Positions 1 to 64,000 of a stretch of 64,000 nucleotides of DNA are shown here, one piece after another. This DNA is from Candidatus Methanomethylicia archaeon (GTDB lineage Archaea; Thermoproteota; Methanomethylicia; Nezhaarchaeales; B40-G2). A program made the position numbers and the translations under genes. The stretch lies in NCBI GenBank assembly GCA_029259155.1, contig JAPDJI010000017.1, positions 1 to 64,000 on the forward strand, read 5' to 3'. The notes under the pieces are model-generated. The model was not told the origin of the DNA. It was given only the letters and a program-made list of their open reading frames with translations, and searched no databases. Each line of letters starts with the position of its first letter. Positions within the stretch are counted from its first letter, which is position 1.

Positions 1-36
1 GTCGAAGCCAAGTGAGGTTTAAAGCTCTACGCTAAA

Positions 37-267
37 ATGAAGGTGGTGGGGATGAAGCGTGAAGGTTTTGGGTCGGTTGGAGCAGCCTTAATAATCATCC
101 TCGCCGCCGCAGGCATATACTTCTTCTCCGCAGGTAAACCTTCTTGGGAAGCCATAACGCCAAGCAGCGGAGGAGAAACACGGGCAAACAGATACCTTAT
201 CACAGCCACCCACCTTCACATGGAACCTAACCATACACTACGAGGAGCCACACCCTCAGCCGCCTAG
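37..267 (+). CDS. Short secreted/membrane-anchored protein or N-terminal remnant of one
   Basis: MKREG-FGSVGAALIIILAAAGIYFF resembles a signal peptide/anchor; the rest is short and unrecognisable. Confidence 0.35.
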   Translation: MKVVGMKREGFGSVGAALIIILAAAGIYFFSAGKPSWEAITPSSGGETRANRYLITATHLHMEPNHTLRGATPSAA

Positions 268-499
268 TACCCTCACCTAGCTGGCATGCCCACGGTGAAA
301 GCTCTCCGCGCTTCATCTTATACTAACCTTTTTAATAGAACGTTATCTCGAATACTTTGTGATTTTTGAGGTAATGAAGTGGACAACTTTACCTAGATAG
401 CCTGTAGTAGTTTCTAGCACTTTGTATTATAACCAACCCGAAGTTTAAAGGTTAAATACGGAATTCTCTCCCCGTAGAAGGGGGTTAGGAGGGACAACT

Positions 500-2242
500 A
501 TGAGCGCTATAGAAGTCACCCTTGTCACAGGTAGAACCTTGGATCAGGGGAGGATGTTAGAGGAGGGAAAGTTCCTTGAAGGGTACTTATCGAAATGTGC
601 TCTCATAGAGCTGGACCCTGGCGACTTAAATAAGCTAGGGATCCAAGCTGGAGCTAACGTTAAGGTCAAAACAGCTTTTGGAGAGGTAGTAGTTAAGGCA
701 GTGGCAGCGGGTTCTTCTCACCCTGGTATAGCTTTCATGCCCATGGGTCCTTGGGCTAACGCCGTAGTTAATCCTAATACCTATGGTTCGGGTATGCCCA
801 CGTTAAAAGGCATTAAGGCTGAGGTAACGCCTACTCAAGAATCCGTTAAGACGTTGAGTGAGCTCTTTGAAGGCCTTTCACCTAAGGCCTTTGAGGTTAA
901 GCTTAGTGAAGGTGGAAGCGATCCTTCTGGAGGTGAATACGTCGTTAACGATGCAGTTTGCGTGTTCTGTGGCTGCATATGCGATGATATACAGGTCACG
1001 GTTAAGAATGGCACTATCGCCTCGGTTAAAGGAACATGTGCTATAGGGACCTCTAAGTTCATGAACTACTCGAAGGAGCGAGTGTATAAACCTCTTATTA
1101 GGAAGAATGGTAAGTTCGTTGAGGCTAGCTATGAGGAGGCCATAGAGGCAGCCGCTAAGATCTTGGCCTCAGCCAAGTACCCTGTACTCTATGGGTGGAG
1201 CTCCACTTCCAACGAAGCTATGAGGCTAGGAGTAGAGTTAGCTGAGTTAGTTGGAGGAGTGGTGGATAACACTGCTGTCGTATGCCATGGACCTACCATC
1301 CTAGGTACTCAGCAGGTAGGCGTTGTCACCGCTACGTTAGGTCAAATCAAGAATCGAGCTGACCTCATAGTGTACTGGGGCTGCAACCCGCTCTATGCTC
1401 ATCCTAGGCATACCATCAGGTACTCTGCTATGGCTAAAGGGCAATTTGTAGAGGGTAGGAAAGGCAGGAAGATAGTTGTAGTAGACGTTAGACCTACCGC
1501 TACCTCCAAGCTTGCTGACCTCTTCGTTAAAGTAGAGCCTGGCATGGATTACGAGCTTATAACTGCTTTGCGCATGGCCGTCAAGGGCCACACCATAGAG
1601 GTTGAGGAGGTCGCGGGCGTTCCTAGAGATGTGATCTTGAAGATGGCTGACATGATGATGTCGGCGAAGTTCGGTGTGCTGTTCTTTGGCATGGGCCTAA
1701 CCATGACCTTGGGGAAAGGTAGGAACGTAGAGGAGGCCATAAAGCTGGTTCAAGACCTAAACGAGTGGACCAAGTTTGTCTTGCTCGCTATGAGAGGGCA
1801 CTTCAACGTGACTGGCACTAACGCTGTCATGGCCTGGCTGACAGGCTATCCATACGCTATCGACTTTAGTAGAGGTTTTCCAAGGTCAAATCCTGGTGTG
1901 ACTTCAAGCACTGATGTCTTGTTGAGAGGAGAAGCCGATGCCGCATTAATTGTAGCCTCTGACCCAGCCTCGCATTTCCCTAGGAAGGCTGTGGAACACT
2001 TAGCAAAGATACCAACAGTGGTTATAGATCCTAGATGGAGCCCTACGGCTGCCATGGCCGACGTCTTTATCCCAACCACATACGTGGGGATAGAGCATGA
2101 AGGGACAATCTATAGGATGGATAAGGTGCCTTTAAGAGCAAAGAAACTAGTGGAGCATCCTCCAGGGTTGATGAGTGACGAAGAAGTGCTGGAGAAGCTT
2201 GTGGAGAAGGTTAAGGAGCTTAAGCTTAAAGCCTCCTCCTAA
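500..2242 (+). CDS. fwdDB: Formylmethanofuran dehydrogenase subunit D-subunit B fusion (Mo/W-bis-PGD)
   Basis: N-terminal ~120 aa FwdD-like (LVTGRTLDQG, FMPMGPWAN, GMPTLKG), then FwdB with CVFCGCICDD, VCHGP, NRADLIVYWGCNP, MRGHFNV, GTIYRMD; GGAGG RBS upstream. Confidence 0.93.
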   Translation: MSAIEVTLVTGRTLDQGRMLEEGKFLEGYLSKCALIELDPGDLNKLGIQAGANVKVKTAFGEVVVKAVAAGSSHPGIAFMPMGPWANAVVNPNTYGSGMPTLKGIKAEVTPTQESVKTLSELFEGLSPKAFEVKLSEGGSDPSGGEYVVNDAVCVFCGCICDDIQVTVKNGTIASVKGTCAIGTSKFMNYSKERVYKPLIRKNGKFVEASYEEAIEAAAKILASAKYPVLYGWSSTSNEAMRLGVELAELVGGVVDNTAVVCHGPTILGTQQVGVVTATLGQIKNRADLIVYWGCNPLYAHPRHTIRYSAMAKGQFVEGRKGRKIVVVDVRPTATSKLADLFVKVEPGMDYELITALRMAVKGHTIEVEEVAGVPRDVILKMADMMMSAKFGVLFFGMGLTMTLGKGRNVEEAIKLVQDLNEWTKFVLLAMRGHFNVTGTNAVMAWLTGYPYAIDFSRGFPRSNPGVTSSTDVLLRGEADAALIVASDPASHFPRKAVEHLAKIPTVVIDPRWSPTAAMADVFIPTTYVGIEHEGTIYRMDKVPLRAKKLVEHPPGLMSDEEVLEKLVEKVKELKLKASS

Positions 2243-2258
2243 AATTCTTTATTATAGT

Positions 2259-2579
2259 TTAGGCTCTAACGCTTAAAATCTGAGTATTTATGAAGAAACT
2301 ACGCAACTTCTCCACGTAGCTTAATAGGTTCCCCTCCTCAACTCTAATCCCTACCCTTGATTCAAGGAGCTTTACGATCTGTGCTTCAATGATCTTAGCT
2401 GCTAACCCGTAGATCTCGTTGAGACAGTTCAAGAAGTCATCGAGCCTGCAAGGTATATCGTCCTTCCTAGCACCATACCTAGCCTCACAGTAATAGTAAG
2501 TGACATCTCTCACGCTAATTCCAAACATGTAGAGCGCTTCATCGATAGCTTCAAGCAGTAGTTTGTCGAGCTCATCCAT
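2259..2579 (-). CDS. DUF3227/NitrOD-like small helical archaeal protein (start likely ATG at 2579)
   Basis: LLEAIDEAL..G...RD..YY......DIP..LDDF...L..IYG.AA..IE..I pattern. Confidence 0.6.
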   Translation of the reverse strand: MDELDKLLLEAIDEALYMFGISVRDVTYYYCEARYGARKDDIPCRLDDFLNCLNEIYGLAAKIIEAQIVKLLESRVGIRVEEGNLLSYVEKLRSFFINTQILSVRA

Positions 2580-2941
2580 TCTGGACACGTGTACTACTGG
2601 TAAACATTCGTATAAAAATCTTTGAACAGCGGAGAACAAAAAAGAATTGGTATTCTCTTGGTATTACTCATGTATTCCCTGGGGTTCTCCATTAAATCAT
2701 ACAATTTTTAAACAACTATATCAATTTCAAGGAACATCTTCAGACGATTTTTTCTTATTCTTGGATATTCATCACTTGATGACCTTCCCTCGCTAACCAA
2801 GCGGTAAGGATGTTGCTTTAAGCTCCACTGGACAAAGTCCAACCGCTGTCTATGACTGACAGTAGCTTTTTTACGAGGTTAATGAAGGCTTATTAAGCCT
2901 ACCTACTTATCCTTCCCCAAGTGTTGAAGGAGGGGTTTGAG

Positions 2942-4648
2942 GTGCAGCTACTGATTAAGAACGGTATTATCTATGATCCTATGAATAACGTCAAGGGAGA
3001 GAAAATGGATATCGCTATCAAGGATGGTAAGATAGTTCCTGACACCGAGGTAGATCCTAAGAAGGCCGAGGTTATTGATGCTAGCAACAAACTTGTCATG
3101 GCTGGTGGAGTTGACCTACACTCACACATCGCTGGGCCTAAAGTTAACGCAGGTAGGGTCATGCGCCCTGAGGATCATTACCGGGTTTTCATGAAGGTTG
3201 TTCTCGGAGCTAGAAGGTCGGGGACAGGCAAGACCACTCCTTCAACGAATATTATAGGATATAAATATGCCCGCATGGGCTGGACGACGGTGGTAGAACC
3301 AGCAACTCCTCCTATGGAGACTCGTCACACTCATGAGGAGCTTGACGACATACCTATCCTAGATAAGGCATGCTTCCCTCTCTTTGACTCCAACCTCTTC
3401 GTACTTGACTACATAGAGAGCAAAGAATACGAGAAGCTGGCCGCTTTCATCGCTTGGATTATGGACGCCGTGAAGGGCTGGGCCATTAAGATAGTAGATC
3501 CAGGAGTAGCTGAAGCTTGGGCCTGGGGTAAGGGTTATGGGCTAAACCTAGATGACCTCATTATGGGACGAACCATAACGCCTAGGGAGATTGTGCGTGG
3601 CCTCTGTAAAGCTAATGAGATGTTGAAGCTTCCCCACCCTATCCACGTACATTGCAATAGACTAGGCTTTCCAGGAAACTATGAAGTTACCATTAAAACC
3701 ATGGACGCTGTCTCCGACCTCTATACTGGTCAGGAAAGGCCCATCATCCATATAACCCATGTCCAGTTCACTGGTTATGCTGGCACTGGCTGGGCTAACT
3801 TAGACACTGGGGCTGATGAGATAGCTGACTATGTTAACGCACATAAACATGTGTCACTTGATTTAGGCCAAGTAGTTTTTGGGGACGCCACGACCATGAC
3901 GGCGGATGCTCCTTTCGAGTTTGCGCTGTATCACATGGCTCCTGGAAAATGGGCTGGAAGTGAAGTTGAATGCGAAGCTGCCGCCGGCATTGTACCGTAT
4001 CGGTATAAGAAGAGCAACTACGTCAACGCTATACAGTGGTGTATAGGTCTAGAGGTGGCTCTCCTAGTTAAGGATCCGTGGAGGGTGTTTCCGACGACTG
4101 ATCATCCTAACGCTGGCCCCTTCACACGTTACCCTGAGATGCTGTCGTGGCTCATGAGTAAGAAGGCTAGAGAGGCTGTGCTTAGTAAGATTAATCGTAG
4201 AGCTGCGAAGAAGGCTATTTTGCCCACCATTGAGCGCGAGTACGATTTCTATGAAATAGCCATCGCTACAAGAGCTGCTCAAGCAAAGATACTAGGTTTC
4301 AAAAACAAGGGGCATTTAGGTGTGGGGGCTGATGCGGACGTATCTATCTATGACCTTAATCCCTTAGACGTTGATCCCTCCAAGGAACCTGAGAAAGTAG
4401 TTAAAGCGCTTAAGCGTGCTTACTGTACGATTAAGGGAGGCGAAGTAGTCGTTAAGGAGGGCGAGGTGGTGAAGCATCTCTATGGCTCTACGTTCTACGT
4501 GAAGCCTAGGGTGGAAGAAGACCTGTTTAAGACCATGCTAAGCGAGGTTGAGCCTAAATTCAAGGCTTGGTACTCCATGAGTTTAAGTAACTACGTCATC
4601 GCCGACCATGAATTAAGGTCGGCGGTGCCCATACCTATTGGGTCTTAA
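2942..4648 (+). CDS. fwdA: Formylmethanofuran dehydrogenase subunit A (binuclear amidohydrolase)
   Basis: GGVDLHSHIAGPKVN, HVHCNRLGFPGN, TTDHPNAGPF, KGHLGVGADAD; GTG at 2942 follows GGAGGGG (ORF track starts at 2921). Confidence 0.95.
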   Translation: MQLLIKNGIIYDPMNNVKGEKMDIAIKDGKIVPDTEVDPKKAEVIDASNKLVMAGGVDLHSHIAGPKVNAGRVMRPEDHYRVFMKVVLGARRSGTGKTTPSTNIIGYKYARMGWTTVVEPATPPMETRHTHEELDDIPILDKACFPLFDSNLFVLDYIESKEYEKLAAFIAWIMDAVKGWAIKIVDPGVAEAWAWGKGYGLNLDDLIMGRTITPREIVRGLCKANEMLKLPHPIHVHCNRLGFPGNYEVTIKTMDAVSDLYTGQERPIIHITHVQFTGYAGTGWANLDTGADEIADYVNAHKHVSLDLGQVVFGDATTMTADAPFEFALYHMAPGKWAGSEVECEAAAGIVPYRYKKSNYVNAIQWCIGLEVALLVKDPWRVFPTTDHPNAGPFTRYPEMLSWLMSKKAREAVLSKINRRAAKKAILPTIEREYDFYEIAIATRAAQAKILGFKNKGHLGVGADADVSIYDLNPLDVDPSKEPEKVVKALKRAYCTIKGGEVVVKEGEVVKHLYGSTFYVKPRVEEDLFKTMLSEVEPKFKAWYSMSLSNYVIADHELRSAVPIPIGS

Positions 4649-4661
4649 GGAGGTGGCTTGA

Positions 4662-5570
4662 ATGGCCGAGAAGAAGAAAAAGAAGGAGGAAGCTGAGGTA
4701 AAGATAGAGTATAAGGAAGTTAAACTGCGCCCCAAGGTTGCTTTCACTGTGCCCATTGAGGCAGAGTGCATCAAGCCTGATACCTTTGCAGGTAAGAGCC
4801 TCGACGATATAGCTAAGCTACCAGTATATGAAGGAAACACGCGTAGAACATTAGGAGACCTTTTTGAAATAGAGGGTTCTCCTGGCTCAGCAGCGTTGGA
4901 CACTATGATAACTATTGAAGGGGACCTTTCAAAGGTCAAGAGAATAGGTGAAGGCATGACGGCTGGCAAGATAGTCATCAAGGGCGACGTAGGGCACTAC
5001 TTAGGCTTCAAGATGAAAGGAGGCAGTATAGAGGTTCACGGTAATGTGGGTCTATGGTTGGGTGGTAAGATGAAGGGCGGCGAGATCGTAGTGTTCGGCA
5101 ATGCAGGAGACTGTGTTGGAGGCGCGCTTAGAGGAGAGCTTCCAGGGAAGGGTATGAAGAAAGGCACGATAATAATTCACGGTAATGCAGGGGCTGAAGT
5201 AGGTAAAGGTATGAGCGGCGGCTCCATTATAGTGGATGGCAATGTAGGTCCGCTTCCAGGCGTAGATATGAGGGGAGGAAACATAGGAATCAAGGGAGAT
5301 TGTGAAGGAAAGCCTGGTGCGAGGATGGCTGGAGGGAGGGTAGTCATTGTAGGGAAAGTGCCTTCCGTCTTGCCTAGCTTCTACATAGACGACGTACGTG
5401 AGACCATTAAAACTGGCCCTGAAAAGCTAGCAGGACCTTTCTACGTCTTCATAGGAGACGTGCTGGCTGACATTAAGTGCGGTGGCAGGCTATTCGTCTC
5501 TATTCCAAGCAACCCACACCTTAAGCCTCTAGAGACTTTCTTGACCTCCGTCGCTGACGAAGAGGTTTAA
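4662..5570 (+). CDS. fwdC: Formylmethanofuran dehydrogenase subunit C
   Basis: PIEAECIKPD, repeated G-x2-M-x-GG beta-helix motifs; directly follows fwdA with a GGAGGTG RBS. Confidence 0.93.
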   Translation: MAEKKKKKEEAEVKIEYKEVKLRPKVAFTVPIEAECIKPDTFAGKSLDDIAKLPVYEGNTRRTLGDLFEIEGSPGSAALDTMITIEGDLSKVKRIGEGMTAGKIVIKGDVGHYLGFKMKGGSIEVHGNVGLWLGGKMKGGEIVVFGNAGDCVGGALRGELPGKGMKKGTIIIHGNAGAEVGKGMSGGSIIVDGNVGPLPGVDMRGGNIGIKGDCEGKPGARMAGGRVVIVGKVPSVLPSFYIDDVRETIKTGPEKLAGPFYVFIGDVLADIKCGGRLFVSIPSNPHLKPLETFLTSVADEEV

Positions 5571-5646
5571 ACCTTCTTTTCACTTTCCATTAGCTCATTA
5601 AGCCGCGATATACTCCGTCCTTATAAGGATCCCGGCTGGATTCTGC

Positions 5647-6291
5647 ATGGGTGTGAAGGAAGTGAAACTTGAGAAGGTCCAGGCTGAGGTCAAGAACTAT
5701 GGCTCGACGTCAAAGCCCAAGTACACGATATTCTTAGAGGTAAAGGCCTCGTTAGAGGCTGAACCTGACCTCCTTCACTCGCTTTGCGTAGAGGAGAGGC
5801 TGATCTCGTCGAGGACCGTGCCCACCTCGATGGTGGTGAACTTTAGAGGGGACATGGAGGGTCGTAGACCTTACTATAAAGCGCTCTTGATGGATAAATC
5901 AGGGTCTACCTTTGAGTACGTTGTGGAACCGAAGTATAAAGGAGGTTTTTCCAACGTTACCTACGAGCCTCTTATTCAGCCTCCTAACCTAAGACATGTT
6001 CACCCTATACATTTTAAGTCGATGGGGTGGAAGGTCCTAGGCTATGAGCTTAACAACTACCGTTTCACGTCAGGCCTTAAGAGATATGAGTGCTTTAACT
6101 TAGAGGTTTACGGAGGGGGCGAGGAGCCCTCCACAGTCTTAGCCATGTTTAAGGAAGCTGGGCTAGAGGTTTTAGGGCTACCTTGTCGAGAGCTCTTAGA
6201 GCTGCTCGATAAAATATTAGCCAAGCTAGGCGGTCTTGAGCTTAAACGTAGAGCCTATGAAGAAGTCACAGCTCGAGTACATGAAAAATAA
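5647..6291 (+). CDS. Hypothetical protein
   Basis: 214-aa ORF with host-like codon usage; no family recognised. Confidence 0.6.
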   Translation: MGVKEVKLEKVQAEVKNYGSTSKPKYTIFLEVKASLEAEPDLLHSLCVEERLISSRTVPTSMVVNFRGDMEGRRPYYKALLMDKSGSTFEYVVEPKYKGGFSNVTYEPLIQPPNLRHVHPIHFKSMGWKVLGYELNNYRFTSGLKRYECFNLEVYGGGEEPSTVLAMFKEAGLEVLGLPCRELLELLDKILAKLGGLELKRRAYEEVTARVHEK

Positions 6292-6297
6292 GGATGT

Positions 6298-7254
6298 TTA
6301 AAGCTCAAGGGATCTTTTGAGGGCTTCTGGATTCACTTTACCGCCTATGAAGGTCTTCCCCGTCTTCTTACTGGTTAAGGCTAGCTTACCTATCGTGAAG
6401 AACGATGAATCAAGCTTAGACCAGTCGAAGTTCACTGCCTTCAATGCTTCATAAGAGAGCTTCCCGTAGTCGGCCCAGGCAGTGGCAGGGGCTTTACTTA
6501 TGAACTCCTGTAGTTTAGCATCCTCTTCATCTATTACGTAGCTCGCGACACCGCCATATAGCAACGCATCCTCTTCCTTAGCGGTGGAGATACCTACGTC
6601 CGGGTGTGGAGGCATAATTGGGGCAGAGCCGCTAGCATACTCCACTTTAGCGGGTTCTAGGCCCAGAAACTCTAGCCTATAGAGCCCTGTCTCCACAACT
6701 CTGCCTGAGACCTGGACGGAGCCAGCCATGGAGGATGTGGTGGTTAACAGCATGTAAAGGCTCTTGGGGTCGACTTTACAGTCTTCAGCCACCTTCCTTG
6801 CAACTTCGTCGGTAGGTTTCTTGGTGGTTTCCATGACTATAGCGGCTTCGCTATAGTCATCCTTATAGCCTATCTTCTCGAACACTTTCTTTGGCTTAAG
6901 AGCTAAAGCTCTAGCTGGTCCAGAGGAAGGAGCGAAGAAGTCCCCTACTTTAACCATCCACCCCGCGAGCTGGCAGCCAAGTAACGATATTGCTGGATGA
7001 TCAGTAGCTACTACGATGCTAGGTATCTCTGTATCTCCATAAGTCTGGTAGGTCATCCAGCACTGAGCTAATCCTCCTAAGCAGACTTCAGCTAGCTTGA
7101 TGCCAGCTAAGTAGCCGCCAGGTGCTTCAAGCCCGGTGTCTATTACTGTGGCTCCGCAGGGTAATTTTTCCACTTTAACTCTGTACTCCTCGGGATGGTC
7201 TAAGAGCTCACTGACGTACTTCATGGTCAACTTATTGACGCTCAACCCGGCCAT
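6298..7254 (-). CDS. mch: Methenyl-H4MPT cyclohydrolase
   Basis: SVN start, EVCLGGL, GCQLAGW, SGPARALA, TSSMAGSVQVSGRVVETG. Confidence 0.93.
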   Translation of the reverse strand: MAGLSVNKLTMKYVSELLDHPEEYRVKVEKLPCGATVIDTGLEAPGGYLAGIKLAEVCLGGLAQCWMTYQTYGDTEIPSIVVATDHPAISLLGCQLAGWMVKVGDFFAPSSGPARALALKPKKVFEKIGYKDDYSEAAIVMETTKKPTDEVARKVAEDCKVDPKSLYMLLTTTSSMAGSVQVSGRVVETGLYRLEFLGLEPAKVEYASGSAPIMPPHPDVGISTAKEEDALLYGGVASYVIDEEDAKLQEFISKAPATAWADYGKLSYEALKAVNFDWSKLDSSFFTIGKLALTSKKTGKTFIGGKVNPEALKRSLEL

Positions 7255-7917
7255 TTAATCCACCCCCTACCCCTAACTATGATAGAACTAATAACTTTTC
7301 ATTGGGCTGTGGACCTAGCTAGCGCTTTAAGCCTACACTTCGCCTCCTCTTGGTCGTTTGGATCAAGCCCTCTTCCACGTAAACTTTGGCCATGGTGTTT
7401 ATCACGGAGCGAGCGATGAAGCCTTATGAAGCCCTAACCGGTCTACTAGCTCCAAGGCACCTCGCAAGGTGAAACCTTATTACAACTGGTGTGCACAGCG
7501 AGTGCTCTCCATCGACTAAAAAGATAGGACGCTACGATCTAACCTTTTCCTCACTTAGCCTCTTAACGGTCCCTTAACGCTTCGATTTATCTGCACGTAA
7601 GTACACGTTTAGCTTAGGTGGAGACCTTGAACATCTAGCTCGTCTCTTAGACTTAGGCTCTCTCGATAACTGGTCTTTCAACATTAAGCGTCTTCGCAGT
7701 TTCTCATCCTTATTTCTACTCAACTTTCCTCTAGATACTTTAGGCTCTACCTCTAATTAGCCTTCTGGACATGGTTTCAAAGCTAAACTTAGATGTGTAA
7801 TCCTTAATTATCAGCTAAAACAGGTTGTATAAGAGCTAATGGTATATTAGGGTGTTGAACAACGGCGACGTCTAAAGCATGAGCGTGCCGCGGCAAAAGC
7901 TTTAGGAGGTTGCTTGG

Positions 7918-8940
7918 TTGAAGCTCGGCTTCCTCTACTCCGATGAGTTCGGCGAGAGGGTTATGGGAAACCTGATAAACTACTCGATTTTCTGTAGAGC
8001 CTGTGACGTGACCTGTGAGCACTGCAGGGCGAGCTATGGCTCCTACGCCTCTGATATTTACTGGCTCCACGAGGTCCCTAAGGACCTACCCACGTTCATA
8101 GATGACCCTTCACAGTACTTGCCGCGCGAGCTACCCGAACTTGATATATTACTGGTTATAGGTGTCCATCCCGATATTCTCTCGACCATCCCCGACATGG
8201 TGTCGTCCTCCACCATAAAGGCGGTCATAGTCCCGATAGAGTGTAAAGACTGGTGTCCTCCAGGGCTTAGGAGGCAGCTAACTGAGAGGTTTGAGGAGAT
8301 TGGGGTTGAAGAGGCTTTCCCTAAGCCCTTCTGCTCTTTCACTCTTTCAGGTAAAAGATACCTCGACGCCTTTATAGAGAGGTATAGGGTCGGGAGGCCT
8401 ATCCTGGAGGTGGACATCGACGGCGGTGTCGTTAAGAGAGCTACGGTGGTGAGAAGCGCTCCTTGTGGAGCTACGTGGTTTATATCCAGACAGATCCTAA
8501 ATAAGAGGATCGTAGAGATTGAGGAGGCCGTATCTAAGGCTCACCATGCTTATCCATGCACCGGCAGCATGCAAGTGGACCCCGAGATAGGCGATACTAT
8601 ACTTCACAAAGCAGGCTACATGGCTAGGGAGGCGGTCAAGGACGCCATAGTAAGAAGCGGATACCGAGGTGAGCTAAGAGTAGATGACAGGATGATTCAG
8701 GTTAAAACCTGGACAACCCTCATCCCTGAGGTACAAGTACTGCTTGAGGTTTTCCCCGCCTTTGAAGACGTCAACGATATGATAGAGCGGATCCTATGGA
8801 CCACTACGGGCGAGCTGCACAACCCTTCACGTTACACCCTTAAGTTAAAGAGGCATGGAGTAGAGAAGGTCCTTTCATCGAACAGTGAGCTGAGGTTGCT
8901 GGAACATGAAGATAAGCTGATAGTTGAAGAAGCTCCTTAA
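7918..8940 (+). CDS. DUF166 (COG1810) family protein with a C-terminal extension
   Basis: PKPFCS, GRP, VRSAPCGAT, HHAYPCTGSM..DP...DTILHKAG; N-terminal CxxCxxxCxxC. Confidence 0.75.
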   Translation: MKLGFLYSDEFGERVMGNLINYSIFCRACDVTCEHCRASYGSYASDIYWLHEVPKDLPTFIDDPSQYLPRELPELDILLVIGVHPDILSTIPDMVSSSTIKAVIVPIECKDWCPPGLRRQLTERFEEIGVEEAFPKPFCSFTLSGKRYLDAFIERYRVGRPILEVDIDGGVVKRATVVRSAPCGATWFISRQILNKRIVEIEEAVSKAHHAYPCTGSMQVDPEIGDTILHKAGYMAREAVKDAIVRSGYRGELRVDDRMIQVKTWTTLIPEVQVLLEVFPAFEDVNDMIERILWTTTGELHNPSRYTLKLKRHGVEKVLSSNSELRLLEHEDKLIVEEAP

Positions 8941-9200
8941 CCGGTTTTGATTAAGTTAGGAGCTGCTAGAACTAGCCATAACTTAGCTTAGCAAGGACCG
9001 AGAGATTGTTTTTGAACTTACGTTTGAAGGCTTGATGAGAATAGTACCCTGAGAAAGTTAAACAAAGTTTTTACTGCTGTCGGGTGTAGCAGAGATCAAG
9101 TACTAAGAAGGCGTTGATAAACATTGTTGTCTTACCTGAGCTGTTTTCTTAGGAAGCTGGGGGTTAAGAAAATATAAGGCCTGCTTGGAGGAGGGCTTAG

Positions 9201-10085
9201 ATGAGTGACATGAGGATCGGCTTATTAACACGAAACGTCGATGCCTGGTGTTCACAGCAACTCTCAGAGGCTATGACGAAGAGGGGCATAGAGCCTGTTC
9301 CGTTAAGGTTTCAGCAACTCTCAGCCTGGGTGGGCTTCAAGCGTAAGGTGGGGAGCGGCTCAATTAATCTCGAGGAGCTCGACGCCTTGATTGTTAGGCC
9401 TATAGGTCCAGGCTCGCTTGACGAGTGTCTCTTAAGGATAGATTTACTACATAGCCTTAGCAGAGCTGGTTTAACGGTGATAAACCATCCTTCAGCTATT
9501 GAGCGGTGTATCGACAAATATTACACTCTCTCTTACTTAGAGGAGTGTGGAGTCAAGGTTCCTAGGACTGTGGTTACGGAAAGCGTGGAGGAGGCTCTAG
9601 AGGCTTTTAGGGAGCTTGGGGGCGACGTGGTGTGTAAGCCTCTCTTCGGCTCACGGGGGATAGGTGTGACTAGGTTGATGGACTACGAGGTGGCATCAAG
9701 GGTTTTTAGGACCCTAGCTTTTGTGCACCACGTCATATACCTACAGGAGTTCATCCCTCATGGCACCAGGGATATAAGAGCCTTCGTTGTCGGCGACCGC
9801 GTCGTGGCCTCGATGTATAGGGAGGCTACAGGCTGGAAGACTAATGTGTCTCAAGGCGCCCGCCCCATCCCTCTTAAACTTGATAGAAGCTTAGAGGACT
9901 TGGCAGTTAGAGCGACAAGCCTCATGGGATGCGAGATTGCGGGAGTAGATATCTTAGAGGGTAAAGATGGCTACTACGTTACTGAGATTAACAGCCAACC
10001 TGGGTGGAGAGGGCTTCAGAGCGTCACGAAGGTCAAGATAGCCGATGTAATCATAGACTACGTGGTTTCCAAGGTGAAAAGGTAA
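9201..10085 (+). CDS. mptN: RimK-family ATP-grasp alpha-L-glutamate ligase (MptN/Orf5-like)
   Basis: DKYYT, KPLFGSRGIG, QEFI, DIRAFVVG, WKTNVSQG, GVDIL, EINSQPGWRGLQ; near mch/fwd. Confidence 0.75.
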   Translation: MSDMRIGLLTRNVDAWCSQQLSEAMTKRGIEPVPLRFQQLSAWVGFKRKVGSGSINLEELDALIVRPIGPGSLDECLLRIDLLHSLSRAGLTVINHPSAIERCIDKYYTLSYLEECGVKVPRTVVTESVEEALEAFRELGGDVVCKPLFGSRGIGVTRLMDYEVASRVFRTLAFVHHVIYLQEFIPHGTRDIRAFVVGDRVVASMYREATGWKTNVSQGARPIPLKLDRSLEDLAVRATSLMGCEIAGVDILEGKDGYYVTEINSQPGWRGLQSVTKVKIADVIIDYVVSKVKR

Positions 10086-10130
10086 GGGAAATCCTTATAG
10101 CCTACATCCAAGGCTTGAGGCTGTCAAGGA

Positions 10131-10496
10131 GTGATTTACATGAAAGTCGAGAGGCTTAAAGGCATAGAGTCCTTGAAGGTAGCTTCGCTAAACGACCTAG
10201 CTAGGTTCGCCGCTAGCATGGTGGCGCTAGGCCAGCCGGTTTACGTCATCCACTTTCAGGATGGCGGCAAACACATCTATGGGGTCTTTGCGGTTTACCA
10301 CGACTACTACGACCTCTACGGTATACCGCTGTTCTACTACTATGAAAGCGACTCTGAGCTGGATGGGAGATACATCTTGGTTAAGGCTGAAGAGCCTAAG
10401 GAAACCATTCAGATCTCAAACGGGACTAGGCCTGGGTGGCTCACAGTGCCCATCATCAACTTGAAGGAGAAGCCCGTGTTCATAGACCTAGCTTAG
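10131..10496 (+). CDS. Conserved crenarchaeal-type hypothetical protein
   Basis: SLNDLARFAAS, YY..YG.P.FYY, VPIINL pattern. Confidence 0.6.
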   Translation: MIYMKVERLKGIESLKVASLNDLARFAASMVALGQPVYVIHFQDGGKHIYGVFAVYHDYYDLYGIPLFYYYESDSELDGRYILVKAEEPKETIQISNGTRPGWLTVPIINLKEKPVFIDLA

Positions 10497-10505
10497 CTTT
10501 TATAG

Positions 10506-10886
10506 CTATAGGCTAGCTACGACCTCCGCTAAGATAGGTGTGCCTGCCTTAACTTTAACGAGCAGCTCTAGGTTACCTGTTATTTTACCGAGCAAACTGA
10601 GGTCGTAGTTAAACTTCATCTTCTTATAAAATACGCAGACTGCTTTAGCCTGAGGCCAATAAGCCAGCGACCCCTCCTCCATCTCTCTTCTAGGCTTCTC
10701 CACCCCCATGGATAAAGGTACTTGAAAGTAAACGTATCCTTGTCCTGGGTAAACCCGACTCCTTACAGGCATGGACTTAGCTAGAGCTTCTACGGTTCTA
10801 GGTGCATATATCCTGATAAGCTCTGCCTCGGCGTCTCCTAGGCCTTCAAGCTCCAACCTAACCTTGTAGGCTGTCAGCGCTGGCAC
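10506..10886 (-). CDS. Cyclophilin-like fold protein (DUF369)
   Basis: APRTVEAL...P, YF..P...G.EK, G.LAYWP..A.CVF, LGKI. Confidence 0.75.
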   Translation of the reverse strand: MPALTAYKVRLELEGLGDAEAELIRIYAPRTVEALAKSMPVRSRVYPGQGYVYFQVPLSMGVEKPRREMEEGSLAYWPQAKAVCVFYKKMKFNYDLSLLGKITGNLELLVKVKAGTPILAEVVASL

Positions 10887-10981
10887 GAATGCTTAACTAA
10901 CTAGGGCTTAAATCAAGGTTTCTCTCTGGTCGTCGAAGGGTTAAGGTTAAATGTGCGAGGTGTGCTCGATTAACGAGTTAC

Positions 10982-11611
10982 ATGGTTGGCTGTAAACTTT
11001 GTGGTAAGGAAGTGGAGGAGGATCTTTGCGAAGAGTGTTTAGAGAAGCTAAGCAGTACTAAGTGTATATTTTGCGGTGAACCGTTAATAGATTTGGAGGT
11101 TGAAGAAGGTTTTTTCAGACATAAATGCGGCATGAGGTTTTCCATAGAGTTCCTAGGCCTAGCTCTTGAGCTGGGCTTGGAGGAGGCGCTTAAGCTTGTA
11201 TGTGACGAGTATGACTGTGACGGCGAACTTGAAGAATGTGCTTCCACTTGTGAGCGGCTGCGGGAATTTGTCGCGTCTTCTCCTTCTAAGATAAGGCCCA
11301 TCTTGGAGCCTGTATTGAAGGATTCAGGGATGTACGTGGAGTATGGCTGGAAGACTTGCCTCGTAAAGGACGATGGAGGGCTGCTAGTGGTGTTGATAGA
11401 CCAACATAACCCAGCTTACTTGTCAGAGGGGCCTTCATCCATAGTGGTTGAAGGCCCTGATAAGGCTACCATTATAGGTTCAAAGCCCACTGAACGCCAG
11501 GTAGAGTTGTTAGGCCCCCTAGAGGAGGCCCTTAAGCAACATGGCTACGTAGATCTACTAAAGGTATTTGTAGAGCTGCCTGGCGAGATGGGTACCGTGG
11601 AGGCTCCATAA
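10982..11611 (+). CDS. Cys-rich putative zinc-finger protein
   Basis: CKLC, CEEC, CIFC, HKC, CDEYDC and CASTC motifs. Confidence 0.55.
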   Translation: MVGCKLCGKEVEEDLCEECLEKLSSTKCIFCGEPLIDLEVEEGFFRHKCGMRFSIEFLGLALELGLEEALKLVCDEYDCDGELEECASTCERLREFVASSPSKIRPILEPVLKDSGMYVEYGWKTCLVKDDGGLLVVLIDQHNPAYLSEGPSSIVVEGPDKATIIGSKPTERQVELLGPLEEALKQHGYVDLLKVFVELPGEMGTVEAP

Positions 11612-12855
11612 GGTACGATAACTGTCTTCTCTTTCCGCTGCTCTAAGATCTCGTCGAGGTTTCTAGCAAACTCTATTTCTGCTTTATGTAGGAAGGCTTC
11701 AACCTCAGCGGGGGCTTCAGGCGCTACTACTGAGAGCTCGGTGTGTCGACTATCCATCGCCATCCTGGCTATCTTCTGAAACACTTCATTGAACTCTCCT
11801 GCCTCCATCCTCCTCTTTAGGTCTCTCAGCACTTCTCCCGGTTCGACGCCAACGTAGCGTAGGTATTCTTTAGTGAACTCCTCGTTCCCTATCCCCTCCT
11901 TGAGTGAGGCGATCAGTATTACCTTTGCTTTACTTTTTCCCATGTAAGCTACGTTGCAGGCGTGGTGGTAAGCCTTTAACGCTTGGAAGAGCGTCCTACC
12001 TAATGGTCCTTCAGCCACCGTAAGCACTAAGCTGGCTGGCTCGCTCTCTACTACGTAGACCTCTCGGCTTCTAGTAGCAGCTGCTCTATGTGTTTGACAA
12101 GGCTCCCCGTAGAAGGCTTCTATGAGTCTTCCTTCAGGATCGATCACGAAGTCCAGCGACCTATACTTTATCTTATCACCTAACATTTTCCCAGCCTCAT
12201 TCATGTCTTCCCTTACAGGGTTTCCATCGATTAGCAGCTCTCTAGCCATAGGGTTGCCCACAGCATAGGAATGATTACGCCGGATGGAGGCTAAGCTGCA
12301 GCATCCAGGTAAAATAGCCTTAGCTCCTCCCTCCCAGCCTGCAAAGTAATGAGGCCTTACGCAGAGCGTGGATACGATGAGGTCTACGTCCAACAGCTCT
12401 TTATTTACTTCAACGGGTGTTCCTCGAAGAGTATAACCTATCAATTTAAACTTGGAAGGGTGGGCCTTAGCCCACGAATGTCTAAACCTAGACCAACCTT
12501 GCTCAAGTAGGTTTCCAGTAGACTTTTGAAGCTGACTTAAGGTAGGAGGAGGATGAGTGCCTCCGGCCACCACTACAACCACATCTCTCGTCAACTTTTC
12601 TAAGTTTTCCAGTAGAAGAGGTAGGAAAGGGCTTGGGGGCCTGGTATGGTCAGGTATTATTATGGCGGCTCTTTCAACACGCTCCTTACTAAGAGGTGGA
12701 GACCCTAAGGGGGCGCTTAGTGCTTTTCTAAATAGGTTCTCAACGCTCTGCCCTGCTACTCCTTTATTGGGTATTAGCCACTTAACTTCCTTCTCTTTAA
12801 GCTTAAACGACTCGACGTATCCACCTTCATAGTAAAGCCTTACTCCTTGCACCAA
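11545..12855 (-). CDS. LarA (lactate racemase/DUF2088) family protein
   Basis: PDHTRP, AGGTH, GTPVEVN, PHYFAGWEGGAKAILPG, GNPVREDM. Confidence 0.8.
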   Translation of the reverse strand: MVQGVRLYYEGGYVESFKLKEKEVKWLIPNKGVAGQSVENLFRKALSAPLGSPPLSKERVERAAIIIPDHTRPPSPFLPLLLENLEKLTRDVVVVVAGGTHPPPTLSQLQKSTGNLLEQGWSRFRHSWAKAHPSKFKLIGYTLRGTPVEVNKELLDVDLIVSTLCVRPHYFAGWEGGAKAILPGCCSLASIRRNHSYAVGNPMARELLIDGNPVREDMNEAGKMLGDKIKYRSLDFVIDPEGRLIEAFYGEPCQTHRAAATRSREVYVVESEPASLVLTVAEGPLGRTLFQALKAYHHACNVAYMGKSKAKVILIASLKEGIGNEEFTKEYLRYVGVEPGEVLRDLKRRMEAGEFNEVFQKIARMAMDSRHTELSVVAPEAPAEVEAFLHKAEIEFARNLDEILEQRKEKTVIVPYGASTVPISPGSSTNTFSRST

Positions 12856-12921
12856 GCATATTACCCTGGACGTCTCATTACGCGTCGGTGTAGATAAACT
12901 TAGACCTGATCGGCGGTTTTC

Positions 12922-13782
12922 ATGGGTCGACGCAGCAACCCAATGGTTAAGGCGGCTATGAAAGCTTACCCTTCAAGCTTAGCTGGGGAGGTGGTTAAGA
13001 GCTTCGACGTAGTAGGCGATGTAGCGGTGATCAAGGTCCCCCCCAAGTTGATGGATGGCAGGTTTAGATTAGCTGAGGCTCTCCTAGAAGAGCTTCCTAA
13101 CGTTAAGGTTGTGCTTAGGCAAACATCTCCTCATCTAGGCGACTATAGGGTTAGAGGAGTAGAATGGCTTGCAGGTGAGCGTAGGACAACCACGATATAT
13201 AGTGAACATGGATGCAGGTTTAAGGTAGACCTAGCCAAAGTATACTTTTCACCTAGGCTTTCCTATGAGAGGATGAGGGTGGCTGGCCTCGTCGAGGAGG
13301 AGGAAGAAGTGTTCAACATGTTCGCGGGGGTAGGTTGCTTCTCGGTGATGATAGCTAAGCATAGAGGAGCTACCGTGTACTCTGTCGATATAAACCCTGA
13401 CGCAGCGAAGTACATGCATCTAAACGTTAAGTTGAACAAGGTTCACGGCAAGGTCCACGTACTGCTCGGAGACTCAAGGTTCATTGCCCTTTCAAGCCTA
13501 AAGGGGAGGATGGATAGAGTCCTCATGCCTCTACCCCTCAGGGCCTATGATTACCTGGACGCAGCTGTCCAGGCCCTTAAGAGGAGAGGCTTTATCCATT
13601 ACTATGACGTGGAGGAAGCGAAAACAAAGAGGGATGCTCTCAGTAAGGTTGAGTTGAAGGTCGCCCGTAGGCTCAGGGATTTAAAGGTTGGTTTTAAGAT
13701 ATCATCGAGCAGGGTGGTTAGAGAAGTGGGGCCTAGAGCTTTTCAAGTGGTATTAGACTTAGAGGTGGAGAAGCTAGTGTAA
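12922..13782 (+). CDS. Trm5/TYW2 (Met-10+) family SAM-dependent tRNA-modifying enzyme
   Basis: FDVVGDVA, EHGCRFKVD..KVYFSPRLSYER, MFAGVG, DINP, DRVLMPLP. Confidence 0.85.
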   Translation: MGRRSNPMVKAAMKAYPSSLAGEVVKSFDVVGDVAVIKVPPKLMDGRFRLAEALLEELPNVKVVLRQTSPHLGDYRVRGVEWLAGERRTTTIYSEHGCRFKVDLAKVYFSPRLSYERMRVAGLVEEEEEVFNMFAGVGCFSVMIAKHRGATVYSVDINPDAAKYMHLNVKLNKVHGKVHVLLGDSRFIALSSLKGRMDRVLMPLPLRAYDYLDAAVQALKRRGFIHYYDVEEAKTKRDALSKVELKVARRLRDLKVGFKISSSRVVREVGPRAFQVVLDLEVEKLV

Positions 13783-13818
13783 TAAGAGGCTGTAGGGTAA
13801 AGGTAGTGAGGGCCAACG

Positions 13819-14418
13819 TTGTCTTTGGATGTACCTATAGGAGAGGAGCTTAAGAAGCTTAGGAGAGCAGCTGGATTAACTCAACGTGAGCTCGCTAAGC
13901 TGGCGGGCGTTAGCCAGTCGCTAATAGCTAGGATAGAGTCGGGGACGGTCGACCCTAGAGCTTCCACGCTGAGAAGAATCTTGAAAGCTATTCAAAGTGT
14001 GGAGAGGGATTGGAAGGTGGTTAATGTAATGCACAGCCCCGTCATCACGTTGGAGCTCTCAGAGCCTGTGAGGAAGGCGGTCGAAGTGATGGAGAAAGAG
14101 GGCATCTCGCAAATCCCGGTGGTGAGGGATGGTAAGGTGGTGGGCTGCGTCCATGAAGCTAGCTTGTTGAAAGCGCTGCGTCGGAGCCGAGATCCTAAAG
14201 CTTTACTGGAGATGAGCGTGGAGGAGGTTATGGAGGAGGCTTTACCCATGCTGAGTCCTTCTAGCAGCGTTGATGAGGCTTACTCCCTGCTTCTTAGCGG
14301 TAAGCCAGCAGTACTCGTGGTGGATGGTGGACAGGTCGTGGGCATCGTGACGAAGATAGACGTCGTGGCCAAGATGGCTAAGAGCTTCGGCCCTCAACGA
14401 TCATCCTCCACAAGTTGA
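13819..14418 (+). CDS. XRE-HTH plus CBS-pair transcriptional regulator
   Basis: GLTQRELAKLAGVSQSLIARIESG followed by two CBS domains (ISQIPVV, VGIVTKID). Confidence 0.9.
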   Translation: MSLDVPIGEELKKLRRAAGLTQRELAKLAGVSQSLIARIESGTVDPRASTLRRILKAIQSVERDWKVVNVMHSPVITLELSEPVRKAVEVMEKEGISQIPVVRDGKVVGCVHEASLLKALRRSRDPKALLEMSVEEVMEEALPMLSPSSSVDEAYSLLLSGKPAVLVVDGGQVVGIVTKIDVVAKMAKSFGPQRSSSTS

Positions 14419-14839
14419 CTACGAGGGGAAGCCTGTTCTTGACGCTTTCACCAACCCCTACTCCTCTACATGTAGAGTCTATGTAAACGTAAAACTTTGA
14501 GCCATCTTTATCAATGTAGAGCGCCTCTTCTCCGCTGCCTAGGTCTCTACGCGATACGTGGAAGGGGTACATCCTGCATACGTAGGGCCTCTCAAAGTAG
14601 ATGGTGCAGTAACACCCGTCTTCATTCTCCTCCAGGAAGATGCAGGAGCCGTCGACCTTGCAGGGCATCACGTACTTCACCCCCTTCTGGACGACAAAGA
14701 TCCCATACTTACGGGTGAGGTTGAAGGCCTCCCCCGGCGTCAAGGTTACAAGGAACCTTTTGCAACAGTCTCCACACCTTAAACATGTCCATCTGCTCAC
14801 TTGCCTCCAAGGTACATACTTGTGGCTGCGCGCTAGCAA
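14378..14839 (-). CDS. YkgJ/UPF0153 cysteine-cluster protein
   Basis: CLRCGDCC, CIFL, CTIY..RP.VCRMYPF. Confidence 0.85.
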   Translation of the reverse strand: MLARSHKYVPWRQVSRWTCLRCGDCCKRFLVTLTPGEAFNLTRKYGIFVVQKGVKYVMPCKVDGSCIFLEENEDGCYCTIYFERPYVCRMYPFHVSRRDLGSGEEALYIDKDGSKFYVYIDSTCRGVGVGESVKNRLPLVVNLWRMIVEGRSS

Positions 14840-15022
14840 AGCTGCGAGCGGCCCCCCGCGGGTTAACTACGAGTTAAGAGAGATCGATCCGAACTTAAAA
14901 TTAGTTACTCGCCTCCAAGGTTCAGCCTCAGTGCTCTATGCCTAGTGCCTCACCATGCCTAAGCATTGTTTAAGGTTTTCCCTGCTGTGTAGGTTACCTT
15001 TATAAGGACTCAACCATTTCAT

Positions 15023-15730
15023 GTGGGGGTTTGCTTGCCTCCACCAGCCTACAGGGAGAGGGTAGAGGCTTGCAATGAAGTCTTGGCTAAGGTACTGGCG
15101 GGTAGGCTTAACCGCCGAGAAGAGGTAGTAGAGCTGCTTAGAGAGAGCTACGAGAAGAGGGGGATTGAGCCTCTTAGAGGCTGGTCGGCTCGCAACCTCT
15201 ACGATAAGGAGATGGCTGTTCTATACGCCTTAAGCAAGTATGGGCTAGGGCTTTCATGGGAGGACTATCCTCAGCTTTTAGAGGTTTTCGGGAGGGAGGA
15301 AGCCTATGAGAAGGCTTATAGGGATATCTTGGCGGGTGTTCATCCGCAGGCTGCAGTTAAGAGGAACGTGGGAGAGTTTACTCAAGAGGCGCTGTTTAGG
15401 GTCTTGAGAATGGCGGTGTCGCTGGTGGTTTTAGGCTTTGAGCCTGAGGATAACTTAGCTAAGGTTTTTCACGAGTCGCTTAGACACCTAGCATTTTTTA
15501 GACGTAACTTCTTCACCTTCATGAGGTTTTACGTGGCTCTACGCACAGCTGAACGCATCGCTAATGGAGAAATTAAGACGAGGGGGGAAAAGGAGGCCTT
15601 CAAGCTCTCGCTCTGTTTAAGAATGGGGGCTTCGAACATGGCTCCTCCTGACGAGTTGATAAAGCTCGTTTCTAGGTCTGTGTTTAAAGTAGGTGGACGT
15701 AGGCTTTCAAGGATCTTCAGCTCCTCTTGA
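15023..15730 (+). CDS. DUF2192 family crenarchaeal protein
   Basis: GIEPLRG, YDKEMA.LY...KYGLGL, FYVALRTAE.IA.GEI. Confidence 0.7.
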   Translation: MGVCLPPPAYRERVEACNEVLAKVLAGRLNRREEVVELLRESYEKRGIEPLRGWSARNLYDKEMAVLYALSKYGLGLSWEDYPQLLEVFGREEAYEKAYRDILAGVHPQAAVKRNVGEFTQEALFRVLRMAVSLVVLGFEPEDNLAKVFHESLRHLAFFRRNFFTFMRFYVALRTAERIANGEIKTRGEKEAFKLSLCLRMGASNMAPPDELIKLVSRSVFKVGGRRLSRIFSSS

Positions 15731-16396
15731 GGATAGAGAGGAGGTTAAGCTCATCCAAGTCTTCCTCACCCTGCTCATTAAGTGTACGTATGGAGGTGAG
15801 AGGCGCCCCTCCACCCAGACCTCACCTTTAAGGATGGCTTCCCTTACATCTTCTGGCCTTTCAGCCTCGTCCATTAATGTGAAGGCTCTGCCCAGCTCTA
15901 AGGCAAAGTGAGCATCGCTACCACCTGTAGTTGGTTTGCCTAGAGCCTTGGCAAGCTCCACTGCTCTAAGGTTGGAGTAGTTGGAGAGGCAGCGAGAATT
16001 GAAACCTTCGATAGCATCCACCTTCCTAGCCACCTCCTCCGCCTTCTTCATGGTCGCTCTCCTAGCATGGTCGAAGGGGTGGGGTAGTATTACGAGGCCT
16101 CCTAGCTCTCTAGCCTTCTCGATCACCTCTAGGGGCTCTCCCGGCTTGACCTCGTCCTCCACGAAGAGGACCAAGAGATCTCCGCGGCTGGTCTTGACCT
16201 CAGCTCCTGGAATAGCTATGAATCCTGGTGGGCTAACTTCCTTGACCTTCAGGCCTCCCTTAACCGTGCCGTGGTCGGTTACGGCGACGCCAGCTAGGCC
16301 TTTCCTTACAGAGATTTCCACGATGTCCTTCGGCGCTAAGCCGGCATCCCTAGAGTAGATGGAGTGGACGTGTAGGTCTAGTTTAATGGTCACCAC
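15707..16396 (-). CDS. PHP-domain metal-dependent phosphoesterase
   Basis: DLHVHS..S.D, AVTDH, HPF, GGSDAH. Confidence 0.9.
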   Translation of the reverse strand: MVTIKLDLHVHSIYSRDAGLAPKDIVEISVRKGLAGVAVTDHGTVKGGLKVKEVSPPGFIAIPGAEVKTSRGDLLVLFVEDEVKPGEPLEVIEKARELGGLVILPHPFDHARRATMKKAEEVARKVDAIEGFNSRCLSNYSNLRAVELAKALGKPTTGGSDAHFALELGRAFTLMDEAERPEDVREAILKGEVWVEGRLSPPYVHLMSRVRKTWMSLTSSLSSRGAEDP

Positions 16397-16478
16397 TTAA
16401 GCCTCCGAGGAGTTGGAGGAGGGGTTACCTCTCAAACTTAAATATATATCTCCCTACGTGCAGCTTAGGGGTTAAGGA

Positions 16479-17759
16479 GTGTCTCCTTCAACTAAGACTT
16501 CCAGGCTGCCAGGTTTCCATAAACTACCACTCCCTCAGAGGCTGGAGATAGTTAAGGAGTTTGCCGGCTTATCTGATGAGGAGGTTAAGCTGCTAATTGC
16601 TGAGGCAGGGCTTAAACTTGAAGTTGCGGATAGGATGGTGGAGAACGTAATAGGCCTCATGCCGCTACCCCTCGGAGTAGCGGTAAACTTCTTGATCAAC
16701 GGCAAGGACTTCCTCGTACCCATGTGTATAGAGGAGCCCTCTGTGATAGCTGCTGCCAGCAACGCTGCTAGGATGGCTAGGGTTAAAGGAGGATTTAAGG
16801 CAGGCTCCACCGCCCCCGTCATGATCGGGCAGATACAGGTAGTGGACTTACCTAATCCCTTTGAAGCTATGTTACGGGTCCTTAGAGCTAGGGAGGAGGT
16901 CCTTGAGGCTGTTAACCGAAAAGACCCTGTCCTCGTTAAGTTAGGTGGTGGGGCGAGGGACCTTACGGCTAAGGTGCTGGATACTGTTGCTGGCTACATG
17001 TTAATCGTCGAGCTCCACGTTGACGTGAGGGACGCCATGGGGGCTAACGTCGTTAATACCATGTGTGAAGCTGCTGCCCCCTTAATCGAGGACTTAACTG
17101 GAGGTAAAGTGCTTCTACGTATCTTAACAAATTTGGCCACGGAGAGGCTGGCATGGGCAGAAGCCGTATTTGATAAAGAGGTGATAGGAGGCCCCGAAGT
17201 GGTGGAAGCCGTGTTGAAAGCCCATGCCTTCGCCCTAGCTGACCCTTATAGGGCAGCTACACACAATAAAGGCATCATGAATGGGATAGTAGCGGTGGCT
17301 CTAGCTACGGGTAACGATACAAGGGCGCTTGAAGCTGGAGCACACGCTTACGCCGCGCGTACGGGGCGCTATCAGCCCTTAACTCATTGGTGGAGGACAG
17401 CGGAAGGAGACTTAGCTGGAAGAATAGAGCTGCCACTGGCGGTAGGCGTAGTAGGCGGTGCAACTGGAGTGCACCCTATAGCCAAGATAGCAAGGAAAAT
17501 ACTTGGAGTAACCACAGCACAGGAGCTAGCTGAGGTCATGGCTTCCGTCGGCCTAGCGCAAAACTTCGCTGCTCTAAGAGCCTTAGCCACCGAAGGCATA
17601 CAGCGTGGCCACATGAAACTACACGCAAGAAACCTAGCCATCGCTGCAGGCGCCACAGGTGAACTCATAGACCTCGTTGCTCGGAGGATGGTGGAGGAAG
17701 GCAACATAAGGCTAGACCGCGCCCGAGAGATACTCGAAGACCTTAAAACCAAGGCTTAG
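16479..17759 (+). CDS. mvaA: HMG-CoA reductase, class II
   Basis: ENVIG, EEPSVIAA, DAMGAN, THNKGIMNG, GLAQNFAALRAL.TEGIQRGHMKLH. Confidence 0.92.
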   Translation: MSPSTKTSRLPGFHKLPLPQRLEIVKEFAGLSDEEVKLLIAEAGLKLEVADRMVENVIGLMPLPLGVAVNFLINGKDFLVPMCIEEPSVIAAASNAARMARVKGGFKAGSTAPVMIGQIQVVDLPNPFEAMLRVLRAREEVLEAVNRKDPVLVKLGGGARDLTAKVLDTVAGYMLIVELHVDVRDAMGANVVNTMCEAAAPLIEDLTGGKVLLRILTNLATERLAWAEAVFDKEVIGGPEVVEAVLKAHAFALADPYRAATHNKGIMNGIVAVALATGNDTRALEAGAHAYAARTGRYQPLTHWWRTAEGDLAGRIELPLAVGVVGGATGVHPIAKIARKILGVTTAQELAEVMASVGLAQNFAALRALATEGIQRGHMKLHARNLAIAAGATGELIDLVARRMVEEGNIRLDRAREILEDLKTKA

Positions 17760-17943
17760 TCGCTTCCATCCACCTCAAGACCACCCATTTAAAATTTAAA
17801 TAAGCTAGTAAAAAATGATGATGTGTCAACCCGCCATAAATTAAAAGAGCTTCTAAAGCCACAAAACTACGATTTAAAGTAACAAAGCCCAAGAACTAAG
17901 TAAAACAAATAAAAACTAAATCATTTCTAAATGAGAAACCTTC

Positions 17944-18006
17944 AAAAAAAGCTTATTTCCAAGAAAAAACCCTAAAAAACGTTAAAAAACAGAAAAAAGA
18001 GAAAAA
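17944..18006. repeat. Helically phased A-tracts
   Basis: A5-A7 runs start at 17944, 17964, 17974, 17984, 17993 and 18002. Confidence 0.75.
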
Positions 18007-18069
18007 TTCTATGTAATTTTTCTTCAAATTATTTTCAGTCTATCCTTCTTTAACCAACCATATACTTAA

Positions 18070-18083
18070 CGAAATGCTTATAT
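18070..18083 (+). promoter_or_regulatory. BRE/TATA promoter of cren7
   Basis: CGAAATGC followed by TTATAT; GAGGTGA RBS at 18110-18116. Confidence 0.6.
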
Positions 18084-18123
18084 CATACGAAGGTCGAAAA
18101 ACCATCACAGAGGTGAAACACGC

Positions 18124-18264
18124 ATGCCCAAGTGTCCAAAATGTGGAGCTGATGTAGCCACTCCAACCAAGAAATGGACCCTAGCACCCAAAGGCCGCAA
18201 GCCAGTCACAATAGGCCTATTCAAGTGTCCTAATGGGCATTTCTTTAGAGCAGGCGTTAAGTAG
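18124..18264 (+). CDS. cren7: Cren7-like chromatin protein, zinc-ribbon variant (46 aa, absent from ORF track)
   Basis: Hand translation [46 protein letters not shown]; W-x-LAPKGRK-x-V-x-IGLFK..G..FR is the Cren7 core; RBS, TATA and T7 terminator all present. Confidence 0.88.
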
Positions 18265-18282
18265 GATTAACTTACCATACAT

Positions 18283-18292
18283 CCCTTTTTTT
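18283..18292 (+). terminator. Oligo-T terminator of cren7
   Basis: CCCTTTTTTT about 20 nt after the stop codon. Confidence 0.6.
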
Positions 18293-18406
18293 ATGGATTT
18301 ACATGAGGCCTGAAGCAGCAGGTAGCCTAAACCACGCGTGGAGTGTCCTTCGACACTACAGGCCTCTACCAACGCCTCAACGCAGAGATGTCTAAGGAGC
18401 TGTTCC

Positions 18407-19474
18407 TCAAGGCCCCTCCCGCCTCCGCCTAGCCTGGGCTTTTGACCTCTGCTTGACCCCGGCCTCGGCCAGCTGCTTAGAGTGCCATACACAGTGGTCT
18501 ACGAGCCTCCCCACCTCCTCTACGAGGGAGCGAGCAGCCTCCACCCCCCAGGGCTGGATGGCTAAGCGAGCTGCTCGAAGTAGAGCCTCTGCCTTGAGGA
18601 GCTTCTCGTAGTGCCTGGTCCTAGGGGCCACCTCCTCTAGGAAGCGTAAGGCGTGGCAGTCGGTTAAGCCGAGCGTGTGGCTGACCACCACGTCCCCGCC
18701 CCTCTCCCTAGGCTTGGACACCGAGTGGTCTACCTCGAAGCCCCTCTCTAGGAGCCCCCTCCAAGCGGGCTCCACGAGGCCCCAGTCGTCGTTGATTAGC
18801 TCAACCCTAACCTTGAGGCCCGACCGCGTAAACCAAGCCTTCAAGCTACTCTCCCCCTCGAAGAAGCTGGTCATGAACTCCCAGAACTGCTCGTCGTCGC
18901 TCACGTCCAGCGTCAGGGGCTCAGCTAGGAAGGTGAAGCTCTCGTCGAGGAGTATGCTTATCCGCCACTCGTACTGGCCGGTCTTACGGTTGTAGAAGGG
19001 GAGCTTGTTGAAGTGCTCAGTGTACGGCCTGAATAGCTCGTGGAACGCCTGTATTAGCCATGGGTTGGGGGTGGAGGTGGTGACCTCTACTTGGCCGTGG
19101 TGGCGCCTGGCGTGGCCTTCGGCCGCTACGAGGCAGTGTAGGCGTACGCGCTTGACTGGGTCTCCGTCGAAGGGCTTCTTGGCGAAGCGGGTCAGCTTAG
19201 CCTTCAACGCCTCTAGGCGAGGGCGTCTAGCTACACCCAGCCTCTCCATCATCCGCCTAAGCCCCCTGCCGTCCACGCCCAGTAGGCGGGCGATGTCAGA
19301 GCTGCTTAGCCCAGCCCGCCAGTATAGGTCGTTGAGAAGGGCTGCTAGGCGCTGGTCTCCGCTTAGGTCTAGGCGCTCCACCGCTCGCCTAGCCTCCTCG
19401 CTCAGCAGGCGTAGCACGTCCTCCGACACCTTCAACACCCTACGCCCAGCCCGGCTAAGCCGCAGCTCAGCCAC
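18407..19474 (-). CDS. HTH plus double-motif LAGLIDADG homing endonuclease-like protein
   Basis: LYWRAGLSSSDIARLLGV HTH; degenerate LAGLIDADG helices LHCLVAAEG and FMTSFFEGES. Confidence 0.65.
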   Translation of the reverse strand: MAELRLSRAGRRVLKVSEDVLRLLSEEARRAVERLDLSGDQRLAALLNDLYWRAGLSSSDIARLLGVDGRGLRRMMERLGVARRPRLEALKAKLTRFAKKPFDGDPVKRVRLHCLVAAEGHARRHHGQVEVTTSTPNPWLIQAFHELFRPYTEHFNKLPFYNRKTGQYEWRISILLDESFTFLAEPLTLDVSDDEQFWEFMTSFFEGESSLKAWFTRSGLKVRVELINDDWGLVEPAWRGLLERGFEVDHSVSKPRERGGDVVVSHTLGLTDCHALRFLEEVAPRTRHYEKLLKAEALLRAARLAIQPWGVEAARSLVEEVGRLVDHCVWHSKQLAEAGVKQRSKAQARRRREGP

Positions 19475-19919
19475 GCCCAGCCACCTCCTCCCTAAGCCAT
19501 GACTCGAAGCTGGATAGGCTGTGGAAGGCGCGGTCGACGCTTCGAAGCACTAGGCGACAGCGCTCGCGAAGCAGGGCCTCGTCAGCCCTAGGGGCCTCCA
19601 CCAAGGCCAGCCCTAGCGCCCCAGGCCTAGCCACCCTCAACGACCTAAACTTGAACTCGATGAAAGCCGCCTTGCGGACAGCCTCGTCAACCCCGCGGAA
19701 CCCAGGCTTCAAGCTAAGGCAGCACTCCAAGAACCCCTCACGGCCGCCCAGCTCAAGCCTAAAATCATAGAACAGCCTCCACCCACCGATGTCCACGGGA
19801 AAGTCCCGCTGAAACACCACGCCGAACTCCTCCAACACCGACATCACAGCCTCCTCCTGCCAAGTAGGCCCCACACAGCGCCTAGCACGGACAACCCAGC
19901 TAGACAAGCCACCACCCAC
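19467..19919 (-). CDS. PD-(D/E)XK superfamily (DUF559/Vsr-like) nuclease
   Basis: TWQEEAV...L...G..F.R.F, YDF, FLEC pattern; 8-nt overlap with the downstream LAGLIDADG gene. Confidence 0.5.
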   Translation of the reverse strand: MGGGLSSWVVRARRCVGPTWQEEAVMSVLEEFGVVFQRDFPVDIGGWRLFYDFRLELGGREGFLECCLSLKPGFRGVDEAVRKAAFIEFKFRSLRVARPGALGLALVEAPRADEALLRERCRLVLRSVDRAFHSLSSFESWLREEVAGRG

Positions 19920-19978
19920 CAGCCCGTCGGGGAAAGATATTTAAGCTCTGCGGAGAAAGTATTTAGTCTGTGTACTTT

Positions 19979-21619
19979 ATGTCGGTTCAGCGCGTCCTCG
20001 AGGAGCTTAAGCGAAGAGGCCGGGCCACGGCGAGCGAGCTGGCCGTGGCGCTCGGGCTTAGCCGGAACTGGGTGTGCGCCTGCCTCAAGGACCTAGAGGC
20101 CCGAGGCCTGGTTAGGGCTGTGGAGGTGGCCAGCGGGCGCCGCGGTAGGCCTAGGAGGCTGTACTGCGTTGAGGAGCCGCCGAGCTTCCTCGAGGAGAAT
20201 TGCCGTAGCTGCGCGCTGTTCCACCCTGTAGATGGGTGTAGGCTTGGTCGAGGCGCGGCGGCTGGCTCGACTGCCTGCGAGCTCTACGTGCCGCGTAGGC
20301 GGGTGTTCCATGCCTGGAGGCTTCGCCGAGCCGTCAAGGGCTACCTATGCCTCGTCTGCGGCAAGCCAGCTGTGCCGCGCCCCCCTTCGCTCAACCCTTC
20401 CTTCTGCCTCAACTGCTTGACCAGCTACCGCTTAGCCTACTGGAGGCACGGCGACCCTAGGATACGCGTTAGGCCGGGCGTCGAGGACCTGGTTAAGGAG
20501 AGGGGCGGCGTGGCGGTCGAGGCCTCCCTCGACGACCTCCCCAAGGCCAGGCTGTTCGTAGGCGACCTGGACCGCGTCGTGGTTGAAGGCGTGGCCTTGA
20601 TCGTGGAGACGAGGCTGCCCGTAGGCGGCGTCAGGAGGCTCGTCTACCGCTTAGACGAGGTGGAGCGTAGGGTGCTCTACTATCGATCGCGCCAGGTCGA
20701 GGAGGCTCAGCGAGACCTGGACGAGCTGGCTGAGCTAGGCTTTCAGCTAGTTAAGTCCCCGCCCCCTGAGCCAGCTGGGCTCTACGAGGCCTTGGTGAGC
20801 CGCGGCGAGCGAAGCGAGGAGGCTAGGAGGCTTCTATGGCTCGGCAACGCGGTGAGCCACTACGTGGCCTGCTGTAGGCTAGCTAGACTCTACGGAGTGG
20901 GCGTTGAGCCTCCGCTACACTACCTTCGAAGGGCGTTGAGGGAGGCGGACTACGGGTTTCGCTACGAGTCAGCCATAATGAGGGCCTACTGGGCCGCCTA
21001 CAAGGAGGCCCTACGTAGACTAGGCTTCGAAGCCTCCAGCCGAGTTAAGGCGAGGCTCCCCCGCGAGGAGGCCTTGACGCCGCGGCGAGCCATAGCCCCA
21101 GCCTACGACCCAGTCAGCTCCATGATAAACTACGTGCACTCGAGAATCCTGAGAGCCGCTGAGGCCTTGGAGCCAGGCCTAGCCGGCCCCATCGGGCTGA
21201 TCCATAGGTTCTCGAAGGCTGGGAAGTGGTGCCGTAAGCACGCCATGTACCTAGACGCCACTGAGCCCTTGAAGGCAGTGGGCAGGGAGCTACTGCTCGA
21301 CGCCTTGAAGCGCGGCGACGTGGACCTAGGCGGCGTCGAGGAGGTTAAGGGCAGCCTTGGAGGGAGGCTCTACGCCTTAACGTCTCGAGCCGCCCAGGCC
21401 TTGGAACTAAGGGTGGTTAAGCCTAGCCTGGAGATGGAGTTGATCTACGCTGGGCGCTTGACCACGGCCCGCGTAGCCTTAGAGGAGGCCCTTAGGGGGT
21501 TGAGGAGGCTTGAGGGCTTCAAGCCACTGGTCTTCGCAACTAGGGAGGACCTAGACGACGTCGAGTACGCCCTAAGGGGCTATGGAGAGGCCTTAAGCTC
21601 GCTCCTAGGCGAAGCATAG
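19979..21619 (+). CDS. cas1: Solo Cas1-like integrase with N-terminal wHTH and two Cys4 modules
   Basis: YESAIMRAYW, DPVSSMINY, GLIH and YLDATEPLK match the Cas1 E/H/D-E catalytic motifs; a beta-rich Cas1-like N-domain precedes them; ATG at 19979 (ORF track starts at 19970). Confidence 0.75.
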   Translation: MSVQRVLEELKRRGRATASELAVALGLSRNWVCACLKDLEARGLVRAVEVASGRRGRPRRLYCVEEPPSFLEENCRSCALFHPVDGCRLGRGAAAGSTACELYVPRRRVFHAWRLRRAVKGYLCLVCGKPAVPRPPSLNPSFCLNCLTSYRLAYWRHGDPRIRVRPGVEDLVKERGGVAVEASLDDLPKARLFVGDLDRVVVEGVALIVETRLPVGGVRRLVYRLDEVERRVLYYRSRQVEEAQRDLDELAELGFQLVKSPPPEPAGLYEALVSRGERSEEARRLLWLGNAVSHYVACCRLARLYGVGVEPPLHYLRRALREADYGFRYESAIMRAYWAAYKEALRRLGFEASSRVKARLPREEALTPRRAIAPAYDPVSSMINYVHSRILRAAEALEPGLAGPIGLIHRFSKAGKWCRKHAMYLDATEPLKAVGRELLLDALKRGDVDLGGVEEVKGSLGGRLYALTSRAAQALELRVVKPSLEMELIYAGRLTTARVALEEALRGLRRLEGFKPLVFATREDLDDVEYALRGYGEALSSLLGEA

Positions 21620-21703
21620 AGGCCCAGTTGAGGCTGCTTGAAGCGGCATGCACGACCATTGTCCACGAGCCTTCCGTGAACAGGGGCTGGGCATGGAGGC
21701 TAG

Positions 21704-21895
21704 GTGCACAGGTATGGAGAGGAATGCGTTGAGCAAGGGCATGTATATGATCCCGCCCCTATGCCTATGAAGTGGGCGGCGATGGCTAATAGGAGGCCGC
21801 TGCCTAGGGAGGAGCTGGTCAGCGGAATGGCCGAGGTAGTGGAGTACGGCGTGGCCGTGGACCCCCCTTCAATCTTCAGGGGTGGAGTAAAATAA
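21704..21895 (+). pseudogene. Possible gene fragment at the right side of the island
   Basis: 63-aa GC-rich ORF with no recognisable domain, followed by a terminator. Confidence 0.25.
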
Positions 21896-21900
21896 GCGTG

Positions 21901-21931
21901 GCCACTGCTCAATAATGTGGCTTTTCTTTTT
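21901..21931 (+). terminator. Hairpin plus T-tract terminator
   Basis: GCCAC-N11-GTGGC followed by TTTTCTTTTT. Confidence 0.55.
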
Positions 21932-22128
21932 ATATTTCCACACCAAACAACACGATCGGACCTCGGCTACAAGCCTCTGTTAAGGTTTCTTAAGACAGTT
22001 CTTTGTGGAGTTGAAGCTCACACACCTAGGTTCCTTGTCAGCAGTGAGGTTTAGATCGCGCGACTATCCTTCCTAGGAGTGGAAATACTTATTGAAGGAA
22101 GCTGCGATTAAGATACGATGGATGATTT

Positions 22129-22551
22129 TTATATTAGGTTTTTCATGAATAATGCGCGTTGAGCTTTAATGAGGTTTTCAAGCGTGGACGAATTGATGAG
22201 GTTTAGGACGGCTTTTCCGATGGCGAGGAAGCCTGCTGGGATTAGAGCTCCCGCGAGGATGATGGATGATAGCCATTTAGGTGAATCTGTCAATAGGTGG
22301 CCCAGTGGGTTTTCTTCTGGGTCGTGTATATCCCAGTGTATCCTATAATGATCTTTGAACTCGACGATGTGTAGGCTCCTCCCGTCCTTAAGCTTCATCC
22401 TGTAGTCTGCTATCTGTCCTCTTGGTATTCCCAGACTACGTTTAAAGAACGTGGTTTGCGTGGGGTGAGGGACAAGCTGTTTATCGACTATGACTTCTTC
22501 GTGCTCTCTTTTCCTTAAAACCTCTTCAGCTATACTCGACCAGTCCATCAA
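22129..22551 (-). CDS. Conserved archaeal hypothetical protein with a C-terminal TM helix
   Basis: GQIADYR, DGR.LH..E..DHY..HWD..DP...PLGHL..D.P then a hydrophobic stretch. Confidence 0.6.
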   Translation of the reverse strand: MMDWSSIAEEVLRKREHEEVIVDKQLVPHPTQTTFFKRSLGIPRGQIADYRMKLKDGRSLHIVEFKDHYRIHWDIHDPEENPLGHLLTDSPKWLSSIILAGALIPAGFLAIGKAVLNLINSSTLENLIKAQRALFMKNLI

Positions 22552-22716
22552 GTGGCTTACACCTCTTCCACATAAAAGCTTAACGTCGAGCGTAAGGGTT
22601 TATCTCTCCTCAGCTCTCCTCCTGTATGGGGGGATGATTTGGGAGGTGAATACTGAGGGTGATGAGCTTCAAGCTATGACCCCCTTTATGAAAGGACGTG
22701 TAGCGGAGGAGGATCG

Positions 22717-23865
22717 ATGGAGAGGGGAAGAGCATCCTTATTCTATGCTTTGAACAACCTCTCCTGGTTTGTCTGCCTAGCTGCTTTTCATGCGGCGCTG
22801 CTCCTTGAAGCTTCAAGACCGAGCTTTGCGCTCGCCTCAGTGGCTTTAGGTCTATCTGCGGTGTTCTTCCTTTTCGTAGGGATGATCCTCAGACCTACCT
22901 TGAAGCGGTCGATAGTCTATATATTGGCTGGAAGCTTCATTTCAGCTCTCTCTCCTTGGATAGTGAATGCTCCACCGCTTCTTCTCGCATCTTTATATTT
23001 TTTAACCGGGTTAGTCGGGACCTTATTCCTGTCCCATTCTATCTCAAACTTCCTTGAGTACACGAGCTTTGAGGATAGGGGGATTAAATCTGGGTTTTTC
23101 TTAGCGTTTTGCTCTATCTGTATTATCCTCGTAAGCGTGGCTTTTCGATGGCATTTAATTACCGCGCTCGTACTAGCTTTATATCGACTATCAAGTTTAG
23201 TAGCGGTTAAAGCGGTTGAGTATGCGCCGCTTGGAGCGTGGAGCCAAGAGGCGGTAGCACATAGTCAAAGAGGGTTGTTTATCTTCATTATTTGCTGGCT
23301 CCTCTTTTTAGTCTCTGACATCTTCGTTTATAGCTCCATTCCCATCTACGAGCCTAGCGGCGTTTTCAAGCAACAACATCTCCTGTCGGTAGCAGTATCG
23401 GCTTTTTCCGTGGTGGTTGGAGGTACTTTAATGGATAGGATGGGCAGGAAACTACCCATTATCTTGGCGTGCTCTACCTTAGGCATACTATACACGCTCC
23501 TCATCTTCCTCCCTCAGTCAGCTGTACCAGCCATACTGGTAGCGTCGGAGATTCCATGGGGCTTCCTCTTCGTTTTCTACATGTTAATCCTTCCAGGCGA
23601 TCTTCTTAGCGGCCGCGCTAAAGAAACGGTGATATGTTTCTTCTTATCGACCTACTGGATAAAATTAATGTTAAGGTTCACTGAGCTAACCGTAGGGTGG
23701 ATTGGTCTCTCAGAGATAGGGCCCTTAACCGAATTGCTTGGAAGCTTCCTACTCTTTGTCTCGGTTCCTCTACTATTAATTTCTCCTGAGACTCTTCCGC
23801 TACGTATTGTAGAGAAGAGGAAGATGACAAAATATATAGAATGGGCTAAGCGGAAGGCATCGTAG
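22717..23865 (+). CDS. MFS-like membrane transporter
   Basis: Many hydrophobic segments, GGTLMDRMGRK motif A, PETL near the C-terminus. Confidence 0.65.
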   Translation: MERGRASLFYALNNLSWFVCLAAFHAALLLEASRPSFALASVALGLSAVFFLFVGMILRPTLKRSIVYILAGSFISALSPWIVNAPPLLLASLYFLTGLVGTLFLSHSISNFLEYTSFEDRGIKSGFFLAFCSICIILVSVAFRWHLITALVLALYRLSSLVAVKAVEYAPLGAWSQEAVAHSQRGLFIFIICWLLFLVSDIFVYSSIPIYEPSGVFKQQHLLSVAVSAFSVVVGGTLMDRMGRKLPIILACSTLGILYTLLIFLPQSAVPAILVASEIPWGFLFVFYMLILPGDLLSGRAKETVICFFLSTYWIKLMLRFTELTVGWIGLSEIGPLTELLGSFLLFVSVPLLLISPETLPLRIVEKRKMTKYIEWAKRKAS

Positions 23866-24139
23866 TGAGCACTATTGCTACTATGAGCAAAGCCCAGCCT
23901 ATGATCAATATTATACCTATGGTCTTCTTGGCCGCTGTTATGAAAGTGAGGAGTAGGTAAAGCGCGGTTAACGATACTAGTAGCGATATAGGTCCGCTAA
24001 ACTGTTCAGCTAGCTCAGGCCTAGCCTTAAACAAGGTTTGAGTTAAGAGGTTGTTTATGAGGTCCTCTAAAGCGTTGAAGGCCTGTGCTATTAGGGTGCT
24101 TATAGTACTCCAGTCGAACATATAGGCCCCTTCCACCAT
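23846..24139 (-). CDS. Small membrane protein
   Basis: Two C-terminal TM segments. Confidence 0.6.
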   Translation of the reverse strand: MVEGAYMFDWSTISTLIAQAFNALEDLINNLLTQTLFKARPELAEQFSGPISLLVSLTALYLLLTFITAAKKTIGIILIIGWALLIVAIVLTTMPSA

Positions 24140-24250
24140 TTTCTGAACTCCTATATAGACTTAATCCAATGCCAAAAGCGTGTATGGGGAAAGTTTTTAG
24201 CGTGGGTTGCCTCCTATAGGGAAGCCTCTTGTTTACGGAGGAGCCTCGGG

Positions 24251-25420
24251 ATGAAGTCGATGGGTGAGCGAAGAATAGTCATGCTTCCAGGCCCCACTTC
24301 TGTTGACCCAGCTGTGTTAAGGGCTATGAGCAGGCAGATAGAGCCACATTCTCATCCAGCGTTCATAGACAAGTATAAGAACGTACTAGAGAAACTTAGG
24401 AAGCTTATACGAACAGACGGTCAGGTATTTGCTTTTGCAGGTTCAGGCACTTTTTCGCAGGAGGTTGGTGTAGCTAATTTTGTAGAGCCTGGAGACAAGG
24501 TATTATGTCTCGTAAACGGCTTCTTTAGTGGCCGCTTTGTCGACATGGTTAAGAGACGCGGCGGCATTCCAAAGGTATTGGAGGTACCCTTCGGAGAAGG
24601 CTTTACGGCTGAGATGGTCCGAAAGGCTTTGAAGGGCGCTGGTTTTAAGGCGGTCACCGCTACCCATGTGGAGACTTCGAGTGGCGTAGTCAACCCCATA
24701 GATGAAATAGGAGAGGTAGTGAGGGAGGAAGGAGCCCTGTTTATAGTGGATACGGTGGCCTCGCTAGGTGGTATGGAGGTAAGGCAGGATGAATGGGGGA
24801 TAAACGTGAACTGTGCATGTACCCAGAAGTGTCTTGGAGCTCCACCCGGCGTCTCCATAGTATCGCTGGATAAGGAAGCCATGGAGGTGTTGAGGAAACG
24901 TGAAACTCCTGCCTCTACGTTTTACGGGGACCTTAAGGGGTGGCTTCCGGTCATAGAAGACCCTTACAACAACTATAGATCTACCCATCCTGTTAGCTTG
25001 ATCTATGCATTAGAGGAGGCCTTGAACCAGATCTTTGCTGAAGGTTTAAAGAAGAGATATAGGAGACATAAGATTATAGCTGAGGCCTTTAGGAAGGCCA
25101 TGAAGGCTATCGGGTTAAAAATACTAGCTAAACCAGGCTACGAATCTTCGACAGTTACGGCAGTGCTATACCCTGAAAAGTGCAGCATAGATGACGTTGA
25201 GTTCAGGAAGGAAGTAGAACGTCGCAAAATACTGATAGCCTACGGTTACGGTCCACTGCGAGGTAAATCCTTCAGAGTTGGACATATGGGTAGTGTGACG
25301 GCTAACGACATGCTATCGACGATAAGCGCCATAGAGGCGGCGTTAAAGAAGTTTGGCTATAAGTTCAGGTATGGAGCAGGTGTTACTGCTGCACAAAAAG
25401 TGTTGGAAAAGCTAAGGTGA
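24251..25420 (+). CDS. Class V aminotransferase (alanine-glyoxylate/serine-pyruvate type)
   Basis: MLPGPT, HVETSSG, VDTVASLGG, TQKCLGAPPG (PLP Lys), FRVGHMG. Confidence 0.9.
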   Translation: MKSMGERRIVMLPGPTSVDPAVLRAMSRQIEPHSHPAFIDKYKNVLEKLRKLIRTDGQVFAFAGSGTFSQEVGVANFVEPGDKVLCLVNGFFSGRFVDMVKRRGGIPKVLEVPFGEGFTAEMVRKALKGAGFKAVTATHVETSSGVVNPIDEIGEVVREEGALFIVDTVASLGGMEVRQDEWGINVNCACTQKCLGAPPGVSIVSLDKEAMEVLRKRETPASTFYGDLKGWLPVIEDPYNNYRSTHPVSLIYALEEALNQIFAEGLKKRYRRHKIIAEAFRKAMKAIGLKILAKPGYESSTVTAVLYPEKCSIDDVEFRKEVERRKILIAYGYGPLRGKSFRVGHMGSVTANDMLSTISAIEAALKKFGYKFRYGAGVTAAQKVLEKLR

Positions 25421-25550
25421 GTTCTAAGTTAAAAGAACGGTCCTAACGGATTTTCTCTACCATAATTGTGGTAAATTACGTAAACACGCGGACTATGCTT
25501 CGTGACCTTAACAGTATCAAGATCAAAGGCTAGAACTCGTAGACGTGGAA

Positions 25551-25612
25551 GGGCCTCAGCTACCCCAGGATCTCATTCATCACTCTACGTGCATGACTTT
25601 CCTCATCGGCCC
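25551..25612 (-). ncRNA. C/D-box methylation guide sRNA
   Basis: Minus strand reads GGGCC-g-AUGAGGA(C)-aagucaugcacg-UAGA(D')-GUGAUGA(C')-augagauccugggguag-CUGA(D)-GGCCC with a 5-bp terminal stem. Confidence 0.72.
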
Positions 25613-25634
25613 ACCACTGTCTCTACCCAACTTT

Positions 25635-27248
25635 CTAATAAACTTCCCCTTTGAATGGTGCGGAGGCCTCTGCGTAGCTTGAGGTCCATGGCTCTAACTC
25701 CTTCAAGGCGTAGGGAACCATGAATAAAACATCGCTAGCAGTAAAGTGATAGCCCTTCTCATTGGCAGCCAGATCTCCAGCCCTTCCATTAATGAAGGAG
25801 GCGGCTACGCATGCCTTAAAGGCCTCAACCCTCTGTGCCATGAAGCCAGCGATCAGCCCTGAAAGCACGTCTCCCACGCCTCCTACAGCCATCCCAGCAT
25901 TACCCGTCCTATTCACTTTGACCCTCCTTCCATCCGTCACCACTGACCTATGACCCTTTAGTATCGCAACAGCCTTGTACTTAGCAGCTAGCTTACGAGC
26001 AGCCTCTATAGCTCCTTCAAGGTTTCGAGGGACTTCCTCACCCATTAGAGCCCTGTACTCGCCTAGATGAGGGGTTAGGACCAAGTCTAGTCCTTCAACA
26101 TCGTATCCTCCTCTTCCAAGAGCCTTTAATCCATCAGCATCTATTAACACTTTAAGTTCTCTACGCTTAACTTCTTCGAGGAGCGCTCCAAGACCTTTAA
26201 CTGTATCTTCATTAAACCCTAATCCTGGACCCACCGCCACTACGTCAGCCCTATCAAGCGCGCGCTTAAGATTCTCATCAGATATTGCTGCTTCATCTAC
26301 CCAGTCTCCTCTAAGCGGAATTACGATAAGGTCTGGTGAAAAACCCTTAATGTAAGGGGAAGCTGAGCTTGGAGAGGCTATGAAAGCTAGTCCAGCTCCA
26401 GCCTTAAGTGCTGCCATTCCTGCTAACGCCGGCGCCCCTGCATATAGAGGGCTGCCGCCCACTATGAGCACTACACCGTAATCGTACTTATGGGTGTCAG
26501 CTTTTCTAGGCTTAAGTATCGACATCACGTCGCCAGGACCTATGTAAAGCTCAGCTTCCAAAGGTATACCTATGTCAGCTATTTCAAGCTCCCCGATGTA
26601 TTCCTCCCTGCCCATGAAGCCTTTCTTAGCTCTATGCATAGTGATGGTCACATGGGCCTTAAAAACACCTCGTGCAACCTCGCCTGTATCCGGGTTAAGG
26701 CCTGTCGGCACGTCTATGGCGACTTTAAGTCCCTTTGATTTATTCATGAGTTCCACCGCACTCCTCACTGGTTCCCTAAGCTCACCTCTCAAGCCTGTAC
26801 CTATGAGAGCATCTACAACCACGTCAGCGCCTATTACGAGATCTTCTAGTTCACTAAGCTGAGAAGGATCCTGAACGGTCAACGTCTGCACGGAGAGGTC
26901 CATGTTCTTAATCGCCCTCCAATTCATCCTCGCCTCCTTTGTCGTTAACTGCCGCTCGCTTCCCAGGAGGACTACGGTGACTTTAGCGCCCTTAATAGCT
27001 AGGTGCCTAGCTGCGACGAAGCCGTCTCCACCTTTATTACCGGTGCCGGCAAGTATCACTATCTTCTTATTTTCAACGTCCATTCTCTTAGCTACCGCCT
27101 CAGCCACGCTCCTCCCCGCATTCTCCATTAAAAGCTTCCTGGGAACTCCCAAGAACTCCGCGTTTATGTCGATAGCTCTGGCCTCCTCCACAGTAAGAGC
27201 TTCCTCGGATGCGGTGAATCTTAGGAGGTATTTACTCAAGCTTCTCAC
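25635..27248 (-). CDS. nnr: Bifunctional NAD(P)HX epimerase/dehydratase
   Basis: LMENAG, GNKGGDG, DALIGTG, DVPTG, GPGLG, DADGL, LTPH.GE, GGVGDVLSG. Confidence 0.93.
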   Translation of the reverse strand: MRSLSKYLLRFTASEEALTVEEARAIDINAEFLGVPRKLLMENAGRSVAEAVAKRMDVENKKIVILAGTGNKGGDGFVAARHLAIKGAKVTVVLLGSERQLTTKEARMNWRAIKNMDLSVQTLTVQDPSQLSELEDLVIGADVVVDALIGTGLRGELREPVRSAVELMNKSKGLKVAIDVPTGLNPDTGEVARGVFKAHVTITMHRAKKGFMGREEYIGELEIADIGIPLEAELYIGPGDVMSILKPRKADTHKYDYGVVLIVGGSPLYAGAPALAGMAALKAGAGLAFIASPSSASPYIKGFSPDLIVIPLRGDWVDEAAISDENLKRALDRADVVAVGPGLGFNEDTVKGLGALLEEVKRRELKVLIDADGLKALGRGGYDVEGLDLVLTPHLGEYRALMGEEVPRNLEGAIEAARKLAAKYKAVAILKGHRSVVTDGRRVKVNRTGNAGMAVGGVGDVLSGLIAGFMAQRVEAFKACVAASFINGRAGDLAANEKGYHFTASDVLFMVPYALKELEPWTSSYAEASAPFKGEVY

Positions 27249-27606
27249 CCTTAAAGACTCTCTTTATTTCTTTGGCTAGTTCCTTGAAGACGCCGTAAGC
27301 CTTTATCACCGGCGTGGTCACCAACACATCGGAGTCCTTAAGCTTTAAGGTCCGTCTATAGGTGGGCATATGAGCGTAGCATACCTGCTCCATCAACACC
27401 ACGTTTTCCCTCAGGAACTTTAAGGCTATAGACCTAGCGTCCAGGATATCGCTACATACACAGACTAAAAGACCTTCATACCAGAGCGGATTTTTACGTG
27501 AGAGATAGGCGCAGAAAGCCAAGTCTTCGACGTCGATTTCCTCTATTCCTAGTACCTTAACCTCGGCTTCTCCCCACTTAAACTTCATTTGTGCCATACG
27601 TCGCAA
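27232..27606 (-). CDS. Conserved hypothetical protein
   Basis: 124-aa ORF overlapping the nnr start; no named family. Confidence 0.55.
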   Translation of the reverse strand: MRRMAQMKFKWGEAEVKVLGIEEIDVEDLAFCAYLSRKNPLWYEGLLVCVCSDILDARSIALKFLRENVVLMEQVCYAHMPTYRRTLKLKDSDVLVTTPVIKAYGVFKELAKEIKRVFKGEKLE

Positions 27607-27733
27607 GTATATGAGTCCCTTATATTTAAGAGACTAGCTGCCTTCTACGCTGCCTTGAAGGCGCCTGAAGAGTGGCCTCAAGGGCTTCATCGGAGTTTAA
27701 GATTATAGAGACTTAGAAGGCACGGTAAAAAAG

Positions 27734-28189
27734 CTACTGAAAGGTCAAGTTGCCTTCCAGGATGGCTAAGTATAACTGTTCCTCTAGCCTGATGGTGGCG
27801 AAACCTATGATATGCCCTTGACCTGCAGGCCTAAGCAAGATCCGGGCGGCCCATCCATCCCCGACCATGTATAATACCATTGCTCCTCTACCTCTAAATC
27901 GTCCCGCTAGGCCTCTACCACCAGTGGCGGTCAGTACTTCTCCGTGTAGTTGGAGGGTGCCCTCATCTAAGTTTAACCTACCCCTTCTTCCATTCACACC
28001 AACTGCAGTTAAACAAACGGTGAGCTCAACGTCAACGGTTTCGTGTAAGCTGCCCTTCGGGGCCGCTATACCTGAAAGCTCTACGGTAACTTTTCGCTCC
28101 TCTATTCCTTGAGCTAGGACTGCGGGAACGATTAAACTTAAGGTCAATAGAGCTACTATGACGGAAACTGTTAAGCCACGCTTGTACAT
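27734..28189 (-). CDS. Secreted beta-rich protein
   Basis: MYKRG plus hydrophobic core plus AVLA signal peptide. Confidence 0.6.
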   Translation of the reverse strand: MYKRGLTVSVIVALLTLSLIVPAVLAQGIEERKVTVELSGIAAPKGSLHETVDVELTVCLTAVGVNGRRGRLNLDEGTLQLHGEVLTATGGRGLAGRFRGRGAMVLYMVGDGWAARILLRPAGQGHIIGFATIRLEEQLYLAILEGNLTFQ

Positions 28190-28270
28190 ACCAGCTCGCT
28201 ACGCTCAGGAACAAGGTGAGATAAATAGCTGAGGCACGAAGGATCTAGACGATTCGTCCACAAACCCCAT

Positions 28271-28906
28271 ATGAGGGTGGCGGGAAGGGGATGGCTAATG
28301 CTCATGGTCGCGGCTTTCTTTGGCGCTGACGCAGTGATGGAAGCTACCTGCTCAGCTATAGGTTTCCTCGTGGCTTACTATGCGTTTAAAGCCTACAGGT
28401 TCTCGGGAAACGTCTTCTTCAAGCTTCTCTACTTGGGCTTCATGGCCATATCCTCAGCTATGATCTTTAGGTCCTCCTTAATCATCATCCTCTTAAGCCT
28501 ATCCCCTGCTCCCTTCTTGACCTTTATTATAAAGGAAGCTTCCTTGATCCAGTCGTTGGTGAGGGCTTTAGGATACTTCCTTTTTATCGTCGCCTACGTT
28601 AAGCAGCTTAAAGCATCGAAAATGGAAGCCCTTGTACTTACACCTATCTTAGTGTCTCCGCTAATAGAGCTAGCTTGCATATGTATGTTGTTTTACCTAG
28701 TAGCCCACATGCTCATGCTTTTGCTCTCAACTAGGAACAGGGATCTACTTTTCATACTTTCGGGCTTTACATTGTTCTTGGCCAGCCACGCTCTTTTCTT
28801 CGCATCCATTTCATACTCTGTCCTCTACCTAGTGGGGCATGTGGTCCAGCTACTAGGTTCTCTCTGCTTCTTGACAGTGCTCGTTAGGGTGACGAAGGCT
28901 CGATGA
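28271..28906 (+). CDS. Multi-pass (about 6-7 TM) membrane protein
   Basis: Almost entirely hydrophobic helices; ATGA-coupled to the wHTH gene. Confidence 0.65.
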   Translation: MRVAGRGWLMLMVAAFFGADAVMEATCSAIGFLVAYYAFKAYRFSGNVFFKLLYLGFMAISSAMIFRSSLIIILLSLSPAPFLTFIIKEASLIQSLVRALGYFLFIVAYVKQLKASKMEALVLTPILVSPLIELACICMLFYLVAHMLMLLLSTRNRDLLFILSGFTLFLASHALFFASISYSVLYLVGHVVQLLGSLCFLTVLVRVTKAR

Positions 28907-29178
28907 AGAAGTATAGGTCTAAGTTGAAGATAATGTCAGACATGTTATCCATTATAGCTAGCGAAGGTAGGGCTGGGCCTACCAAGATAATGTATGGCGC
29001 TAACCTTTCACACGAGAGGCTTGTGAGGTATCTTAACGAACTCGAGGAACGAGGACTAATCAAGGAGGTGAAGGTTGAGGAGAGATCTTTCTACGAACTA
29101 ACCGATAAAGGCTCTTCTTTCCTAACTGAGCTAAGAAAGCTGGAAGCCTTCGCTAAGGCCTTCGGCGTGGAGCTTTAG
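28903..29178 (+). CDS. Winged-HTH regulator (COG3432/HTH_45 type)
   Basis: RSKLKI..D.L, TKIMYGANLS, YL..L...GLI, YELTDKG. Confidence 0.85.
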   Translation: MKKYRSKLKIMSDMLSIIASEGRAGPTKIMYGANLSHERLVRYLNELEERGLIKEVKVEERSFYELTDKGSSFLTELRKLEAFAKAFGVEL

Positions 29179-29352
29179 GACAGTACCATCTCACATCGCT
29201 CAACGTAGGTGTCCACGTTCACGGAGAGCCCTATGCAACCCCATACAGACTGGATTCGACTCGATCAACGCCCTATCGTTTTCATGAAAAAATCCTTTTA
29301 AGCGTCCTAACCTCTCTCACTCTCGCCTTTTACTCTGGAGGTTTAAGAGGAC

Positions 29353-32217
29353 TTGGTAAAGGTCTTCGGCGCCTTCAAGCTCCTTGCTAAGCCTGTGCAG
29401 AATGCCATAGCCAAAAGAGGATTTAAGGCTCCCACAGAACCTCAGGAAAAGGCCATCCCACTTATCTTGGAAGGAAGGAACCTCCTCATAATAGCTCCTA
29501 CCGCTACGGGTAAGACTGAAGCCGCTCTACTACCCATCTTCAGCCTTTACCTTCAAGCTGGAGATCTACCGCCAGGCGTAAAGATACTGTACATAACCCC
29601 TCTCAGGGCTCTCAACCGCGACTTATTGGAGCGACTTGAATGGTGGGGCTCGGAGCTAGACATAAAGGTAGCGGTTAGACATGGCGATACTGAGGCTTCA
29701 GAGCGCTCGAAGCAAGCTAAGATACCGCCCGACATGTTGATAACTACACCTGAAACCCTTCAAGCCATCATGTCCGGGTACGTGATGCGCCGCCACCTAC
29801 GCCAGGTACGTTGGGTAGTGGTGGACGAGGTGCATGAACTTGCGGAAGATAAGCGCGGCTCTCAATTAACGTTAGCCTTAGAGAGGCTTAGATGGATATC
29901 GCTTCGTGACTTTCAGGTAGTAGGCCTTTCAGCCACGGTAGGCACGCCTGAGGTAGTAGCCAGCTTTCTGGCAGGTGTAGGTAGGCCAGTAGATATAGTT
30001 AAAGTACCCGTAGCGCGATTGATGAGGCTATCAGTGGTTTACCCTGATATTAAGGCAGATGACTATGATCTGGCTGCCAAGCTCTATACTCATCCGGAGG
30101 TAGCGGCTAGACTACGATACATAAACGACCTCATAGCTGATAGACGCTCTGTACTGCTCTTCGTGAACACGAGGGCAATAGCTGAGGTGCTGGCATCTAG
30201 GTTTAAGGTATGGGACATCAACATACCGATAAGTGTTCATCATGGCTCGCTATCTAAGCCTTCTAGGATCACTGCTGAACAGGGGCTCAAGTCAGGAACC
30301 CTCAGGGGCTTGATATGTACTAGCTCGCTAGAGTTGGGGATAGACGTAGGACATGTTGACCTTGTTATCCAGTACATGTCTCCTCGACAAGTGACGAGGC
30401 TCGTACAGCGCGTAGGCAGAGCTGGTCATCGAGTAGGGCTAGTGGCTGAAGGAGTTGTGATAACTGCTGATCCAGATGATACCTTAGAAGCCATGGTCAT
30501 CTGCAGGAAGGCGCTAACCGAGGAGCTTGAGCCGGTCATGGTTCCAGAGAAGCCTCTAGACGTCCTCAACCATCAGATCGCGGCGTGCTTGATGAATAAG
30601 CGTAAATGGAGGTATGAGGAACTCCTCGACCTTTTCTCTAAGGCCTATCCATATAGAGAATTAAAACTCGATGACCTCCGAAAGGTTTTAGGCTACATGC
30701 ACAGCCGATACCCAAGGCTAGCCTGGATAGATGATACCGACCACGTAGTGCTGGTCCCACGTAACCAACGTGCACTCTACGAGTACTTCTTCGATGAGCT
30801 TAGCATGATACCTGATGAGAAAAGCTACTTAGTCGTAGATGAGACCACTAACACCCCTGTAGGCACGCTTGACGAAGCTTTCGTAGCTGAGTACGGAGAT
30901 CCTGGTGTAAAGTTCGTGTTTAGAGGAAGCTTATGGAGGATCAAAGCCATAACTTCAGACCAGGTCTACGTGGTCCCCATCGAGGACCCTACTGGCGCTA
31001 TTCCAAGCTGGATAGGTGAAGAGATCCCCGTCCCTCTAAGCGTAGCTCAAGAGGTTGGCTGGATTAGGAGGTATGTGGAATCTAGGTTGAAGGAGGGCGC
31101 TAAGCTCAAAGAAATAGCAGAGGAGCTAAGCGCTAAGTACTGCTCTGATCCTGATAGCGTGTCTCGGGCTATAGTTGAGGTCGAGGAGCAGGTTAAAGCA
31201 GGGCTACCTGTTCCAAGCGATAAGCTGGTGTTGATTGAAGGATGGGGCGACGTGGTCGTGATTCACGCACATCTAGGGACACTAGCTAACCGTGCACTGG
31301 GCAGGCTCATAGGCGATAAGCTTGCTGAACGGCTAGGCTACTCTGTAGCAGTACAGCAGGACCCCTATCGAGTCATATTTCAGACTTATGGAGGCCTTGA
31401 ACCTGAAGAGCCTGCTCGTATCTTGAGGTCACTAGTTCATGAGGATCTAGAACGGTTAATTAAACGGTCGGCTTGGAGGCTAGGTCTCTTTAAGCGCAGG
31501 CTTATTCATGTCGCTAGAAGGTTTGGAGCCTTATCCAAGCGAAGGGACGTCACGACAATAAGTGTGAGGAGATTGATGGAGGCCTTCAAGGACACAGCAA
31601 TCGAGGAGGAGGCCTATAAAGAGTTCATGTCTAATGACGTCGACCTCGAAGGAGTTAAGAAACTGTTATCATGGATCGAAGAGGGCTCCGTGAAGATAGT
31701 CCCTATCCATACAGAGACTCCTTCTCCTTTAACGAGGAGAGCGTTGGAACGTGCATCCAGAAAAACAGAGCTTATTCCTCCTGAGCGTATGCATAAGATC
31801 ATAGTTGAGTCAGCTAAGGCGAGGCTGCTGAATGAAGTTCGATACTTCACCTGTACTAATTGCTGGGAGTGGTATGCTGCCATAAGGATATTAGACTTAG
31901 ACGAGCACCCTTCATGTCCAAGGTGCGGCTCTAGAGCACTGGCCCCCCTAGACCTAGATGAACATCAGCTCAGGCGCTTCATTGATAAGCACGGCAAAGT
32001 TGTGAGCTACAGTGACAGGAGGCTTCTACGTAAAGCCTTGAAAGCCGCTAACCTAGTTGAACGTTACGGTAAACCGGCTGCCTTTGTCTTAGCTGGGAGA
32101 GGTGTAAGCCCAGAAGACGCTGAAGAAATTTTACGTGAAGTATCGGTTATAGGTGATAAACTAGCTGAACTAGTTATAGATGCTGAGCGAAATGCTCTTC
32201 GAAGACGCTTCCTATGA
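29353..32217 (+). CDS. lhr: Lhr-family SF2 helicase with a C-terminal zinc finger
   Basis: APTATGKT, PLRALNRD, TTPETL, DEVHE, SAT, HHGSLS, LELGIDVG, QRVGRAGH; CTNC and CPRC. Confidence 0.93.
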   Translation: MVKVFGAFKLLAKPVQNAIAKRGFKAPTEPQEKAIPLILEGRNLLIIAPTATGKTEAALLPIFSLYLQAGDLPPGVKILYITPLRALNRDLLERLEWWGSELDIKVAVRHGDTEASERSKQAKIPPDMLITTPETLQAIMSGYVMRRHLRQVRWVVVDEVHELAEDKRGSQLTLALERLRWISLRDFQVVGLSATVGTPEVVASFLAGVGRPVDIVKVPVARLMRLSVVYPDIKADDYDLAAKLYTHPEVAARLRYINDLIADRRSVLLFVNTRAIAEVLASRFKVWDINIPISVHHGSLSKPSRITAEQGLKSGTLRGLICTSSLELGIDVGHVDLVIQYMSPRQVTRLVQRVGRAGHRVGLVAEGVVITADPDDTLEAMVICRKALTEELEPVMVPEKPLDVLNHQIAACLMNKRKWRYEELLDLFSKAYPYRELKLDDLRKVLGYMHSRYPRLAWIDDTDHVVLVPRNQRALYEYFFDELSMIPDEKSYLVVDETTNTPVGTLDEAFVAEYGDPGVKFVFRGSLWRIKAITSDQVYVVPIEDPTGAIPSWIGEEIPVPLSVAQEVGWIRRYVESRLKEGAKLKEIAEELSAKYCSDPDSVSRAIVEVEEQVKAGLPVPSDKLVLIEGWGDVVVIHAHLGTLANRALGRLIGDKLAERLGYSVAVQQDPYRVIFQTYGGLEPEEPARILRSLVHEDLERLIKRSAWRLGLFKRRLIHVARRFGALSKRRDVTTISVRRLMEAFKDTAIEEEAYKEFMSNDVDLEGVKKLLSWIEEGSVKIVPIHTETPSPLTRRALERASRKTELIPPERMHKIIVESAKARLLNEVRYFTCTNCWEWYAAIRILDLDEHPSCPRCGSRALAPLDLDEHQLRRFIDKHGKVVSYSDRRLLRKALKAANLVERYGKPAAFVLAGRGVSPEDAEEILREVSVIGDKLAELVIDAERNALRRRFL

Positions 32218-32662
32218 TGAGACGCGAACAAAAACCCTCATGAGCCACGTTAAGTTAAAGTGTACGATACACGGCGACCGCCTCTCCTCCAGATAGGGCG
32301 TGGCTTCTCTAAGCCTCAAACAGGTCAGTCGAAGCGTCTTAGCCTCCTATAAACAGCTAAGTTTTCCACTCGCGTCCAGGTTAGCCTCTTGCAACATAGA
32401 GGCAGCTAAACTAGCTCGCGGTAGAGTTGGGTAACGAGTTCTAAGCCACATCACAGCCTATGCGCAGCTCGTTATTAACCCACCGCGGGCTCATCATCCA
32501 CGTTGAAATGAAGAGCTATAGATAGCCGACCAGGCTAGGTTGCCATCCTAGGCACCCTAGACCCGAACCGCTTCTTAAGTCGGTGGCGTTCCGAGGCGGT
32601 GGGCTCTTAGACCAACGCTGTGCTTTATTCCACTACTTAGCGAGCTCTGGTGCGTCTAAGCC

Positions 32663-33067
32663 CTAGGAGAAAGGGTTTTGAGGCCAACCTGTGCAGCGGA
32701 GACCTCTTATCACTTCGCTTAGCCCGACGACAATACCATGTGTTGCTATGCCTAGCCCTACGCCCCATATAGCTGGACTCAGGTCGTAAAGCAGTTGAGC
32801 TAGGCTTAGGCCTAGAACGGAGAGGGCTAGACCAGTCGTAATAGAGGGTAGTGCTGCTAAGCCTAGCAGCCTCCACGCCCACTTAATGGTCGTTGAGGGG
32901 GTGTTCATGAGGTACAAGATCGACCAGGCCTCAACGACGAACATAAGCGGCAGTGCTAGAGCTTCCCACAAGATGGGCACCCTACTATTCACTCCGCTCT
33001 CCAAGCCCTTTAAGGGCTGGGAGTAGAAGTACGTCAAATACTCCTCGAGGATTTCAAGGGATTACAT
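32663..33067 (-). pseudogene. Membrane protein with an apparent nonsense codon at codon 2 (or restarting at TTG 33037)
   Basis: AGGTG RBS, then ATG TAA, then an open frame SLEILEEYLTYFYSQP... continuous with the 124-aa ORF. Confidence 0.4.
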
Positions 33068-33287
33068 AGAGGGCCCACCTACATGGACTTAATGGACGGT
33101 ATGCGAGGCATACACCTAACTTCTTTTATGGCTCCTTGGAGGCTAGTTAAAGGGGAGGAGACCTTAAGTTTCATGAAGAGAATCAAGCACTTGGCGTCTT
33201 TCCATGGTGATCTTAGCTTCACTCCGCAGCGAAGCTTGGAAGCTATATAAGGATGTTTAGCGGTTCGTAGCACGGCGGGGAGCTGGC

Positions 33288-34406
33288 ATGAATGGTCTTC
33301 AAGAGTCGCCTGACTACATTAGGTTAAGCACCGCTGCCGACGTAACCTTAGGCTTCACTTCTGGACGCTTTTACCGAGGAGCTCAGCTATACTGCATAAA
33401 CCTACTTCTCTACTATAGCGAAGGCTGCAGGGCAAACTGCCTATACTGTGGACAAGCCAGAGAGGCGGCGGGCGAGTCTATGTGTAAGACCTTGATAAGG
33501 GTGGACTGGCCTTTACGCGAGCTTGACGACGTGATAGCGAGGATGCGTAGATTGATGGGTGGAGGCTGCTTTATGAGGCCTTACAGGGTGTGCGTGGCCT
33601 CCATAACAAATGCTAAGGCAATTAAAGGCGAGATCGAAGTGATTAAGAGGCTGTATAATTCCCTACGTCTCCCCATCTCGGCGTTAATCAGCCCAACGAT
33701 ATTTCCAAAGCATAGAATGGAGGAGTTGAAGGAAGCTGGAGCTGAAAGGATCGGGATAGCAATAGACTGTGCCACGCCGAGTATCTTCGACCTGCTAAGA
33801 GGCTCAAAGGCTAGAGGCCCTCATAGATGGGAGGTCTACCTGAAGGGAGTACACGACGCCGTCGAAGTGTTAGGTGAAGGAAAGGTCGGCATACATTTAA
33901 TAGTAGGTTTGGGAGAGACTGAAGAGGAGGCCGTTAAACTCATTCAGTGGGCTCATGATGCGGGGGCTGAAACTCACCTCTTCTCCTTCTACCCTGAGCC
34001 AGGCTCAATACTTGAAGGTTGGAGGAGACCTGACATAGGACAGTATAGGAGGGTTCAATTAGCGAGATACTTAATCGACTTGGAGTACGCTAACATCGAG
34101 GACTTCGAGTTCAATGAGTATGGCCAGATCGTAGACTTTAAGGTTCCACCGGGTCTTTTCAACGAACTGGTTAAGAGTGGTAGGCCTTTCATGACCTCAG
34201 GCTGCCCAGGATGTAATAGGCCTTATTCTAATGAAAGGCCTGGTGAAGAGATAAGAAACTACCCGTTTATGCCTTCACCTCTCGATGTAGCTAGGATTAG
34301 GAAACAGCTTTTCTCATACAAGAGACCTAGGAATCGGCTAGAGGATCTAATACAATACCTTGAAGGACTCTCCTCAGAGAAGCTTAAGCTCCACCAAGCT
34401 TTCTAA
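33288..34406 (+). CDS. lipS2: Radical SAM protein, LipS2-like lipoyl synthase subunit
   Basis: CRANCLYC plus C-terminal TSGCPGCNRP signature; lipoate ligase nearby. Confidence 0.78.
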   Translation: MNGLQESPDYIRLSTAADVTLGFTSGRFYRGAQLYCINLLLYYSEGCRANCLYCGQAREAAGESMCKTLIRVDWPLRELDDVIARMRRLMGGGCFMRPYRVCVASITNAKAIKGEIEVIKRLYNSLRLPISALISPTIFPKHRMEELKEAGAERIGIAIDCATPSIFDLLRGSKARGPHRWEVYLKGVHDAVEVLGEGKVGIHLIVGLGETEEEAVKLIQWAHDAGAETHLFSFYPEPGSILEGWRRPDIGQYRRVQLARYLIDLEYANIEDFEFNEYGQIVDFKVPPGLFNELVKSGRPFMTSGCPGCNRPYSNERPGEEIRNYPFMPSPLDVARIRKQLFSYKRPRNRLEDLIQYLEGLSSEKLKLHQAF

Positions 34407-35445
34407 CCCTATCTATGAACGCCTCGGCCTCCTCAACGCTTAACAAAGCTTCATGAACCTCCGTTAAACCATATAGTTGCAGCATGCCGCGTTCGTCGAG
34501 CTTTTTCACGTATAAATCCTTCAAGCTTCCTCCCTGAGCTAGGTAATCGTAGATGGCCTCAGCAGCTGCCAGCCCTGAATGCATTGCGTAGTAGACGCCT
34601 TCACCCGTATCGCTCCTTACGAACCCGCCGGCATCGCCAACGAATATTGTTTTCCCCTTTACGAGTTGGCTATCTTTCCTAGGACCTTTAAAGGGGAGCA
34701 TGTAAGCTTCCTCTTTTAATACCTTAGGTTCCTTGAATCTATGCTTAAGAAAAGACGTAAGTCTTTGTTTGAGCTTAAGGGGATGGTTGAGATAGTTGAG
34801 AGAAGAGCCTATACCTACGAGTACATCTCTAGCCCTCCCAGCAACCCAGATCCATCCACCTAGGATCTTAGATGGGTCGTAGTAAACTTCGAAGATACCT
34901 TCAACGCTACGTCTAGCTTCCTCTGATACCCTCACGTATGTTTGCATCGTTAATGCTAGGTCCTCCTTGCGCCAGGGTAAGTTTAAGCTCCGAGCGATCG
35001 TGGAGTATACGCCGTCAGCAGCTACAAGGAACTTCGCCTCAACAACCCCTAGGCCTTCAACGTATACTTGATAGCTAGTCCCCCTTACTTCCACCTTGCG
35101 TACCCTGGCTTCCTCGACTAGCTCAGCTCCTACCTTTACGGCCTCCTGAACTAAGAGGTAGTCAAAGACCTGCCTATCAACTATGGCTCCGGGAGGGTCT
35201 AACTTAATGAATGCTTGCTTACCGCTTGGAGCTATTAACCTTATTCCTTGAAGCGTTGATAGAACAGCTTCTCTAGGAACCTGAAAGTCTTCAAGTACCC
35301 TGGGGTAGAGGATGCCTGCACAGGGCTTTGGTCTAGGAAGCTTATATTTCTCAACACCTAGCGATCTGAGCCCTAATTCAGCACAACGCCTCAGGGCTGA
35401 GGCGCCGGAGGGGCCGCAGCCCACCACAACAACATCATATCTCAA
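34384..35445 (-). CDS. Geranylgeranyl-reductase-like FAD oxidoreductase (possibly LipT-like)
   Basis: VVVVGCGPSG, KPCAG, R..FD, ADG..S, VGDAGGFV..TGEGVYYAM.SG. Confidence 0.8.
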   Translation of the reverse strand: MRYDVVVVGCGPSGASALRRCAELGLRSLGVEKYKLPRPKPCAGILYPRVLEDFQVPREAVLSTLQGIRLIAPSGKQAFIKLDPPGAIVDRQVFDYLLVQEAVKVGAELVEEARVRKVEVRGTSYQVYVEGLGVVEAKFLVAADGVYSTIARSLNLPWRKEDLALTMQTYVRVSEEARRSVEGIFEVYYDPSKILGGWIWVAGRARDVLVGIGSSLNYLNHPLKLKQRLTSFLKHRFKEPKVLKEEAYMLPFKGPRKDSQLVKGKTIFVGDAGGFVRSDTGEGVYYAMHSGLAAAEAIYDYLAQGGSLKDLYVKKLDERGMLQLYGLTEVHEALLSVEEAEAFIDRVRKLGGA

Positions 35446-35500
35446 GGTTCCCCCCTCTCACTTCTTAAATAGGTGTCTCCTTATCTGGGCTTAGGTTGAA

Positions 35501-37084
35501 ATGAACAGAGCATGGCGTCTTCTCGATACAGGCCTGCGAAGCGCTGCTGAAAATATGGCTTTAGATGACGTGGTACTTGAAGCTGTAGCCTCAGGCCTCG
35601 CCCCTAATACTATTAGGTTTCTTCGTTTCTCTAAGCCTTGTGTATTAGTAGGATACCACCAGGATGTGGATCAGGAAGTCCGCCTAGAGTACTGCGCTGA
35701 GAAAGCTGTGGAGGTGAATAGGAGACTTACAGGTGGAGGAGCGGTGTACTTTGAGCCTCATCATCTAGGCTGGGAAGTTATAGCTAGATGGGCTCCTCCT
35801 TTTCCCACCAATGTAGAGGAGCTTTACGGCTTTGTCTGCGAGCCTGTGGCGAGGGCGCTTAGGAGGCTAGGCGTAAACGCTAGGTTTAGGCCTAAGAACG
35901 ATATCGAAGTGGGAAGCAAGAAGATATCGGGTACAGGGGGCACTGTTCGGGGGACGGCCTTTCTTTTCCAAGGCACCCTTTTAACGGACCTAAACCTACA
36001 TGAAATGCTACGTTGCCTTAGAATACCTATCAAGAAGCTCAGCGATAAAGAAGTGGAATCGTTAAAGGACAGAGTCACCACTTTAAGGTGGGAGCTCGGC
36101 TACCTACCGGGCTTAGAGTCTATAAAACAGTTGATCCTTGAGGAGATGTCCTCCTGGTTTGGTATTGAGACCGTTAAAGGCAAGCTTAACCCAATAGAAT
36201 TCTCCTTGCTTAGAGAGAGGCAAGCTTACTTCAGCTCTAAGGAATGGATTTACATGGTTAAGGTGCCTGTGGGAGGTCTTTTCCACTCGAGCATTAAGGC
36301 TCCCGGAGGCTTGGTGAGAGCAGCGGTAAGCGTTAGGGACGATATTATACAGGCTGCCTACATAACTGGAGATTTTTTCGCTCATCCTCAAACTCTAATC
36401 TACGATCTTGAAGCTAAGCTTAAGCACATCCCCATCGATAGATATGAAATACTGAGAGCTATCGAATCAGCGTTTAACCAAGGCGGGATTTTAGGTGTAC
36501 ATCCCAAGGATATAGCAAAGGTAGTCTTAGAGGCTGCGGGTAAGTCACGTTTCTTGAGCTTAGGCTTAACCCCTGATGAGGCTGACTGTTTAATAGAGGT
36601 GCTTAAGCCAGCTGAGTATGTGCTTTCCACTGCTCGTTACCTCCTGCTTCCTTACTGCGCTAAGCCTCTAAGCTGTGAGCTGAGATGGGACGTAAGCTGT
36701 TCGCTATGTGGAGGCTGCGATTTTAAAGAGGTTTACGAAAAGGCTTACGCCTTAGGCTTTGAGCCTCTCACTATCGTAAGCTACGAGCATCTTGAAGAGA
36801 CCTTAACTAACCTTAAAGCCGTAGGAGAGAAGGCGTGGATAGGTAGTTGTTGCGAAGCTTTCTATGAAAAACACTACGAGGATTTCGAGAAGATAGGTCT
36901 ACCTGGCCTCATAGTTACGACTGAGGGGTTAACGTGCTATGATCTAGGTGTAGAGAAGCTAGCTTACGAAGGGAAGTATGAAGGTGTATCCAAGCTAAGG
37001 ACAAACCTTCTACTTAAAGTACTTCAAATCGCCAGCTCTTATAGAGGAAGACGGGTTGAGGCTTCGCTTCATTTAAAACTTTGA
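35501..37084 (+). CDS. lplA: Lipoate-protein ligase (LplA+LplB) fused to a Cys-rich DUF116-like domain
   Basis: NMALD, RRLTGGGAVY, NDI...KKISGTG, KAPGGL, ITGDFF; LLPYC..P..C, CSLCGGC and GSCC in the tail. Confidence 0.82.
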   Translation: MNRAWRLLDTGLRSAAENMALDDVVLEAVASGLAPNTIRFLRFSKPCVLVGYHQDVDQEVRLEYCAEKAVEVNRRLTGGGAVYFEPHHLGWEVIARWAPPFPTNVEELYGFVCEPVARALRRLGVNARFRPKNDIEVGSKKISGTGGTVRGTAFLFQGTLLTDLNLHEMLRCLRIPIKKLSDKEVESLKDRVTTLRWELGYLPGLESIKQLILEEMSSWFGIETVKGKLNPIEFSLLRERQAYFSSKEWIYMVKVPVGGLFHSSIKAPGGLVRAAVSVRDDIIQAAYITGDFFAHPQTLIYDLEAKLKHIPIDRYEILRAIESAFNQGGILGVHPKDIAKVVLEAAGKSRFLSLGLTPDEADCLIEVLKPAEYVLSTARYLLLPYCAKPLSCELRWDVSCSLCGGCDFKEVYEKAYALGFEPLTIVSYEHLEETLTNLKAVGEKAWIGSCCEAFYEKHYEDFEKIGLPGLIVTTEGLTCYDLGVEKLAYEGKYEGVSKLRTNLLLKVLQIASSYRGRRVEASLHLKL

Positions 37085-37157
37085 CAGCGAGGCCTTAAAG
37101 GATAAGGCCAACCTCTAGAATAATGTAGGTCCGCAAGAGAGGGCTGTGTGAGGAATT

Positions 37158-37730
37158 ATGCTTGGCAAAGTGTTGTTCCTAGATGTTGAATCCACGGGGC
37201 TTGAAGCTGAGTCATCGTTCGTGGTTGGGGTAGGAATAATGTTTGAGGATGGCTCCTGGAACCATCTTTTCGCATCCTCCATCAACGACGAAGCAAAGAT
37301 ACTCTCAGACACGATATCTACAGTTTCAGGCTTCGATACCGTAGTGACTTGGAATGGCCTAGGCTTCGACATACCCATCTTGATCGCTAGGGCCCTCAAG
37401 AACGGCTTAGACCCTAGCCCTCTACTAACACCTAGACATATAGATCTGTTCAGGATTTTCAGGGAGTTGGTTAGGCTTGGGCGTTACAGCTTAGATGACG
37501 TGTCCAAGTTCCTTGATATACCTAAGAAAGTGCAGATTAAAGGCAGTGACATGCCTCCACTATACTTGAAAGCGCTGAGTGGTGATCAAGAGGCTATGCG
37601 GGTTATCGAGGAACACTGCTATGATGACCTACAGGCCTTGAGAGAAATATTCTTTAAATCTAGGAGACTGGTGGAGGCCTATATCCTATTAACCGAAAAA
37701 ATTAAGCAGAGCTCTGCCTCCCCACCATAA
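37158..37730 (+). CDS. YprB-like RNase H/DEDD exonuclease
   Basis: FLDVESTGL, VTWNG..FDIP, HIDL, HCYDDL. Confidence 0.85.
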   Translation: MLGKVLFLDVESTGLEAESSFVVGVGIMFEDGSWNHLFASSINDEAKILSDTISTVSGFDTVVTWNGLGFDIPILIARALKNGLDPSPLLTPRHIDLFRIFRELVRLGRYSLDDVSKFLDIPKKVQIKGSDMPPLYLKALSGDQEAMRVIEEHCYDDLQALREIFFKSRRLVEAYILLTEKIKQSSASPP

Positions 37731-37746
37731 GACAAGGTGACTCTAA

Positions 37747-37959
37747 GTGTACGCTGACCCCTCTAAGCTAACCGAGGAGATGGAGAAAAAGAGCATCGAT
37801 GAGCTCAGAAGGACAACCAGGCGTATCTTTAACTTAGCTACGTTGGGTTTCAGGCAGACCTTAGGTAATGATCAGGCTCTCAACTGGATCTTCCTTCGGG
37901 TCCTCGTGGAGACCAATAAGTTACGTAATGAGCTCTCTAAGCTGACAAGGGAAAGCTAA
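37747..37959 (+). CDS. Small helical hypothetical protein
   Basis: AGGTGA RBS; fills the gap in a co-directional gene string. Confidence 0.55.
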   Translation: MYADPSKLTEEMEKKSIDELRRTTRRIFNLATLGFRQTLGNDQALNWIFLRVLVETNKLRNELSKLTRES

Positions 37960-37974
37960 CACGGGGCTTAGAAG

Positions 37975-39129
37975 GTGTCCCCTGTTAATCTCCCTCCTCA
38001 AGCCAGGGCGAAATGGGCCAAAACCTTAGAGGCTAGAACTCCTGAGGAGAGGCTTAGAGCTCTACAGGAGTTTCTGTCAAGCATACCTGACCATAAAGGG
38101 GCCTCTAAGCTTAGGGCTCACGTTAAACACCAGATAGCAGTGTTAAGGAGGACGATCGAGGAGCAGAGGGCTCGAAGAAGAGGAGGTGGAGGTCCCTCTT
38201 TCTCAGTAGAGAAGGAGGGGGCAGCGCAGATAGTGTTGCTTGGCTTTACTAATGCTGGTAAGAGCAGCTTGCTTCAAGCTCTTACCAACGCTAAGCCTGA
38301 GGTATCAGAGCAGCCGTACACCACGAAGTACCCAGCGCCCGGGATGATGGACTACGAGGACTTAAAGTTTCAGCTCGTCGAGGCTCCTCCACTGAGGGGC
38401 CTTGAACGTGATGCTCCGACGCTGAGCTTAGCTAGGAACGCTGACGCCTTGATGCTCGTAGTAGACCTAGCTGAAGACCCAGTAGCTCAGCTCTCGGCTA
38501 TGGTGGAGGAGCTACGAGACGTAGGAATAGTGGTCGAGAAACCAAAAGCCTCGATTGAGATTGAAAGGCAGACCTCCGGAGGTGTAAAGATAGTGGTGAT
38601 GGGTAGATTAATGCACTGCACGGAACAAGACGTAGCTAAGCTGTTAACAAGCTACGGTATGCGCCATGCTCTCATTAAGATAACCGGTGAAGCGACTCTC
38701 GACGATGTAGAGGACGCCTTACTAAGGAAGCCTGTTTATAAGCCTACGATGGTCTTAGCTAATAAGGCTGATCTCCCAGGGTCTAAGGATAAGTTAAAGA
38801 AGTTGGAAGCCTACTTGGCCGGCAAGATACCGTTAATTGCTACTTCAGCTGTGCAAGGTGTAGGTCGAGAAGACTTAGGTAAAGAGGTGTTCAGGGTTTT
38901 AGATTTAATACGTGTTTACACAAAGGAACCCGGCGAGCCTCCAAGTAATGAGCCCCTAGTGGTTAGAAGGGGATCGACAGTGTTGGAGGTGGCTAAGCGT
39001 ATCCATAAGCAGCTGGGTCGAAGCTTTAAGTACGCTAAGGTTTGGTCAAAAAGACTTCCTTTCAGCCCTCAGAGAGTTGGTCCCTCCTTTATCTTAGAGG
39101 ACAGGGACGTTGTAGAGATTAAAGCTTAA
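37975..39129 (+). CDS. DRG/OBG-family GTPase with TGS domain
   Basis: GFTNAGKSS, YTT, NKAD, SA, IRVYTK, QRVG..F.LEDRDVVEI. Confidence 0.9.
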   Translation: MSPVNLPPQARAKWAKTLEARTPEERLRALQEFLSSIPDHKGASKLRAHVKHQIAVLRRTIEEQRARRRGGGGPSFSVEKEGAAQIVLLGFTNAGKSSLLQALTNAKPEVSEQPYTTKYPAPGMMDYEDLKFQLVEAPPLRGLERDAPTLSLARNADALMLVVDLAEDPVAQLSAMVEELRDVGIVVEKPKASIEIERQTSGGVKIVVMGRLMHCTEQDVAKLLTSYGMRHALIKITGEATLDDVEDALLRKPVYKPTMVLANKADLPGSKDKLKKLEAYLAGKIPLIATSAVQGVGREDLGKEVFRVLDLIRVYTKEPGEPPSNEPLVVRRGSTVLEVAKRIHKQLGRSFKYAKVWSKRLPFSPQRVGPSFILEDRDVVEIKA

Positions 39130-39198
39130 GGGGATAGACGTAGCCTTATGCTTAAAAGTACGAGTTGTGTGGATGACTAAGCATACAACATTATATGG

Positions 39199-40509
39199 AT
39201 GGTGCTCAGCTTGTGGGAAGGAAGGCTTTTCTCCTCTCAAGCCTTAACGGTACATGAAGGTGCCCGTGTCAAGCTCTACGGATGGGTACACAGCATAAGA
39301 GACCTAGGTAAAGTATGCTTCTTTCTGTTGAGGGACAAGGAAGGCATAATACAGGTGGTGGCATCAGCCTCAGCCCTTAGCCCTGCCGTCTTTAACGCTG
39401 TCAAGGAGCTGAAGAGAGAGTACGTGGTGGAGGTTGAAGGGATCGTAAGGCGCACTGAGAAGGCTCCTGGCGGGGTAGAGCTTCACTTAGAGAAGTTGAA
39501 GGTGTTGAACGAAGCCAATGTCCCTCCTCACCTCGAGCCTGATAGGAGGGTTAAGCTGGAACTCGATGTTAGGCTGGATGAAAGGATGCTCGACCTTAGG
39601 AGGCTGGAGAACCAAGCTCTATTCAGAATAGGCCACGTTGTATTAAGCTCAGCTAGGCGCTTCCTTGAAGAGCGAGGCTTCATAGAAGTTCATACACCTA
39701 AATTAATAGCAACCGCCACTGAGGGTGGAGCTGCACTTTTCCCGATAGCCTACTTTGACCGTGAAGCTTTCTTGGCTCAGAGCCCTCAATTATACAAGGA
39801 ACAACTCTCAGCGGTGTTCGAGAGGGTTTATGAAGTAGGCCCACTCTTTAGGGCTGAAGAATCGCACACTAATCGACACCTCTCAGAATACGTGGGCGTT
39901 GATGTTGAAGCAGCCTTTGCTGACGAAGAAGACGTTATGCAGGTATTAGAGGATATGGTGACCTTCACGGTCCGTGAAGTAGTAAGCAGATGCGGTCGGG
40001 AACTCCAACTTCTTGGGAGAAAACTCGAAGTACCTCCTACTCCTTATAGGAGGCTGACTTACTCAGAGGCTATAGATCTGCTTAGGGAGCGTGGGATGTC
40101 TATTGAGTGGGGGCACGACTTATCCACGGAGGCTGAACGTGTATTGGGAAGAATATTCAATGAGCCCTTCTTCATCGTTGATTGGCCTACTCATCTTAAG
40201 CCTTTCTATATTATGCCTAGGGAGGATGATCCTAAGCTTTCCTATAGCTTCGACTTAATGTACGGCTGGCTCGAGATAGCCTCCGGCGGGCGACGCATAC
40301 ACCGCAAAGACCAGTTAATAAAACGCCTAGAAGAACAAGGACTAAACCCAGAAAACTTCAAACACCACCTTAAATGCTACGACTACGGCATGCCACCCCA
40401 CGCAGGATGGGGACTAGGACTAGCAAGACTACTAATGATAATAACTGGGAAGGACGATATAAGGGAGGTAGTCCTATACCCAAGGGATCGATGGAGACTG
40501 ACGCCTTAG
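39199..40509 (+). CDS. aspS: Aspartyl-tRNA synthetase, non-discriminating archaeal type
   Basis: GWVH, KAPGG, LAQSPQLYKE, FRAEES, GMPPHAGWGLG, YPRD. Confidence 0.95.
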   Translation: MVLSLWEGRLFSSQALTVHEGARVKLYGWVHSIRDLGKVCFFLLRDKEGIIQVVASASALSPAVFNAVKELKREYVVEVEGIVRRTEKAPGGVELHLEKLKVLNEANVPPHLEPDRRVKLELDVRLDERMLDLRRLENQALFRIGHVVLSSARRFLEERGFIEVHTPKLIATATEGGAALFPIAYFDREAFLAQSPQLYKEQLSAVFERVYEVGPLFRAEESHTNRHLSEYVGVDVEAAFADEEDVMQVLEDMVTFTVREVVSRCGRELQLLGRKLEVPPTPYRRLTYSEAIDLLRERGMSIEWGHDLSTEAERVLGRIFNEPFFIVDWPTHLKPFYIMPREDDPKLSYSFDLMYGWLEIASGGRRIHRKDQLIKRLEEQGLNPENFKHHLKCYDYGMPPHAGWGLGLARLLMIITGKDDIREVVLYPRDRWRLTP

Positions 40510-41756
40510 ACCGTGAGCTGGATAGACCTATCCTCTTGGTAGAGTATTTTGTCGGTGGAGGGCTTCCTAACCTAACTTCCTCCTTGATTCTTGAAGGTTA
40601 CGCTATGTTGAAGGCGGCAGCAGAGGCTCTTACCGAAGCTGGCTTCAAGTTGATAGTTGCGGTGGATAGAAGGGTTGAGCCTTTTCTTAAGCTTCCTAGG
40701 CTACGTAGGATCAAGGCGGGGCCAGGGGGGCTACTAAAGACACTAAAAAAGGAGGCTTCTGCTTCCTATGCCCTCCTTATAGCTCCTCCTATGGATGGAG
40801 CTCATGCTAACTTGACCTCCTTAATGGAGGAGCTGGGCATCGAGGTTCTAGGGCCCTCAACGAACAAGTTGATAAAGGTTCTCGATAAGGCGGAGCTCGC
40901 TCGCTCATTAAATGCCCTGGGCGTTAGGTATCCAAAAACCATTGAGCTCGACCCAATTATCGAAGAAAGTGTCCATGAAGCCGGAGAGAAGCTGGGTTAT
41001 CCGTTAGTTATTAAACCTGTGGATGGTGCAGGCTGTGAAGGCTTAATGATCGTAGGGTCTTCTCGCCAAATAAAGGAGGCTGTGAAGGAAGCAAAGACCT
41101 ATGCAAGGCGATACATTGCTCAGGAGATGGTTAAGGGAGTACATGCTAGCGTTAGCTTAATAGCTGATGGTAGGAGGGCTAAAGCTCTAGCTCTCAACGC
41201 GCAGCAACTGCTATGGAAAAAGCTACCTTCGCATCCAAGCTATGAAGGAGGGTATACCCCACTTATTCATCGTAGTTCAGACGAAGCTTTAAAGGAAGCC
41301 GAAAAGGTGGTAGAGTACTTCGGCCTTAAAGGGTACGTGGGGATAGACCTAGTTCTATCGGATGAAGGTCCCTTCATAGTGGAAGTCAACCCCAGGCTAA
41401 CCACTTCTTTCATAGCTCTAACTTCGACCATTTCACCCTCACACCTCGGAAGGTGTTTAGTTAACGTCACCCTAGGGCGCCTTGACCCCTCACAAGCACC
41501 CCTCATGACGAGACATGTATGTGCTTTACGTAAGCTTAAAACTCCTATTGACCTAACCTTAACACCGCTCCTTATAGAACGCCTTTCTAGCACTCCAGGG
41601 GTTTATGTTACCACGCCTCTCACGGGGAGAGTTCCTAGAGGTGAGAGTATAGCTCTGCTTAAGGCAGAGGCATCTAATCTACGCTCAGCTGTAGCTCGCC
41701 TAGGAGGCATTACCCGCAAGGTTGAGAGTATAATTAAGGCCAAGGAATTTAGTTGA
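40491..41756 (+). CDS. mfnD: ATP-grasp tyramine-L-glutamate ligase-like (DUF201)
   Basis: EGYAML, LLIAP, KPVDGAGCEG, SVSL, LN.Q, YEGG..P, GYVGID, EVNPRLTTS; ATG at 40491. Confidence 0.72.
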   Translation: METDALDRELDRPILLVEYFVGGGLPNLTSSLILEGYAMLKAAAEALTEAGFKLIVAVDRRVEPFLKLPRLRRIKAGPGGLLKTLKKEASASYALLIAPPMDGAHANLTSLMEELGIEVLGPSTNKLIKVLDKAELARSLNALGVRYPKTIELDPIIEESVHEAGEKLGYPLVIKPVDGAGCEGLMIVGSSRQIKEAVKEAKTYARRYIAQEMVKGVHASVSLIADGRRAKALALNAQQLLWKKLPSHPSYEGGYTPLIHRSSDEALKEAEKVVEYFGLKGYVGIDLVLSDEGPFIVEVNPRLTTSFIALTSTISPSHLGRCLVNVTLGRLDPSQAPLMTRHVCALRKLKTPIDLTLTPLLIERLSSTPGVYVTTPLTGRVPRGESIALLKAEASNLRSAVARLGGITRKVESIIKAKEFS

Positions 41757-41886
41757 GATTTTTCTCATCAGTAATCCTGAAGGCTACTTTTAAAGGGTTA
41801 TAGAAGGAGGAGTCGGTCCATTTTTTAGCTAGCATTTGCTCCAGCTTTCTTAATCTAAGTAGTTATGTTATCGTATCCACCTGGGC

Positions 41887-42615
41887 TTAACCATGACATA
41901 CCAGGCCTCTTCTTCTAGCTTCTTCCACGTCTATCAATCCGGTATGTAGCGCTGTGGCTATGAGCACTCCGGTTATACCTAGATCTCTAAGCCTCTGTGA
42001 ATCCTCCAAGCTACGTACTCCTCCTACCAGTAGACTGAGCTTCGACCTCTCCTTGATCCTTTTTATTAACTCCAAATCGACACCCTTAAGCGTACCTACA
42101 TTATCTAAGCTAAGCAGGATAGCCTCGCGTACCCCAGCCTTCTCAGCTTCAAGGGCAGCTTCAAGAGGATCGCTTACTTCCTCAATTTTAGAGAGTAGCT
42201 TACCTCCATAAAGGTCCAAGCTTAAGACCACATTGCTAGCTCCTACCTCCCTAACTATATCACGTAGGGCTTTGAAGCTGGTTAAGGTCTCTGTTCCAAC
42301 AACCACTACTACCCCTGTCTCCATAAGCCTCCTCGCCGTTGCAGCGTTATTGACCCCGGCATCTATCATCGCCCTCAGCCCAAGCTCGCTAAGCTCGGTG
42401 TAAAGCTTCAGGTTGAGTCTTGTTCCAGCGATGGCATCGAGGTCAGCTACGTAGAGCTCCTTCACCTTCAGGGCTTCTTTATACGCTTTAGCTACCTCTA
42501 AAGGGTTAGTGGATGAACATATGAGGCTTTTCAGAGGTTTGTAAAGTTCACGTTTACCTTGGACTGCATGTACAGCTATACCTCCCTTGATATCCAATAC
42601 AGGTATGAGCCTCAA
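41887..42615 (-). CDS. HisA/HisF-related TIM-barrel protein associated with H4MPT/methanofuran clusters
   Basis: IPVLDIKGG.AVHA..G.R..Y.P, LYVADLDAI, VVGTET, L.LD.VGT..G.D, ATALH.G. Confidence 0.8.
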   Translation of the reverse strand: MRLIPVLDIKGGIAVHAVQGKRELYKPLKSLICSSTNPLEVAKAYKEALKVKELYVADLDAIAGTRLNLKLYTELSELGLRAMIDAGVNNAATARRLMETGVVVVVGTETLTSFKALRDIVREVGASNVVLSLDLYGGKLLSKIEEVSDPLEAALEAEKAGVREAILLSLDNVGTLKGVDLELIKRIKERSKLSLLVGGVRSLEDSQRLRDLGITGVLIATALHTGLIDVEEARRRGLVCHG

Positions 42616-44069
42616 ACTTCACTCATCCCCTCCAGCAGTTTTCTTCCTTTTTCCGTAAGGTCGTAGAGCCTCCTCCACCTTCCCTTAACCACCTCTACCC
42701 CAGCCTCTCTAATGAATCCCAACTCTTTTAACTCCTCAAGGTGTTGATAGAGGCTAGGCAACTTCAGGGATATACCACGCTCCTTTTCAAGCAGCGCTCT
42801 AAGTCCATAGCCATGTAGCGTACCATTCGAGAGTATCTTCAATATCTCTAGCTTAGCTTTCCCGAGCTTTGAATGAGGTTTAATGCTTACTATGAAGCTT
42901 CCTACCTTAAGTTTGTCTTCAGCTAAGCTAAGGACAGCTTTAGGATCCTTCAATCCTTCCCCAGTAATTATACATACTATTTTCTCCCCACGATCTATCT
43001 CTCCTTCACTGAGGAGTTTCAGAAGCCCTGCCACTGTAGAGCTAGCGGCAGGCTCCGAAAAGACCCCTTCAAGCCTAGCTAAGAGTTTCATGGCTTCCAA
43101 GGCTTCCTGATCTGATACAGCTATAGCGGCTCCACGGCTTTCTTTCATGGCTTTTAAGGCTTCATTCCCGTAGGGAGGCTCCTTCATACCTATGTCAAGG
43201 ATACCTGTTTCAGCCTTATCGATAGGCTCCACTTCGCTCTTTCCTTCCTTGAACGATTTAACTATCGGGGCACATCCTTCAGGTTGAACTCCTATTATTC
43301 TCGTCTTAGCTCTGTCTATGATCCCTAAGACCTCCATCTCTTTCAAGGCTTTCCAAGCCATAGATAAGTGCCCTCCACTTCCCATTGGGATGACTAGAAC
43401 GTCGGGGGCGTCCCAGTTAAGCTGGTCACATATCTCCCAGGCCGTGATCTTCACGCCTTCAAGAAAGAAGGGGTCTATGGAGGAGGCTAAATACCCTGTA
43501 TTCTCCATCCTAGCCTTCATGTCAGCCTCCTCTAAGTCTTTCGTTAACCTTAAGTCCGCACCGTAAGCCGTCATCTGGTAGAGTTTACCTAGATCAAGTT
43601 TCGAAGGAGCGTAGACTATGCATTTAATCCCGGCCTTAGCGGCGTAGGCAGCTAGAGAGGCTCCTAAGTTACCGGCGGAAGCACATGTTAAGGTTTCAGC
43701 TTTAAGCCAAAGCGCTCTTGTAACAAGCACTGAAGCGCCGCGGTCTAGGAAGGAACCTGTGGGATTAGTGGTTTCATCCTTCACGTAAAGCTCCTTAACC
43801 CTTAGTCTTTCAGCTAGTTTGAAGCTTCTATGTAGATATGTCCCCCCTTCACCTAGCGACACTATCCTCCAACTTGGAAGTACAGGTAATACTTCATAGT
43901 ACCTCCATAAGTTGAACCCTCTCGAACGTAATGTGTCGCGACTTACTTTACCCCTAACCTCTTCATAGTCATAAACTACGTTTAACTTTCCCCTACATAT
44001 AGGGCACGTAATGAATGGCTGCTCTAGAGCATAGTTCTTTAGGCATGTGGGACACTTAAGGCTAGGCAC
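42612..44069 (-). CDS. Threonine-synthase-like protein lacking the PLP Lys, fused to a PadR-type wHTH
   Basis: LWRY, LGEG.T, NPTGSFLDRG (canonical FKDRG), EG.F.EPA; C-terminal LHGY.L...SLYQHL.EL...G....R.LY.LTEKG. Confidence 0.82.
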   Translation of the reverse strand: MPSLKCPTCLKNYALEQPFITCPICRGKLNVVYDYEEVRGKVSRDTLRSRGFNLWRYYEVLPVLPSWRIVSLGEGGTYLHRSFKLAERLRVKELYVKDETTNPTGSFLDRGASVLVTRALWLKAETLTCASAGNLGASLAAYAAKAGIKCIVYAPSKLDLGKLYQMTAYGADLRLTKDLEEADMKARMENTGYLASSIDPFFLEGVKITAWEICDQLNWDAPDVLVIPMGSGGHLSMAWKALKEMEVLGIIDRAKTRIIGVQPEGCAPIVKSFKEGKSEVEPIDKAETGILDIGMKEPPYGNEALKAMKESRGAAIAVSDQEALEAMKLLARLEGVFSEPAASSTVAGLLKLLSEGEIDRGEKIVCIITGEGLKDPKAVLSLAEDKLKVGSFIVSIKPHSKLGKAKLEILKILSNGTLHGYGLRALLEKERGISLKLPSLYQHLEELKELGFIREAGVEVVKGRWRRLYDLTEKGRKLLEGMSEV

Positions 44070-44122
44070 AAGCCTATATATAGGCTAAAACTTAAATATG
44101 TTTCTCGGGCCTACATCGCAAT

Positions 44123-44866
44123 ATGTCTAAGGCCGAGCAGATCAGCTTAACAGGGCTTTTTACCGCTCTCGTATGTGCCTTCACCATCTCCTTTCAGCTC
44201 TACATTCCGGCTACTCGAGGCTACTTCAACATAGGTGAGGTCATGGTCTATACCGCCGCTCTCATAGGAGGGCCGTTGATAGGCGGCTTTGCTGGTGGAG
44301 TAGGTTCAATGTTAGCTGACGTGTTAACAGGCTATGCCCACTATGCTCCAGCTACCTTAGTAATCAAAGGAGTGGAAGGTTGCCTTGTAGGCTGGCTATG
44401 TAGGGTCAAGCTTTTTAAGGATCCTAAAGCTTGGAGGGCGCTTTCATTAAGCTCAGCCTTTTTCGTAGGTTTCTTGTTGTTAGCCATAGCTCCTTATTAT
44501 GTTGGTGAAGCTGAGGCTACACTAGGTCCTTCTGCAATAACCTTGGCTGGCTATGAGCTAACTCTACCATCATTAACCTTGAGCTTTGCACTTCCGAGTT
44601 TTATATGGCCTATCTTGGCCGTTGCAGCTTTCACCGGTATAGCTTACGTAGGGCTTAAGGCTTCTCCTGAGCTTGGATGGACGGTGCTCTCTGTGGCGGC
44701 AGGGGGGATATTGATGGTAATAGGCTATTACCTATATGAGCAGCTCTTTATGGGTGTAGCTGCGCTGGCTGAGGTACCCTTTAACACAGCTCAGTTCCTC
44801 ATAGGCCTTCTAGTTTCAGTTCCCCTATACAAGAGTCTTAAGAGAGCCTTACCAGGTTTGTTTTAA
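44123..44866 (+). CDS. ECF transporter S component
   Basis: IPATRGYFNIGE, GGVGSMLAD, APATLVIKG.EG, EVPFN..Q. Confidence 0.85.
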   Translation: MSKAEQISLTGLFTALVCAFTISFQLYIPATRGYFNIGEVMVYTAALIGGPLIGGFAGGVGSMLADVLTGYAHYAPATLVIKGVEGCLVGWLCRVKLFKDPKAWRALSLSSAFFVGFLLLAIAPYYVGEAEATLGPSAITLAGYELTLPSLTLSFALPSFIWPILAVAAFTGIAYVGLKASPELGWTVLSVAAGGILMVIGYYLYEQLFMGVAALAEVPFNTAQFLIGLLVSVPLYKSLKRALPGLF

Positions 44867-44977
44867 GGAAAATCCTTAAATAAACCTTCATATCCTGCCC
44901 AGATAGCGGCCGGTTTTGGGATAAGCGCAGCCATCGTTCTGCGCCTCCTTTTAACTGGCCAGCTACGTAAAGGAGGT
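44867..44977 (+). promoter_or_regulatory. Promoter and structured 5' leader of the TRAM gene
   Basis: GGAAAATCC-TTAAATA BRE/TATA; nested stems at 44904-44965; anti-SD at 44944-44951. Confidence 0.6.
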
Positions 44978-44986
44978 AAAGGAAGA

Positions 44987-45202
44987 ATGTATGGTAGAAG
45001 GGAACCCCGCTACGCGCGCAAGCCCGTTAGCTTAGGCGGCGAGTACGACGTGGAGATAACAGAGGTTAGCAGAAGAGGCGACGGTTTAGCTAGAGTGCAA
45101 GGCTTTGTGGTCTTCGTGCCTGGAGCTAGACCTGGACAGCGAATAAAGGTTAGGGTTACTAAGATGGGCAACCGGTACGCGGTAGCGGAGATGGTTCGGT
45201 GA
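44987..45202 (+). CDS. Single-TRAM-domain RNA chaperone (archaeal cold-shock type)
   Basis: PV..G.EYDV.I....RRGDG.ARV.GFVVFVPG...G..VRV. Confidence 0.9.
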   Translation: MYGRREPRYARKPVSLGGEYDVEITEVSRRGDGLARVQGFVVFVPGARPGQRIKVRVTKMGNRYAVAEMVR

Positions 45203-45302
45203 AGTGGGGTTAAGGCATAAGCTTTCCATGTAACCTTAAAAGCCTAGTCTTGTTTTTTATGCATGACCTCCTTAAGCCCTAGGGCCTAGGAGGTTTCAGC
45301 TA

Positions 45303-46016
45303 TTGAAGCTCCTCATCAGCGTAGTGGATGCCCAGGAGGCTAAGGAAGCCTTCCTAGGGGGTGCTGACATCGTAGATGTTAAAAGGCCTTCTGAAGGCTC
45401 CTTGGGGGCTTGCCCCCCAAACATCATAAGGAGTGTTAGGGAGGCTCTTCCTCAAAAGGTTGAAGTTAGCGCAGCAGTAGGTGATGTACCAGACCTACCT
45501 GGCACGGTTTCGTTGGCAGCATTAGGTGCCGCGGTAAGTGGTGTGGATTACGTCAAGGTTGGTGTTTATGGACCTAAATCTCTTGAGAGAGCCGTGGTAT
45601 TGCTTAAGGAGGTTAAGGAGGCTGTTAAGTCTTACGATAGCTCGATCAAAGTGGTGGCAGCGAGCTATGCTGACTACGGGAGGGCAGGGTGCCTTGAACC
45701 AAACATGGTGTTGGAGGCAGCCCGTAAAGCGGAGGTGGATGTATGGATGATCGACACTAAGGTGAAGGATGGTTCCCCTCTTCTAAGCTTCTTATCACCT
45801 AGCAGCTTAATATCGCTGATCGAAAGGGCTCACGGCTACGGTATGATAGCTGCAGTGGCTGGGTCCTTGAAGCTTGACGATCTTGAAGCTATTGGTTCAT
45901 TGGGAGCTGATGTAGTTGGTTTTCGAGGGGCAGCGTGTGGAGGAGATAGAGTAAAGGGTAGGGTTAGGAGAGAGTTTGTGGAGGAGTTAAAGAGGAGGCT
46001 TAGCTTAGTAAGGTAG
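45303..46016 (+). CDS. mfnB: 4-HFC-P synthase (DUF556)
   Basis: LLIS, GGADIVDVK.P.EGSLGA, SAAVGD, DYVKVG, MIDT..KDG, AGSL, GFRGAAC. Confidence 0.9.
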   Translation: MKLLISVVDAQEAKEAFLGGADIVDVKRPSEGSLGACPPNIIRSVREALPQKVEVSAAVGDVPDLPGTVSLAALGAAVSGVDYVKVGVYGPKSLERAVVLLKEVKEAVKSYDSSIKVVAASYADYGRAGCLEPNMVLEAARKAEVDVWMIDTKVKDGSPLLSFLSPSSLISLIERAHGYGMIAAVAGSLKLDDLEAIGSLGADVVGFRGAACGGDRVKGRVRREFVEELKRRLSLVR

Positions 46017-46832
46017 GTGACTTTGGAGTTTTCGAGTAAGGCCAAGAAGCCCAAGAGTTTTAAGGACCATGAACTCTTTTCCCAACTAAAGATACCTCCA
46101 GGGGTTTTCTTCGTAATTAGGTGTGATGGTAGATCGTTCAAGGAGGTCTGCAGTAAGGTGGGGTTTAAGAAGCCTTTCGATAAAGCCTTTGCCGAACTGA
46201 TGGTTTCCTCGAGCAAAGCGGTGTTTGAGGGAGGTCTCAACCCTCTTTTCACCTTCATTCATTCCGATGAAGCTAGCTTCCTCTTTAACGGCGAATCTAC
46301 CTTTAAGCGTAGAGTAGAGAAGCTGCTATCCATCGTCCCTAGCCTTATGAGCAGTAAGGCTTCCCTAGGCCTTCACTCAATTTTCAACTATAATGGCCCT
46401 GTTTCCTTCGACGCTAGAGTGGTTCTGCTCGATAAAGCTGAGATAGCCGATTACTTTGCTTGGAGGCAGATGGAGGCTTGGAGAAACCACATCAATTCCT
46501 ATGCTTACTACACTCTACTCTCTAAGGGTTTAACTCCACGTGAAGCTTCACTTAAGCTAAAGGGGTTGAAGGCTCCTCAACTACATGAGCTGGTATTTAA
46601 AGAAGCTGGCGTAAACCTGGCTACCACCCCGCCTTGGCAGAGGAGAGGAATAGCCCTCATATGGGAGGAAGAAGTTAAGGAGGGCTTCGACCCGGTTAAA
46701 GGGGCTAAGGTAAAGGCTTTAAGACTACAGTTGAAGGAGGACTGGAGCCCTCCTATCTTTGCCAGTTCTGAGGGAAGGGGCTACATCGAGAGGTCTATGG
46801 AAGCTAGGCTTAGGGGAGTTACTCGGCCGTAA
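46017..46832 (+). CDS. thg1: tRNA(His) guanylyltransferase Thg1-like protein
   Basis: IRCDGRSF, SDEASF, FDAR, YF.WRQ..AWRN, PWQRRG. Confidence 0.9.
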   Translation: MTLEFSSKAKKPKSFKDHELFSQLKIPPGVFFVIRCDGRSFKEVCSKVGFKKPFDKAFAELMVSSSKAVFEGGLNPLFTFIHSDEASFLFNGESTFKRRVEKLLSIVPSLMSSKASLGLHSIFNYNGPVSFDARVVLLDKAEIADYFAWRQMEAWRNHINSYAYYTLLSKGLTPREASLKLKGLKAPQLHELVFKEAGVNLATTPPWQRRGIALIWEEEVKEGFDPVKGAKVKALRLQLKEDWSPPIFASSEGRGYIERSMEARLRGVTRP

Positions 46833-46836
46833 TGGG

Positions 46837-47481
46837 TCACCGAGGATCAATCCTTGTACAAGGTACTTTCTCGCCTCGAAGCAGCTTAGTTAGATAGTTT
46901 TCTGTAAGCCCATTAACTAGGTAGCAGGTTATACCAGCTCTCAATATTATCTTAGGCGCTACGCTATCTATGCATGTAGGCTTTGAAGACTGAAGCAGTC
47001 TTGAAGCCTCGATGCTCTCGATGAGGCGCCCCTCATCATTCAATAAACCATCCACGTCCTTGACCAACACGAGTAAGCCTACACCCAGCCTTTCAGCTAA
47101 CCTCGCGGCTACGGCATCTCCCGTGGTTTCCCATGAAGCCGGTAGGGCATCATCGTCCTTCACCTCCCTGAACGGGAGGAGGATGCATGATTCTTCTTTC
47201 ACTTCGCCGAGTTTCTCCTTCACCTTCATGTTCGGCATCAAGTCTGCCAGCAACATGCCGTACTGGTCCATGGACATTAAGGCCATGATGTGAGAGGCTT
47301 TAGATGATAGCTTTAGTTCCTCATCTACCTTCCTCACCACGTCAGCGAAAACCCCTCCACCAGGTACTATTACGAACTTTAACCTACGTGAGGCCTCTTC
47401 AAGTTCGCGACAAAATCTCTTGAGGCCTCGAAGGTCTCTTAATAGGCTTCCTCCCACTTTCACTACGGCGTCTAAACCCAT
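46837..47481 (-). CDS. mfnE: Amino-acid-kinase family protein, methanofuran biosynthesis kinase
   Basis: VKVGGSL, VPGGG.FAD.VR, H.MA...MDQYG, SW..T.D..A, KDVDG. Confidence 0.78.
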   Translation of the reverse strand: MGLDAVVKVGGSLLRDLRGLKRFCRELEEASRRLKFVIVPGGGVFADVVRKVDEELKLSSKASHIMALMSMDQYGMLLADLMPNMKVKEKLGEVKEESCILLPFREVKDDDALPASWETTGDAVAARLAERLGVGLLVLVKDVDGLLNDEGRLIESIEASRLLQSSKPTCIDSVAPKIILRAGITCYLVNGLTENYLTKLLRGEKVPCTRIDPR

Positions 47482-48548
47482 CCTTCCACTACCTCTAGGT
47501 GCTTAATATCCACCTCAATGCCGGTTGCCATGAGTCCGGCTCCCAGCGCGGGAACCATTCTAGAGGCAGCCCCTATTACTTCGCTTAAACTAAACACTCT
47601 CTCCACACCTATCTTCCTTAGAGCTGGCTCAGCAAGGAACTTTGCCCCTATGCCGGCGGTGTAAGCTGGTGGAGTGATGTTTTTCTCAGTTCTGAGCCTG
47701 CTGTATACTTGGAGTAAGCCTTCAGCAACTGCTTCAAGCTGTCTATGGTAAATGAAGCTAGCCATACTTATGACTTCTTCCTCGCTGATGAGCTCAAGGT
47801 CGGCGCAGACCACCCTAGCCAGCCTAGCGAGAGCTTCCCTCCTCGTAGCTTCTCTCCCGTCAGCAGTGTCCACCGTATATTCATGTTCTCTTATGTGACC
47901 TAAAATAAGATGTACATCACCTGAAGTAGCAAAGAGCTCAGAAGACACTCGAATTAATCCCCCTCTCAAGGGGACTTTGTCTACTATGGCCGCTACGTTA
48001 GTTCTTAAGGCACCTGTATACACCAGCTCTCCGCACATAAGCTTCTCAAGATCGTTAAGCCCTTTGACTGCCAGCTCACCTTCGATGACGGGGACGATGC
48101 TCGTGGTCGTGCTACCTACGTCTACTACTACGCAGGTTTTTTCAAGCTTAGAAGCCACCCAACCAGTCGCCGCCCAGTTAGCGGCAGCTACCTCTAAAGG
48201 ATGTTTCTTGGCATCTTCAACGCTTACAAGTTTCCCTTTAACGCTTACAACCTTCACCTCGGTGTCCTTAAAACATCTTTCCACAGTGTTGAGTACGTGA
48301 TGTACTCCTTCACGCTTACACCAATACACGTCTGAGAGCTCAGCAGTCATCGTAAGCCCTACAGCTTTAAGCTCACCAGCTTTAGAGGCGAGCTCATTTA
48401 AGGCCTCCATAAGCTTCTCTTTCCCCACTTTCCATAGGGGGAGGTACAGGCTCCGCGTATATGCCTTCGCTATTCCTTTACTTAGCTCTATGAGCACTGC
48501 TTTGAGATTAGCTCCTCCCACGTCTAGGCCTAGGTAGTTCACGTTCAC
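47472..48548 (-). CDS. mfnF: Hydantoinase-A-like H4MPT-linked protein (APMF-Glu synthase)
   Basis: GLDVGGANLK, TMTAELSD, AAANW.AT, DVGSTTT, ELVYTG.LRT, RLAR.VCAD. Confidence 0.85.
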   Translation of the reverse strand: MNVNYLGLDVGGANLKAVLIELSKGIAKAYTRSLYLPLWKVGKEKLMEALNELASKAGELKAVGLTMTAELSDVYWCKREGVHHVLNTVERCFKDTEVKVVSVKGKLVSVEDAKKHPLEVAAANWAATGWVASKLEKTCVVVDVGSTTTSIVPVIEGELAVKGLNDLEKLMCGELVYTGALRTNVAAIVDKVPLRGGLIRVSSELFATSGDVHLILGHIREHEYTVDTADGREATRREALARLARVVCADLELISEEEVISMASFIYHRQLEAVAEGLLQVYSRLRTEKNITPPAYTAGIGAKFLAEPALRKIGVERVFSLSEVIGAASRMVPALGAGLMATGIEVDIKHLEVVEGWV

Positions 48549-48556
48549 TCCCGCTT

Positions 48557-50005
48557 CTAAGCGGAGGCGTAGGAAGTTTTTAGCCTCTCAATCCTCTCCT
48601 TCAACATTTCATATACCATTTTAGGGTCAGTCCTCATTTTTGTTAGCTTCAATACGTGGCCTACAAGATGATGTATCACTTTCTCGTCTTTCATAGCGGC
48701 CTCTACATCCTCTTTTTCCTCCTCTAGTACGCGTTCCACGGCTTCCTCCAATACCGCGCTATCGGCTATCTTCTGTAAGCCTTCTTCATCAACCATCCTT
48801 CGAGGACTTCTACCGCTTACCACTATGTCTCTTAACATGTACTTAGCGGTCTTCTCGGTGACCACCCCTTCCTCGACCATGTTCACCAGCTCAGCCAAGT
48901 GGCTGGGAGTTATCTTAGATTCTGGAAGGTCGAGACCATAGTAATTCAACACACCCAATAAGGTGTGTACCACGAACTTAGCTGCTTTAACTGGGTCTTT
49001 ACACATGGAGGCTGCTTCCTCGAAGAAATCAGCGAGCGGCTTACTACTTACGAGAACCGCTGCTTCTGCCTCAGCTATGCCGTACTGCCTAGTAAGCCTA
49101 TCTTTCCTAGCGTCTGGCAGCTCAGGTAAAGTACGCTTGACAGCATCGATGAACTCTGGGGTCAGCTCTATCGGCACTAAGTCAGGCTCAGGGAAGTATC
49201 TATAGTCCATCTCCTCCTCCTTAACCCTAAGCGTTACCGTAACTCCTCTAACCTCATCCCAGTGCCTCGTTTCGCGCTCAATTTTACGCCCCATTTTCAT
49301 CAAGTTGCGCTGTCTAAGTAATTCAAAAGTTAAGGCGCGCTCCACTTCCTTAAAAGAAGAAATGTTCTTAACCTCTATCCTAGCACCTCCAGCCACGGAG
49401 ATGTTACTATCGCACCTCATGGCTCCTTCTAGGCTGCCGTCAAATACACCTAGGTGCTCGAGTATAGAGCGGAGTCTTTGGAGGAATAGCCTAGCTTCTT
49501 TTGGTGAGCTTAAGTCAGGCTCCGTCACTATCTCTATTAAAGCTACACCAGCTCGGTTGTAGTCTACGAGAGTGTAGGGAGATTCCGTGATACTCCCCTT
49601 ATAGACAAGTTTGCCTGGATCTTCCTCTAAGTGCACTCTTCTAATTCTGATCTCCTTTTTTCTTCCGCCAACATCTAAGTATACCTTTCCGTTAACCCCC
49701 ACGGGGTAGTCGTACTGAGAGATCTGAAAGTTCTTAGGCAGGTCAGGGTAAAAATAGTTTTTACGGTAAAACACGATGCGATTCGCTACTTGACAGTTTA
49801 GGGCAAGCGCTACCTTAACAGCCTCCTCCACCGCCTTCTTGTTCACTACGGGTAGAGATCCTGGTAAGCCGAGACACGTGGGACAGACATGAGTGTTGGG
49901 CTGCTTACCTCTATAGTCAGCCGGGCATGAGCAGAACAGCTTGGTCTTGAGGCTAGTGACTTGGCAGTGGACCTCTAAGCCTATCTTCACCTCTGGCTCT
50001 TCCAT
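48557..50005 (-). CDS. gatB: Asp-tRNA(Asn) amidotransferase subunit B
   Basis: IGLEVH, RKNYFYPDLPK.FQISQ, EIVTEPD, EVKN, DYRYFPEPDL. Confidence 0.96.
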   Translation of the reverse strand: MEEPEVKIGLEVHCQVTSLKTKLFCSCPADYRGKQPNTHVCPTCLGLPGSLPVVNKKAVEEAVKVALALNCQVANRIVFYRKNYFYPDLPKNFQISQYDYPVGVNGKVYLDVGGRKKEIRIRRVHLEEDPGKLVYKGSITESPYTLVDYNRAGVALIEIVTEPDLSSPKEARLFLQRLRSILEHLGVFDGSLEGAMRCDSNISVAGGARIEVKNISSFKEVERALTFELLRQRNLMKMGRKIERETRHWDEVRGVTVTLRVKEEEMDYRYFPEPDLVPIELTPEFIDAVKRTLPELPDARKDRLTRQYGIAEAEAAVLVSSKPLADFFEEAASMCKDPVKAAKFVVHTLLGVLNYYGLDLPESKITPSHLAELVNMVEEGVVTEKTAKYMLRDIVVSGRSPRRMVDEEGLQKIADSAVLEEAVERVLEEEKEDVEAAMKDEKVIHHLVGHVLKLTKMRTDPKMVYEMLKERIERLKTSYASA

Positions 50006-50006
50006 G

Positions 50007-51461
50007 CTACGCCACCTCTGGCTCTTTACTGTACAGTTTAAGCTCCGTCTCGATAGCTAAGGCTACGTTAAGGATGGCTGCTTCCTCAAAAAATCTTCCC
50101 GCCACTTGCAGCCCTACGGGGAGGCCGTCTATGAAGCCGCAAGGCACCGATACAGCTGGTACCCCAGCTAGGTTTACAGGTACTGTGTCGACGTCCATCA
50201 TATACATGGATAATGGATCCTCCACCTTTTCCCCTATCTCGAAGGGGGGCGTGGGCATGGTAGGGGAAATAATCACGTCAAACTTCTTGAGCATCGATAA
50301 GTATTCATTCCTGATGAGAGACCTGACCTTTAAGGCTTTAAGGTAGTATCGTCCATAGTAGCCAGCCGACAACGCGAAGGTACCGAGTATTATCCTCCTT
50401 TTCACTTCCGGCCCGAAGCCCTCCTCTCTGGTCTTGGAATACACCTTTGACCAGTCGCCCTCCGCGTTAGCCCTAAAACCATACCTTACGCCGTCGTACC
50501 TAGCTAGGTTAGAGCTAGCCTCCGACATGGCTATTACGTAGTAGGCCGCCAGTGCGTACTTTAAGCTAGGCATGGAGACTTCTTCGTATTTTGCTCCTAG
50601 TTCCTCTAGGAGGTGGATGGCCTTCCAAACCTCCTCAGCTACTCTAGGCTCTGTGCCTTCACCGAAAAGCTCCTTAGGGACCGCTATTCTGACCCCCTTG
50701 ACCTCTCCTTTGACCTCGCTCAGGTTAAAGGGCCTTGGAGGGTTTACGGTGGTAGAGTCTTTGGGGTCTCTCCCAGCTATTATGCTTAGTAATAATGCAC
50801 AGTCTTCGACGGTCCTAGCCATGGGGCCTATCTGTTCAAGGCTACATGCATAGGCTATGAGCCCGTACCTGCTTACATGTCCATAGGTGGGCTTTAAGCC
50901 GACAATGAAGCAGAATGCAGCTGGACACCTGATAGATCCTCCAGTATCGGAACCTAGAGCTAGGGGGGCCATCCTAGCTGCTACAGCTGCTGCGGATCCA
51001 CCAGAAGATCCTCCAGGTACGCGGTCTAAGCTCCAAGGATTCCTCGTAGGACCGTAAGCACTATTCTCCGTGGAGCTACCCATAGCGAACTCGTCCATGT
51101 TGGTCAGCCCCATGATTATCCCGTCTTCAGCTTTTATCCTAGCCACTACGGTCGCGTCGTAAGGTGGTCTATAACCGGCGAGGATCTTTGAGGCACAAGT
51201 AACCTCTACGCCTTTGATGCAAATGTTGTCTTTAATCGCTATGGGTACACCTGCTAGCTTTCCAAGCCTACCCCTCTTAGCTACGGTTTGATCTATCCTT
51301 CTTGCCTCTTCTAAGGCTCTCTCTTTGATTAGTCTTACAAAGGCTCTGACCTTACCGTCCACCTTAGCAACTCTCTCATAGAAAGCCTCAATCACCTCCT
51401 CTGCTTTAACCTCTCCTTCCCTAACCATCCTTGCCAGCTCAACTGCTCTAAGCCTTAACAT
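50007..51461 (-). CDS. gatA: Amidotransferase subunit A
   Basis: IKDN, NMDEFAMGSS, PGGSSGGSA, GSDTGGSIR, EVKRRI.LG. Confidence 0.96.
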   Translation of the reverse strand: MLRLRAVELARMVREGEVKAEEVIEAFYERVAKVDGKVRAFVRLIKERALEEARRIDQTVAKRGRLGKLAGVPIAIKDNICIKGVEVTCASKILAGYRPPYDATVVARIKAEDGIIMGLTNMDEFAMGSSTENSAYGPTRNPWSLDRVPGGSSGGSAAAVAARMAPLALGSDTGGSIRCPAAFCFIVGLKPTYGHVSRYGLIAYACSLEQIGPMARTVEDCALLLSIIAGRDPKDSTTVNPPRPFNLSEVKGEVKGVRIAVPKELFGEGTEPRVAEEVWKAIHLLEELGAKYEEVSMPSLKYALAAYYVIAMSEASSNLARYDGVRYGFRANAEGDWSKVYSKTREEGFGPEVKRRIILGTFALSAGYYGRYYLKALKVRSLIRNEYLSMLKKFDVIISPTMPTPPFEIGEKVEDPLSMYMMDVDTVPVNLAGVPAVSVPCGFIDGLPVGLQVAGRFFEEAAILNVALAIETELKLYSKEPEVA

Positions 51462-51476
51462 CTTAGTTGACGTGAC

Positions 51477-51767
51477 TCACACCATCCGTGGAGCCTCTAT
51501 ATATTCTCCTTCCTTCAAGGGGGCGTTGGCTAAGGCCTCCTCAGGACTTAATGTTGGTCCAGGCTCGTCTTCCCGCATGACGTTGCTTAGCTCCAAGACA
51601 TTGAAGGCTGGCTCTATGCCCTCGGTCTCGGCCTCGTCCAAGATCTTAAAGTAATCAAGCACCTTTGAAAGCTGCTCAGTGAAGGACTTAACTTCAGCCT
51701 CGTCTAGCTCTAATCTTGCAAGCCATGCTAGATGTTTTACAAGCTCCTCGGTAAGCTTCTCTTCCAT
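51477..51767 (-). CDS. gatC: Amidotransferase subunit C
   Basis: HLA.LARL, NVMRED, ALANAP; immediately upstream of gatA. Confidence 0.93.
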   Translation of the reverse strand: MEEKLTEELVKHLAWLARLELDEAEVKSFTEQLSKVLDYFKILDEAETEGIEPAFNVLELSNVMREDEPGPTLSPEEALANAPLKEGEYIEAPRMV

Positions 51768-51860
51768 AATTTTCCCACACCGCTGAATAGTTAGGCTAGT
51801 TTTAAACCGTTATGGTTAGCTTGTAAGGTTATTAGGAGCTTGATTGATCTTTAAGCTAGG

Positions 51861-52886
51861 ATGGGTGTTAAGTTAGCCTCTTTAGTCGTCAAAAAAGTTG
51901 TAGAGCTGGAGAAGCTAAGGGGTAGAAGCCTTGCCGTTGACGCTAACAACGTCTTACACCAGTTCTTAGCTCTAGTTAGGAAACCTGATGGTACTCCCTT
52001 AACCGATCCTTCCGGTAAAGTTACTTCACACTTAGTAGGCTTAGCTTTTAGGTCCACGAGACTGCTCTACGACTACGATATTGGTTTAGTTTTTGTTTTC
52101 GACGGTGAACCTCCAAGGCTTAAAATGGACGAGGTAGCTAAGCGTAGAGAAGCTAAAGAGAAAGCTGAGAAGGAGTGGCTTGAAGCATTAAGGAGGGGGG
52201 ACTACGCTGCAGCTTTCTCTAAAGCTGTAGTTACAGGTAGATTAACGAGAGAGATGTTAGAGGACGCTAAAAAGCTCCTTAAACTTCTAGGTATTCCTTA
52301 CGTGGAAGCGCCCAGCGAAGCAGAGGCACAGGCAGCTTTCATGGCGGCTAGAGGGGATGTGTGGGCTAGCAATAGTAGAGACTACGATTCGCTTCTTTTT
52401 GGGAGTCCTAGGCTAGTGCGGTACGTAACCATTTCCGGCACCGATTTCTTACCTAGTAAAGGGGTGGTTAAGCCTCTTAAGCCTGAGATCATCGAGCTTA
52501 AGGCTACCTTAGATCATCTAGGGCTTTCCAGGGAGCAGCTCATCGACCTAGCTATTCTACTCGGAACCGACTTTAATGAAGGAGTTAAAGGGATAGGTCC
52601 AGTGAAGGCTTTAAGGCTCATTAAGGCCTACGGTAAACTTGAAGCTTTACCGCCTACTGTCAAATCTAAGTTACCTAGCAACTATGAGGAGATCAGGGAT
52701 TTTTTCCTTAACCCTCCGGTGCTGGATCGTTACACCTTAAACTATGGGGTGCTGGATGAGGAGGGGTTGAAGAGGTTTCTATGCGATGATAAAGGTTTTT
52801 CAGAGGAAAGGGTTGAAAAGTTGGTGGAAAGAATAAAGGCCTTCTATTCACGGCGCTTACAAACAAGGCTTGAAGAATGGGCTTGA
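51861..52886 (+). CDS. fen: Flap endonuclease 1
   Basis: MGV, DGTPL.D, TSHL.G, FDG, EAEAQAA, DYDSLLFG, GTDFN.G..GIG; PIP box QTRLEEW. Confidence 0.96.
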   Translation: MGVKLASLVVKKVVELEKLRGRSLAVDANNVLHQFLALVRKPDGTPLTDPSGKVTSHLVGLAFRSTRLLYDYDIGLVFVFDGEPPRLKMDEVAKRREAKEKAEKEWLEALRRGDYAAAFSKAVVTGRLTREMLEDAKKLLKLLGIPYVEAPSEAEAQAAFMAARGDVWASNSRDYDSLLFGSPRLVRYVTISGTDFLPSKGVVKPLKPEIIELKATLDHLGLSREQLIDLAILLGTDFNEGVKGIGPVKALRLIKAYGKLEALPPTVKSKLPSNYEEIRDFFLNPPVLDRYTLNYGVLDEEGLKRFLCDDKGFSEERVEKLVERIKAFYSRRLQTRLEEWA

Positions 52887-52932
52887 AGCAAAAACCTAAA
52901 CCTACCCTTCTCTTCTATAGGTTTGACCGATC

Positions 52933-54132
52933 TTGGTGACCATTCGTCTTGGAACTTCAGGATGGTCCTACACCGACTGGGTTGGCCCTTTCTATACTGA
53001 AGATAAGAGAATGCTTTTCCAGTACTCTCAGGTCTTCAACACTGCAGAAATAGACTCCACTTTCTACAGCTATCCCTCACCAGGTGCGGTTAAGGCTTGG
53101 GTTAAGCTAACCCCTCGTAACTTCGTCTTCTCCGCTAAGATACCTAGAGTCGTGACCCATGAAAAGGAGCTAGACGTCAATTTAGGCGTGGAGGATGATC
53201 TTAAACGATTCTTAGGTTTAATGGAACCTCTACGTGAAGCTGGTAAGCTAGGTCCTCTCCTTTTCCAGCTTCCTCCTTCTCTTAGGCTTAACCTAGAGAG
53301 GCTTGAGGATTTGTTGGATGTGCTGCCTGATGGTTACATGTTCGCTATTGAGTTTAGGGACTTTTCATGGCTCACGGAGGACGTATACAAATTACTGGAG
53401 AGCAGGGAGGTAGCCTTCGTCGTTGTGGATGAACCTTTACTGCCACCTATATGTCTGGCTACCGCTAGGTTTGCGTATGTGAGGTGGCATGGTAGAGGCT
53501 CAAGACCATGGTATAACTACCACTACAGGCCTGAGGAACTTGAGCCTTGGGTCGACAGGATCAATGAGCTTTCCTCCAAGGTGGATGAGCTTTACGGGTA
53601 CTTTAACAACCACTTCCACGGATATGCTGTCAGCAACTGCTTATCGATGTTAAGGATGCTTAACCTTTTAACTCCGAAGCAGGCTGAGGCTCTGAGGAGA
53701 GTGGAGGAGTACTTCACTAGCCGCAAAGCCGTAGTACCACCTCCAGCAGCTCTAGCTAAACGGGGAGGCATGGAGCTTTACGCGATATTGGCTAGTAATG
53801 ATCCCTCACGCTTACTGGAGCTGTTCATGGATAACCGTAGGTTAAGAAGGATAACTGAAATACCAGACCATGAGGTGTCGGTGGAGGAACTTTCCGAGAG
53901 CTTAGTTAAGGCTAAGGTTAAGGAGTATACTGTAGTGATAGACACTGAAGCCAAGCTGGTCTTGCACGACTGCGCCGATTGGAGTAGGGTGTCGCCTTTG
54001 AGGCAGTTCTGTAAACATTTGGGCAAGCTCTTCTTGGTATTACCTAGACAAAAAGCTGTAGACTTACTTAAACGGATTTACGAGGAAAAGGAAGAGTGGA
54101 TGTTTAGGCCTCTTGTGGAGGAGGTTAGCTAG
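52933..54132 (+). CDS. DUF72 protein with a C-terminal SWIM-like zinc finger
   Basis: GTSGWSY, EIDSTFY, QLPPS, EFR..SW, Y.R.HG, YFNN; tail HDCADW...FCKH. Confidence 0.85.
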   Translation: MVTIRLGTSGWSYTDWVGPFYTEDKRMLFQYSQVFNTAEIDSTFYSYPSPGAVKAWVKLTPRNFVFSAKIPRVVTHEKELDVNLGVEDDLKRFLGLMEPLREAGKLGPLLFQLPPSLRLNLERLEDLLDVLPDGYMFAIEFRDFSWLTEDVYKLLESREVAFVVVDEPLLPPICLATARFAYVRWHGRGSRPWYNYHYRPEELEPWVDRINELSSKVDELYGYFNNHFHGYAVSNCLSMLRMLNLLTPKQAEALRRVEEYFTSRKAVVPPPAALAKRGGMELYAILASNDPSRLLELFMDNRRLRRITEIPDHEVSVEELSESLVKAKVKEYTVVIDTEAKLVLHDCADWSRVSPLRQFCKHLGKLFLVLPRQKAVDLLKRIYEEKEEWMFRPLVEEVS

Positions 54133-54928
54133 CCAAAAGTTCCTTTGACCTTGAGGTAGCCTTCATCACAGCGTTGATGATGGTGGTCCTTATCTTACCC
54201 TCTTCGAGCTCGATAATGCCTTCTATGGTAACCCCTGCAGGCGTTGTGACCATTTCCCTCAGCCTAGCGGGATGTTCCCCTGTCTCCAGAAGCATCTTGG
54301 CAGCCCCTAACGTTGTCTGGGAAGATAGGTAACTGGCCACGTCTCTAGGTAAGCCAACTTTGACCCCCGCATCGGTCATGGCCTCTATGATGAGAAACAC
54401 GTACGCAGGACCGCTACCGCTTAGAGCTGTAACTGCGTCGAAATACTCCTCGTTTAGCCTTAGAGTCTTACCTACTGCTTGAAAGAGCTTTTCTGCCACT
54501 TCAAGATGTTTTTCGTTAGCGTTAGGCCCAGCAGTCACCACAGTCATTCCTTCCCTCGCAAGTACTGCTACATTAGGCATGGCTCTAACTATGGGCACCG
54601 GTTTCGTTAAGTGTCTGGCTATATAGCTTGTGGCTACACCAGCGGCTACAGAAATGAGTAGGTGGCTAGGGGTTAGATGGTTGTTTATTTCCTCGAGTAC
54701 TTTCTTGATGTCCTTAGGCTTAACTGAGAGGATCACCACCTCGCTCTTCTCGACCACCTCTACGTTGCTTCTATGACAATTTATGCCGTAGGTGGAGGAT
54801 AGGTGCTTTAGCCTCTGATGGTTAATGTCGCTTGCGTAGATCTCCTCAGGCTTAGCGAACCCTCCTTTAATCAGACCAGAAATTAATGCTTCTCCTATGC
54901 GTCCGGCCCCTATGATGCCTACTTTCAT
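54125..54928 (-). CDS. proC: Pyrroline-5-carboxylate reductase
   Basis: IGAGRIG, VKP, RAMPN, TALSGSGPAY, VTTPAG.T. Confidence 0.95.
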   Translation of the reverse strand: MKVGIIGAGRIGEALISGLIKGGFAKPEEIYASDINHQRLKHLSSTYGINCHRSNVEVVEKSEVVILSVKPKDIKKVLEEINNHLTPSHLLISVAAGVATSYIARHLTKPVPIVRAMPNVAVLAREGMTVVTAGPNANEKHLEVAEKLFQAVGKTLRLNEEYFDAVTALSGSGPAYVFLIIEAMTDAGVKVGLPRDVASYLSSQTTLGAAKMLLETGEHPARLREMVTTPAGVTIEGIIELEEGKIRTTIINAVMKATSRSKELLAS

Positions 54929-54930
54929 GT

Positions 54931-56766
54931 TTAGCCGCCTCCATGAAGCTTATCAGAGACATCTTTTAACTCGAGAGCTTCAAGTTTCTGGCGTGATGGA
55001 AGTCCACTTTTAGGATCCCAGCCGCGAGCTTCATAGTACATGGATAACATTTCCTCAAACAACTCCCTATTTAGCACAGCTCCCTTCAATGGCCCTTCAG
55101 GCAAGGGATCGCTGAAGAACCTTTCAGGTAAACGGTCTTTTTCTTTGGTCAATCCTCTGACAGCACCTATTGCTCTAGTCAAGTTATAGATCCTCTCCGA
55201 TCTTTTGAGTAGATCATCGAGCGTTGCATGGACCCCAGTCGCAGCTTGGTAAAGCTTAGCATACAGCTTTAGGTCTAGTCCGAGCTCAACCCAAGGCAAC
55301 CTACATACTCCTAGACAGTCGAAGAGAGGTCTTACGTGTTGCAAGTAAATAACCCACTCAACTTTATCCTTTGTATACTTCTCTCTCCCGACCTTTAAAT
55401 CGTAGGTTATGGCCCAGGCCCTATTATGATGAGCCCCTATATCGGCCGTGGCGTAGGCTAAGGCCATGGCTGGAGCCGCCCTTACATCGTATCCTGAAAC
55501 CTCAAGGCCCTTTACATGTATTGCAAGCTTCTCGGAACCTCTACCTAGTTTCTCGGCTGCTTTTTCCACTCCTTCAGCCAAGATAGCTCCTAACCCTCTC
55601 CTCCAGGCTATCATGTTAAGCAGCTCGAAGACCGCCTTGCTGCTACCGAAGCTTAAGTCTAGCCCGTCGACTTCGTTACTCGATAAGAGGTTTTTCTCGA
55701 AGCATTCCATGGCGAAGGCTATCACTGCTCCTGCTGAGATGGTGTCTAGGCCTAGCTCATCGCATAGCCAGTTGGCGTAGGCTACATCCTCTAGTGAAGA
55801 GACTCCTACGTTAGAGCCTAAGAAGACCGCTGTTTCATACTCAGGGCCTATGACAAGCTTCCCTCTAGCCTCTAGCAGCTTCTTACACGCCATGGGGCAT
55901 AGGTAGCAAGCAACGCTTCTTTTCTTCATCTTAGCTATGGCTTTACCTCCTATTAGATCAGCGTGCTCAAAAACTCCTGACTGGAAGTTACGTGTAGGTA
56001 GACAGGAGGCTTCTTGAGCCCACTCTATGACCTGCATTAACCCTTGTTCCCACCAAACCTTAAGGTCCTCCTTGCTAACCATATAACTTATGGCTTCTTT
56101 GTAAAGTTTCTTCATGGTATCTAGGTCAGCTACAGGTATGCTTCGTCCTCCTTTAGCTACGATGGCCTTAAGCTTCTTAAAACCCATTACGGCTCCCATA
56201 CCGGTCCTGCCGGCTTGGTTGCCGTAGTCGCAGGTTACGCAGGCAAAGCTAACGAGGTTCTCTCCACCTGGTCCTATGGACATGATGCTTACATCGTTTC
56301 CTAGCTCCTTCTTTAACTCCGCCTCCGTGGTTAAGGAACCTAGCCCCCAAAGATGATCGGCGCTGCGCAGCTCTGCGCCTTTATCACTTACCCATAGATA
56401 AACCGGCTTCTCGGTAGCCCCTTCTATGATGATGCCGTCGAACCCTGCTTGCTTAAGCTCTATCCCTAGCATTCCTCCTACGTTGCTATCACCGTAGAGG
56501 TTTGTGGCTGGACTGATGGAAGCCAGCGTGACCTTACAGGAACCTGGTGTAAGCGTGCCTGTGAGAGGTCCGGTCATGACCACTAGTTTATTGTTTGGGT
56601 CGAAGGCTCCTGGGACCTCTAGGACCTCATCCCAGATGATTCGAGCTGCCCATCCGCGTCCTCCCACATATCTGACCATAAACTCCTCGTCTACTTCTTG
56701 AACCCGTACCTCCTTCTTTGAGAGATCAACTCTAAGTATCCTTCCCAGGTATCCTCCCTTCACCAT
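54931..56766 (-). CDS. aor: Tungsten aldehyde:ferredoxin oxidoreductase family protein
   Basis: GRILRVDL, GR.G.GAVMG.K.LKA, CxxCxxxC, PEYET, LGLDTIS, G.GA.LAEG, YYEARGWD. Confidence 0.9.
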   Translation of the reverse strand: MVKGGYLGRILRVDLSKKEVRVQEVDEEFMVRYVGGRGWAARIIWDEVLEVPGAFDPNNKLVVMTGPLTGTLTPGSCKVTLASISPATNLYGDSNVGGMLGIELKQAGFDGIIIEGATEKPVYLWVSDKGAELRSADHLWGLGSLTTEAELKKELGNDVSIMSIGPGGENLVSFACVTCDYGNQAGRTGMGAVMGFKKLKAIVAKGGRSIPVADLDTMKKLYKEAISYMVSKEDLKVWWEQGLMQVIEWAQEASCLPTRNFQSGVFEHADLIGGKAIAKMKKRSVACYLCPMACKKLLEARGKLVIGPEYETAVFLGSNVGVSSLEDVAYANWLCDELGLDTISAGAVIAFAMECFEKNLLSSNEVDGLDLSFGSSKAVFELLNMIAWRRGLGAILAEGVEKAAEKLGRGSEKLAIHVKGLEVSGYDVRAAPAMALAYATADIGAHHNRAWAITYDLKVGREKYTKDKVEWVIYLQHVRPLFDCLGVCRLPWVELGLDLKLYAKLYQAATGVHATLDDLLKRSERIYNLTRAIGAVRGLTKEKDRLPERFFSDPLPEGPLKGAVLNRELFEEMLSMYYEARGWDPKSGLPSRQKLEALELKDVSDKLHGGG

Positions 56767-57194
56767 TCCTCTTCAACCTCCAAGGCGTGGGTGGGACAGA
56801 CCTCCACGCAGCGAGGGTTTCCGTTGCATAGGTTACATTTAATGGGTAGGTTCTTCTCCTCGTGCCAAAACATGGCGTCGTATGGACAGGCCTTGACACA
56901 TACTTTGCATCCTGCACAGCTATCGTAGTCTATCATCACTACCCCTCCACTCAGGTAGATCGCGTTTAGGTCACAGTGGTCCATACAGGCAGGCTCTCGG
57001 CACTGTTTACAGAAACTGGCGTTAGAGTTAAAGGGTAAGCCATTTACTCTAATGCCGCTTTCTCGCAAGTTTAGTGAGGAGAAGAGCTGGGTTGCACAGG
57101 CGATTTGGCAGGCTCTACAGCCTAAACACTTAGAGGCATCGAATGTTAGCTTCAAGTGCTTCCCTGACTGGAACGTAACCACCCATATTTCCAC
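56760..57194 (-). CDS. Multi-[4Fe-4S] ferredoxin-like AOR partner subunit
   Basis: CLGCRACQIAC, CKQC..PAC..HC, CAGCKVC..ACP, KCNLC...P.C..VCP. Confidence 0.88.
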   Translation of the reverse strand: MEIWVVTFQSGKHLKLTFDASKCLGCRACQIACATQLFSSLNLRESGIRVNGLPFNSNASFCKQCREPACMDHCDLNAIYLSGGVVMIDYDSCAGCKVCVKACPYDAMFWHEEKNLPIKCNLCNGNPRCVEVCPTHALEVEEEW

Positions 57195-57435
57195 CCTGCC
57201 TCTAATGGCTGAGCTAGCAGCCTCAGCTCAAATATAACTTTTTTCCTCACCCATCGTGCTTAGCCCAGAAGGCACTATAACACAGCGCTTCTTTCAAGGG
57301 GCGACATTTTTCCGGTCGTGATGGCAGGTACGTGAAACGCTCCATGTATTGAAGAGATAGAATCGGCATTAGTTATCGAGTTGAATTTATGGGAGAAGCT
57401 AAAGCATATTTGTTCCTTTATCCTAGTCCCAGTCA

Positions 57436-57615
57436 ATGAGGACTACTAAAGATAATGAGGCTCAACCTCGAAGGAACTTATCTGTTCGTTTAACGAGGAA
57501 TGACTTCAATGCAATAGATCTGCTGATCAAGGAGGGTCGCTATAAGAATAGGAGCGAGGTGGTCGAGAAAGCTCTCGAAGCCTTATTAAGAACGTATTTC
57601 ATTGGGCTTGACTAG
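57436..57615 (+). CDS. Ribbon-helix-helix (CopG/Arc) DNA-binding protein (59 aa, absent from ORF track)
   Basis: Hand translation ...NLSVRLTRNDFNAIDLLIKEGRYKNRSEVVEKALEALL... Confidence 0.8.
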   Translation: MRTTKDNEAQPRRNLSVRLTRNDFNAIDLLIKEGRYKNRSEVVEKALEALLRTYFIGLD

Positions 57616-57721
57616 ACTCTGAGCCTAGCTCCCTCAAGAAGGCAGCTTGACTGCTAGCCAGCTCCTTCATCTAGGAAGGCAAGAGACATATTTATCTTAG
57701 TGCGTTTTAGTTAGCATGTGA

Positions 57722-61079
<3,358 letters not shown>

Positions 61080-61101
61080 GCGGCCTCTCCTATGTCGAAG
61101 G

Positions 61102-62166
61102 CTAAATGAAGCCTTCCCTAGCCAGCAACTCAGCGTTCAATACAGCGTTTCCGGCAGCTCCTCTAATGGTGTTGTGTCCTAGTACTACGAACTTAATTCC
61201 GTTGTCGAGAGCAGGGTCTTCCCTTATCCTTCCTACGACTACCGACATACCTCTTCCTTCGTACCTATCAAACCTTGGCTGTGGTCTATCGGGCTCCTCT
61301 CTGACTACTACGGGGTTCTCGGGTGCCGTAGGCAGTTTAAGCTCCTGTGGCCTTCCTTTAAACTCCCTCATGGCTTCAGCTACTTCTTCTGGACTAGCTT
61401 TCTTAGCCAATTCGACAAATACTGCTTCGGTATGTCCATCTAATACGTGGACTCTATGACAGCTCGCCGAGATCTTAAAGCCCGCTGGCTTAACTTCTTC
61501 TCCAGTGAGGCTGCCCATGATCTTCAGGACTTCTGCTTGTACCTTCTCCTCCTCCTTAGCTATGTAGGGTATGACGTTGTCGAGTATAGCCATTGACGGT
61601 ACGCCTCCCCACCCTGCTCCCGAGACAGCCTGCATGGTAGATACGAAGACTCTCTTTATTCCAAAGACGTTGTCGATGGGCTTTAATGCCATAACCAATA
61701 CCGTGGTTGTACAGTTGGGGTTGGTTACTATGAAGCTCTTCCACCCTCTCCTCGACTGTAATTTAACTAAGTTGAGGTGGTCTGGATTAACCTCGGCTAT
61801 AAGGATGGGTACGTCGGGCTCCATCCTGTAGCTACTGGCATCACTAACTACAGGTATTCCTGCCTTAGCGAACTCTGCTTCAACTTTTAGCGCGACTTCG
61901 GCTGGTAGAGCGGAGAAAGCTATGTCGGCGCCTCCTGCCTTTCTAACATTCTCCACGGTGGTCTCCACTACTGTGGTCTCGGCTGTTTCCTTAGGCATAT
62001 GTCCTTCAATATACCAGTGGGCCACTTCACCATACTTTTTTCCTGCTGAAGCAGGTGAGGCAGCTAGCACGGATAACTCGAATAGCTCGTGGTTTGCCAG
62101 TAGCTTTACGAAGCGCTGGCCCACCATTCCAGTAGCTCCTAGGATTACAGCTCTCAGCTTATCCAT
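61102..62166 (-). CDS. asd: Aspartate-semialdehyde dehydrogenase
   Basis: LGATGMVGQ, NPNCTT, QAVSGAG, DGH, HNTIRGAAG. Confidence 0.95.
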   Translation of the reverse strand: MDKLRAVILGATGMVGQRFVKLLANHELFELSVLAASPASAGKKYGEVAHWYIEGHMPKETAETTVVETTVENVRKAGGADIAFSALPAEVALKVEAEFAKAGIPVVSDASSYRMEPDVPILIAEVNPDHLNLVKLQSRRGWKSFIVTNPNCTTTVLVMALKPIDNVFGIKRVFVSTMQAVSGAGWGGVPSMAILDNVIPYIAKEEEKVQAEVLKIMGSLTGEEVKPAGFKISASCHRVHVLDGHTEAVFVELAKKASPEEVAEAMREFKGRPQELKLPTAPENPVVVREEPDRPQPRFDRYEGRGMSVVVGRIREDPALDNGIKFVVLGHNTIRGAAGNAVLNAELLAREGFI

Positions 62167-62224
62167 GTTCCACCAGCCCCTCTTAGAGTGGGGTTAAGCT
62201 TTTTAAAATTACAGCTCCGCGGCT

Positions 62225-63616
62225 TCAACCTTCAGATAGGCCGAACTCTCTATGTAGAGCTTTCAGGGCTTTCATTCCGTCGCTCTCCTTAACCACGAAG
62301 GAGATGTTTAACTCTGAGGAGCCTTGAGCTATCATGCGTATGTTGACGTTCTCCTCAGCCACTGCGCCAAACACTCTCGCCGCTACTCCTGGCGTCCCCT
62401 TCATTCCTGCTCCTATCACAGCTATGACGCACGCATCATCTTCATACTCTATACGGTACCCCTCGCCCCCAAGCCTCCTCTTAATGCTCTTCACTGCCTT
62501 ATCTAGCATCGCTCTTGGTATAGCGAGCGAGATGCTGGCTTGGGAGGAGCCTTGCGACACCATTATAGCTTGCACTCCTACTTCGCTTAGTGACCTCAGT
62601 ACTTCGACGTTTATGGTGGGGGCTTCTACCATGCTAGCTCCGCTCACAGTCACTATAGCTGCATCCTTAATCATCGTAACTGCCTTAACCACGCCTTCAC
62701 TTTCCACCTTAGTTATCAGCGTTCCTTTCTCGCTGGGCTTGTAGATGTTCTTGACTCTTAGCGGAATACCTTCCTTCATGGCAGGGTCCAAGGCCAAGGG
62801 ATGCATTACTTTAGCTCCGAAGTAAGCTAGCTCTGTCACCTCTTCATAGGACATAATGGGGATCGTCCTGGCTTCGGGGACCAGCTTAGGGTCAGCGGTC
62901 ATAACACCATCTACGTCCTTCCAAACCACTACTTCATCCACCTTTAAAGCAGCTCCTATAATCGTAGCGGTGTAGTCAGATCCTCCCCTACCTAATGTGG
63001 TAACTATGCCGTCTGAAGTTGCGGCTATGAAACCTGTTACCGTGGGTACTATGTCTTCTTCCAGGAGGGGGAGGAGGCGTTCACGGAGGAGTCTCGAGGT
63101 CAACGCCATGATAGGCCTAGCCGACCCGAAGCAATCATCAGTTACGATACCTGCCTCCCACCCAGTTAAGTACGTAGATTTTAATCCTTGGTCTCTGAGG
63201 GAGCCCCAGAAGATCCTAGTAGATAACCTCTCACCAAAGGATAGTGCGTAGTCCCTGGTTCTCGGTGTTACCTCCCTGAGGTACGCTACTACTGCCAATA
63301 GTCTTTCAAGCTCCTTTTCTTCTTTCTCGAGTTCTTCTTCTACCTCGCGTTTAATAGAGGGGTCCTTAACAGCTTCTTTTAGCGCGTCAGCGTGTCTGAC
63401 CTTTAGCTTTTCGATGAACTTGAAAACATGTTCCATATCCCCTTTCTCAGCCCTATTCAGGCTCTCTAGCAAGGAGTCTGTCACGCCAGCCATGGCGGAG
63501 ACTACAGCTACGATCTTCCAACCCTTGGTTACGTAATCTCTAACTACCTTCGCCGATCTCCTAATCATGGCTCCGTCCTCTACGCATCTACCCCCGAATT
63601 TCATCACAGCCTTCAT
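62225..63616 (-). CDS. lysC: Aspartate kinase with ACT domains
   Basis: KFGG, VVSAM.GVTD, TTLGRGGSDYTA, DVDG..TADP, MIAQGSSE. Confidence 0.95.
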   Translation of the reverse strand: MKAVMKFGGRCVEDGAMIRRSAKVVRDYVTKGWKIVAVVSAMAGVTDSLLESLNRAEKGDMEHVFKFIEKLKVRHADALKEAVKDPSIKREVEEELEKEEKELERLLAVVAYLREVTPRTRDYALSFGERLSTRIFWGSLRDQGLKSTYLTGWEAGIVTDDCFGSARPIMALTSRLLRERLLPLLEEDIVPTVTGFIAATSDGIVTTLGRGGSDYTATIIGAALKVDEVVVWKDVDGVMTADPKLVPEARTIPIMSYEEVTELAYFGAKVMHPLALDPAMKEGIPLRVKNIYKPSEKGTLITKVESEGVVKAVTMIKDAAIVTVSGASMVEAPTINVEVLRSLSEVGVQAIMVSQGSSQASISLAIPRAMLDKAVKSIKRRLGGEGYRIEYEDDACVIAVIGAGMKGTPGVAARVFGAVAEENVNIRMIAQGSSELNISFVVKESDGMKALKALHREFGLSEG

Positions 63617-64000
63617 CGATACCCCCCTGACATTGGTAGGCTGAGTAAATCATTAATTATGGCTGAGACCGTCTCCTCGCCTGCTCCTGGCCCTACAATG
63701 GTGATCCCTCCCGCTAGGTCGGTTTCTAGATGGACAGCGTTAAGGGTGCCGTGAACGCAGATGGGATGGTTCAGAGCCACAAGCCTAGGTCCTACCTCGA
63801 GTCTATCACCTACGACAGCTACCAGCTTTATCGCATACCCGGCTTTTCTCGCCAATCTCACAGCTTCTCTACTAACCCTCTTTATCCCTTCTCTTTTCAC
63901 GTCGTTTATCTTCGCATCTTTACCTAAGATAGCGTTTGCCAAGATCACTACTTTACAAGCCGCATCTATACCCTCTACATCATATGTGGGGTCTCTTTCA
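63613..64000 (-). CDS. hom: Homoserine dehydrogenase, C-terminal part (runs off the window end)
   Basis: ERDPTYDVEGIDAACKVVILAN, GPGAG..T.SA. Confidence 0.92.
   Translation of the reverse strand, partial: ERDPTYDVEGIDAACKVVILANAILGKDAKINDVKREGIKRVSREAVRLARKAGYAIKLVAVVGDRLEVGPRLVALNHPICVHGTLNAVHLETDLAGGITIVGPGAGEETVSAIINDLLSLPMSGGYR

Follow-up and report, generated by a model that had tools for sequence, protein, structure and literature searches.

A GC-rich trio of putative DNA enzymes, including a Cas1/casposase-like protein, next to cren7 in an archaeal genome

The island and its borders

The analysed window is a 64,000-nt stretch of an archaeal MAG (G000) of 47 contigs, 94% complete and with 2.6% contamination. 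It holds an island of about 3.6 kb in which three ORFs, A, B and C, occupy 18407-21619, and the neighbours of the island are HMGR, cren7, a 140-aa gene and an MFS-like gene. The features of the locus are the following, in window coordinates.

18124..18264, forward strand: cren7, the left flank; 46 aa with CPKC...CPNGH cysteines, conserved in the genomes G001, G002 and G003
18265..18406, no strand: left junction; T-tract of cren7 (18283-18293) and, up to the stop codon of A, a GC-rich spacer
18407..19474, reverse strand: gene A, 355 aa; HTH, two LAGLIDADG domains and a long C-terminal helix
19467..19919, reverse strand: gene B, 150 aa; predicted PD-(D/E)XK-like fold, translationally coupled to A
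19920..19969, no strand: divergent promoter/operator region between B and C
19970..21619, forward strand: gene C, 549 aa (546 aa from an ATG at 19979); wHTH, two Cys4 modules and a Cas1/casposase domain
21704..21801, reverse strand: fragment of a TauE/SafE permease gene, debris and no gene, recognised by a nucleotide match to contig C15
21872..21901, forward strand: relic of a cren7 3' end, reading ..FRGGVK and a stop, in direct orientation relative to the resident cren7
21901..21935, forward strand: hairpin (GCCAC...GTGGC) and T-tract, where the GC-rich segment ends by sequence and GC profile
22129..22551, reverse strand: the 140-aa gene, the right flank; of no known family and common to G001

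An abrupt GC shift, from just after the cren7 terminator to a hairpin and T-tract near 21930, had been claimed in a sequence-only reading of this DNA, and the GC profile bears it out. The GC content is 0.62-0.68 over 18300-21935, against 0.49 for the genome, and the rise begins near 18300, past the cren7 T-tract; 300-nt windows within 18350-21349 range from 0.617 to 0.683, compared with 0.29-0.56 upstream and 0.44-0.51 downstream. Relative to the genome GC of 0.4927 and a standard deviation of 0.0295 among 3-kb windows, the one starting at C1:18501 (GC 0.633) deviates by about +4.8 sd and ranks second of 2856 genome-wide, the only one above it being that of the 16S/23S rRNA operon on contig C26. 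A, B and C have GC3 values of 0.78, 0.74 and 0.78, respectively, versus 0.52 for HMGR, 0.45 for cren7 and 0.51 for the 140-aa gene.

The 46-aa protein is Cren7 according to Pfam (PF11520; E 2.5e-11 and 43.8 bits, cut-off 25), and its gene is apparently the landmark of the cassette's target. The right end of the island is debris, composed of the TauE gene fragment and the cren7 3' relic. The former shares 80% nucleotide identity over 99 nt (E 6e-18) with C15:29200-29298, inside a 298-aa gene assigned to Pfam TauE at 3.6e-33, while the latter matches the 3' 30-mer of the G002 cren7 at 23 of 30 nt, the best score among about 3.1 million genome positions and above that of the true cren7 end (22/30). 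The relic has diverged and is no exact duplication, and such a right end fits recombination as well as transposition.

Both cassette junctions are real and are bridged by independent assemblies: L046 spans 20850-31035 (99.56%), and run X2 supplies contigs across 16400-19055 and 19026-24300. The early worry that the segment might be misassembled or chimeric is thereby removed. Wrongly joined foreign DNA, an artefact of assembly or binning, could be suspected from the abrupt change of composition in a fragmented and slightly contaminated MAG, but it is extremely improbable, being contradicted by independent data sets with the same junctions and by a homologous cassette at the homologous place in G001.

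The three genes and their shared promoter region

Fold searches agree with the domains first read from the letters for all three proteins, namely PD-(D/E)XK for B, HTH-LAGLIDADG for A and a Cas1 fusion for C. The free-standing gene A encodes an N-terminal HTH (about residues 40-95) followed by two LAGLIDADG domains (about 106-285), and its AF2 model (pLDDT 88.5) displays the double alpha-beta-beta-alpha-beta-beta-alpha arrangement of LAGLIDADG proteins. In Foldseek the predicted structure has 116 matches at E<=1e-3, with E-DreI as the best (4.5e-7), followed by I-Tsp061I (9e-7), I-DmoI and I-SceI, while Pfam LAGLIDADG_3 is matched by just two homologs, at E 0.04-0.05. The acidic residues E119 and E208 end the two motif helices and are assigned as catalytic by motif reading, with no superposition; homologs can carry D in place of E at position 119, and E208 is invariant in alignment A3 and nearly so in A6. 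Eighteen matches to the A family occur in the genome G004, several of them at contig ends, so this family can multiply alone.

Gene B overlaps A by 8 nt and its product is predicted to have a restriction-endonuclease-like core of the PD-(D/E)XK type. This fold evidence comes from one source, Atlas, with predicted models on both sides of the comparison: Atlas's own model (pTM 0.86) has DpnII (PF04556; TM 0.65 by query and 0.74 by target) and DUF790 as neighbours, and the features of the protein give PDDEXK_11 at 0.90. No match was found in Pfam, NCBIfam, PHROGs or PADLOC. The conserved D (within FYDF or VDF) and the E-C pair of the motif are present in alignment A7. The basic residue of the E-C-x-K/R motif is kept in the Nitrososphaerota homologs of B but missing from the B proteins of G000 and G001, which read ECCL and ECGF.

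Gene C combines a wHTH (residues 1-66; Pfam MarR_2, 1.3e-7), two Cys4 modules (C78, C81, C90, C103 and C127, C130, C146, C149) and a catalytic domain at about 265-528. Residues 71-270 of its model, where the N-terminal beta-strand domain of a Cas1 would be expected, have a pLDDT below 50 in most stretches and are scarcely probed by the fold searches. By sequence, C scores 15.9 bits against Pfam Cas1 (PF01867; E 0.0076), under the cut-off of 22.3, while its G001 ortholog, 53% identical, reaches 25.0 bits and passes it; PADLOC Cas1 is matched at E 2.8e-4, and a PDB profile match aligns the H..D..E block of C with the same block of Cas1 7cr6. The four catalytic residues of E. coli Cas1 are given as E141, H208, D218 and D221 (PMC4046053), and the set is intact in C as E333, H412, D429 and E432, the first three invariant and position 432 being D in relatives. 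By fold, casposase 6opm is matched at 1.5e-5 in Foldseek, and VIA places the casposase chain 6opm_B first (Z 17.9; 224 residues aligned at rmsd 3.4, over model residues 269-527), level with Cas1 4n06 (Z 17.2); all of the top 23 VIA rows are Cas1 or casposase.

The gap between B and C, 50-59 nt depending on the start of C, contains a block of about 31 nt with two TATA-like boxes around CTGCGGAG that is conserved between G000 and G001 (alignment A8); across the gap, one difference in 50 nt is seen against L044. The cassette is polymorphic in natural populations. Strains differ at 7 of the 549 codons of C, whereas A shows 25 nonsynonymous versus 11 synonymous codon differences in 207 codons and, in addition, a C-terminal half that is allelic and exchanged between strains, and contigs of run X4 diverge from the window past 18272 and 18277. 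Since the catalytic residues are present, the fold of C is best matched by a casposase, C varies little between strains and the promoter block is conserved, A and C look like active enzymes.

Occurrence in related and distant genomes

The same locus in the sister genus (G001) carries the same flanks and the same three genes in inverted order. In G000, cren7 reads forward, A and B reverse, C forward and the 140-aa gene reverse; in G001, cren7 is followed by C in reverse and by B and A forward, again ending at the reverse 140-aa gene, and the C and cren7 stop codons lie 43 nt apart, which leaves little room for the end of an element. The cassette proteins of the two genomes are 53-60% identical and the 140-aa homolog (G001:C56:244-594) is 52% identical; C56 overlaps the end of C32 of G001 by 55 nt. 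The G001 cassette has a GC3 of 0.52-0.64, below the 0.63-0.70 of host genes, and the deviation thus has opposite signs, being +0.25 for G000 and between -0.05 and -0.15 for G001. The cren7 relic and the TauE fragment are found in G000 and not in G001. Both the cassette and the 140-aa gene are missing from this locus in G002 and G003, so that the segment is not syntenic in all relatives; a third genus is without the cassette. Compared with G002 and G003, HMGR and cren7 are inverted as a pair, and G001 carries an inserted 1438-aa gene. A shared location, reversed orientation and GC deviations of opposite sign in the two genera all speak for insertion at a preferred site, and opposite deviations are not predicted by vertical descent with amelioration.

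The genes do co-occur elsewhere, and the trio is rare. Full-length C occurs in 2 of 61 genomes of the host's class, the B profile finds the same two among 62, and only one other cluster of full-length C was found among 1.84 billion (1.84e9) representatives. The B|C pair recurs in Nitrososphaerota MAGs: by tblastn, 13 of 17 distant loci have B divergent from a gene of the C family, or 14 of 17 if L063 is counted, and a gene with an HTH-LAGLIDADG motif (F3) follows B in six of the 17; A and these F3 genes show no significant homology (hhalign: probability 1.7%, E 0.03). Of 151 genomes sampled in the order to which G062 belongs, three carry the C family. The settings of the trio are a hydrothermal Thermoproteota lineage and soil Nitrososphaerota. 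In the latter group the module lies repeatedly beside the same housekeeping block (SRP54, Pus10, KsgA and a THUMP methyltransferase), a position that could reflect long residence instead of movement. At one locus (L061) a 264-aa C stands without B or F3, apparently as a decayed remnant.

Origin and possible mobility of the cassette

The island is a horizontally acquired, self-contained trio of DNA enzymes with its own conserved divergent promoter. The sequence-only reading had proposed a PolB-less, casposon-like element moved by Cas1, and had seen neither TIRs nor a TSD, which also holds here. The repeat search pairs no arms at the two ends, and the inverted end-to-end alignment is equalled in 117 of 300 shuffles for G000 and in 42 of 300 for G001. 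A clear TSD is absent as well: aligned directly, the ends agree at best in 15 of 17 nt with one gap, a score that 8 of 300 shuffles also attain. G000 has a single copy of the cassette, and the contigs of four runs, which drop rare forms, contain no joint left by a skip, circle or inversion. According to the ORF list and Pfam, the segment encodes no other integrase or transposase, and no polymerase domain, PolB included, is found in the three ORFs. The 64-kb window contains no tandem or spaced repeats, nor does the 94%-complete genome yield a Pfam Cas1 match. The earlier proposal is partly supported. Insertion at a preferred site is favoured, but the casposon-like movement through strand transfer by Cas1 finds no backing in TIRs, a significant TSD, extra copies or an excision or circle joint, and has to fit the 43-nt gap of G001.

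The best reading, held at a probability of about 0.5, is that the island is a selfish, site-specific cassette, mobile or recently mobile, with a preferred site just 3' of cren7. It is suggested by the foreign GC content, by the shared flanks with flipped orientation, by the co-occurrence and rarity of the genes, by enzymes that look active, by an A family that can multiply alone, by the cren7 relic at the far end and by the lack of another integrase or transposase in the segment. Against it count the missing TIRs, convincing TSD, further copies and excision joint, the 43-nt gap in G001 and the debris at the right end, as well as the absent motif residue of B, the stable position in Nitrososphaerota and the non-significant homology between A and F3. 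In such a cassette, the LAGLIDADG protein A would recognise and then cut the unoccupied site, C would be positioned by its own wHTH and zinc modules, the small nuclease B would trim the ends, and C would join the 3' ends of the cassette to the target in either orientation; the wHTH of C would probably also repress the shared promoter. We infer these catalytic steps, the division of labour among A, B and C, and mobility itself.

A non-mobile accessory module is a tentative but serious alternative, acting in defence against viruses or plasmids or in recombination and repair, and spreading between relatives only passively, as DNA is taken up and recombined, homologously or illegitimately, at a variable hotspot. 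A defence module was also the alternative named in the sequence-only reading. Its components would possibly be a Cas1-type nuclease for branched DNA, a PD-(D/E)XK nuclease and a sequence-specific LAGLIDADG protein. Patchy distribution, foreign composition and polymorphic populations are typical of defence islands, the lack of TIRs, a clear TSD and extra copies is as this alternative expects, and the border debris with the duplicated cren7 3' end fits Campbell-type or illegitimate recombination of imported DNA. The stable place near housekeeping genes in several Nitrososphaerota MAGs, together with the L061 remnant, and the concentration of variation in the DNA-recognition protein A, as expected under an arms race, point in the same direction. 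So does the pairing of Cas1 with a PD-(D/E)XK protein, which resembles Cas4-Cas1, in agreement with the titles of PDB matches such as 7mi4. Nevertheless, PADLOC returns only weak Cas1 and HTH matches and no known system, no other defence genes flank the island, the neighbours in Nitrososphaerota are housekeeping genes and not defence islands, and the shared flanks with flipped orientation in two genera, with no other mobility gene nearby, would need an extra explanation.

Vertical inheritance, with the cassette already at this place in the common ancestor of the two genera, inverted in one lineage and shaped in GC by gene-specific constraints, is unlikely. Both genera have the same flanking genes, the locus is prone to rearrangement, as seen from the HMGR-cren7 inversion and the 1438-aa insertion, and the identities of the cassette proteins are similar to that of the 140-aa gene; nonetheless, the GC3 deviations are opposite, the ends show no inverted repeats that could mediate an inversion, and the foreign-looking relic and TauE fragment are confined to G000. 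Very unlikely is a classical casposon, that is, a self-synthesising Cas1 transposon, intact or decayed. The Cas1/casposase fold of C, its intact active site and the position at the 3' end of a conserved gene, where casposons have been reported (PMC5137440, PMC8464041), would suit it, but it is contradicted by the missing PolB and TIRs and the want of a clear TSD in a segment of 3.6 kb, and a compact trio that recurs elsewhere is not the torso of a larger element.

Returning to the reading as a selfish cassette, there is some chance, though a rather doubtful one, that the trio represents an undescribed class of autonomous mobile element in archaea: a minimal homing cassette of the Cas1 type, devoid of a polymerase, in which the LAGLIDADG protein would open a site beside an essential gene and the wHTH-zinc-Cas1 protein, with the PD-(D/E)XK end-processor, would insert the unit without long terminal repeats. 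If true, it would connect homing endonuclease genes, casposons and the Cas4-Cas1 adaptation module as a missing link. In CRISPR systems that module pairs Cas1 with a PD-(D/E)XK nuclease, and Cas4-Cas1(-Cas2) structures (7mi4, 7mi9, 8d3l) are among the top fold matches of C, with a Cas1-fold integrase next to a small PD-(D/E)XK nuclease as in the trio; the cassette, however, has no Cas2, CRISPR array or other cas genes, and B has no sequence match to Cas4 families.

Casposases of families 1-4 share with C the Cas1-family catalytic domain and its four active-site residues (PMC4046053). They also have an added HTH domain, which in C is N-terminal and followed by the two Cys4 modules. Casposons and the cassette alike lie at the 3' end of a conserved gene and are free of a CRISPR link, the host genome having no canonical Cas1 and the window no array. 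A casposon carries PolB and TIRs and is flanked by a TSD of about 14-15 bp; the single-copy 3.6-kb cassette has no PolB, no TIRs and no clear TSD, and the partners of casposases, PolB and HNH, are replaced here by LAGLIDADG and PD-(D/E)XK-like proteins. The 'family 5 casposases' of hot springs, Cas1 homologs outside CRISPR loci that are mostly without PolB and have been proposed as non-self-replicating transposons, resemble C in these respects and in their thermal environments (PMC9755687). As far as the available part of that source goes, they have TIRs in five contigs, variable hypothetical neighbours and neither a LAGLIDADG/PD-(D/E)XK partnership nor an HTH, so that the cassette, itself without TIRs, is set apart by description (PMC9755687). 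Cas1-solo group 1 of Methanomicrobiales is, like C, a stand-alone Cas1 homolog with no transposon sign in the account available, but with an incomplete catalytic set, whereas C keeps all four residues (PMC4046053).

Lastly, A shares the monomeric double fold and both acidic motif residues with the LAGLIDADG homing endonucleases I-DmoI, I-Tsp061I, E-DreI and I-OnuI. It differs from them in its N-terminal HTH and long C-terminal helix, in lying outside an intron or intein, in its translational coupling to a nuclease gene and in its pairing with a Cas1 homolog; its relatives are multi-copy in G004.

Gene content, predicted proteins and composition

The analysis establishes that a rare, conserved and self-regulated trio of DNA enzymes has been imported into the genome of this archaeon, and that two genera carry it at the same intergenic site, in opposite orientations. 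The cassette (18300-21935) and its borders contain the following features:

18124-18264: cren7, encoding a short Cren7 (Pfam 2.5e-11), preceded by an HMG-CoA reductase (HMGR) gene
18407-19474, minus strand: gene A, ORF for a protein with an HTH and a double LAGLIDADG domain
19467-19919, minus strand: gene B, ORF for a protein of restriction-endonuclease fold, overlapping A by 8 nt
19970-21619, plus strand: gene C, ORF for a winged-HTH, Cys4 and Cas1/casposase protein, divergent from B across a gap of 50-59 nt
21704-21801, minus strand: piece of a TauE/SafE permease gene, with 80% identity to a stretch of a gene on contig C15 of the same genome (E 6e-18)
21872-21901: relic of a cren7 3' end, reading ..FRGGVK followed by a stop
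22129-22551, minus strand: gene for a 140-aa protein

The sequence-only reading had assigned A to the HTH-LAGLIDADG proteins, B to the PD-(D/E)XK nucleases and C to a Cas1 fusion, and all three domain calls stand after comparison of sequences and models. The C protein begins with a winged HTH (MarR_2, 1.3e-7), carries eight invariant cysteines in two groups (C78, C81, C90, C103 and C127, C130, C146, C149) and ends in a Cas1-type domain, which is a marginal Pfam Cas1 match in the window (15.9 bits against a cut-off of 22.3), while the 53% identical ortholog of the sister genus (G001) clears that cut-off with 25.0 bits. Across the alignment of C with its distant relatives, E333, H412 and D429 do not vary and position 432 holds either E or D; these are the counterparts of the four Cas1 catalytic residues described, together with Cas1-solo groups, in PMC4046053. 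The profile of this alignment also matches the H..D..E block of the solved Cas1 7cr6 (E 0.043). The AF2 model of C is of low overall quality (pLDDT 63) but confident at residues 1-66 and ~280-530; its top Foldseek matches are the casposase 6opm (1.5e-5) and CRISPR Cas1 chains, and VIA-align gives 6opm_B a Z of 17.9 (rmsd 3.4 A over 224 residues, model 269-527) and 4n06 a Z of 17.2, with rows 1-23 all being Cas1 or casposase. An ESM Atlas search with C returned small HTH proteins only. C is predicted to be a very divergent Cas1 relative with intact catalytic residues, fused to DNA-binding modules.

The A protein is modelled with high confidence (AF2 pLDDT 88.5) as an N-terminal helical HTH, two alpha-beta-beta-alpha-beta-beta-alpha units and a long C-terminal helix. 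In Foldseek, this model matches E-DreI (4.5e-7), the archaeal I-Tsp061I, I-DmoI, I-OnuI, I-SceI and PI-PfuI, with 116 matches at E<=1e-3, and both acidic residues at the ends of the motif helices (E119 and E208) are conserved; a PDB sequence search with A gave nothing meaningful. B has no family match in four libraries, and its ESM Atlas model (pTM 0.86) resembles DpnII-type restriction endonucleases (TM 0.65/0.74) and DUF790 and, by features, PDDEXK_11. The relatives of B keep the motif D...E-C-x-K/R, which reads ECCL in the protein of the window. The island contains no polymerase, Cas2, array or other recombinase.

The abrupt GC shift noticed earlier was borne out: 300-nt windows have a GC of 0.62-0.68 over ~18350-21350, against 0.29-0.56 before and 0.44-0.51 after. 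The host genome, a 1.55-Mb MAG of 47 contigs (94% complete), has a GC of 0.4927, and among its 2856 overlapping 3-kb windows (sd 0.0295) the island ranks second (0.633), being exceeded solely by the 16S-23S rRNA operon on contig C26. The GC3 of A, B and C is 0.74-0.78, compared to 0.45-0.52 for the flanking HMGR, cren7 and 140-aa genes. A second protein-coding stretch with raised GC (0.54-0.62 vs 0.49 for the genome), longer than 11 kb, lies at positions 1-11500 of contig C12. An assembly artefact, which could produce such a shift, is extremely unlikely, and it is contradicted by independent assemblies: a JGI metagenome contig matches 20850-31035 at 99.56%, Logan contigs of run X2 span 16400-19055 and 19026-24300, and the stretch is found, whole or in part, in 11 runs of 10 studies of hydrothermal-vent and marine-sediment metagenomes.

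Distribution of the gene family

Among 1.84 billion cluster representatives, only one further full-length cluster matches C (52% identity); 19 weaker matches concern its Cas1-like end or its HTH, and those of the weak matches that were scanned are themselves marginal Cas1 matches. The cassette genes co-occur within the class: among 61-62 genomes of the class, full-length C is found solely in the genome of the window and in G001, and the B profile is found in the same two. A-like genes are broader in distribution than B and C, with 18 matches in one further genome (G004), three in G001 and single weak ones in three others. The A-like HTH-LAGLIDADG genes of G004 encode ~410-440 aa, each follows a ~90-aa Cys-rich ORF without B or C, and they form a 1.3-1.7-kb repeat of 72-88% DNA identity, many copies being at contig ends (L026, L030, L032, L034-L041); this set looks like a proliferating family of free-standing homing endonucleases.

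With the C alignment as query, 185,579 species genomes yielded 18 loci, namely that of G001 and 17 others, of which 15 are titled Nitrososphaerota, Nitrososphaerales, Nitrosopumilales, Thaumarchaeota or uncultured archaeon, the remaining two being a 2.2-kb 'Nitrospira' contig and one 'bacterium'. By tblastn, a B homolog lies directly upstream of the C-family gene, on the opposite strand, in 13 of these 17 loci, where the C-family genes encode 600-985 aa, and locus L063, with an ORF that clusters with B, is a fourteenth. Six of the 17 have, after B, a gene (F3) encoding an HTH and one or two LAGLIDADG motifs of the WVAGLIQGEGC type. F3 has no Pfam match, and its homology to A is not significant (hhalign probability 1.7%, E 0.03); the two may be linked by their shared architecture, motif and gene position. 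These counts make B and C a conserved divergent pair and show the trio recurring in a second deep lineage. C is tied genetically to a small nuclease of restriction fold and, in many cases, to a LAGLIDADG enzyme as well. The C family is patchy there too, as it was found in three of 151 sampled genomes of the order of G062, one of the Nitrososphaerota genomes with the module.

In several Nitrososphaerota MAGs, the module adjoins the same housekeeping block (SRP54, Pus10, KsgA, SpoU and a THUMP methyltransferase). Two inverted B and C copies bracket the SRP54-to-THUMP-methyltransferase block in G063 (contig C1, 131946-149324), and they are diverged, their C proteins being 72% identical. At locus L065, a partial B with F3 lies on one side of the housekeeping block and a B and C pair on the other.

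No description of the Cas1, LAGLIDADG and PD-(D/E)XK trio was found in the main texts of open-access papers and bioRxiv preprints, nor in the available sections of PMC4046053, PMC9755687, PMC12669027 and PMC6563490. The same open-access and bioRxiv literature yielded no work combining Cas1, LAGLIDADG and Thaumarchaeota, and none on such a system among the matches listed for Cas1 with LAGLIDADG.

The locus in related genomes and the borders of the cassette

In G001, which belongs to the same family and another genus, contig C32 reads HMGR, a 1438-aa gene, cren7, C (minus strand), B (plus) and A (plus), with protein identities to the window of 53% for C, 60% for B and 56% for A, and with 43 nt from the cren7 stop to the C stop (on contig L045, which bridges an N-run in cren7). 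The end of C32 overlaps by 55 nt the start of contig C56, which holds homologs of the 140-aa gene (52%) and the 97-aa gene (67%) of the window. The shared flanks thus place the cassette between cren7 and the 140-aa gene in both genomes, in opposite orientations; the spacers beside the 140-aa gene show no homology between the two. The G001 cassette is not GC-rich, its GC3 being 0.52 for C, 0.58 for B and 0.64 for A, compared to 0.63-0.70 for its neighbours. In G002 and G003, which represent a third genus, cren7 and HMGR stand in inverted order between the same outer blocks, no counterpart of 18300-23840 is present at the locus, and B, C and the 140-aa gene were not found with the queries used. 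A block of ~31 nt in the B-C intergenic region, with two TATA-like boxes around CTGCGGAG, is kept between the window and G001 although the proteins are only 53-60% identical.

Between strains, variation is concentrated in one gene. Relative to contig L044 (3.3 kb), codon differences number 7 of 549 in C and 2 of 150 in B. In the part of A that both share, 36 of 207 codons differ, 25 of these changes being nonsynonymous, and the C-terminal half of A is wholly replaced, which makes the sequence-reading LAGLIDADG protein A the variable component. Runs X2 and X3 show the same alternative A allele, with a loose end at 18881, and variant A is also carried by ENA contigs of 100 kb and 134 kb.

The lack of terminal inverted repeats (TIRs) and of a target-site duplication (TSD) reported from the sequence alone was upheld by a repeat search over 17700-22700 and by shuffle-controlled end alignments in the window's genome and G001, which gave nothing convincing, the best direct repeat of the ends being reached by 8 of 300 shuffles. 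The 310 nt after C are debris. They hold 99 nt of a TauE gene, an intact paralog of which is present on contig C15 (28879-29775), and further on the cren7 relic, followed by a hairpin and T-tract. With the 3' 30-mer of G002 cren7 as probe, the relic is the best of ~3.1 million genome positions (23/30), ahead of the resident cren7 end (22/30) and one chance match (21/30). Copies of the cren7 3' end, diverged and in direct orientation, therefore lie on both sides of the cassette. Integration at the site, or recombination through it, would leave such a pattern, which also points to a donor in which the cassette adjoined that donor's cren7.

Two other candidates in this region were rejected. The 63-aa ORF at 21704-21895 was aligned to cren7 by MAFFT as a second Cren7, but it has no Pfam match, BLASTP covers its last 7 residues only (E 0.047) and its 5' part is the opposite-strand TauE fragment, so that only ~30 nt (21872-21901) stand as a cren7 relic. 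As for an RNA element after C, 17700-22300 has no Rfam match at E<=1 and the fold of 21620-21940 has a z of -1.78. The run contigs across the island contain no skip, circle or inversion joint, and the loose ends of run X4 at 21698 and 21802 are accounted for by a TauE gene from elsewhere; as the runs are represented by contigs, low or missing cover, like the lower summed island depth in X3 and X4, says nothing about absence or copy number.

Possible roles and neighbouring features

The reading that we favour, at a probability of about one half, is a site-specific selfish cassette, in which A would cut the target, B would trim the ends and C would join them, this division of labour being a guess by analogy with what these three folds are known to do. 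The main rival, tentative yet to be taken seriously, is a non-mobile defence or repair module that was moved passively; it agrees with the missing TIRs and extra copies and the want of a convincing TSD, with the debris at the border, with the stable housekeeping context in Nitrososphaerota and with the arms-race-like variation of A. An ancestral insertion that was later inverted in place would fit the flanks, but it is improbable, since the cassette deviates from its surroundings in opposite directions in the two hosts, which argues against plain vertical descent of one insertion. A PolB-less 'family 5' is proposed in PMC9755687. A classical casposon is very unlikely here, as the cassette has no PolB, no TIRs and no convincing TSD.

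If the cassette moves, it is an example of a Cas1 enzyme mobilising a minimal element without self-synthesis, and of a partnership of Cas1 and PD-(D/E)XK outside CRISPR; if not, it represents an unknown defence or repair system centred on Cas1. Cas1 is the integrase that writes CRISPR memory and, to our knowledge, its pre-CRISPR history is known only through casposons. Either way, the question lends itself to bench work, as the three proteins are small and soluble and a candidate target is defined, namely the cren7 3' flank.

Several features around the cassette were also observed. The HMGR-cren7 pair (16479-18264) is inverted relative to the outer flanks between the first two genera and the third (L021, L022), and the 1438-aa gene between HMGR and cren7 in G001 is a secreted-looking insertion. 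G001 also has an extra minus-strand ORF of ~85 aa between A and the 140-aa gene (L051, 3-203, with L020, 12326-12395), with nothing equivalent in the window. At 22717-23865, flanked by the 140-aa and 97-aa genes, the window encodes a 382-aa membrane protein (weak MFS_1, E 0.005). G001 lacks this gene at the corresponding position, and the relatives that G002 and G003 encode at other loci share just 25-30% identity with it; the gene may be a second, older insertion. The Cren7 of the window has 46 aa with CPKC...CPNGH, is nearly letter-identical in G001, G002 and G003, and is possibly a zinc-ribbon variant of Cren7.

What the first reader, a model, noticed from the sequence alone, without database searches (positions are those of the whole stretch)
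19979..21619. Solo Cas1 fused to an N-terminal wHTH and two Cys4 modules, with no CRISPR context
Seen in sequence (numbering from the 549-aa ORF): wHTH at ~4-66; Cys4 cluster C78/C81/C90/C103; zinc ribbon C127/C130/C146/C149; a beta-rich segment at ~193-262 patterned like the Cas1 N-domain; then E333 (YESAIMRAYW), DPVSSMINY, H412 (GLIH) and D429/E432 (YLDATEP). Established: these motifs occur in this order in the Cas1 metal site. CRISPR Cas1 works with Cas2 and arrays; casposases sit in PolB-encoding casposons and, where they carry an HTH, it is typically C-terminal. No cas2, polB or array is present in these 64 kb. Inference: an undescribed Cas1 integrase that may carry its own site-recognition domains.
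Basis: partly seen in the sequence, partly recalled or inferred. Interest (0 to 1): 0.92.

Follow-up and report, generated by a model that had tools for sequence, protein, structure and literature searches.

The report
New archaeal Cas1-like integrase gene module
An archaeal gene encodes a very distant relative of the CRISPR integrase Cas1, fused to its own DNA-binding domains and consistently paired with a small nuclease gene, in genomes with no CRISPR or casposon parts nearby, which suggests a third, undescribed way of using Cas1 enzymes.

Summary
ORF 19970-21619 (549 aa) has an N-terminal winged helix, two conserved Cys4 modules and a C-terminal domain whose model matches casposase and Cas1 structures (Z 17.3 and 17.1). 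E333, H412, D429 and E432 fall in columns that are invariant in 30 canonical Cas1s and 4 casposon-type Cas1s.

It is not really "solo". A 150-aa PD-(D/E)xK-fold nuclease gene lies divergently next to it here and in 16 of 18 related loci. A third gene of homing-endonuclease type, usually HTH plus LAGLIDADG-like, often follows.

The family is rare: 2 of 62 genomes in its class and 4 of 401 in the phylum sample. It occurs almost only in Nitrososphaerota and forms its own clade outside canonical and casposon-type Cas1s.

No cas2, cas4, protein-primed PolB, nearby CRISPR array, terminal inverted repeats or target duplications were found. The module sits in a GC-rich island and is found inverted between the same flanking genes in two independent genome pairs. 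The gene is under purifying selection (pN/pS 0.13).

My best reading is a sequence-specific Cas1-type DNA integrase or recombinase working with its partner nuclease on its own cassette. Enzyme activity and mobility are inferred, not shown. A domesticated host function is the main rival.

The parts
19970..21619 (+). Cas1-like gene, 549 aa (alternative ATG start at 19979 gives 546 aa)
   Evidence: ORF. Fold match to casposase and Cas1. Catalytic columns conserved. Purifying selection in the orthologue pair, pN/pS 0.13.
19979..20167 (+). Winged helix-turn-helix domain, residues ~4-66
   Evidence: Pfam MarR_2 E 1.3e-7 and HTH_24 E 1e-5. pLDDT 86-93. wHTH structures match at Z 9-11.
20201..20278 (+). 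Cys4 cluster 1 (C78, C81, C90, C103), presumed zinc site
   Evidence: All four Cys are invariant against G001 and conserved in the long forms, which carry a variable insert before the fourth Cys. The model is low-confidence here.
20348..20416 (+). Zinc-ribbon-like module (C127, C130, C146, C149; CxxCG...CxxCxTxY)
   Evidence: Conserved in the rows of A2 that cover it. The family profile weakly hits the RpoP zinc ribbon, E 0.64.
20537..20755 (+). Beta-rich segment, residues ~190-262, candidate Cas1 N-terminal domain
   Evidence: Predicted strands but pLDDT 42-64. Foldseek alignments to Cas1 span 340-378 columns. Inconclusive.
20771..21547 (+). Cas1 alpha-helical catalytic domain, residues 268-526, with E333, H412, D429 and E432
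   Evidence: VIA-align Z 17.3 to 6opm_A and Z 17.1 to 4n06_B. Catalytic columns. pLDDT mostly 87-97.
19920..19969 (.). 50-nt divergent intergenic region between p150 and the Cas1-like gene, presumed shared promoter or operator
   Evidence: Coordinates. The divergent arrangement recurs in related loci with gaps of about 45-270 nt. Regulatory role is inferred.
19467..19919 (-). p150: 150-aa PD-(D/E)xK (restriction-endonuclease-like) fold protein, the conserved partner
   Evidence: Homologue next to the Cas1-like gene in 16 of 18 loci. Model pLDDT 92.3. Matches PspGI Z 11.0, XisH Z 10.6, Can2 Z 10.2. Foldseek hits Bax1, AF1548, XisH at E 1e-4 to 7e-4. No Pfam, PHROG or PADLOC hit.
18407..19474 (-). 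p355: 355-aa HTH plus double LAGLIDADG-like protein, the variable third gene of the module
   Evidence: Atlas look-alikes are LAGLIDADG_3 (+HTH) clusters, top score 0.93 with 192 of 256 shared features. No Pfam match. 56% identical orthologue in G001. A second-half swap is seen in L076.
18350..21950 (.). GC-rich island, 57-68% GC against 44-52% around it, holding the three genes
   Evidence: Composition profiles.
18124..18264 (+). Host flank: small zinc-ribbon ORF (46 aa), the left neighbour of the module in both G000 and G001
   Evidence: Sequence. Conserved in relatives. The G001 junction is confirmed by an independent contig, L077.
22129..22551 (-). Host flank: 140-aa ORF, the right neighbour of the module in G000 and, through a 55-nt contig overlap, in G001

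Best explanation
SHOWN (about 0.9 confidence). The gene encodes a catalytically intact member of the Cas1 superfamily. It belongs to a rare, deep clade, so far seen almost only in Nitrososphaerota. In this clade the two-domain Cas1 core is fused at its N-terminus to a winged helix and two Cys4 modules. The gene is the anchor of a conserved module. A small PD-(D/E)xK-fold nuclease gene (p150) is transcribed divergently from it, and a homing-endonuclease-type gene (here HTH plus LAGLIDADG-like) usually follows p150. The module has no cas2, cas4, CRISPR array, PolB or terminal repeats.

INFERRED (about 0.45 confidence). The protein acts as a sequence-specific DNA integrase or recombinase:
1. The wHTH and zinc modules place Cas1-domain oligomers on defined DNA sites.
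2. The E-H-D-(D/E) site carries out metal-dependent strand cleavage and transesterification, as in Cas1 and casposases.
3. p150 cuts or trims the complementary strands or ends. Functional analogies are TnsA beside TnsB in Tn7, Cas4 beside Cas1, and XisH in element excision.

The substrate is most likely the cassette itself or its borders. That would make the module a small self-rearranging or mobile island. It reaches the same chromosomal slot in either orientation and provokes inversions at its edges.
For: Identity:
- Fold match of residues 268-526 to casposase 6opm (Z 17.3) and Cas1 4n06 (Z 17.1). All listed Foldseek hits are Cas1 or casposase.
- E333, H412, D429 and D/E432 are conserved in 19 of 19 family rows and align with the invariant catalytic columns of 30 canonical and 4 casposon-type Cas1s.
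- The orthologue P0002 passes the Pfam Cas1 cutoff, 24.3 against 22.3 bits.
- The best PDB profile hit is Cas1 4n06, aligned through the motifs.

Separate clade: 19 of 19 family rows form one clade (SH-aLRT 99) on a long branch apart from all 34 other Cas1s.

Functional gene: G001 against L077 shows 37 synonymous and 16 non-synonymous codon changes, pN/pS 0.13, with no stops.

Partner: p150 homologues lie divergently adjacent in 15 of 18 loci by blastp, with a fragment in a 16th. p150 has a PD-(D/E)xK fold.

Third gene: LAGLIDADG-like here and in G001, L017, L019, L020, L029, L030 and L031. It is HNH-like by motif in L027.

Mobility or rearrangement:
- The island is 57-68% GC in a ~48% GC genome.
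- The module is present in G000 and G001 but not in G002 or G003 of the same family.
- It is found in 2 of 62 genomes in the class and 4 of 401 in the phylum sample.
- It sits in the same slot in opposite orientation in G000 and G001, and again in L019/L018 versus L021.
- L10e lies on opposite sides of the module in L030 and L031.
- Some copies are fragmented (L018, L022, L026, L028, L032), and two genomes carry two copies each.
- The second half of the LAGLIDADG-like gene is swapped in L076. The same breakpoint appears as a loose end in runs X2 and X3.

Not CRISPR or casposon.
Against: - No enzymatic activity has been tested.
- No terminal inverted repeats or target duplications exceed shuffled controls in G000 (scores 18-19 against shuffle mean 17.9, maximum 25). 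The same holds in 10 other loci, where the best score is 33 against a shuffle maximum of 31.
- No empty site with precise borders could be defined.
- No relative was found in viral contigs, phage genomes or plasmids.
- Contigs of four public runs show no excision or inversion joints. One run keeps the window's arrangement across both junctions. Contigs drop rare variants, so this is weak evidence.
- In several Nitrososphaerales loci the module sits in one conserved housekeeping neighbourhood (L10e, MTase/SpoU, Pus10/SRP54). Its proteins diverge about as much as the neighbouring methyltransferase. This fits long vertical residence.
- The middle of the protein, including the putative N-domain, is poorly modelled.
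- The G001 right junction rests on a 55-nt contig overlap, not on a spanning contig.
Confidence: 0.5

Rival explanations
1. A domesticated host system. The Cas1-like enzyme and p150 nuclease serve a cellular role such as processing branched DNA in repair or recombination, or an innate anti-virus defence. The module is inherited vertically and does not move itself.
For: - Conserved housekeeping neighbourhood in L017, L020, L029 and L030, with module proteins diverging in step with the adjacent methyltransferase.
- Purifying selection.
- No terminal repeats or target duplications.
- Absent from viral contigs, phages and plasmids.
- Same arrangement in an independent run.
Against: - Very patchy distribution: 2 of 62 and 4 of 401 genomes.
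- Strong GC anomaly in G000.
- Absent from the sister genus, G002 and G003.
- Fragmented copies and double copies.
- Repeated inversion exactly at the module borders.
- The third slot is filled by different homing-endonuclease types.
- No PADLOC defence-family hit for p150 or p355.
Confidence: 0.3
2. A decayed casposon. This would be a casposase left behind after loss of PolB and the terminal repeats.
For: - Casposase 6opm is the top structural match, tied with Cas1.
- Casposons occur in Thaumarchaeota (passages read in PMC4046053 and PMC6563490).
- A hot-spring study proposed PolB-less "family 5" casposases (section 18 and passages read in PMC9755687).
Against: - The clade lies outside the casposon-type Cas1s tested.
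- No protein-primed PolB in any of the 18 loci or the window, with a working positive control. The one PolB-type gene near L021 resembles a host paralogue.
- The same partner gene is kept across deep divergence and under purifying selection. Debris would not behave this way.
- The N-terminal wHTH plus two Cys4 modules are not the casposase layout described: C-terminal HTH, with an N-terminal zinc domain in one case.
Confidence: 0.07
3. A transcription regulator. The wHTH does the work, and the Cas1-like domain is a non-catalytic oligomerisation or sensing module.
For: - The wHTH is the strongest sequence signal.
- The gene shares a 50-nt divergent promoter region with p150.
- Cas1-solo group 1 proteins were reported to lack a complete active site (passage read in PMC4046053).
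Against: All four catalytic positions and further Cas1 motif residues (Y340, R358, N387, G409, K/R435) are conserved in 19 of 19 family members.
Confidence: 0.05
4. An ordinary CRISPR adaptation Cas1 whose cas2 and array lie elsewhere or were not assembled.
For: A three-repeat CRISPR-like mini-array exists on another contig, C22:174-331. The genome is 94% complete, so something could be missing.
Against: - No Cas2, Cas4 or canonical Cas1 at E<=1 in the genome.
- No cas genes beside the mini-array.
- 0 of 5 genomes with long-form relatives have Cas2 or a canonical Cas1.
- No arrays within the fetched flanks of any locus.
- The clade is separate from canonical Cas1s. Canonical Cas1s score 100-310 bits on PF01867, against 15.9 bits here.
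Confidence: 0.03

Closest known systems
Casposases (Cas1 integrases of casposons, families 1-4)
   Same: Cas1 fold, with 6opm as the top structural match at Z 17.3. Same E/H/D/(D/E) site. Not linked to CRISPR. Some casposases carry extra zinc-binding or HTH domains (passage in PMC4046053). Also present in Thaumarchaeota.
   Different: - No PolB in the module.
- No terminal inverted repeats or target duplications detected.
- Separate clade from the casposon-type Cas1s tested.
- The DNA-binding domains are N-terminal, a wHTH plus two Cys4 modules.
- An obligate PD-(D/E)xK partner gene, where casposons commonly carry an HNH gene.
CRISPR adaptation Cas1 (with Cas2, and sometimes Cas4)
   Same: Fold and catalytic residues. 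Works beside a small partner protein. Where Cas4 is present, that partner is also a PD-(D/E)xK nuclease.
   Different: - No cas2, cas4 or array.
- 15.9 bits on PF01867, against 100-310 bits for canonical Cas1s of the phylum.
- Separate clade.
- p150 was not matched to Cas4. It gave no Pfam hit, and Cas4 was not among the listed fold matches.
Cas1-solo group 1 (Methanomicrobiales)
   Same: A Cas1 homologue outside CRISPR and casposons.
   Different: Group 1 members were reported to lack the full set of active-site residues and to be confined to Methanomicrobiales (passage in PMC4046053). This family keeps all four residues and occurs in Nitrososphaerota. No sequence comparison was made.
Proposed "family 5" casposases from hot springs (PMC9755687)
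   Same: Archaeal Cas1 without cas neighbours. Most lack PolB and sit among hypothetical genes.
   Different: That paper reports terminal repeats in several contigs and a position near subtype I-A Cas1. It mentions no N-terminal wHTH or Zn domains and no nuclease partner. Its sequences are in supplements that I could not open, so overlap can be neither confirmed nor excluded.
Tn7 TnsA/TnsB and XisH-type accessory nucleases (functional analogy only)
   Same: A strand-transfer enzyme paired with a small restriction-endonuclease-fold protein. p150 matches XisH at Z 10.6 over 119 residues.
   Different: The strand-transfer enzyme here has a Cas1 fold, not a DDE transposase or serine recombinase fold. 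The TnsA/TnsB comparison is recalled knowledge, not a tool result.

Membership tests
Cas1 superfamily | C-terminal alpha-helical Cas1 catalytic fold | tested here: met
   Residues 268-526 match 6opm_A at Z 17.3 (233 aligned, rmsd 4.0), 4n06_B at Z 17.1, and 2yzs and 7mi4 at Z 16.0. All listed Foldseek hits are Cas1 or casposase.
Cas1 superfamily | Catalytic E, H, D and D/E (E141, H208, D218, D221 in E. coli numbering, as quoted in PMC4046053) | tested here: met
   E333, H412, D429 and E432 fall in columns that are E30/H30/D30/E29+D1 in canonical Cas1s and E4/H4/D4/E4 in casposon-type Cas1s.
Cas1 superfamily | Passes the Pfam PF01867 gathering score | tested here: inconclusive
   The window protein scores 15.9 bits against a cutoff of 22.3. 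Its orthologue P0002 scores 24.3. Of 14 family hits scanned, 6 pass, 4 are sub-threshold and 4 have no match.
Cas1 superfamily | N-terminal beta-strand domain before the helical domain | tested here: inconclusive
   Strands are predicted at 195-262 but with pLDDT 42-64. Foldseek alignments extend over 340-378 columns.
CRISPR adaptation module | cas2 adjacent or in the genome | tested here: not met
   No PF09827 match at E<=1 in G000. 0 of 5 genomes with long-form relatives have one.
CRISPR adaptation module | CRISPR array near the gene | tested here: not met
   No Rfam match in the window. The k-mer array scan found none in the window's contig or in any fetched locus. The only array-like repeat is on contig C22.
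CRISPR adaptation module | Groups with CRISPR-type Cas1 in a tree | tested here: not met
   The 19 family rows form a separate clade, SH-aLRT 99. Caveats: the tree is a quick search with a long branch, and the CRISPR linkage of the 30 reference rows was not checked one by one.
Casposon | Family B DNA polymerase within the element | tested here: not met
   There is no PolB on the window's contig. No protein-primed PolB occurs in the 18 loci, and the positive control was found. One host-type PolB paralogue lies near L021.
Casposon | [quoted passage not shown] | tested here: not met
   Local alignments of the flanks do not exceed shuffles in G000 or in 10 other loci. Very short repeats could escape this test.
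Casposon | Casposase clade membership | tested here: inconclusive
   The clade is outside the four family-1-type rows tested, two of which lie 2-8 kb from a protein-primed PolB. Families 2-5 were not available to me.
Casposon | Integrase activity producing target duplications | not testable with these tools
   Needs biochemistry.
PD-(D/E)xK nucleases (for p150) | Restriction-endonuclease-like alpha/beta core | tested here: met
   Model pLDDT 92.3. Matches PspGI Z 11.0, XisH Z 10.6, Can2 Z 10.2 and AF1548 Z 10.1. Foldseek hits Bax1, AF1548, Cdn1 and XisH at E 1e-4 to 7e-4.
PD-(D/E)xK nucleases (for p150) | Catalytic D...(D/E)xK motif | tested here: inconclusive
   D52 and E65 are at least 90% conserved and E108 is invariant. 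No conserved lysine in the usual place was verified, and residue positions in the model were not inspected.
LAGLIDADG homing endonucleases (for p355) | Match to LAGLIDADG family models | tested here: inconclusive
   No Pfam hit. Atlas look-alikes are LAGLIDADG_3 clusters at 0.91-0.93. The related-position protein family A5 hits I-HjeMI, I-CvuI and I-AniI only weakly, E 0.04-0.7. hhalign of p355 against A5 gives E 0.011 and probability 3.8%. The motifs were read by eye.

The most novel reading that the evidence does not exclude
This is a third Cas1-based DNA-integration system, distinct from CRISPR adaptation and from casposons. A Cas1 enzyme carries its own sequence-reading domains and, with a dedicated PD-(D/E)xK nuclease, cuts out, flips or re-inserts a small polymerase-less cassette at a defined chromosomal slot, without long terminal repeats. 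Such a system could resemble the pre-casposon state of Cas1 and would be a naturally self-targeting Cas1 integrase.
Probability: 0.35. Interest if true: 0.9.

Novelty: new variant of a known kind. Interest (0 to 1): 0.8.

Why it matters
Cas1 is known in two settings: spacer capture in CRISPR and transposition of casposons. The origin of CRISPR adaptation is argued from those two settings alone.

A third, deep Cas1 lineage would add an independent data point on what ancestral Cas1 enzymes did and with whom they worked. This one has intact chemistry, built-in DNA-recognition domains, its own nuclease partner, and no polymerase, Cas2 or repeats.

There is also a practical side. A Cas1-type integrase that finds its site through fused wHTH and zinc modules, rather than through Cas2, a leader sequence or terminal repeats, would be a compact candidate for site-specific DNA insertion.

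The hypothesis is directly testable with three small proteins and short DNA substrates.

Tried and rejected
- Plain sequence searches did not show Cas1. phmmer against PDB gave only wHTH hits, and NCBIfam gave only HTH families below their cutoffs.
- PHROGs and PADLOC gave nothing for p150 or p355 beyond weak HTH-region matches.
- The profile search of the 5.8-billion-protein index with A2 returned only the two proteins already known, because the candidate words came from the HTH end. I used the exhaustive phmmer search for family size instead.
- Complex prediction for the Cas1-like protein with p150 gave no verdict (score 0.00, mark 0.32). It counts neither for nor against binding.
- Searches for terminal inverted or direct repeats found nothing above chance.
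- Junction segments of G000 and G001 share no significant similarity, so exact module borders could not be set.
- No further gene downstream of the Cas1-like gene is widely conserved. One extra 146-149 aa gene is shared only by L030 and L031.
- Viral contigs, plasmids and phages gave no relative.
- The atlas search with the whole Cas1-like protein returned only generic wHTH clusters at or below 0.85.
- Sequencing runs: no RNA holder is listed. The laid contigs showed no inversion or excision joints. The lower and patchier cover of the module in runs X3-X5 is not interpretable with contigs. Loose ends just after the Zn-ribbon gene and near 21698-21912 may only reflect divergent strains.
- Literature searches found no description of this architecture or gene pair. 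The VIPR preprint mentions a "Cas1-like transposase" only as an evolutionary idea. Supplements of PMC9755687 and PMC4046053, which hold the Cas1-solo and "family 5" sequences, were not available, so overlap with those sets remains open.
- I considered and dropped the idea that the N run in G001 hides a target duplication. L077 shows it is a 55-nt assembly overlap.
Full report
THE GENE

Window 19970-21619 (+) is a 549-aa ORF from a GTG start; an in-frame ATG at 19979 gives the 546-aa form. It lies in a GC-rich island from about 18350 to 21950. GC there is 57-68%, in a window that is otherwise 44-52%.

The island holds three genes:
- a 355-aa ORF, p355, at 18407-19474 (-);
- a 150-aa ORF, p150, at 19467-19919 (-);
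- the 549-aa ORF (+), which starts 50 nt from the start of p150.

The island lies between a 46-aa zinc-ribbon ORF (18124-18264), which follows HMG-CoA reductase, and a 140-aa ORF at 22129-22551 (-). The surrounding genes are ordinary archaeal housekeeping genes.

IS IT A CAS1?

Sequence alone is weak. Pfam Cas_Cas1 gives E 0.0076 and 15.9 bits, below the 22.3 cutoff, for residues 331-453. PDB phmmer finds only wHTH proteins.

The exhaustive phmmer search of 1.84 billion representatives found one full-length relative, P0002, at 52% identity. It also found about 14 distant proteins that match only residues ~250-535. Of those 14 family hits, 6 pass the Pfam Cas1 cutoff, 4 are sub-threshold and 4 have no match.

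A 15-row alignment (A2) has invariant S296, A300, R303, E333, Y340, W341, R358, R362, E366, A376, Y379, I386, N387, Y388, H390, G409, H412, L428, D429, R439 and E440. Its profile's best PDB hit is Archaeoglobus Cas1 4n06 (E 0.028), aligned through the E, N-Y, H and D motifs.

The AlphaFold model (mean pLDDT 69.6) is confident for residues 1-54 and about 270-549, and poor for 72-268. An all-against-representatives structural search put casposase 6opm_A first (Z 17.3, 233 residues, rmsd 4.0, model residues 268-526). Cas1 chains 4n06, 2yzs, 7mi4, 7cr6, 7kft and 8d3p followed at Z 14.8-17.1. Every listed Foldseek hit down to E 1.4e-3 is a Cas1 or a casposase.

I aligned 19 family members with 30 canonical Cas1s and 4 casposon-type Cas1s. 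E333, H412 and D429 sit in columns that are invariant in all 53 rows, and position 432 is D or E in all rows.

THE N-TERMINAL ADDITIONS

The wHTH is solid (Pfam MarR_2 E 1.3e-7; structural Z 9-11). Both Cys4 groups are invariant against the orthologue. They recur in the long relatives of 800-985 aa, which share the order wHTH, Cys cluster 1, CxxCG...CxxCxTxY ribbon, Cas1 core, and add about 300 residues of unknown nature at the N-terminus. Zinc binding and the presence of a Cas1 N-domain at ~190-262 remain inferences.

NOT SOLO: A CONSERVED MODULE

A pattern scan of species-representative genomes returned 18 loci. Nearly all are from Nitrososphaerota or Nitrososphaerales MAGs; one is labelled Nitrospira and one "bacterium".

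A homologue of p150 lies on the opposite strand just upstream of the Cas1-like gene in 15 of the 18 loci by blastp, with a fragment in L018. None was detected in L024 or L025, where the Cas1-like ORF is short.

p150 has no Pfam, PHROG or PADLOC match but folds with pLDDT 92.3 into a restriction-endonuclease-like core. Its best matches are PspGI (Z 11.0), XisH (Z 10.6), Can2 (Z 10.2) and AF1548 (Z 10.1). Foldseek adds Bax1, XisH and EndoMS-type repair nucleases. D52, E65 and C66 are nearly invariant and E108 is invariant.

Downstream of p150 there is usually a third gene:
- Here it is p355, whose protein-atlas look-alikes are all LAGLIDADG_3 (+HTH) clusters.
- In L017, L020, L029, L030, L031 and L028 it is an HTH plus one or two LAGLIDADG-type repeats. 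That profile weakly hits I-HjeMI, I-CvuI and I-AniI.
- L019 has a 310-aa protein with two classic LAGLIDADG motifs, and L027 an HNH-like protein. Both are read by eye, and Pfam is silent on them.
- In L018 and L032 a TnpB-like IS gene occupies the place.

The link between p355 and the Nitrososphaerales third gene is weak by hhalign (E 0.011, probability 3.8%).

NO CRISPR OR CASPOSON PARTS

- The window has no Rfam family and no tRNA.
- The genome (1.55 Mb, 94% complete) has no PF01867, Cas2 or Cas4 match at E<=1. It has a single copy of this gene.
- Its three PolB genes are on other contigs.
- The one PolB-like hit in the window is a 190-aa stand-alone exonuclease, 15 kb away.
- A three-repeat CRISPR-like mini-array sits on contig C22, with no cas genes beside it.
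- None of the fetched loci holds an array.
- None holds a protein-primed PolB, and the positive control worked. L021 has a host-type PolB paralogue beyond its flank genes.
- Five genomes with long-form relatives have no Cas2. Their only PF01867 matches (22-31 bits) are members of this family.
- By contrast, canonical Cas1 occurs in 104 of 201 sampled genomes of the phylum at about 100-310 bits, including G003 in the window's own family.

PLACE AMONG CAS1S

The tree had 53 rows and 342 columns (IQ-TREE quick search, LG+C20). The 19 family rows form one clade (SH-aLRT 99). Within it, the window and G001 are sister to the 17 long forms. A long branch separates this clade from the 30 canonical rows and the 4 casposon-type rows.

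Two of those four casposon-type rows lie 2-8 kb from a protein-primed PolB in G214.

Caveats:
- The family sits on a long branch and the root is arbitrary.
- Only family-1-type casposases were included.
- The CRISPR linkage of each reference row was not checked.
- I left out L065 (truncated) and two extra ORFs of the Cas1 component.

DISTRIBUTION AND MOVEMENT

The family is rare. It was found in 2 of 62 genomes of the window's class (G000 and G001; a third match is only a 30-residue zinc-ribbon stretch) and in 4 of 401 genomes sampled from the phylum. It was not found in viral contigs, plasmids or phages.

In the window's family, G001 (another genus) has the same three genes at 52-60% protein identity, while G002 and G003 lack them.

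In G001 the module lies between the same zinc-ribbon gene and the same 140-aa gene, but inverted. The Cas1-like gene ends 43 nt after the zinc-ribbon gene. The far side joins contig C56 through a 55-nt identical overlap. An independent metagenome contig, L077, confirms the G001-type junction.

The same thing is seen again elsewhere. L019 and L018 read B-module-C, whereas L021 reads C'-module-B'. In L030 and L031, whose modules are 77% identical in DNA, the L10e gene lies on opposite sides.

Several copies are fragmented, and two contigs carry two copies each.

Against mobility:
- No terminal inverted or direct repeats exceed shuffled controls.
- No precise borders could be set.
- Several Nitrososphaerales loci keep the module in one housekeeping neighbourhood, with module proteins diverging like the neighbouring methyltransferase.
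- Contigs of four public runs show no inversion or excision joints. One run reproduces the window's arrangement across both junctions.

SELECTION AND MICRO-VARIATION

G001 against L077 gives 37 synonymous and 16 non-synonymous codon changes in the Cas1-like gene (pN/pS 0.13), with no stops. All 16 replacements fall in residues 374-543. The window against L076 gives 4 synonymous and 3 non-synonymous changes.

L076 is about 98% identical to the window from 18881 onward. It carries a very different, though homologous, second half of the LAGLIDADG-like gene. The same breakpoint appears as a loose end in runs X2 and X3. This looks like an exchange of a DNA-recognition half.

READING

Shown:
- a complete Cas1 enzyme of a new, rare clade;
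- fused wHTH and Cys modules;
- an obligate PD-(D/E)xK partner gene;
- a variable homing-endonuclease-type third gene;
- no CRISPR or casposon hallmarks;
- purifying selection;
- repeated inversion at the module's borders;
- foreign base composition in this genome.

Inferred: the enzyme is a sequence-specific integrase or recombinase that acts with p150 on its own cassette or borders. The main rival is a domesticated repair or defence function.

I found no description of this family in the searched literature. The nearest published items are Cas1-solo group 1, the casposases and the proposed hot-spring "family 5".

Noticed in passing
L040:174-331 (G000 contig C22, not in the window): A three-repeat CRISPR-like mini-array: a 27-nt repeat with ~38-nt spacers near a contig end. 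It lies next to a molybdopterin oxidoreductase, with no cas genes on the assembled side. The genome has no Cas1, Cas2 or Cas4 match.
   Followed up: partly
L076:1-439 versus window 18441-18880: A near-identical copy of the module (98% identity from 18881 on) carries a highly divergent, homologous second half of the LAGLIDADG-like gene. The same breakpoint shows as a loose end in runs X2 and X3. This looks like a swap of a DNA-recognition half.
   Followed up: partly
L013 and L014 (G003:C60, G002:C36) versus window 16479-18264: In the sister genus, which lacks the module, the HMG-CoA reductase plus zinc-ribbon segment is inverted relative to the PHP gene and the right-flank genes. One breakpoint of that inversion coincides with the module's slot.
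   Followed up: no
L012:3974-8290 (G001:C32): G001 has a 1438-aa secreted-looking protein gene between HMG-CoA reductase and the zinc-ribbon gene. The window has only an AT-rich spacer there (17760-18100, 29-34% GC).
   Followed up: no
L018:6733-8208 and L032:6039-7055: TnpB/IS605-OrfB-like genes, read from their zinc-ribbon and RuvC-like motifs, sit right beside p150 in place of the LAGLIDADG-type gene.
   Followed up: no
window 37158-37730: A stand-alone 190-aa RNase-H-fold 3'-5' exonuclease related to the PolB exonuclease domain (PF13482, PF10108), lying between a lipoate-protein ligase gene and a GTPase gene.
   Followed up: partly
P0004, P0005, P0006, P0010, P0013, P0015; L016, L017, L029-L031: The long-form relatives (800-985 aa) carry about 300 extra N-terminal residues with no Pfam match, upstream of the shared wHTH-Cys-Cys-Cas1 core.
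   Followed up: no
L012:9165-10799 versus L077:355-1989: All 16 amino-acid differences between the two G001-type Cas1-like genes fall in residues 374-543. None falls in the wHTH, the Cys modules or the first 370 residues.
   Followed up: no
L030:7649-8098 and L031:10572-11000: A further 146-149 aa gene, convergent with the Cas1-like gene, is shared at 77% identity by these two loci only. The DNA homology between the two modules ends exactly at its start.
   Followed up: no
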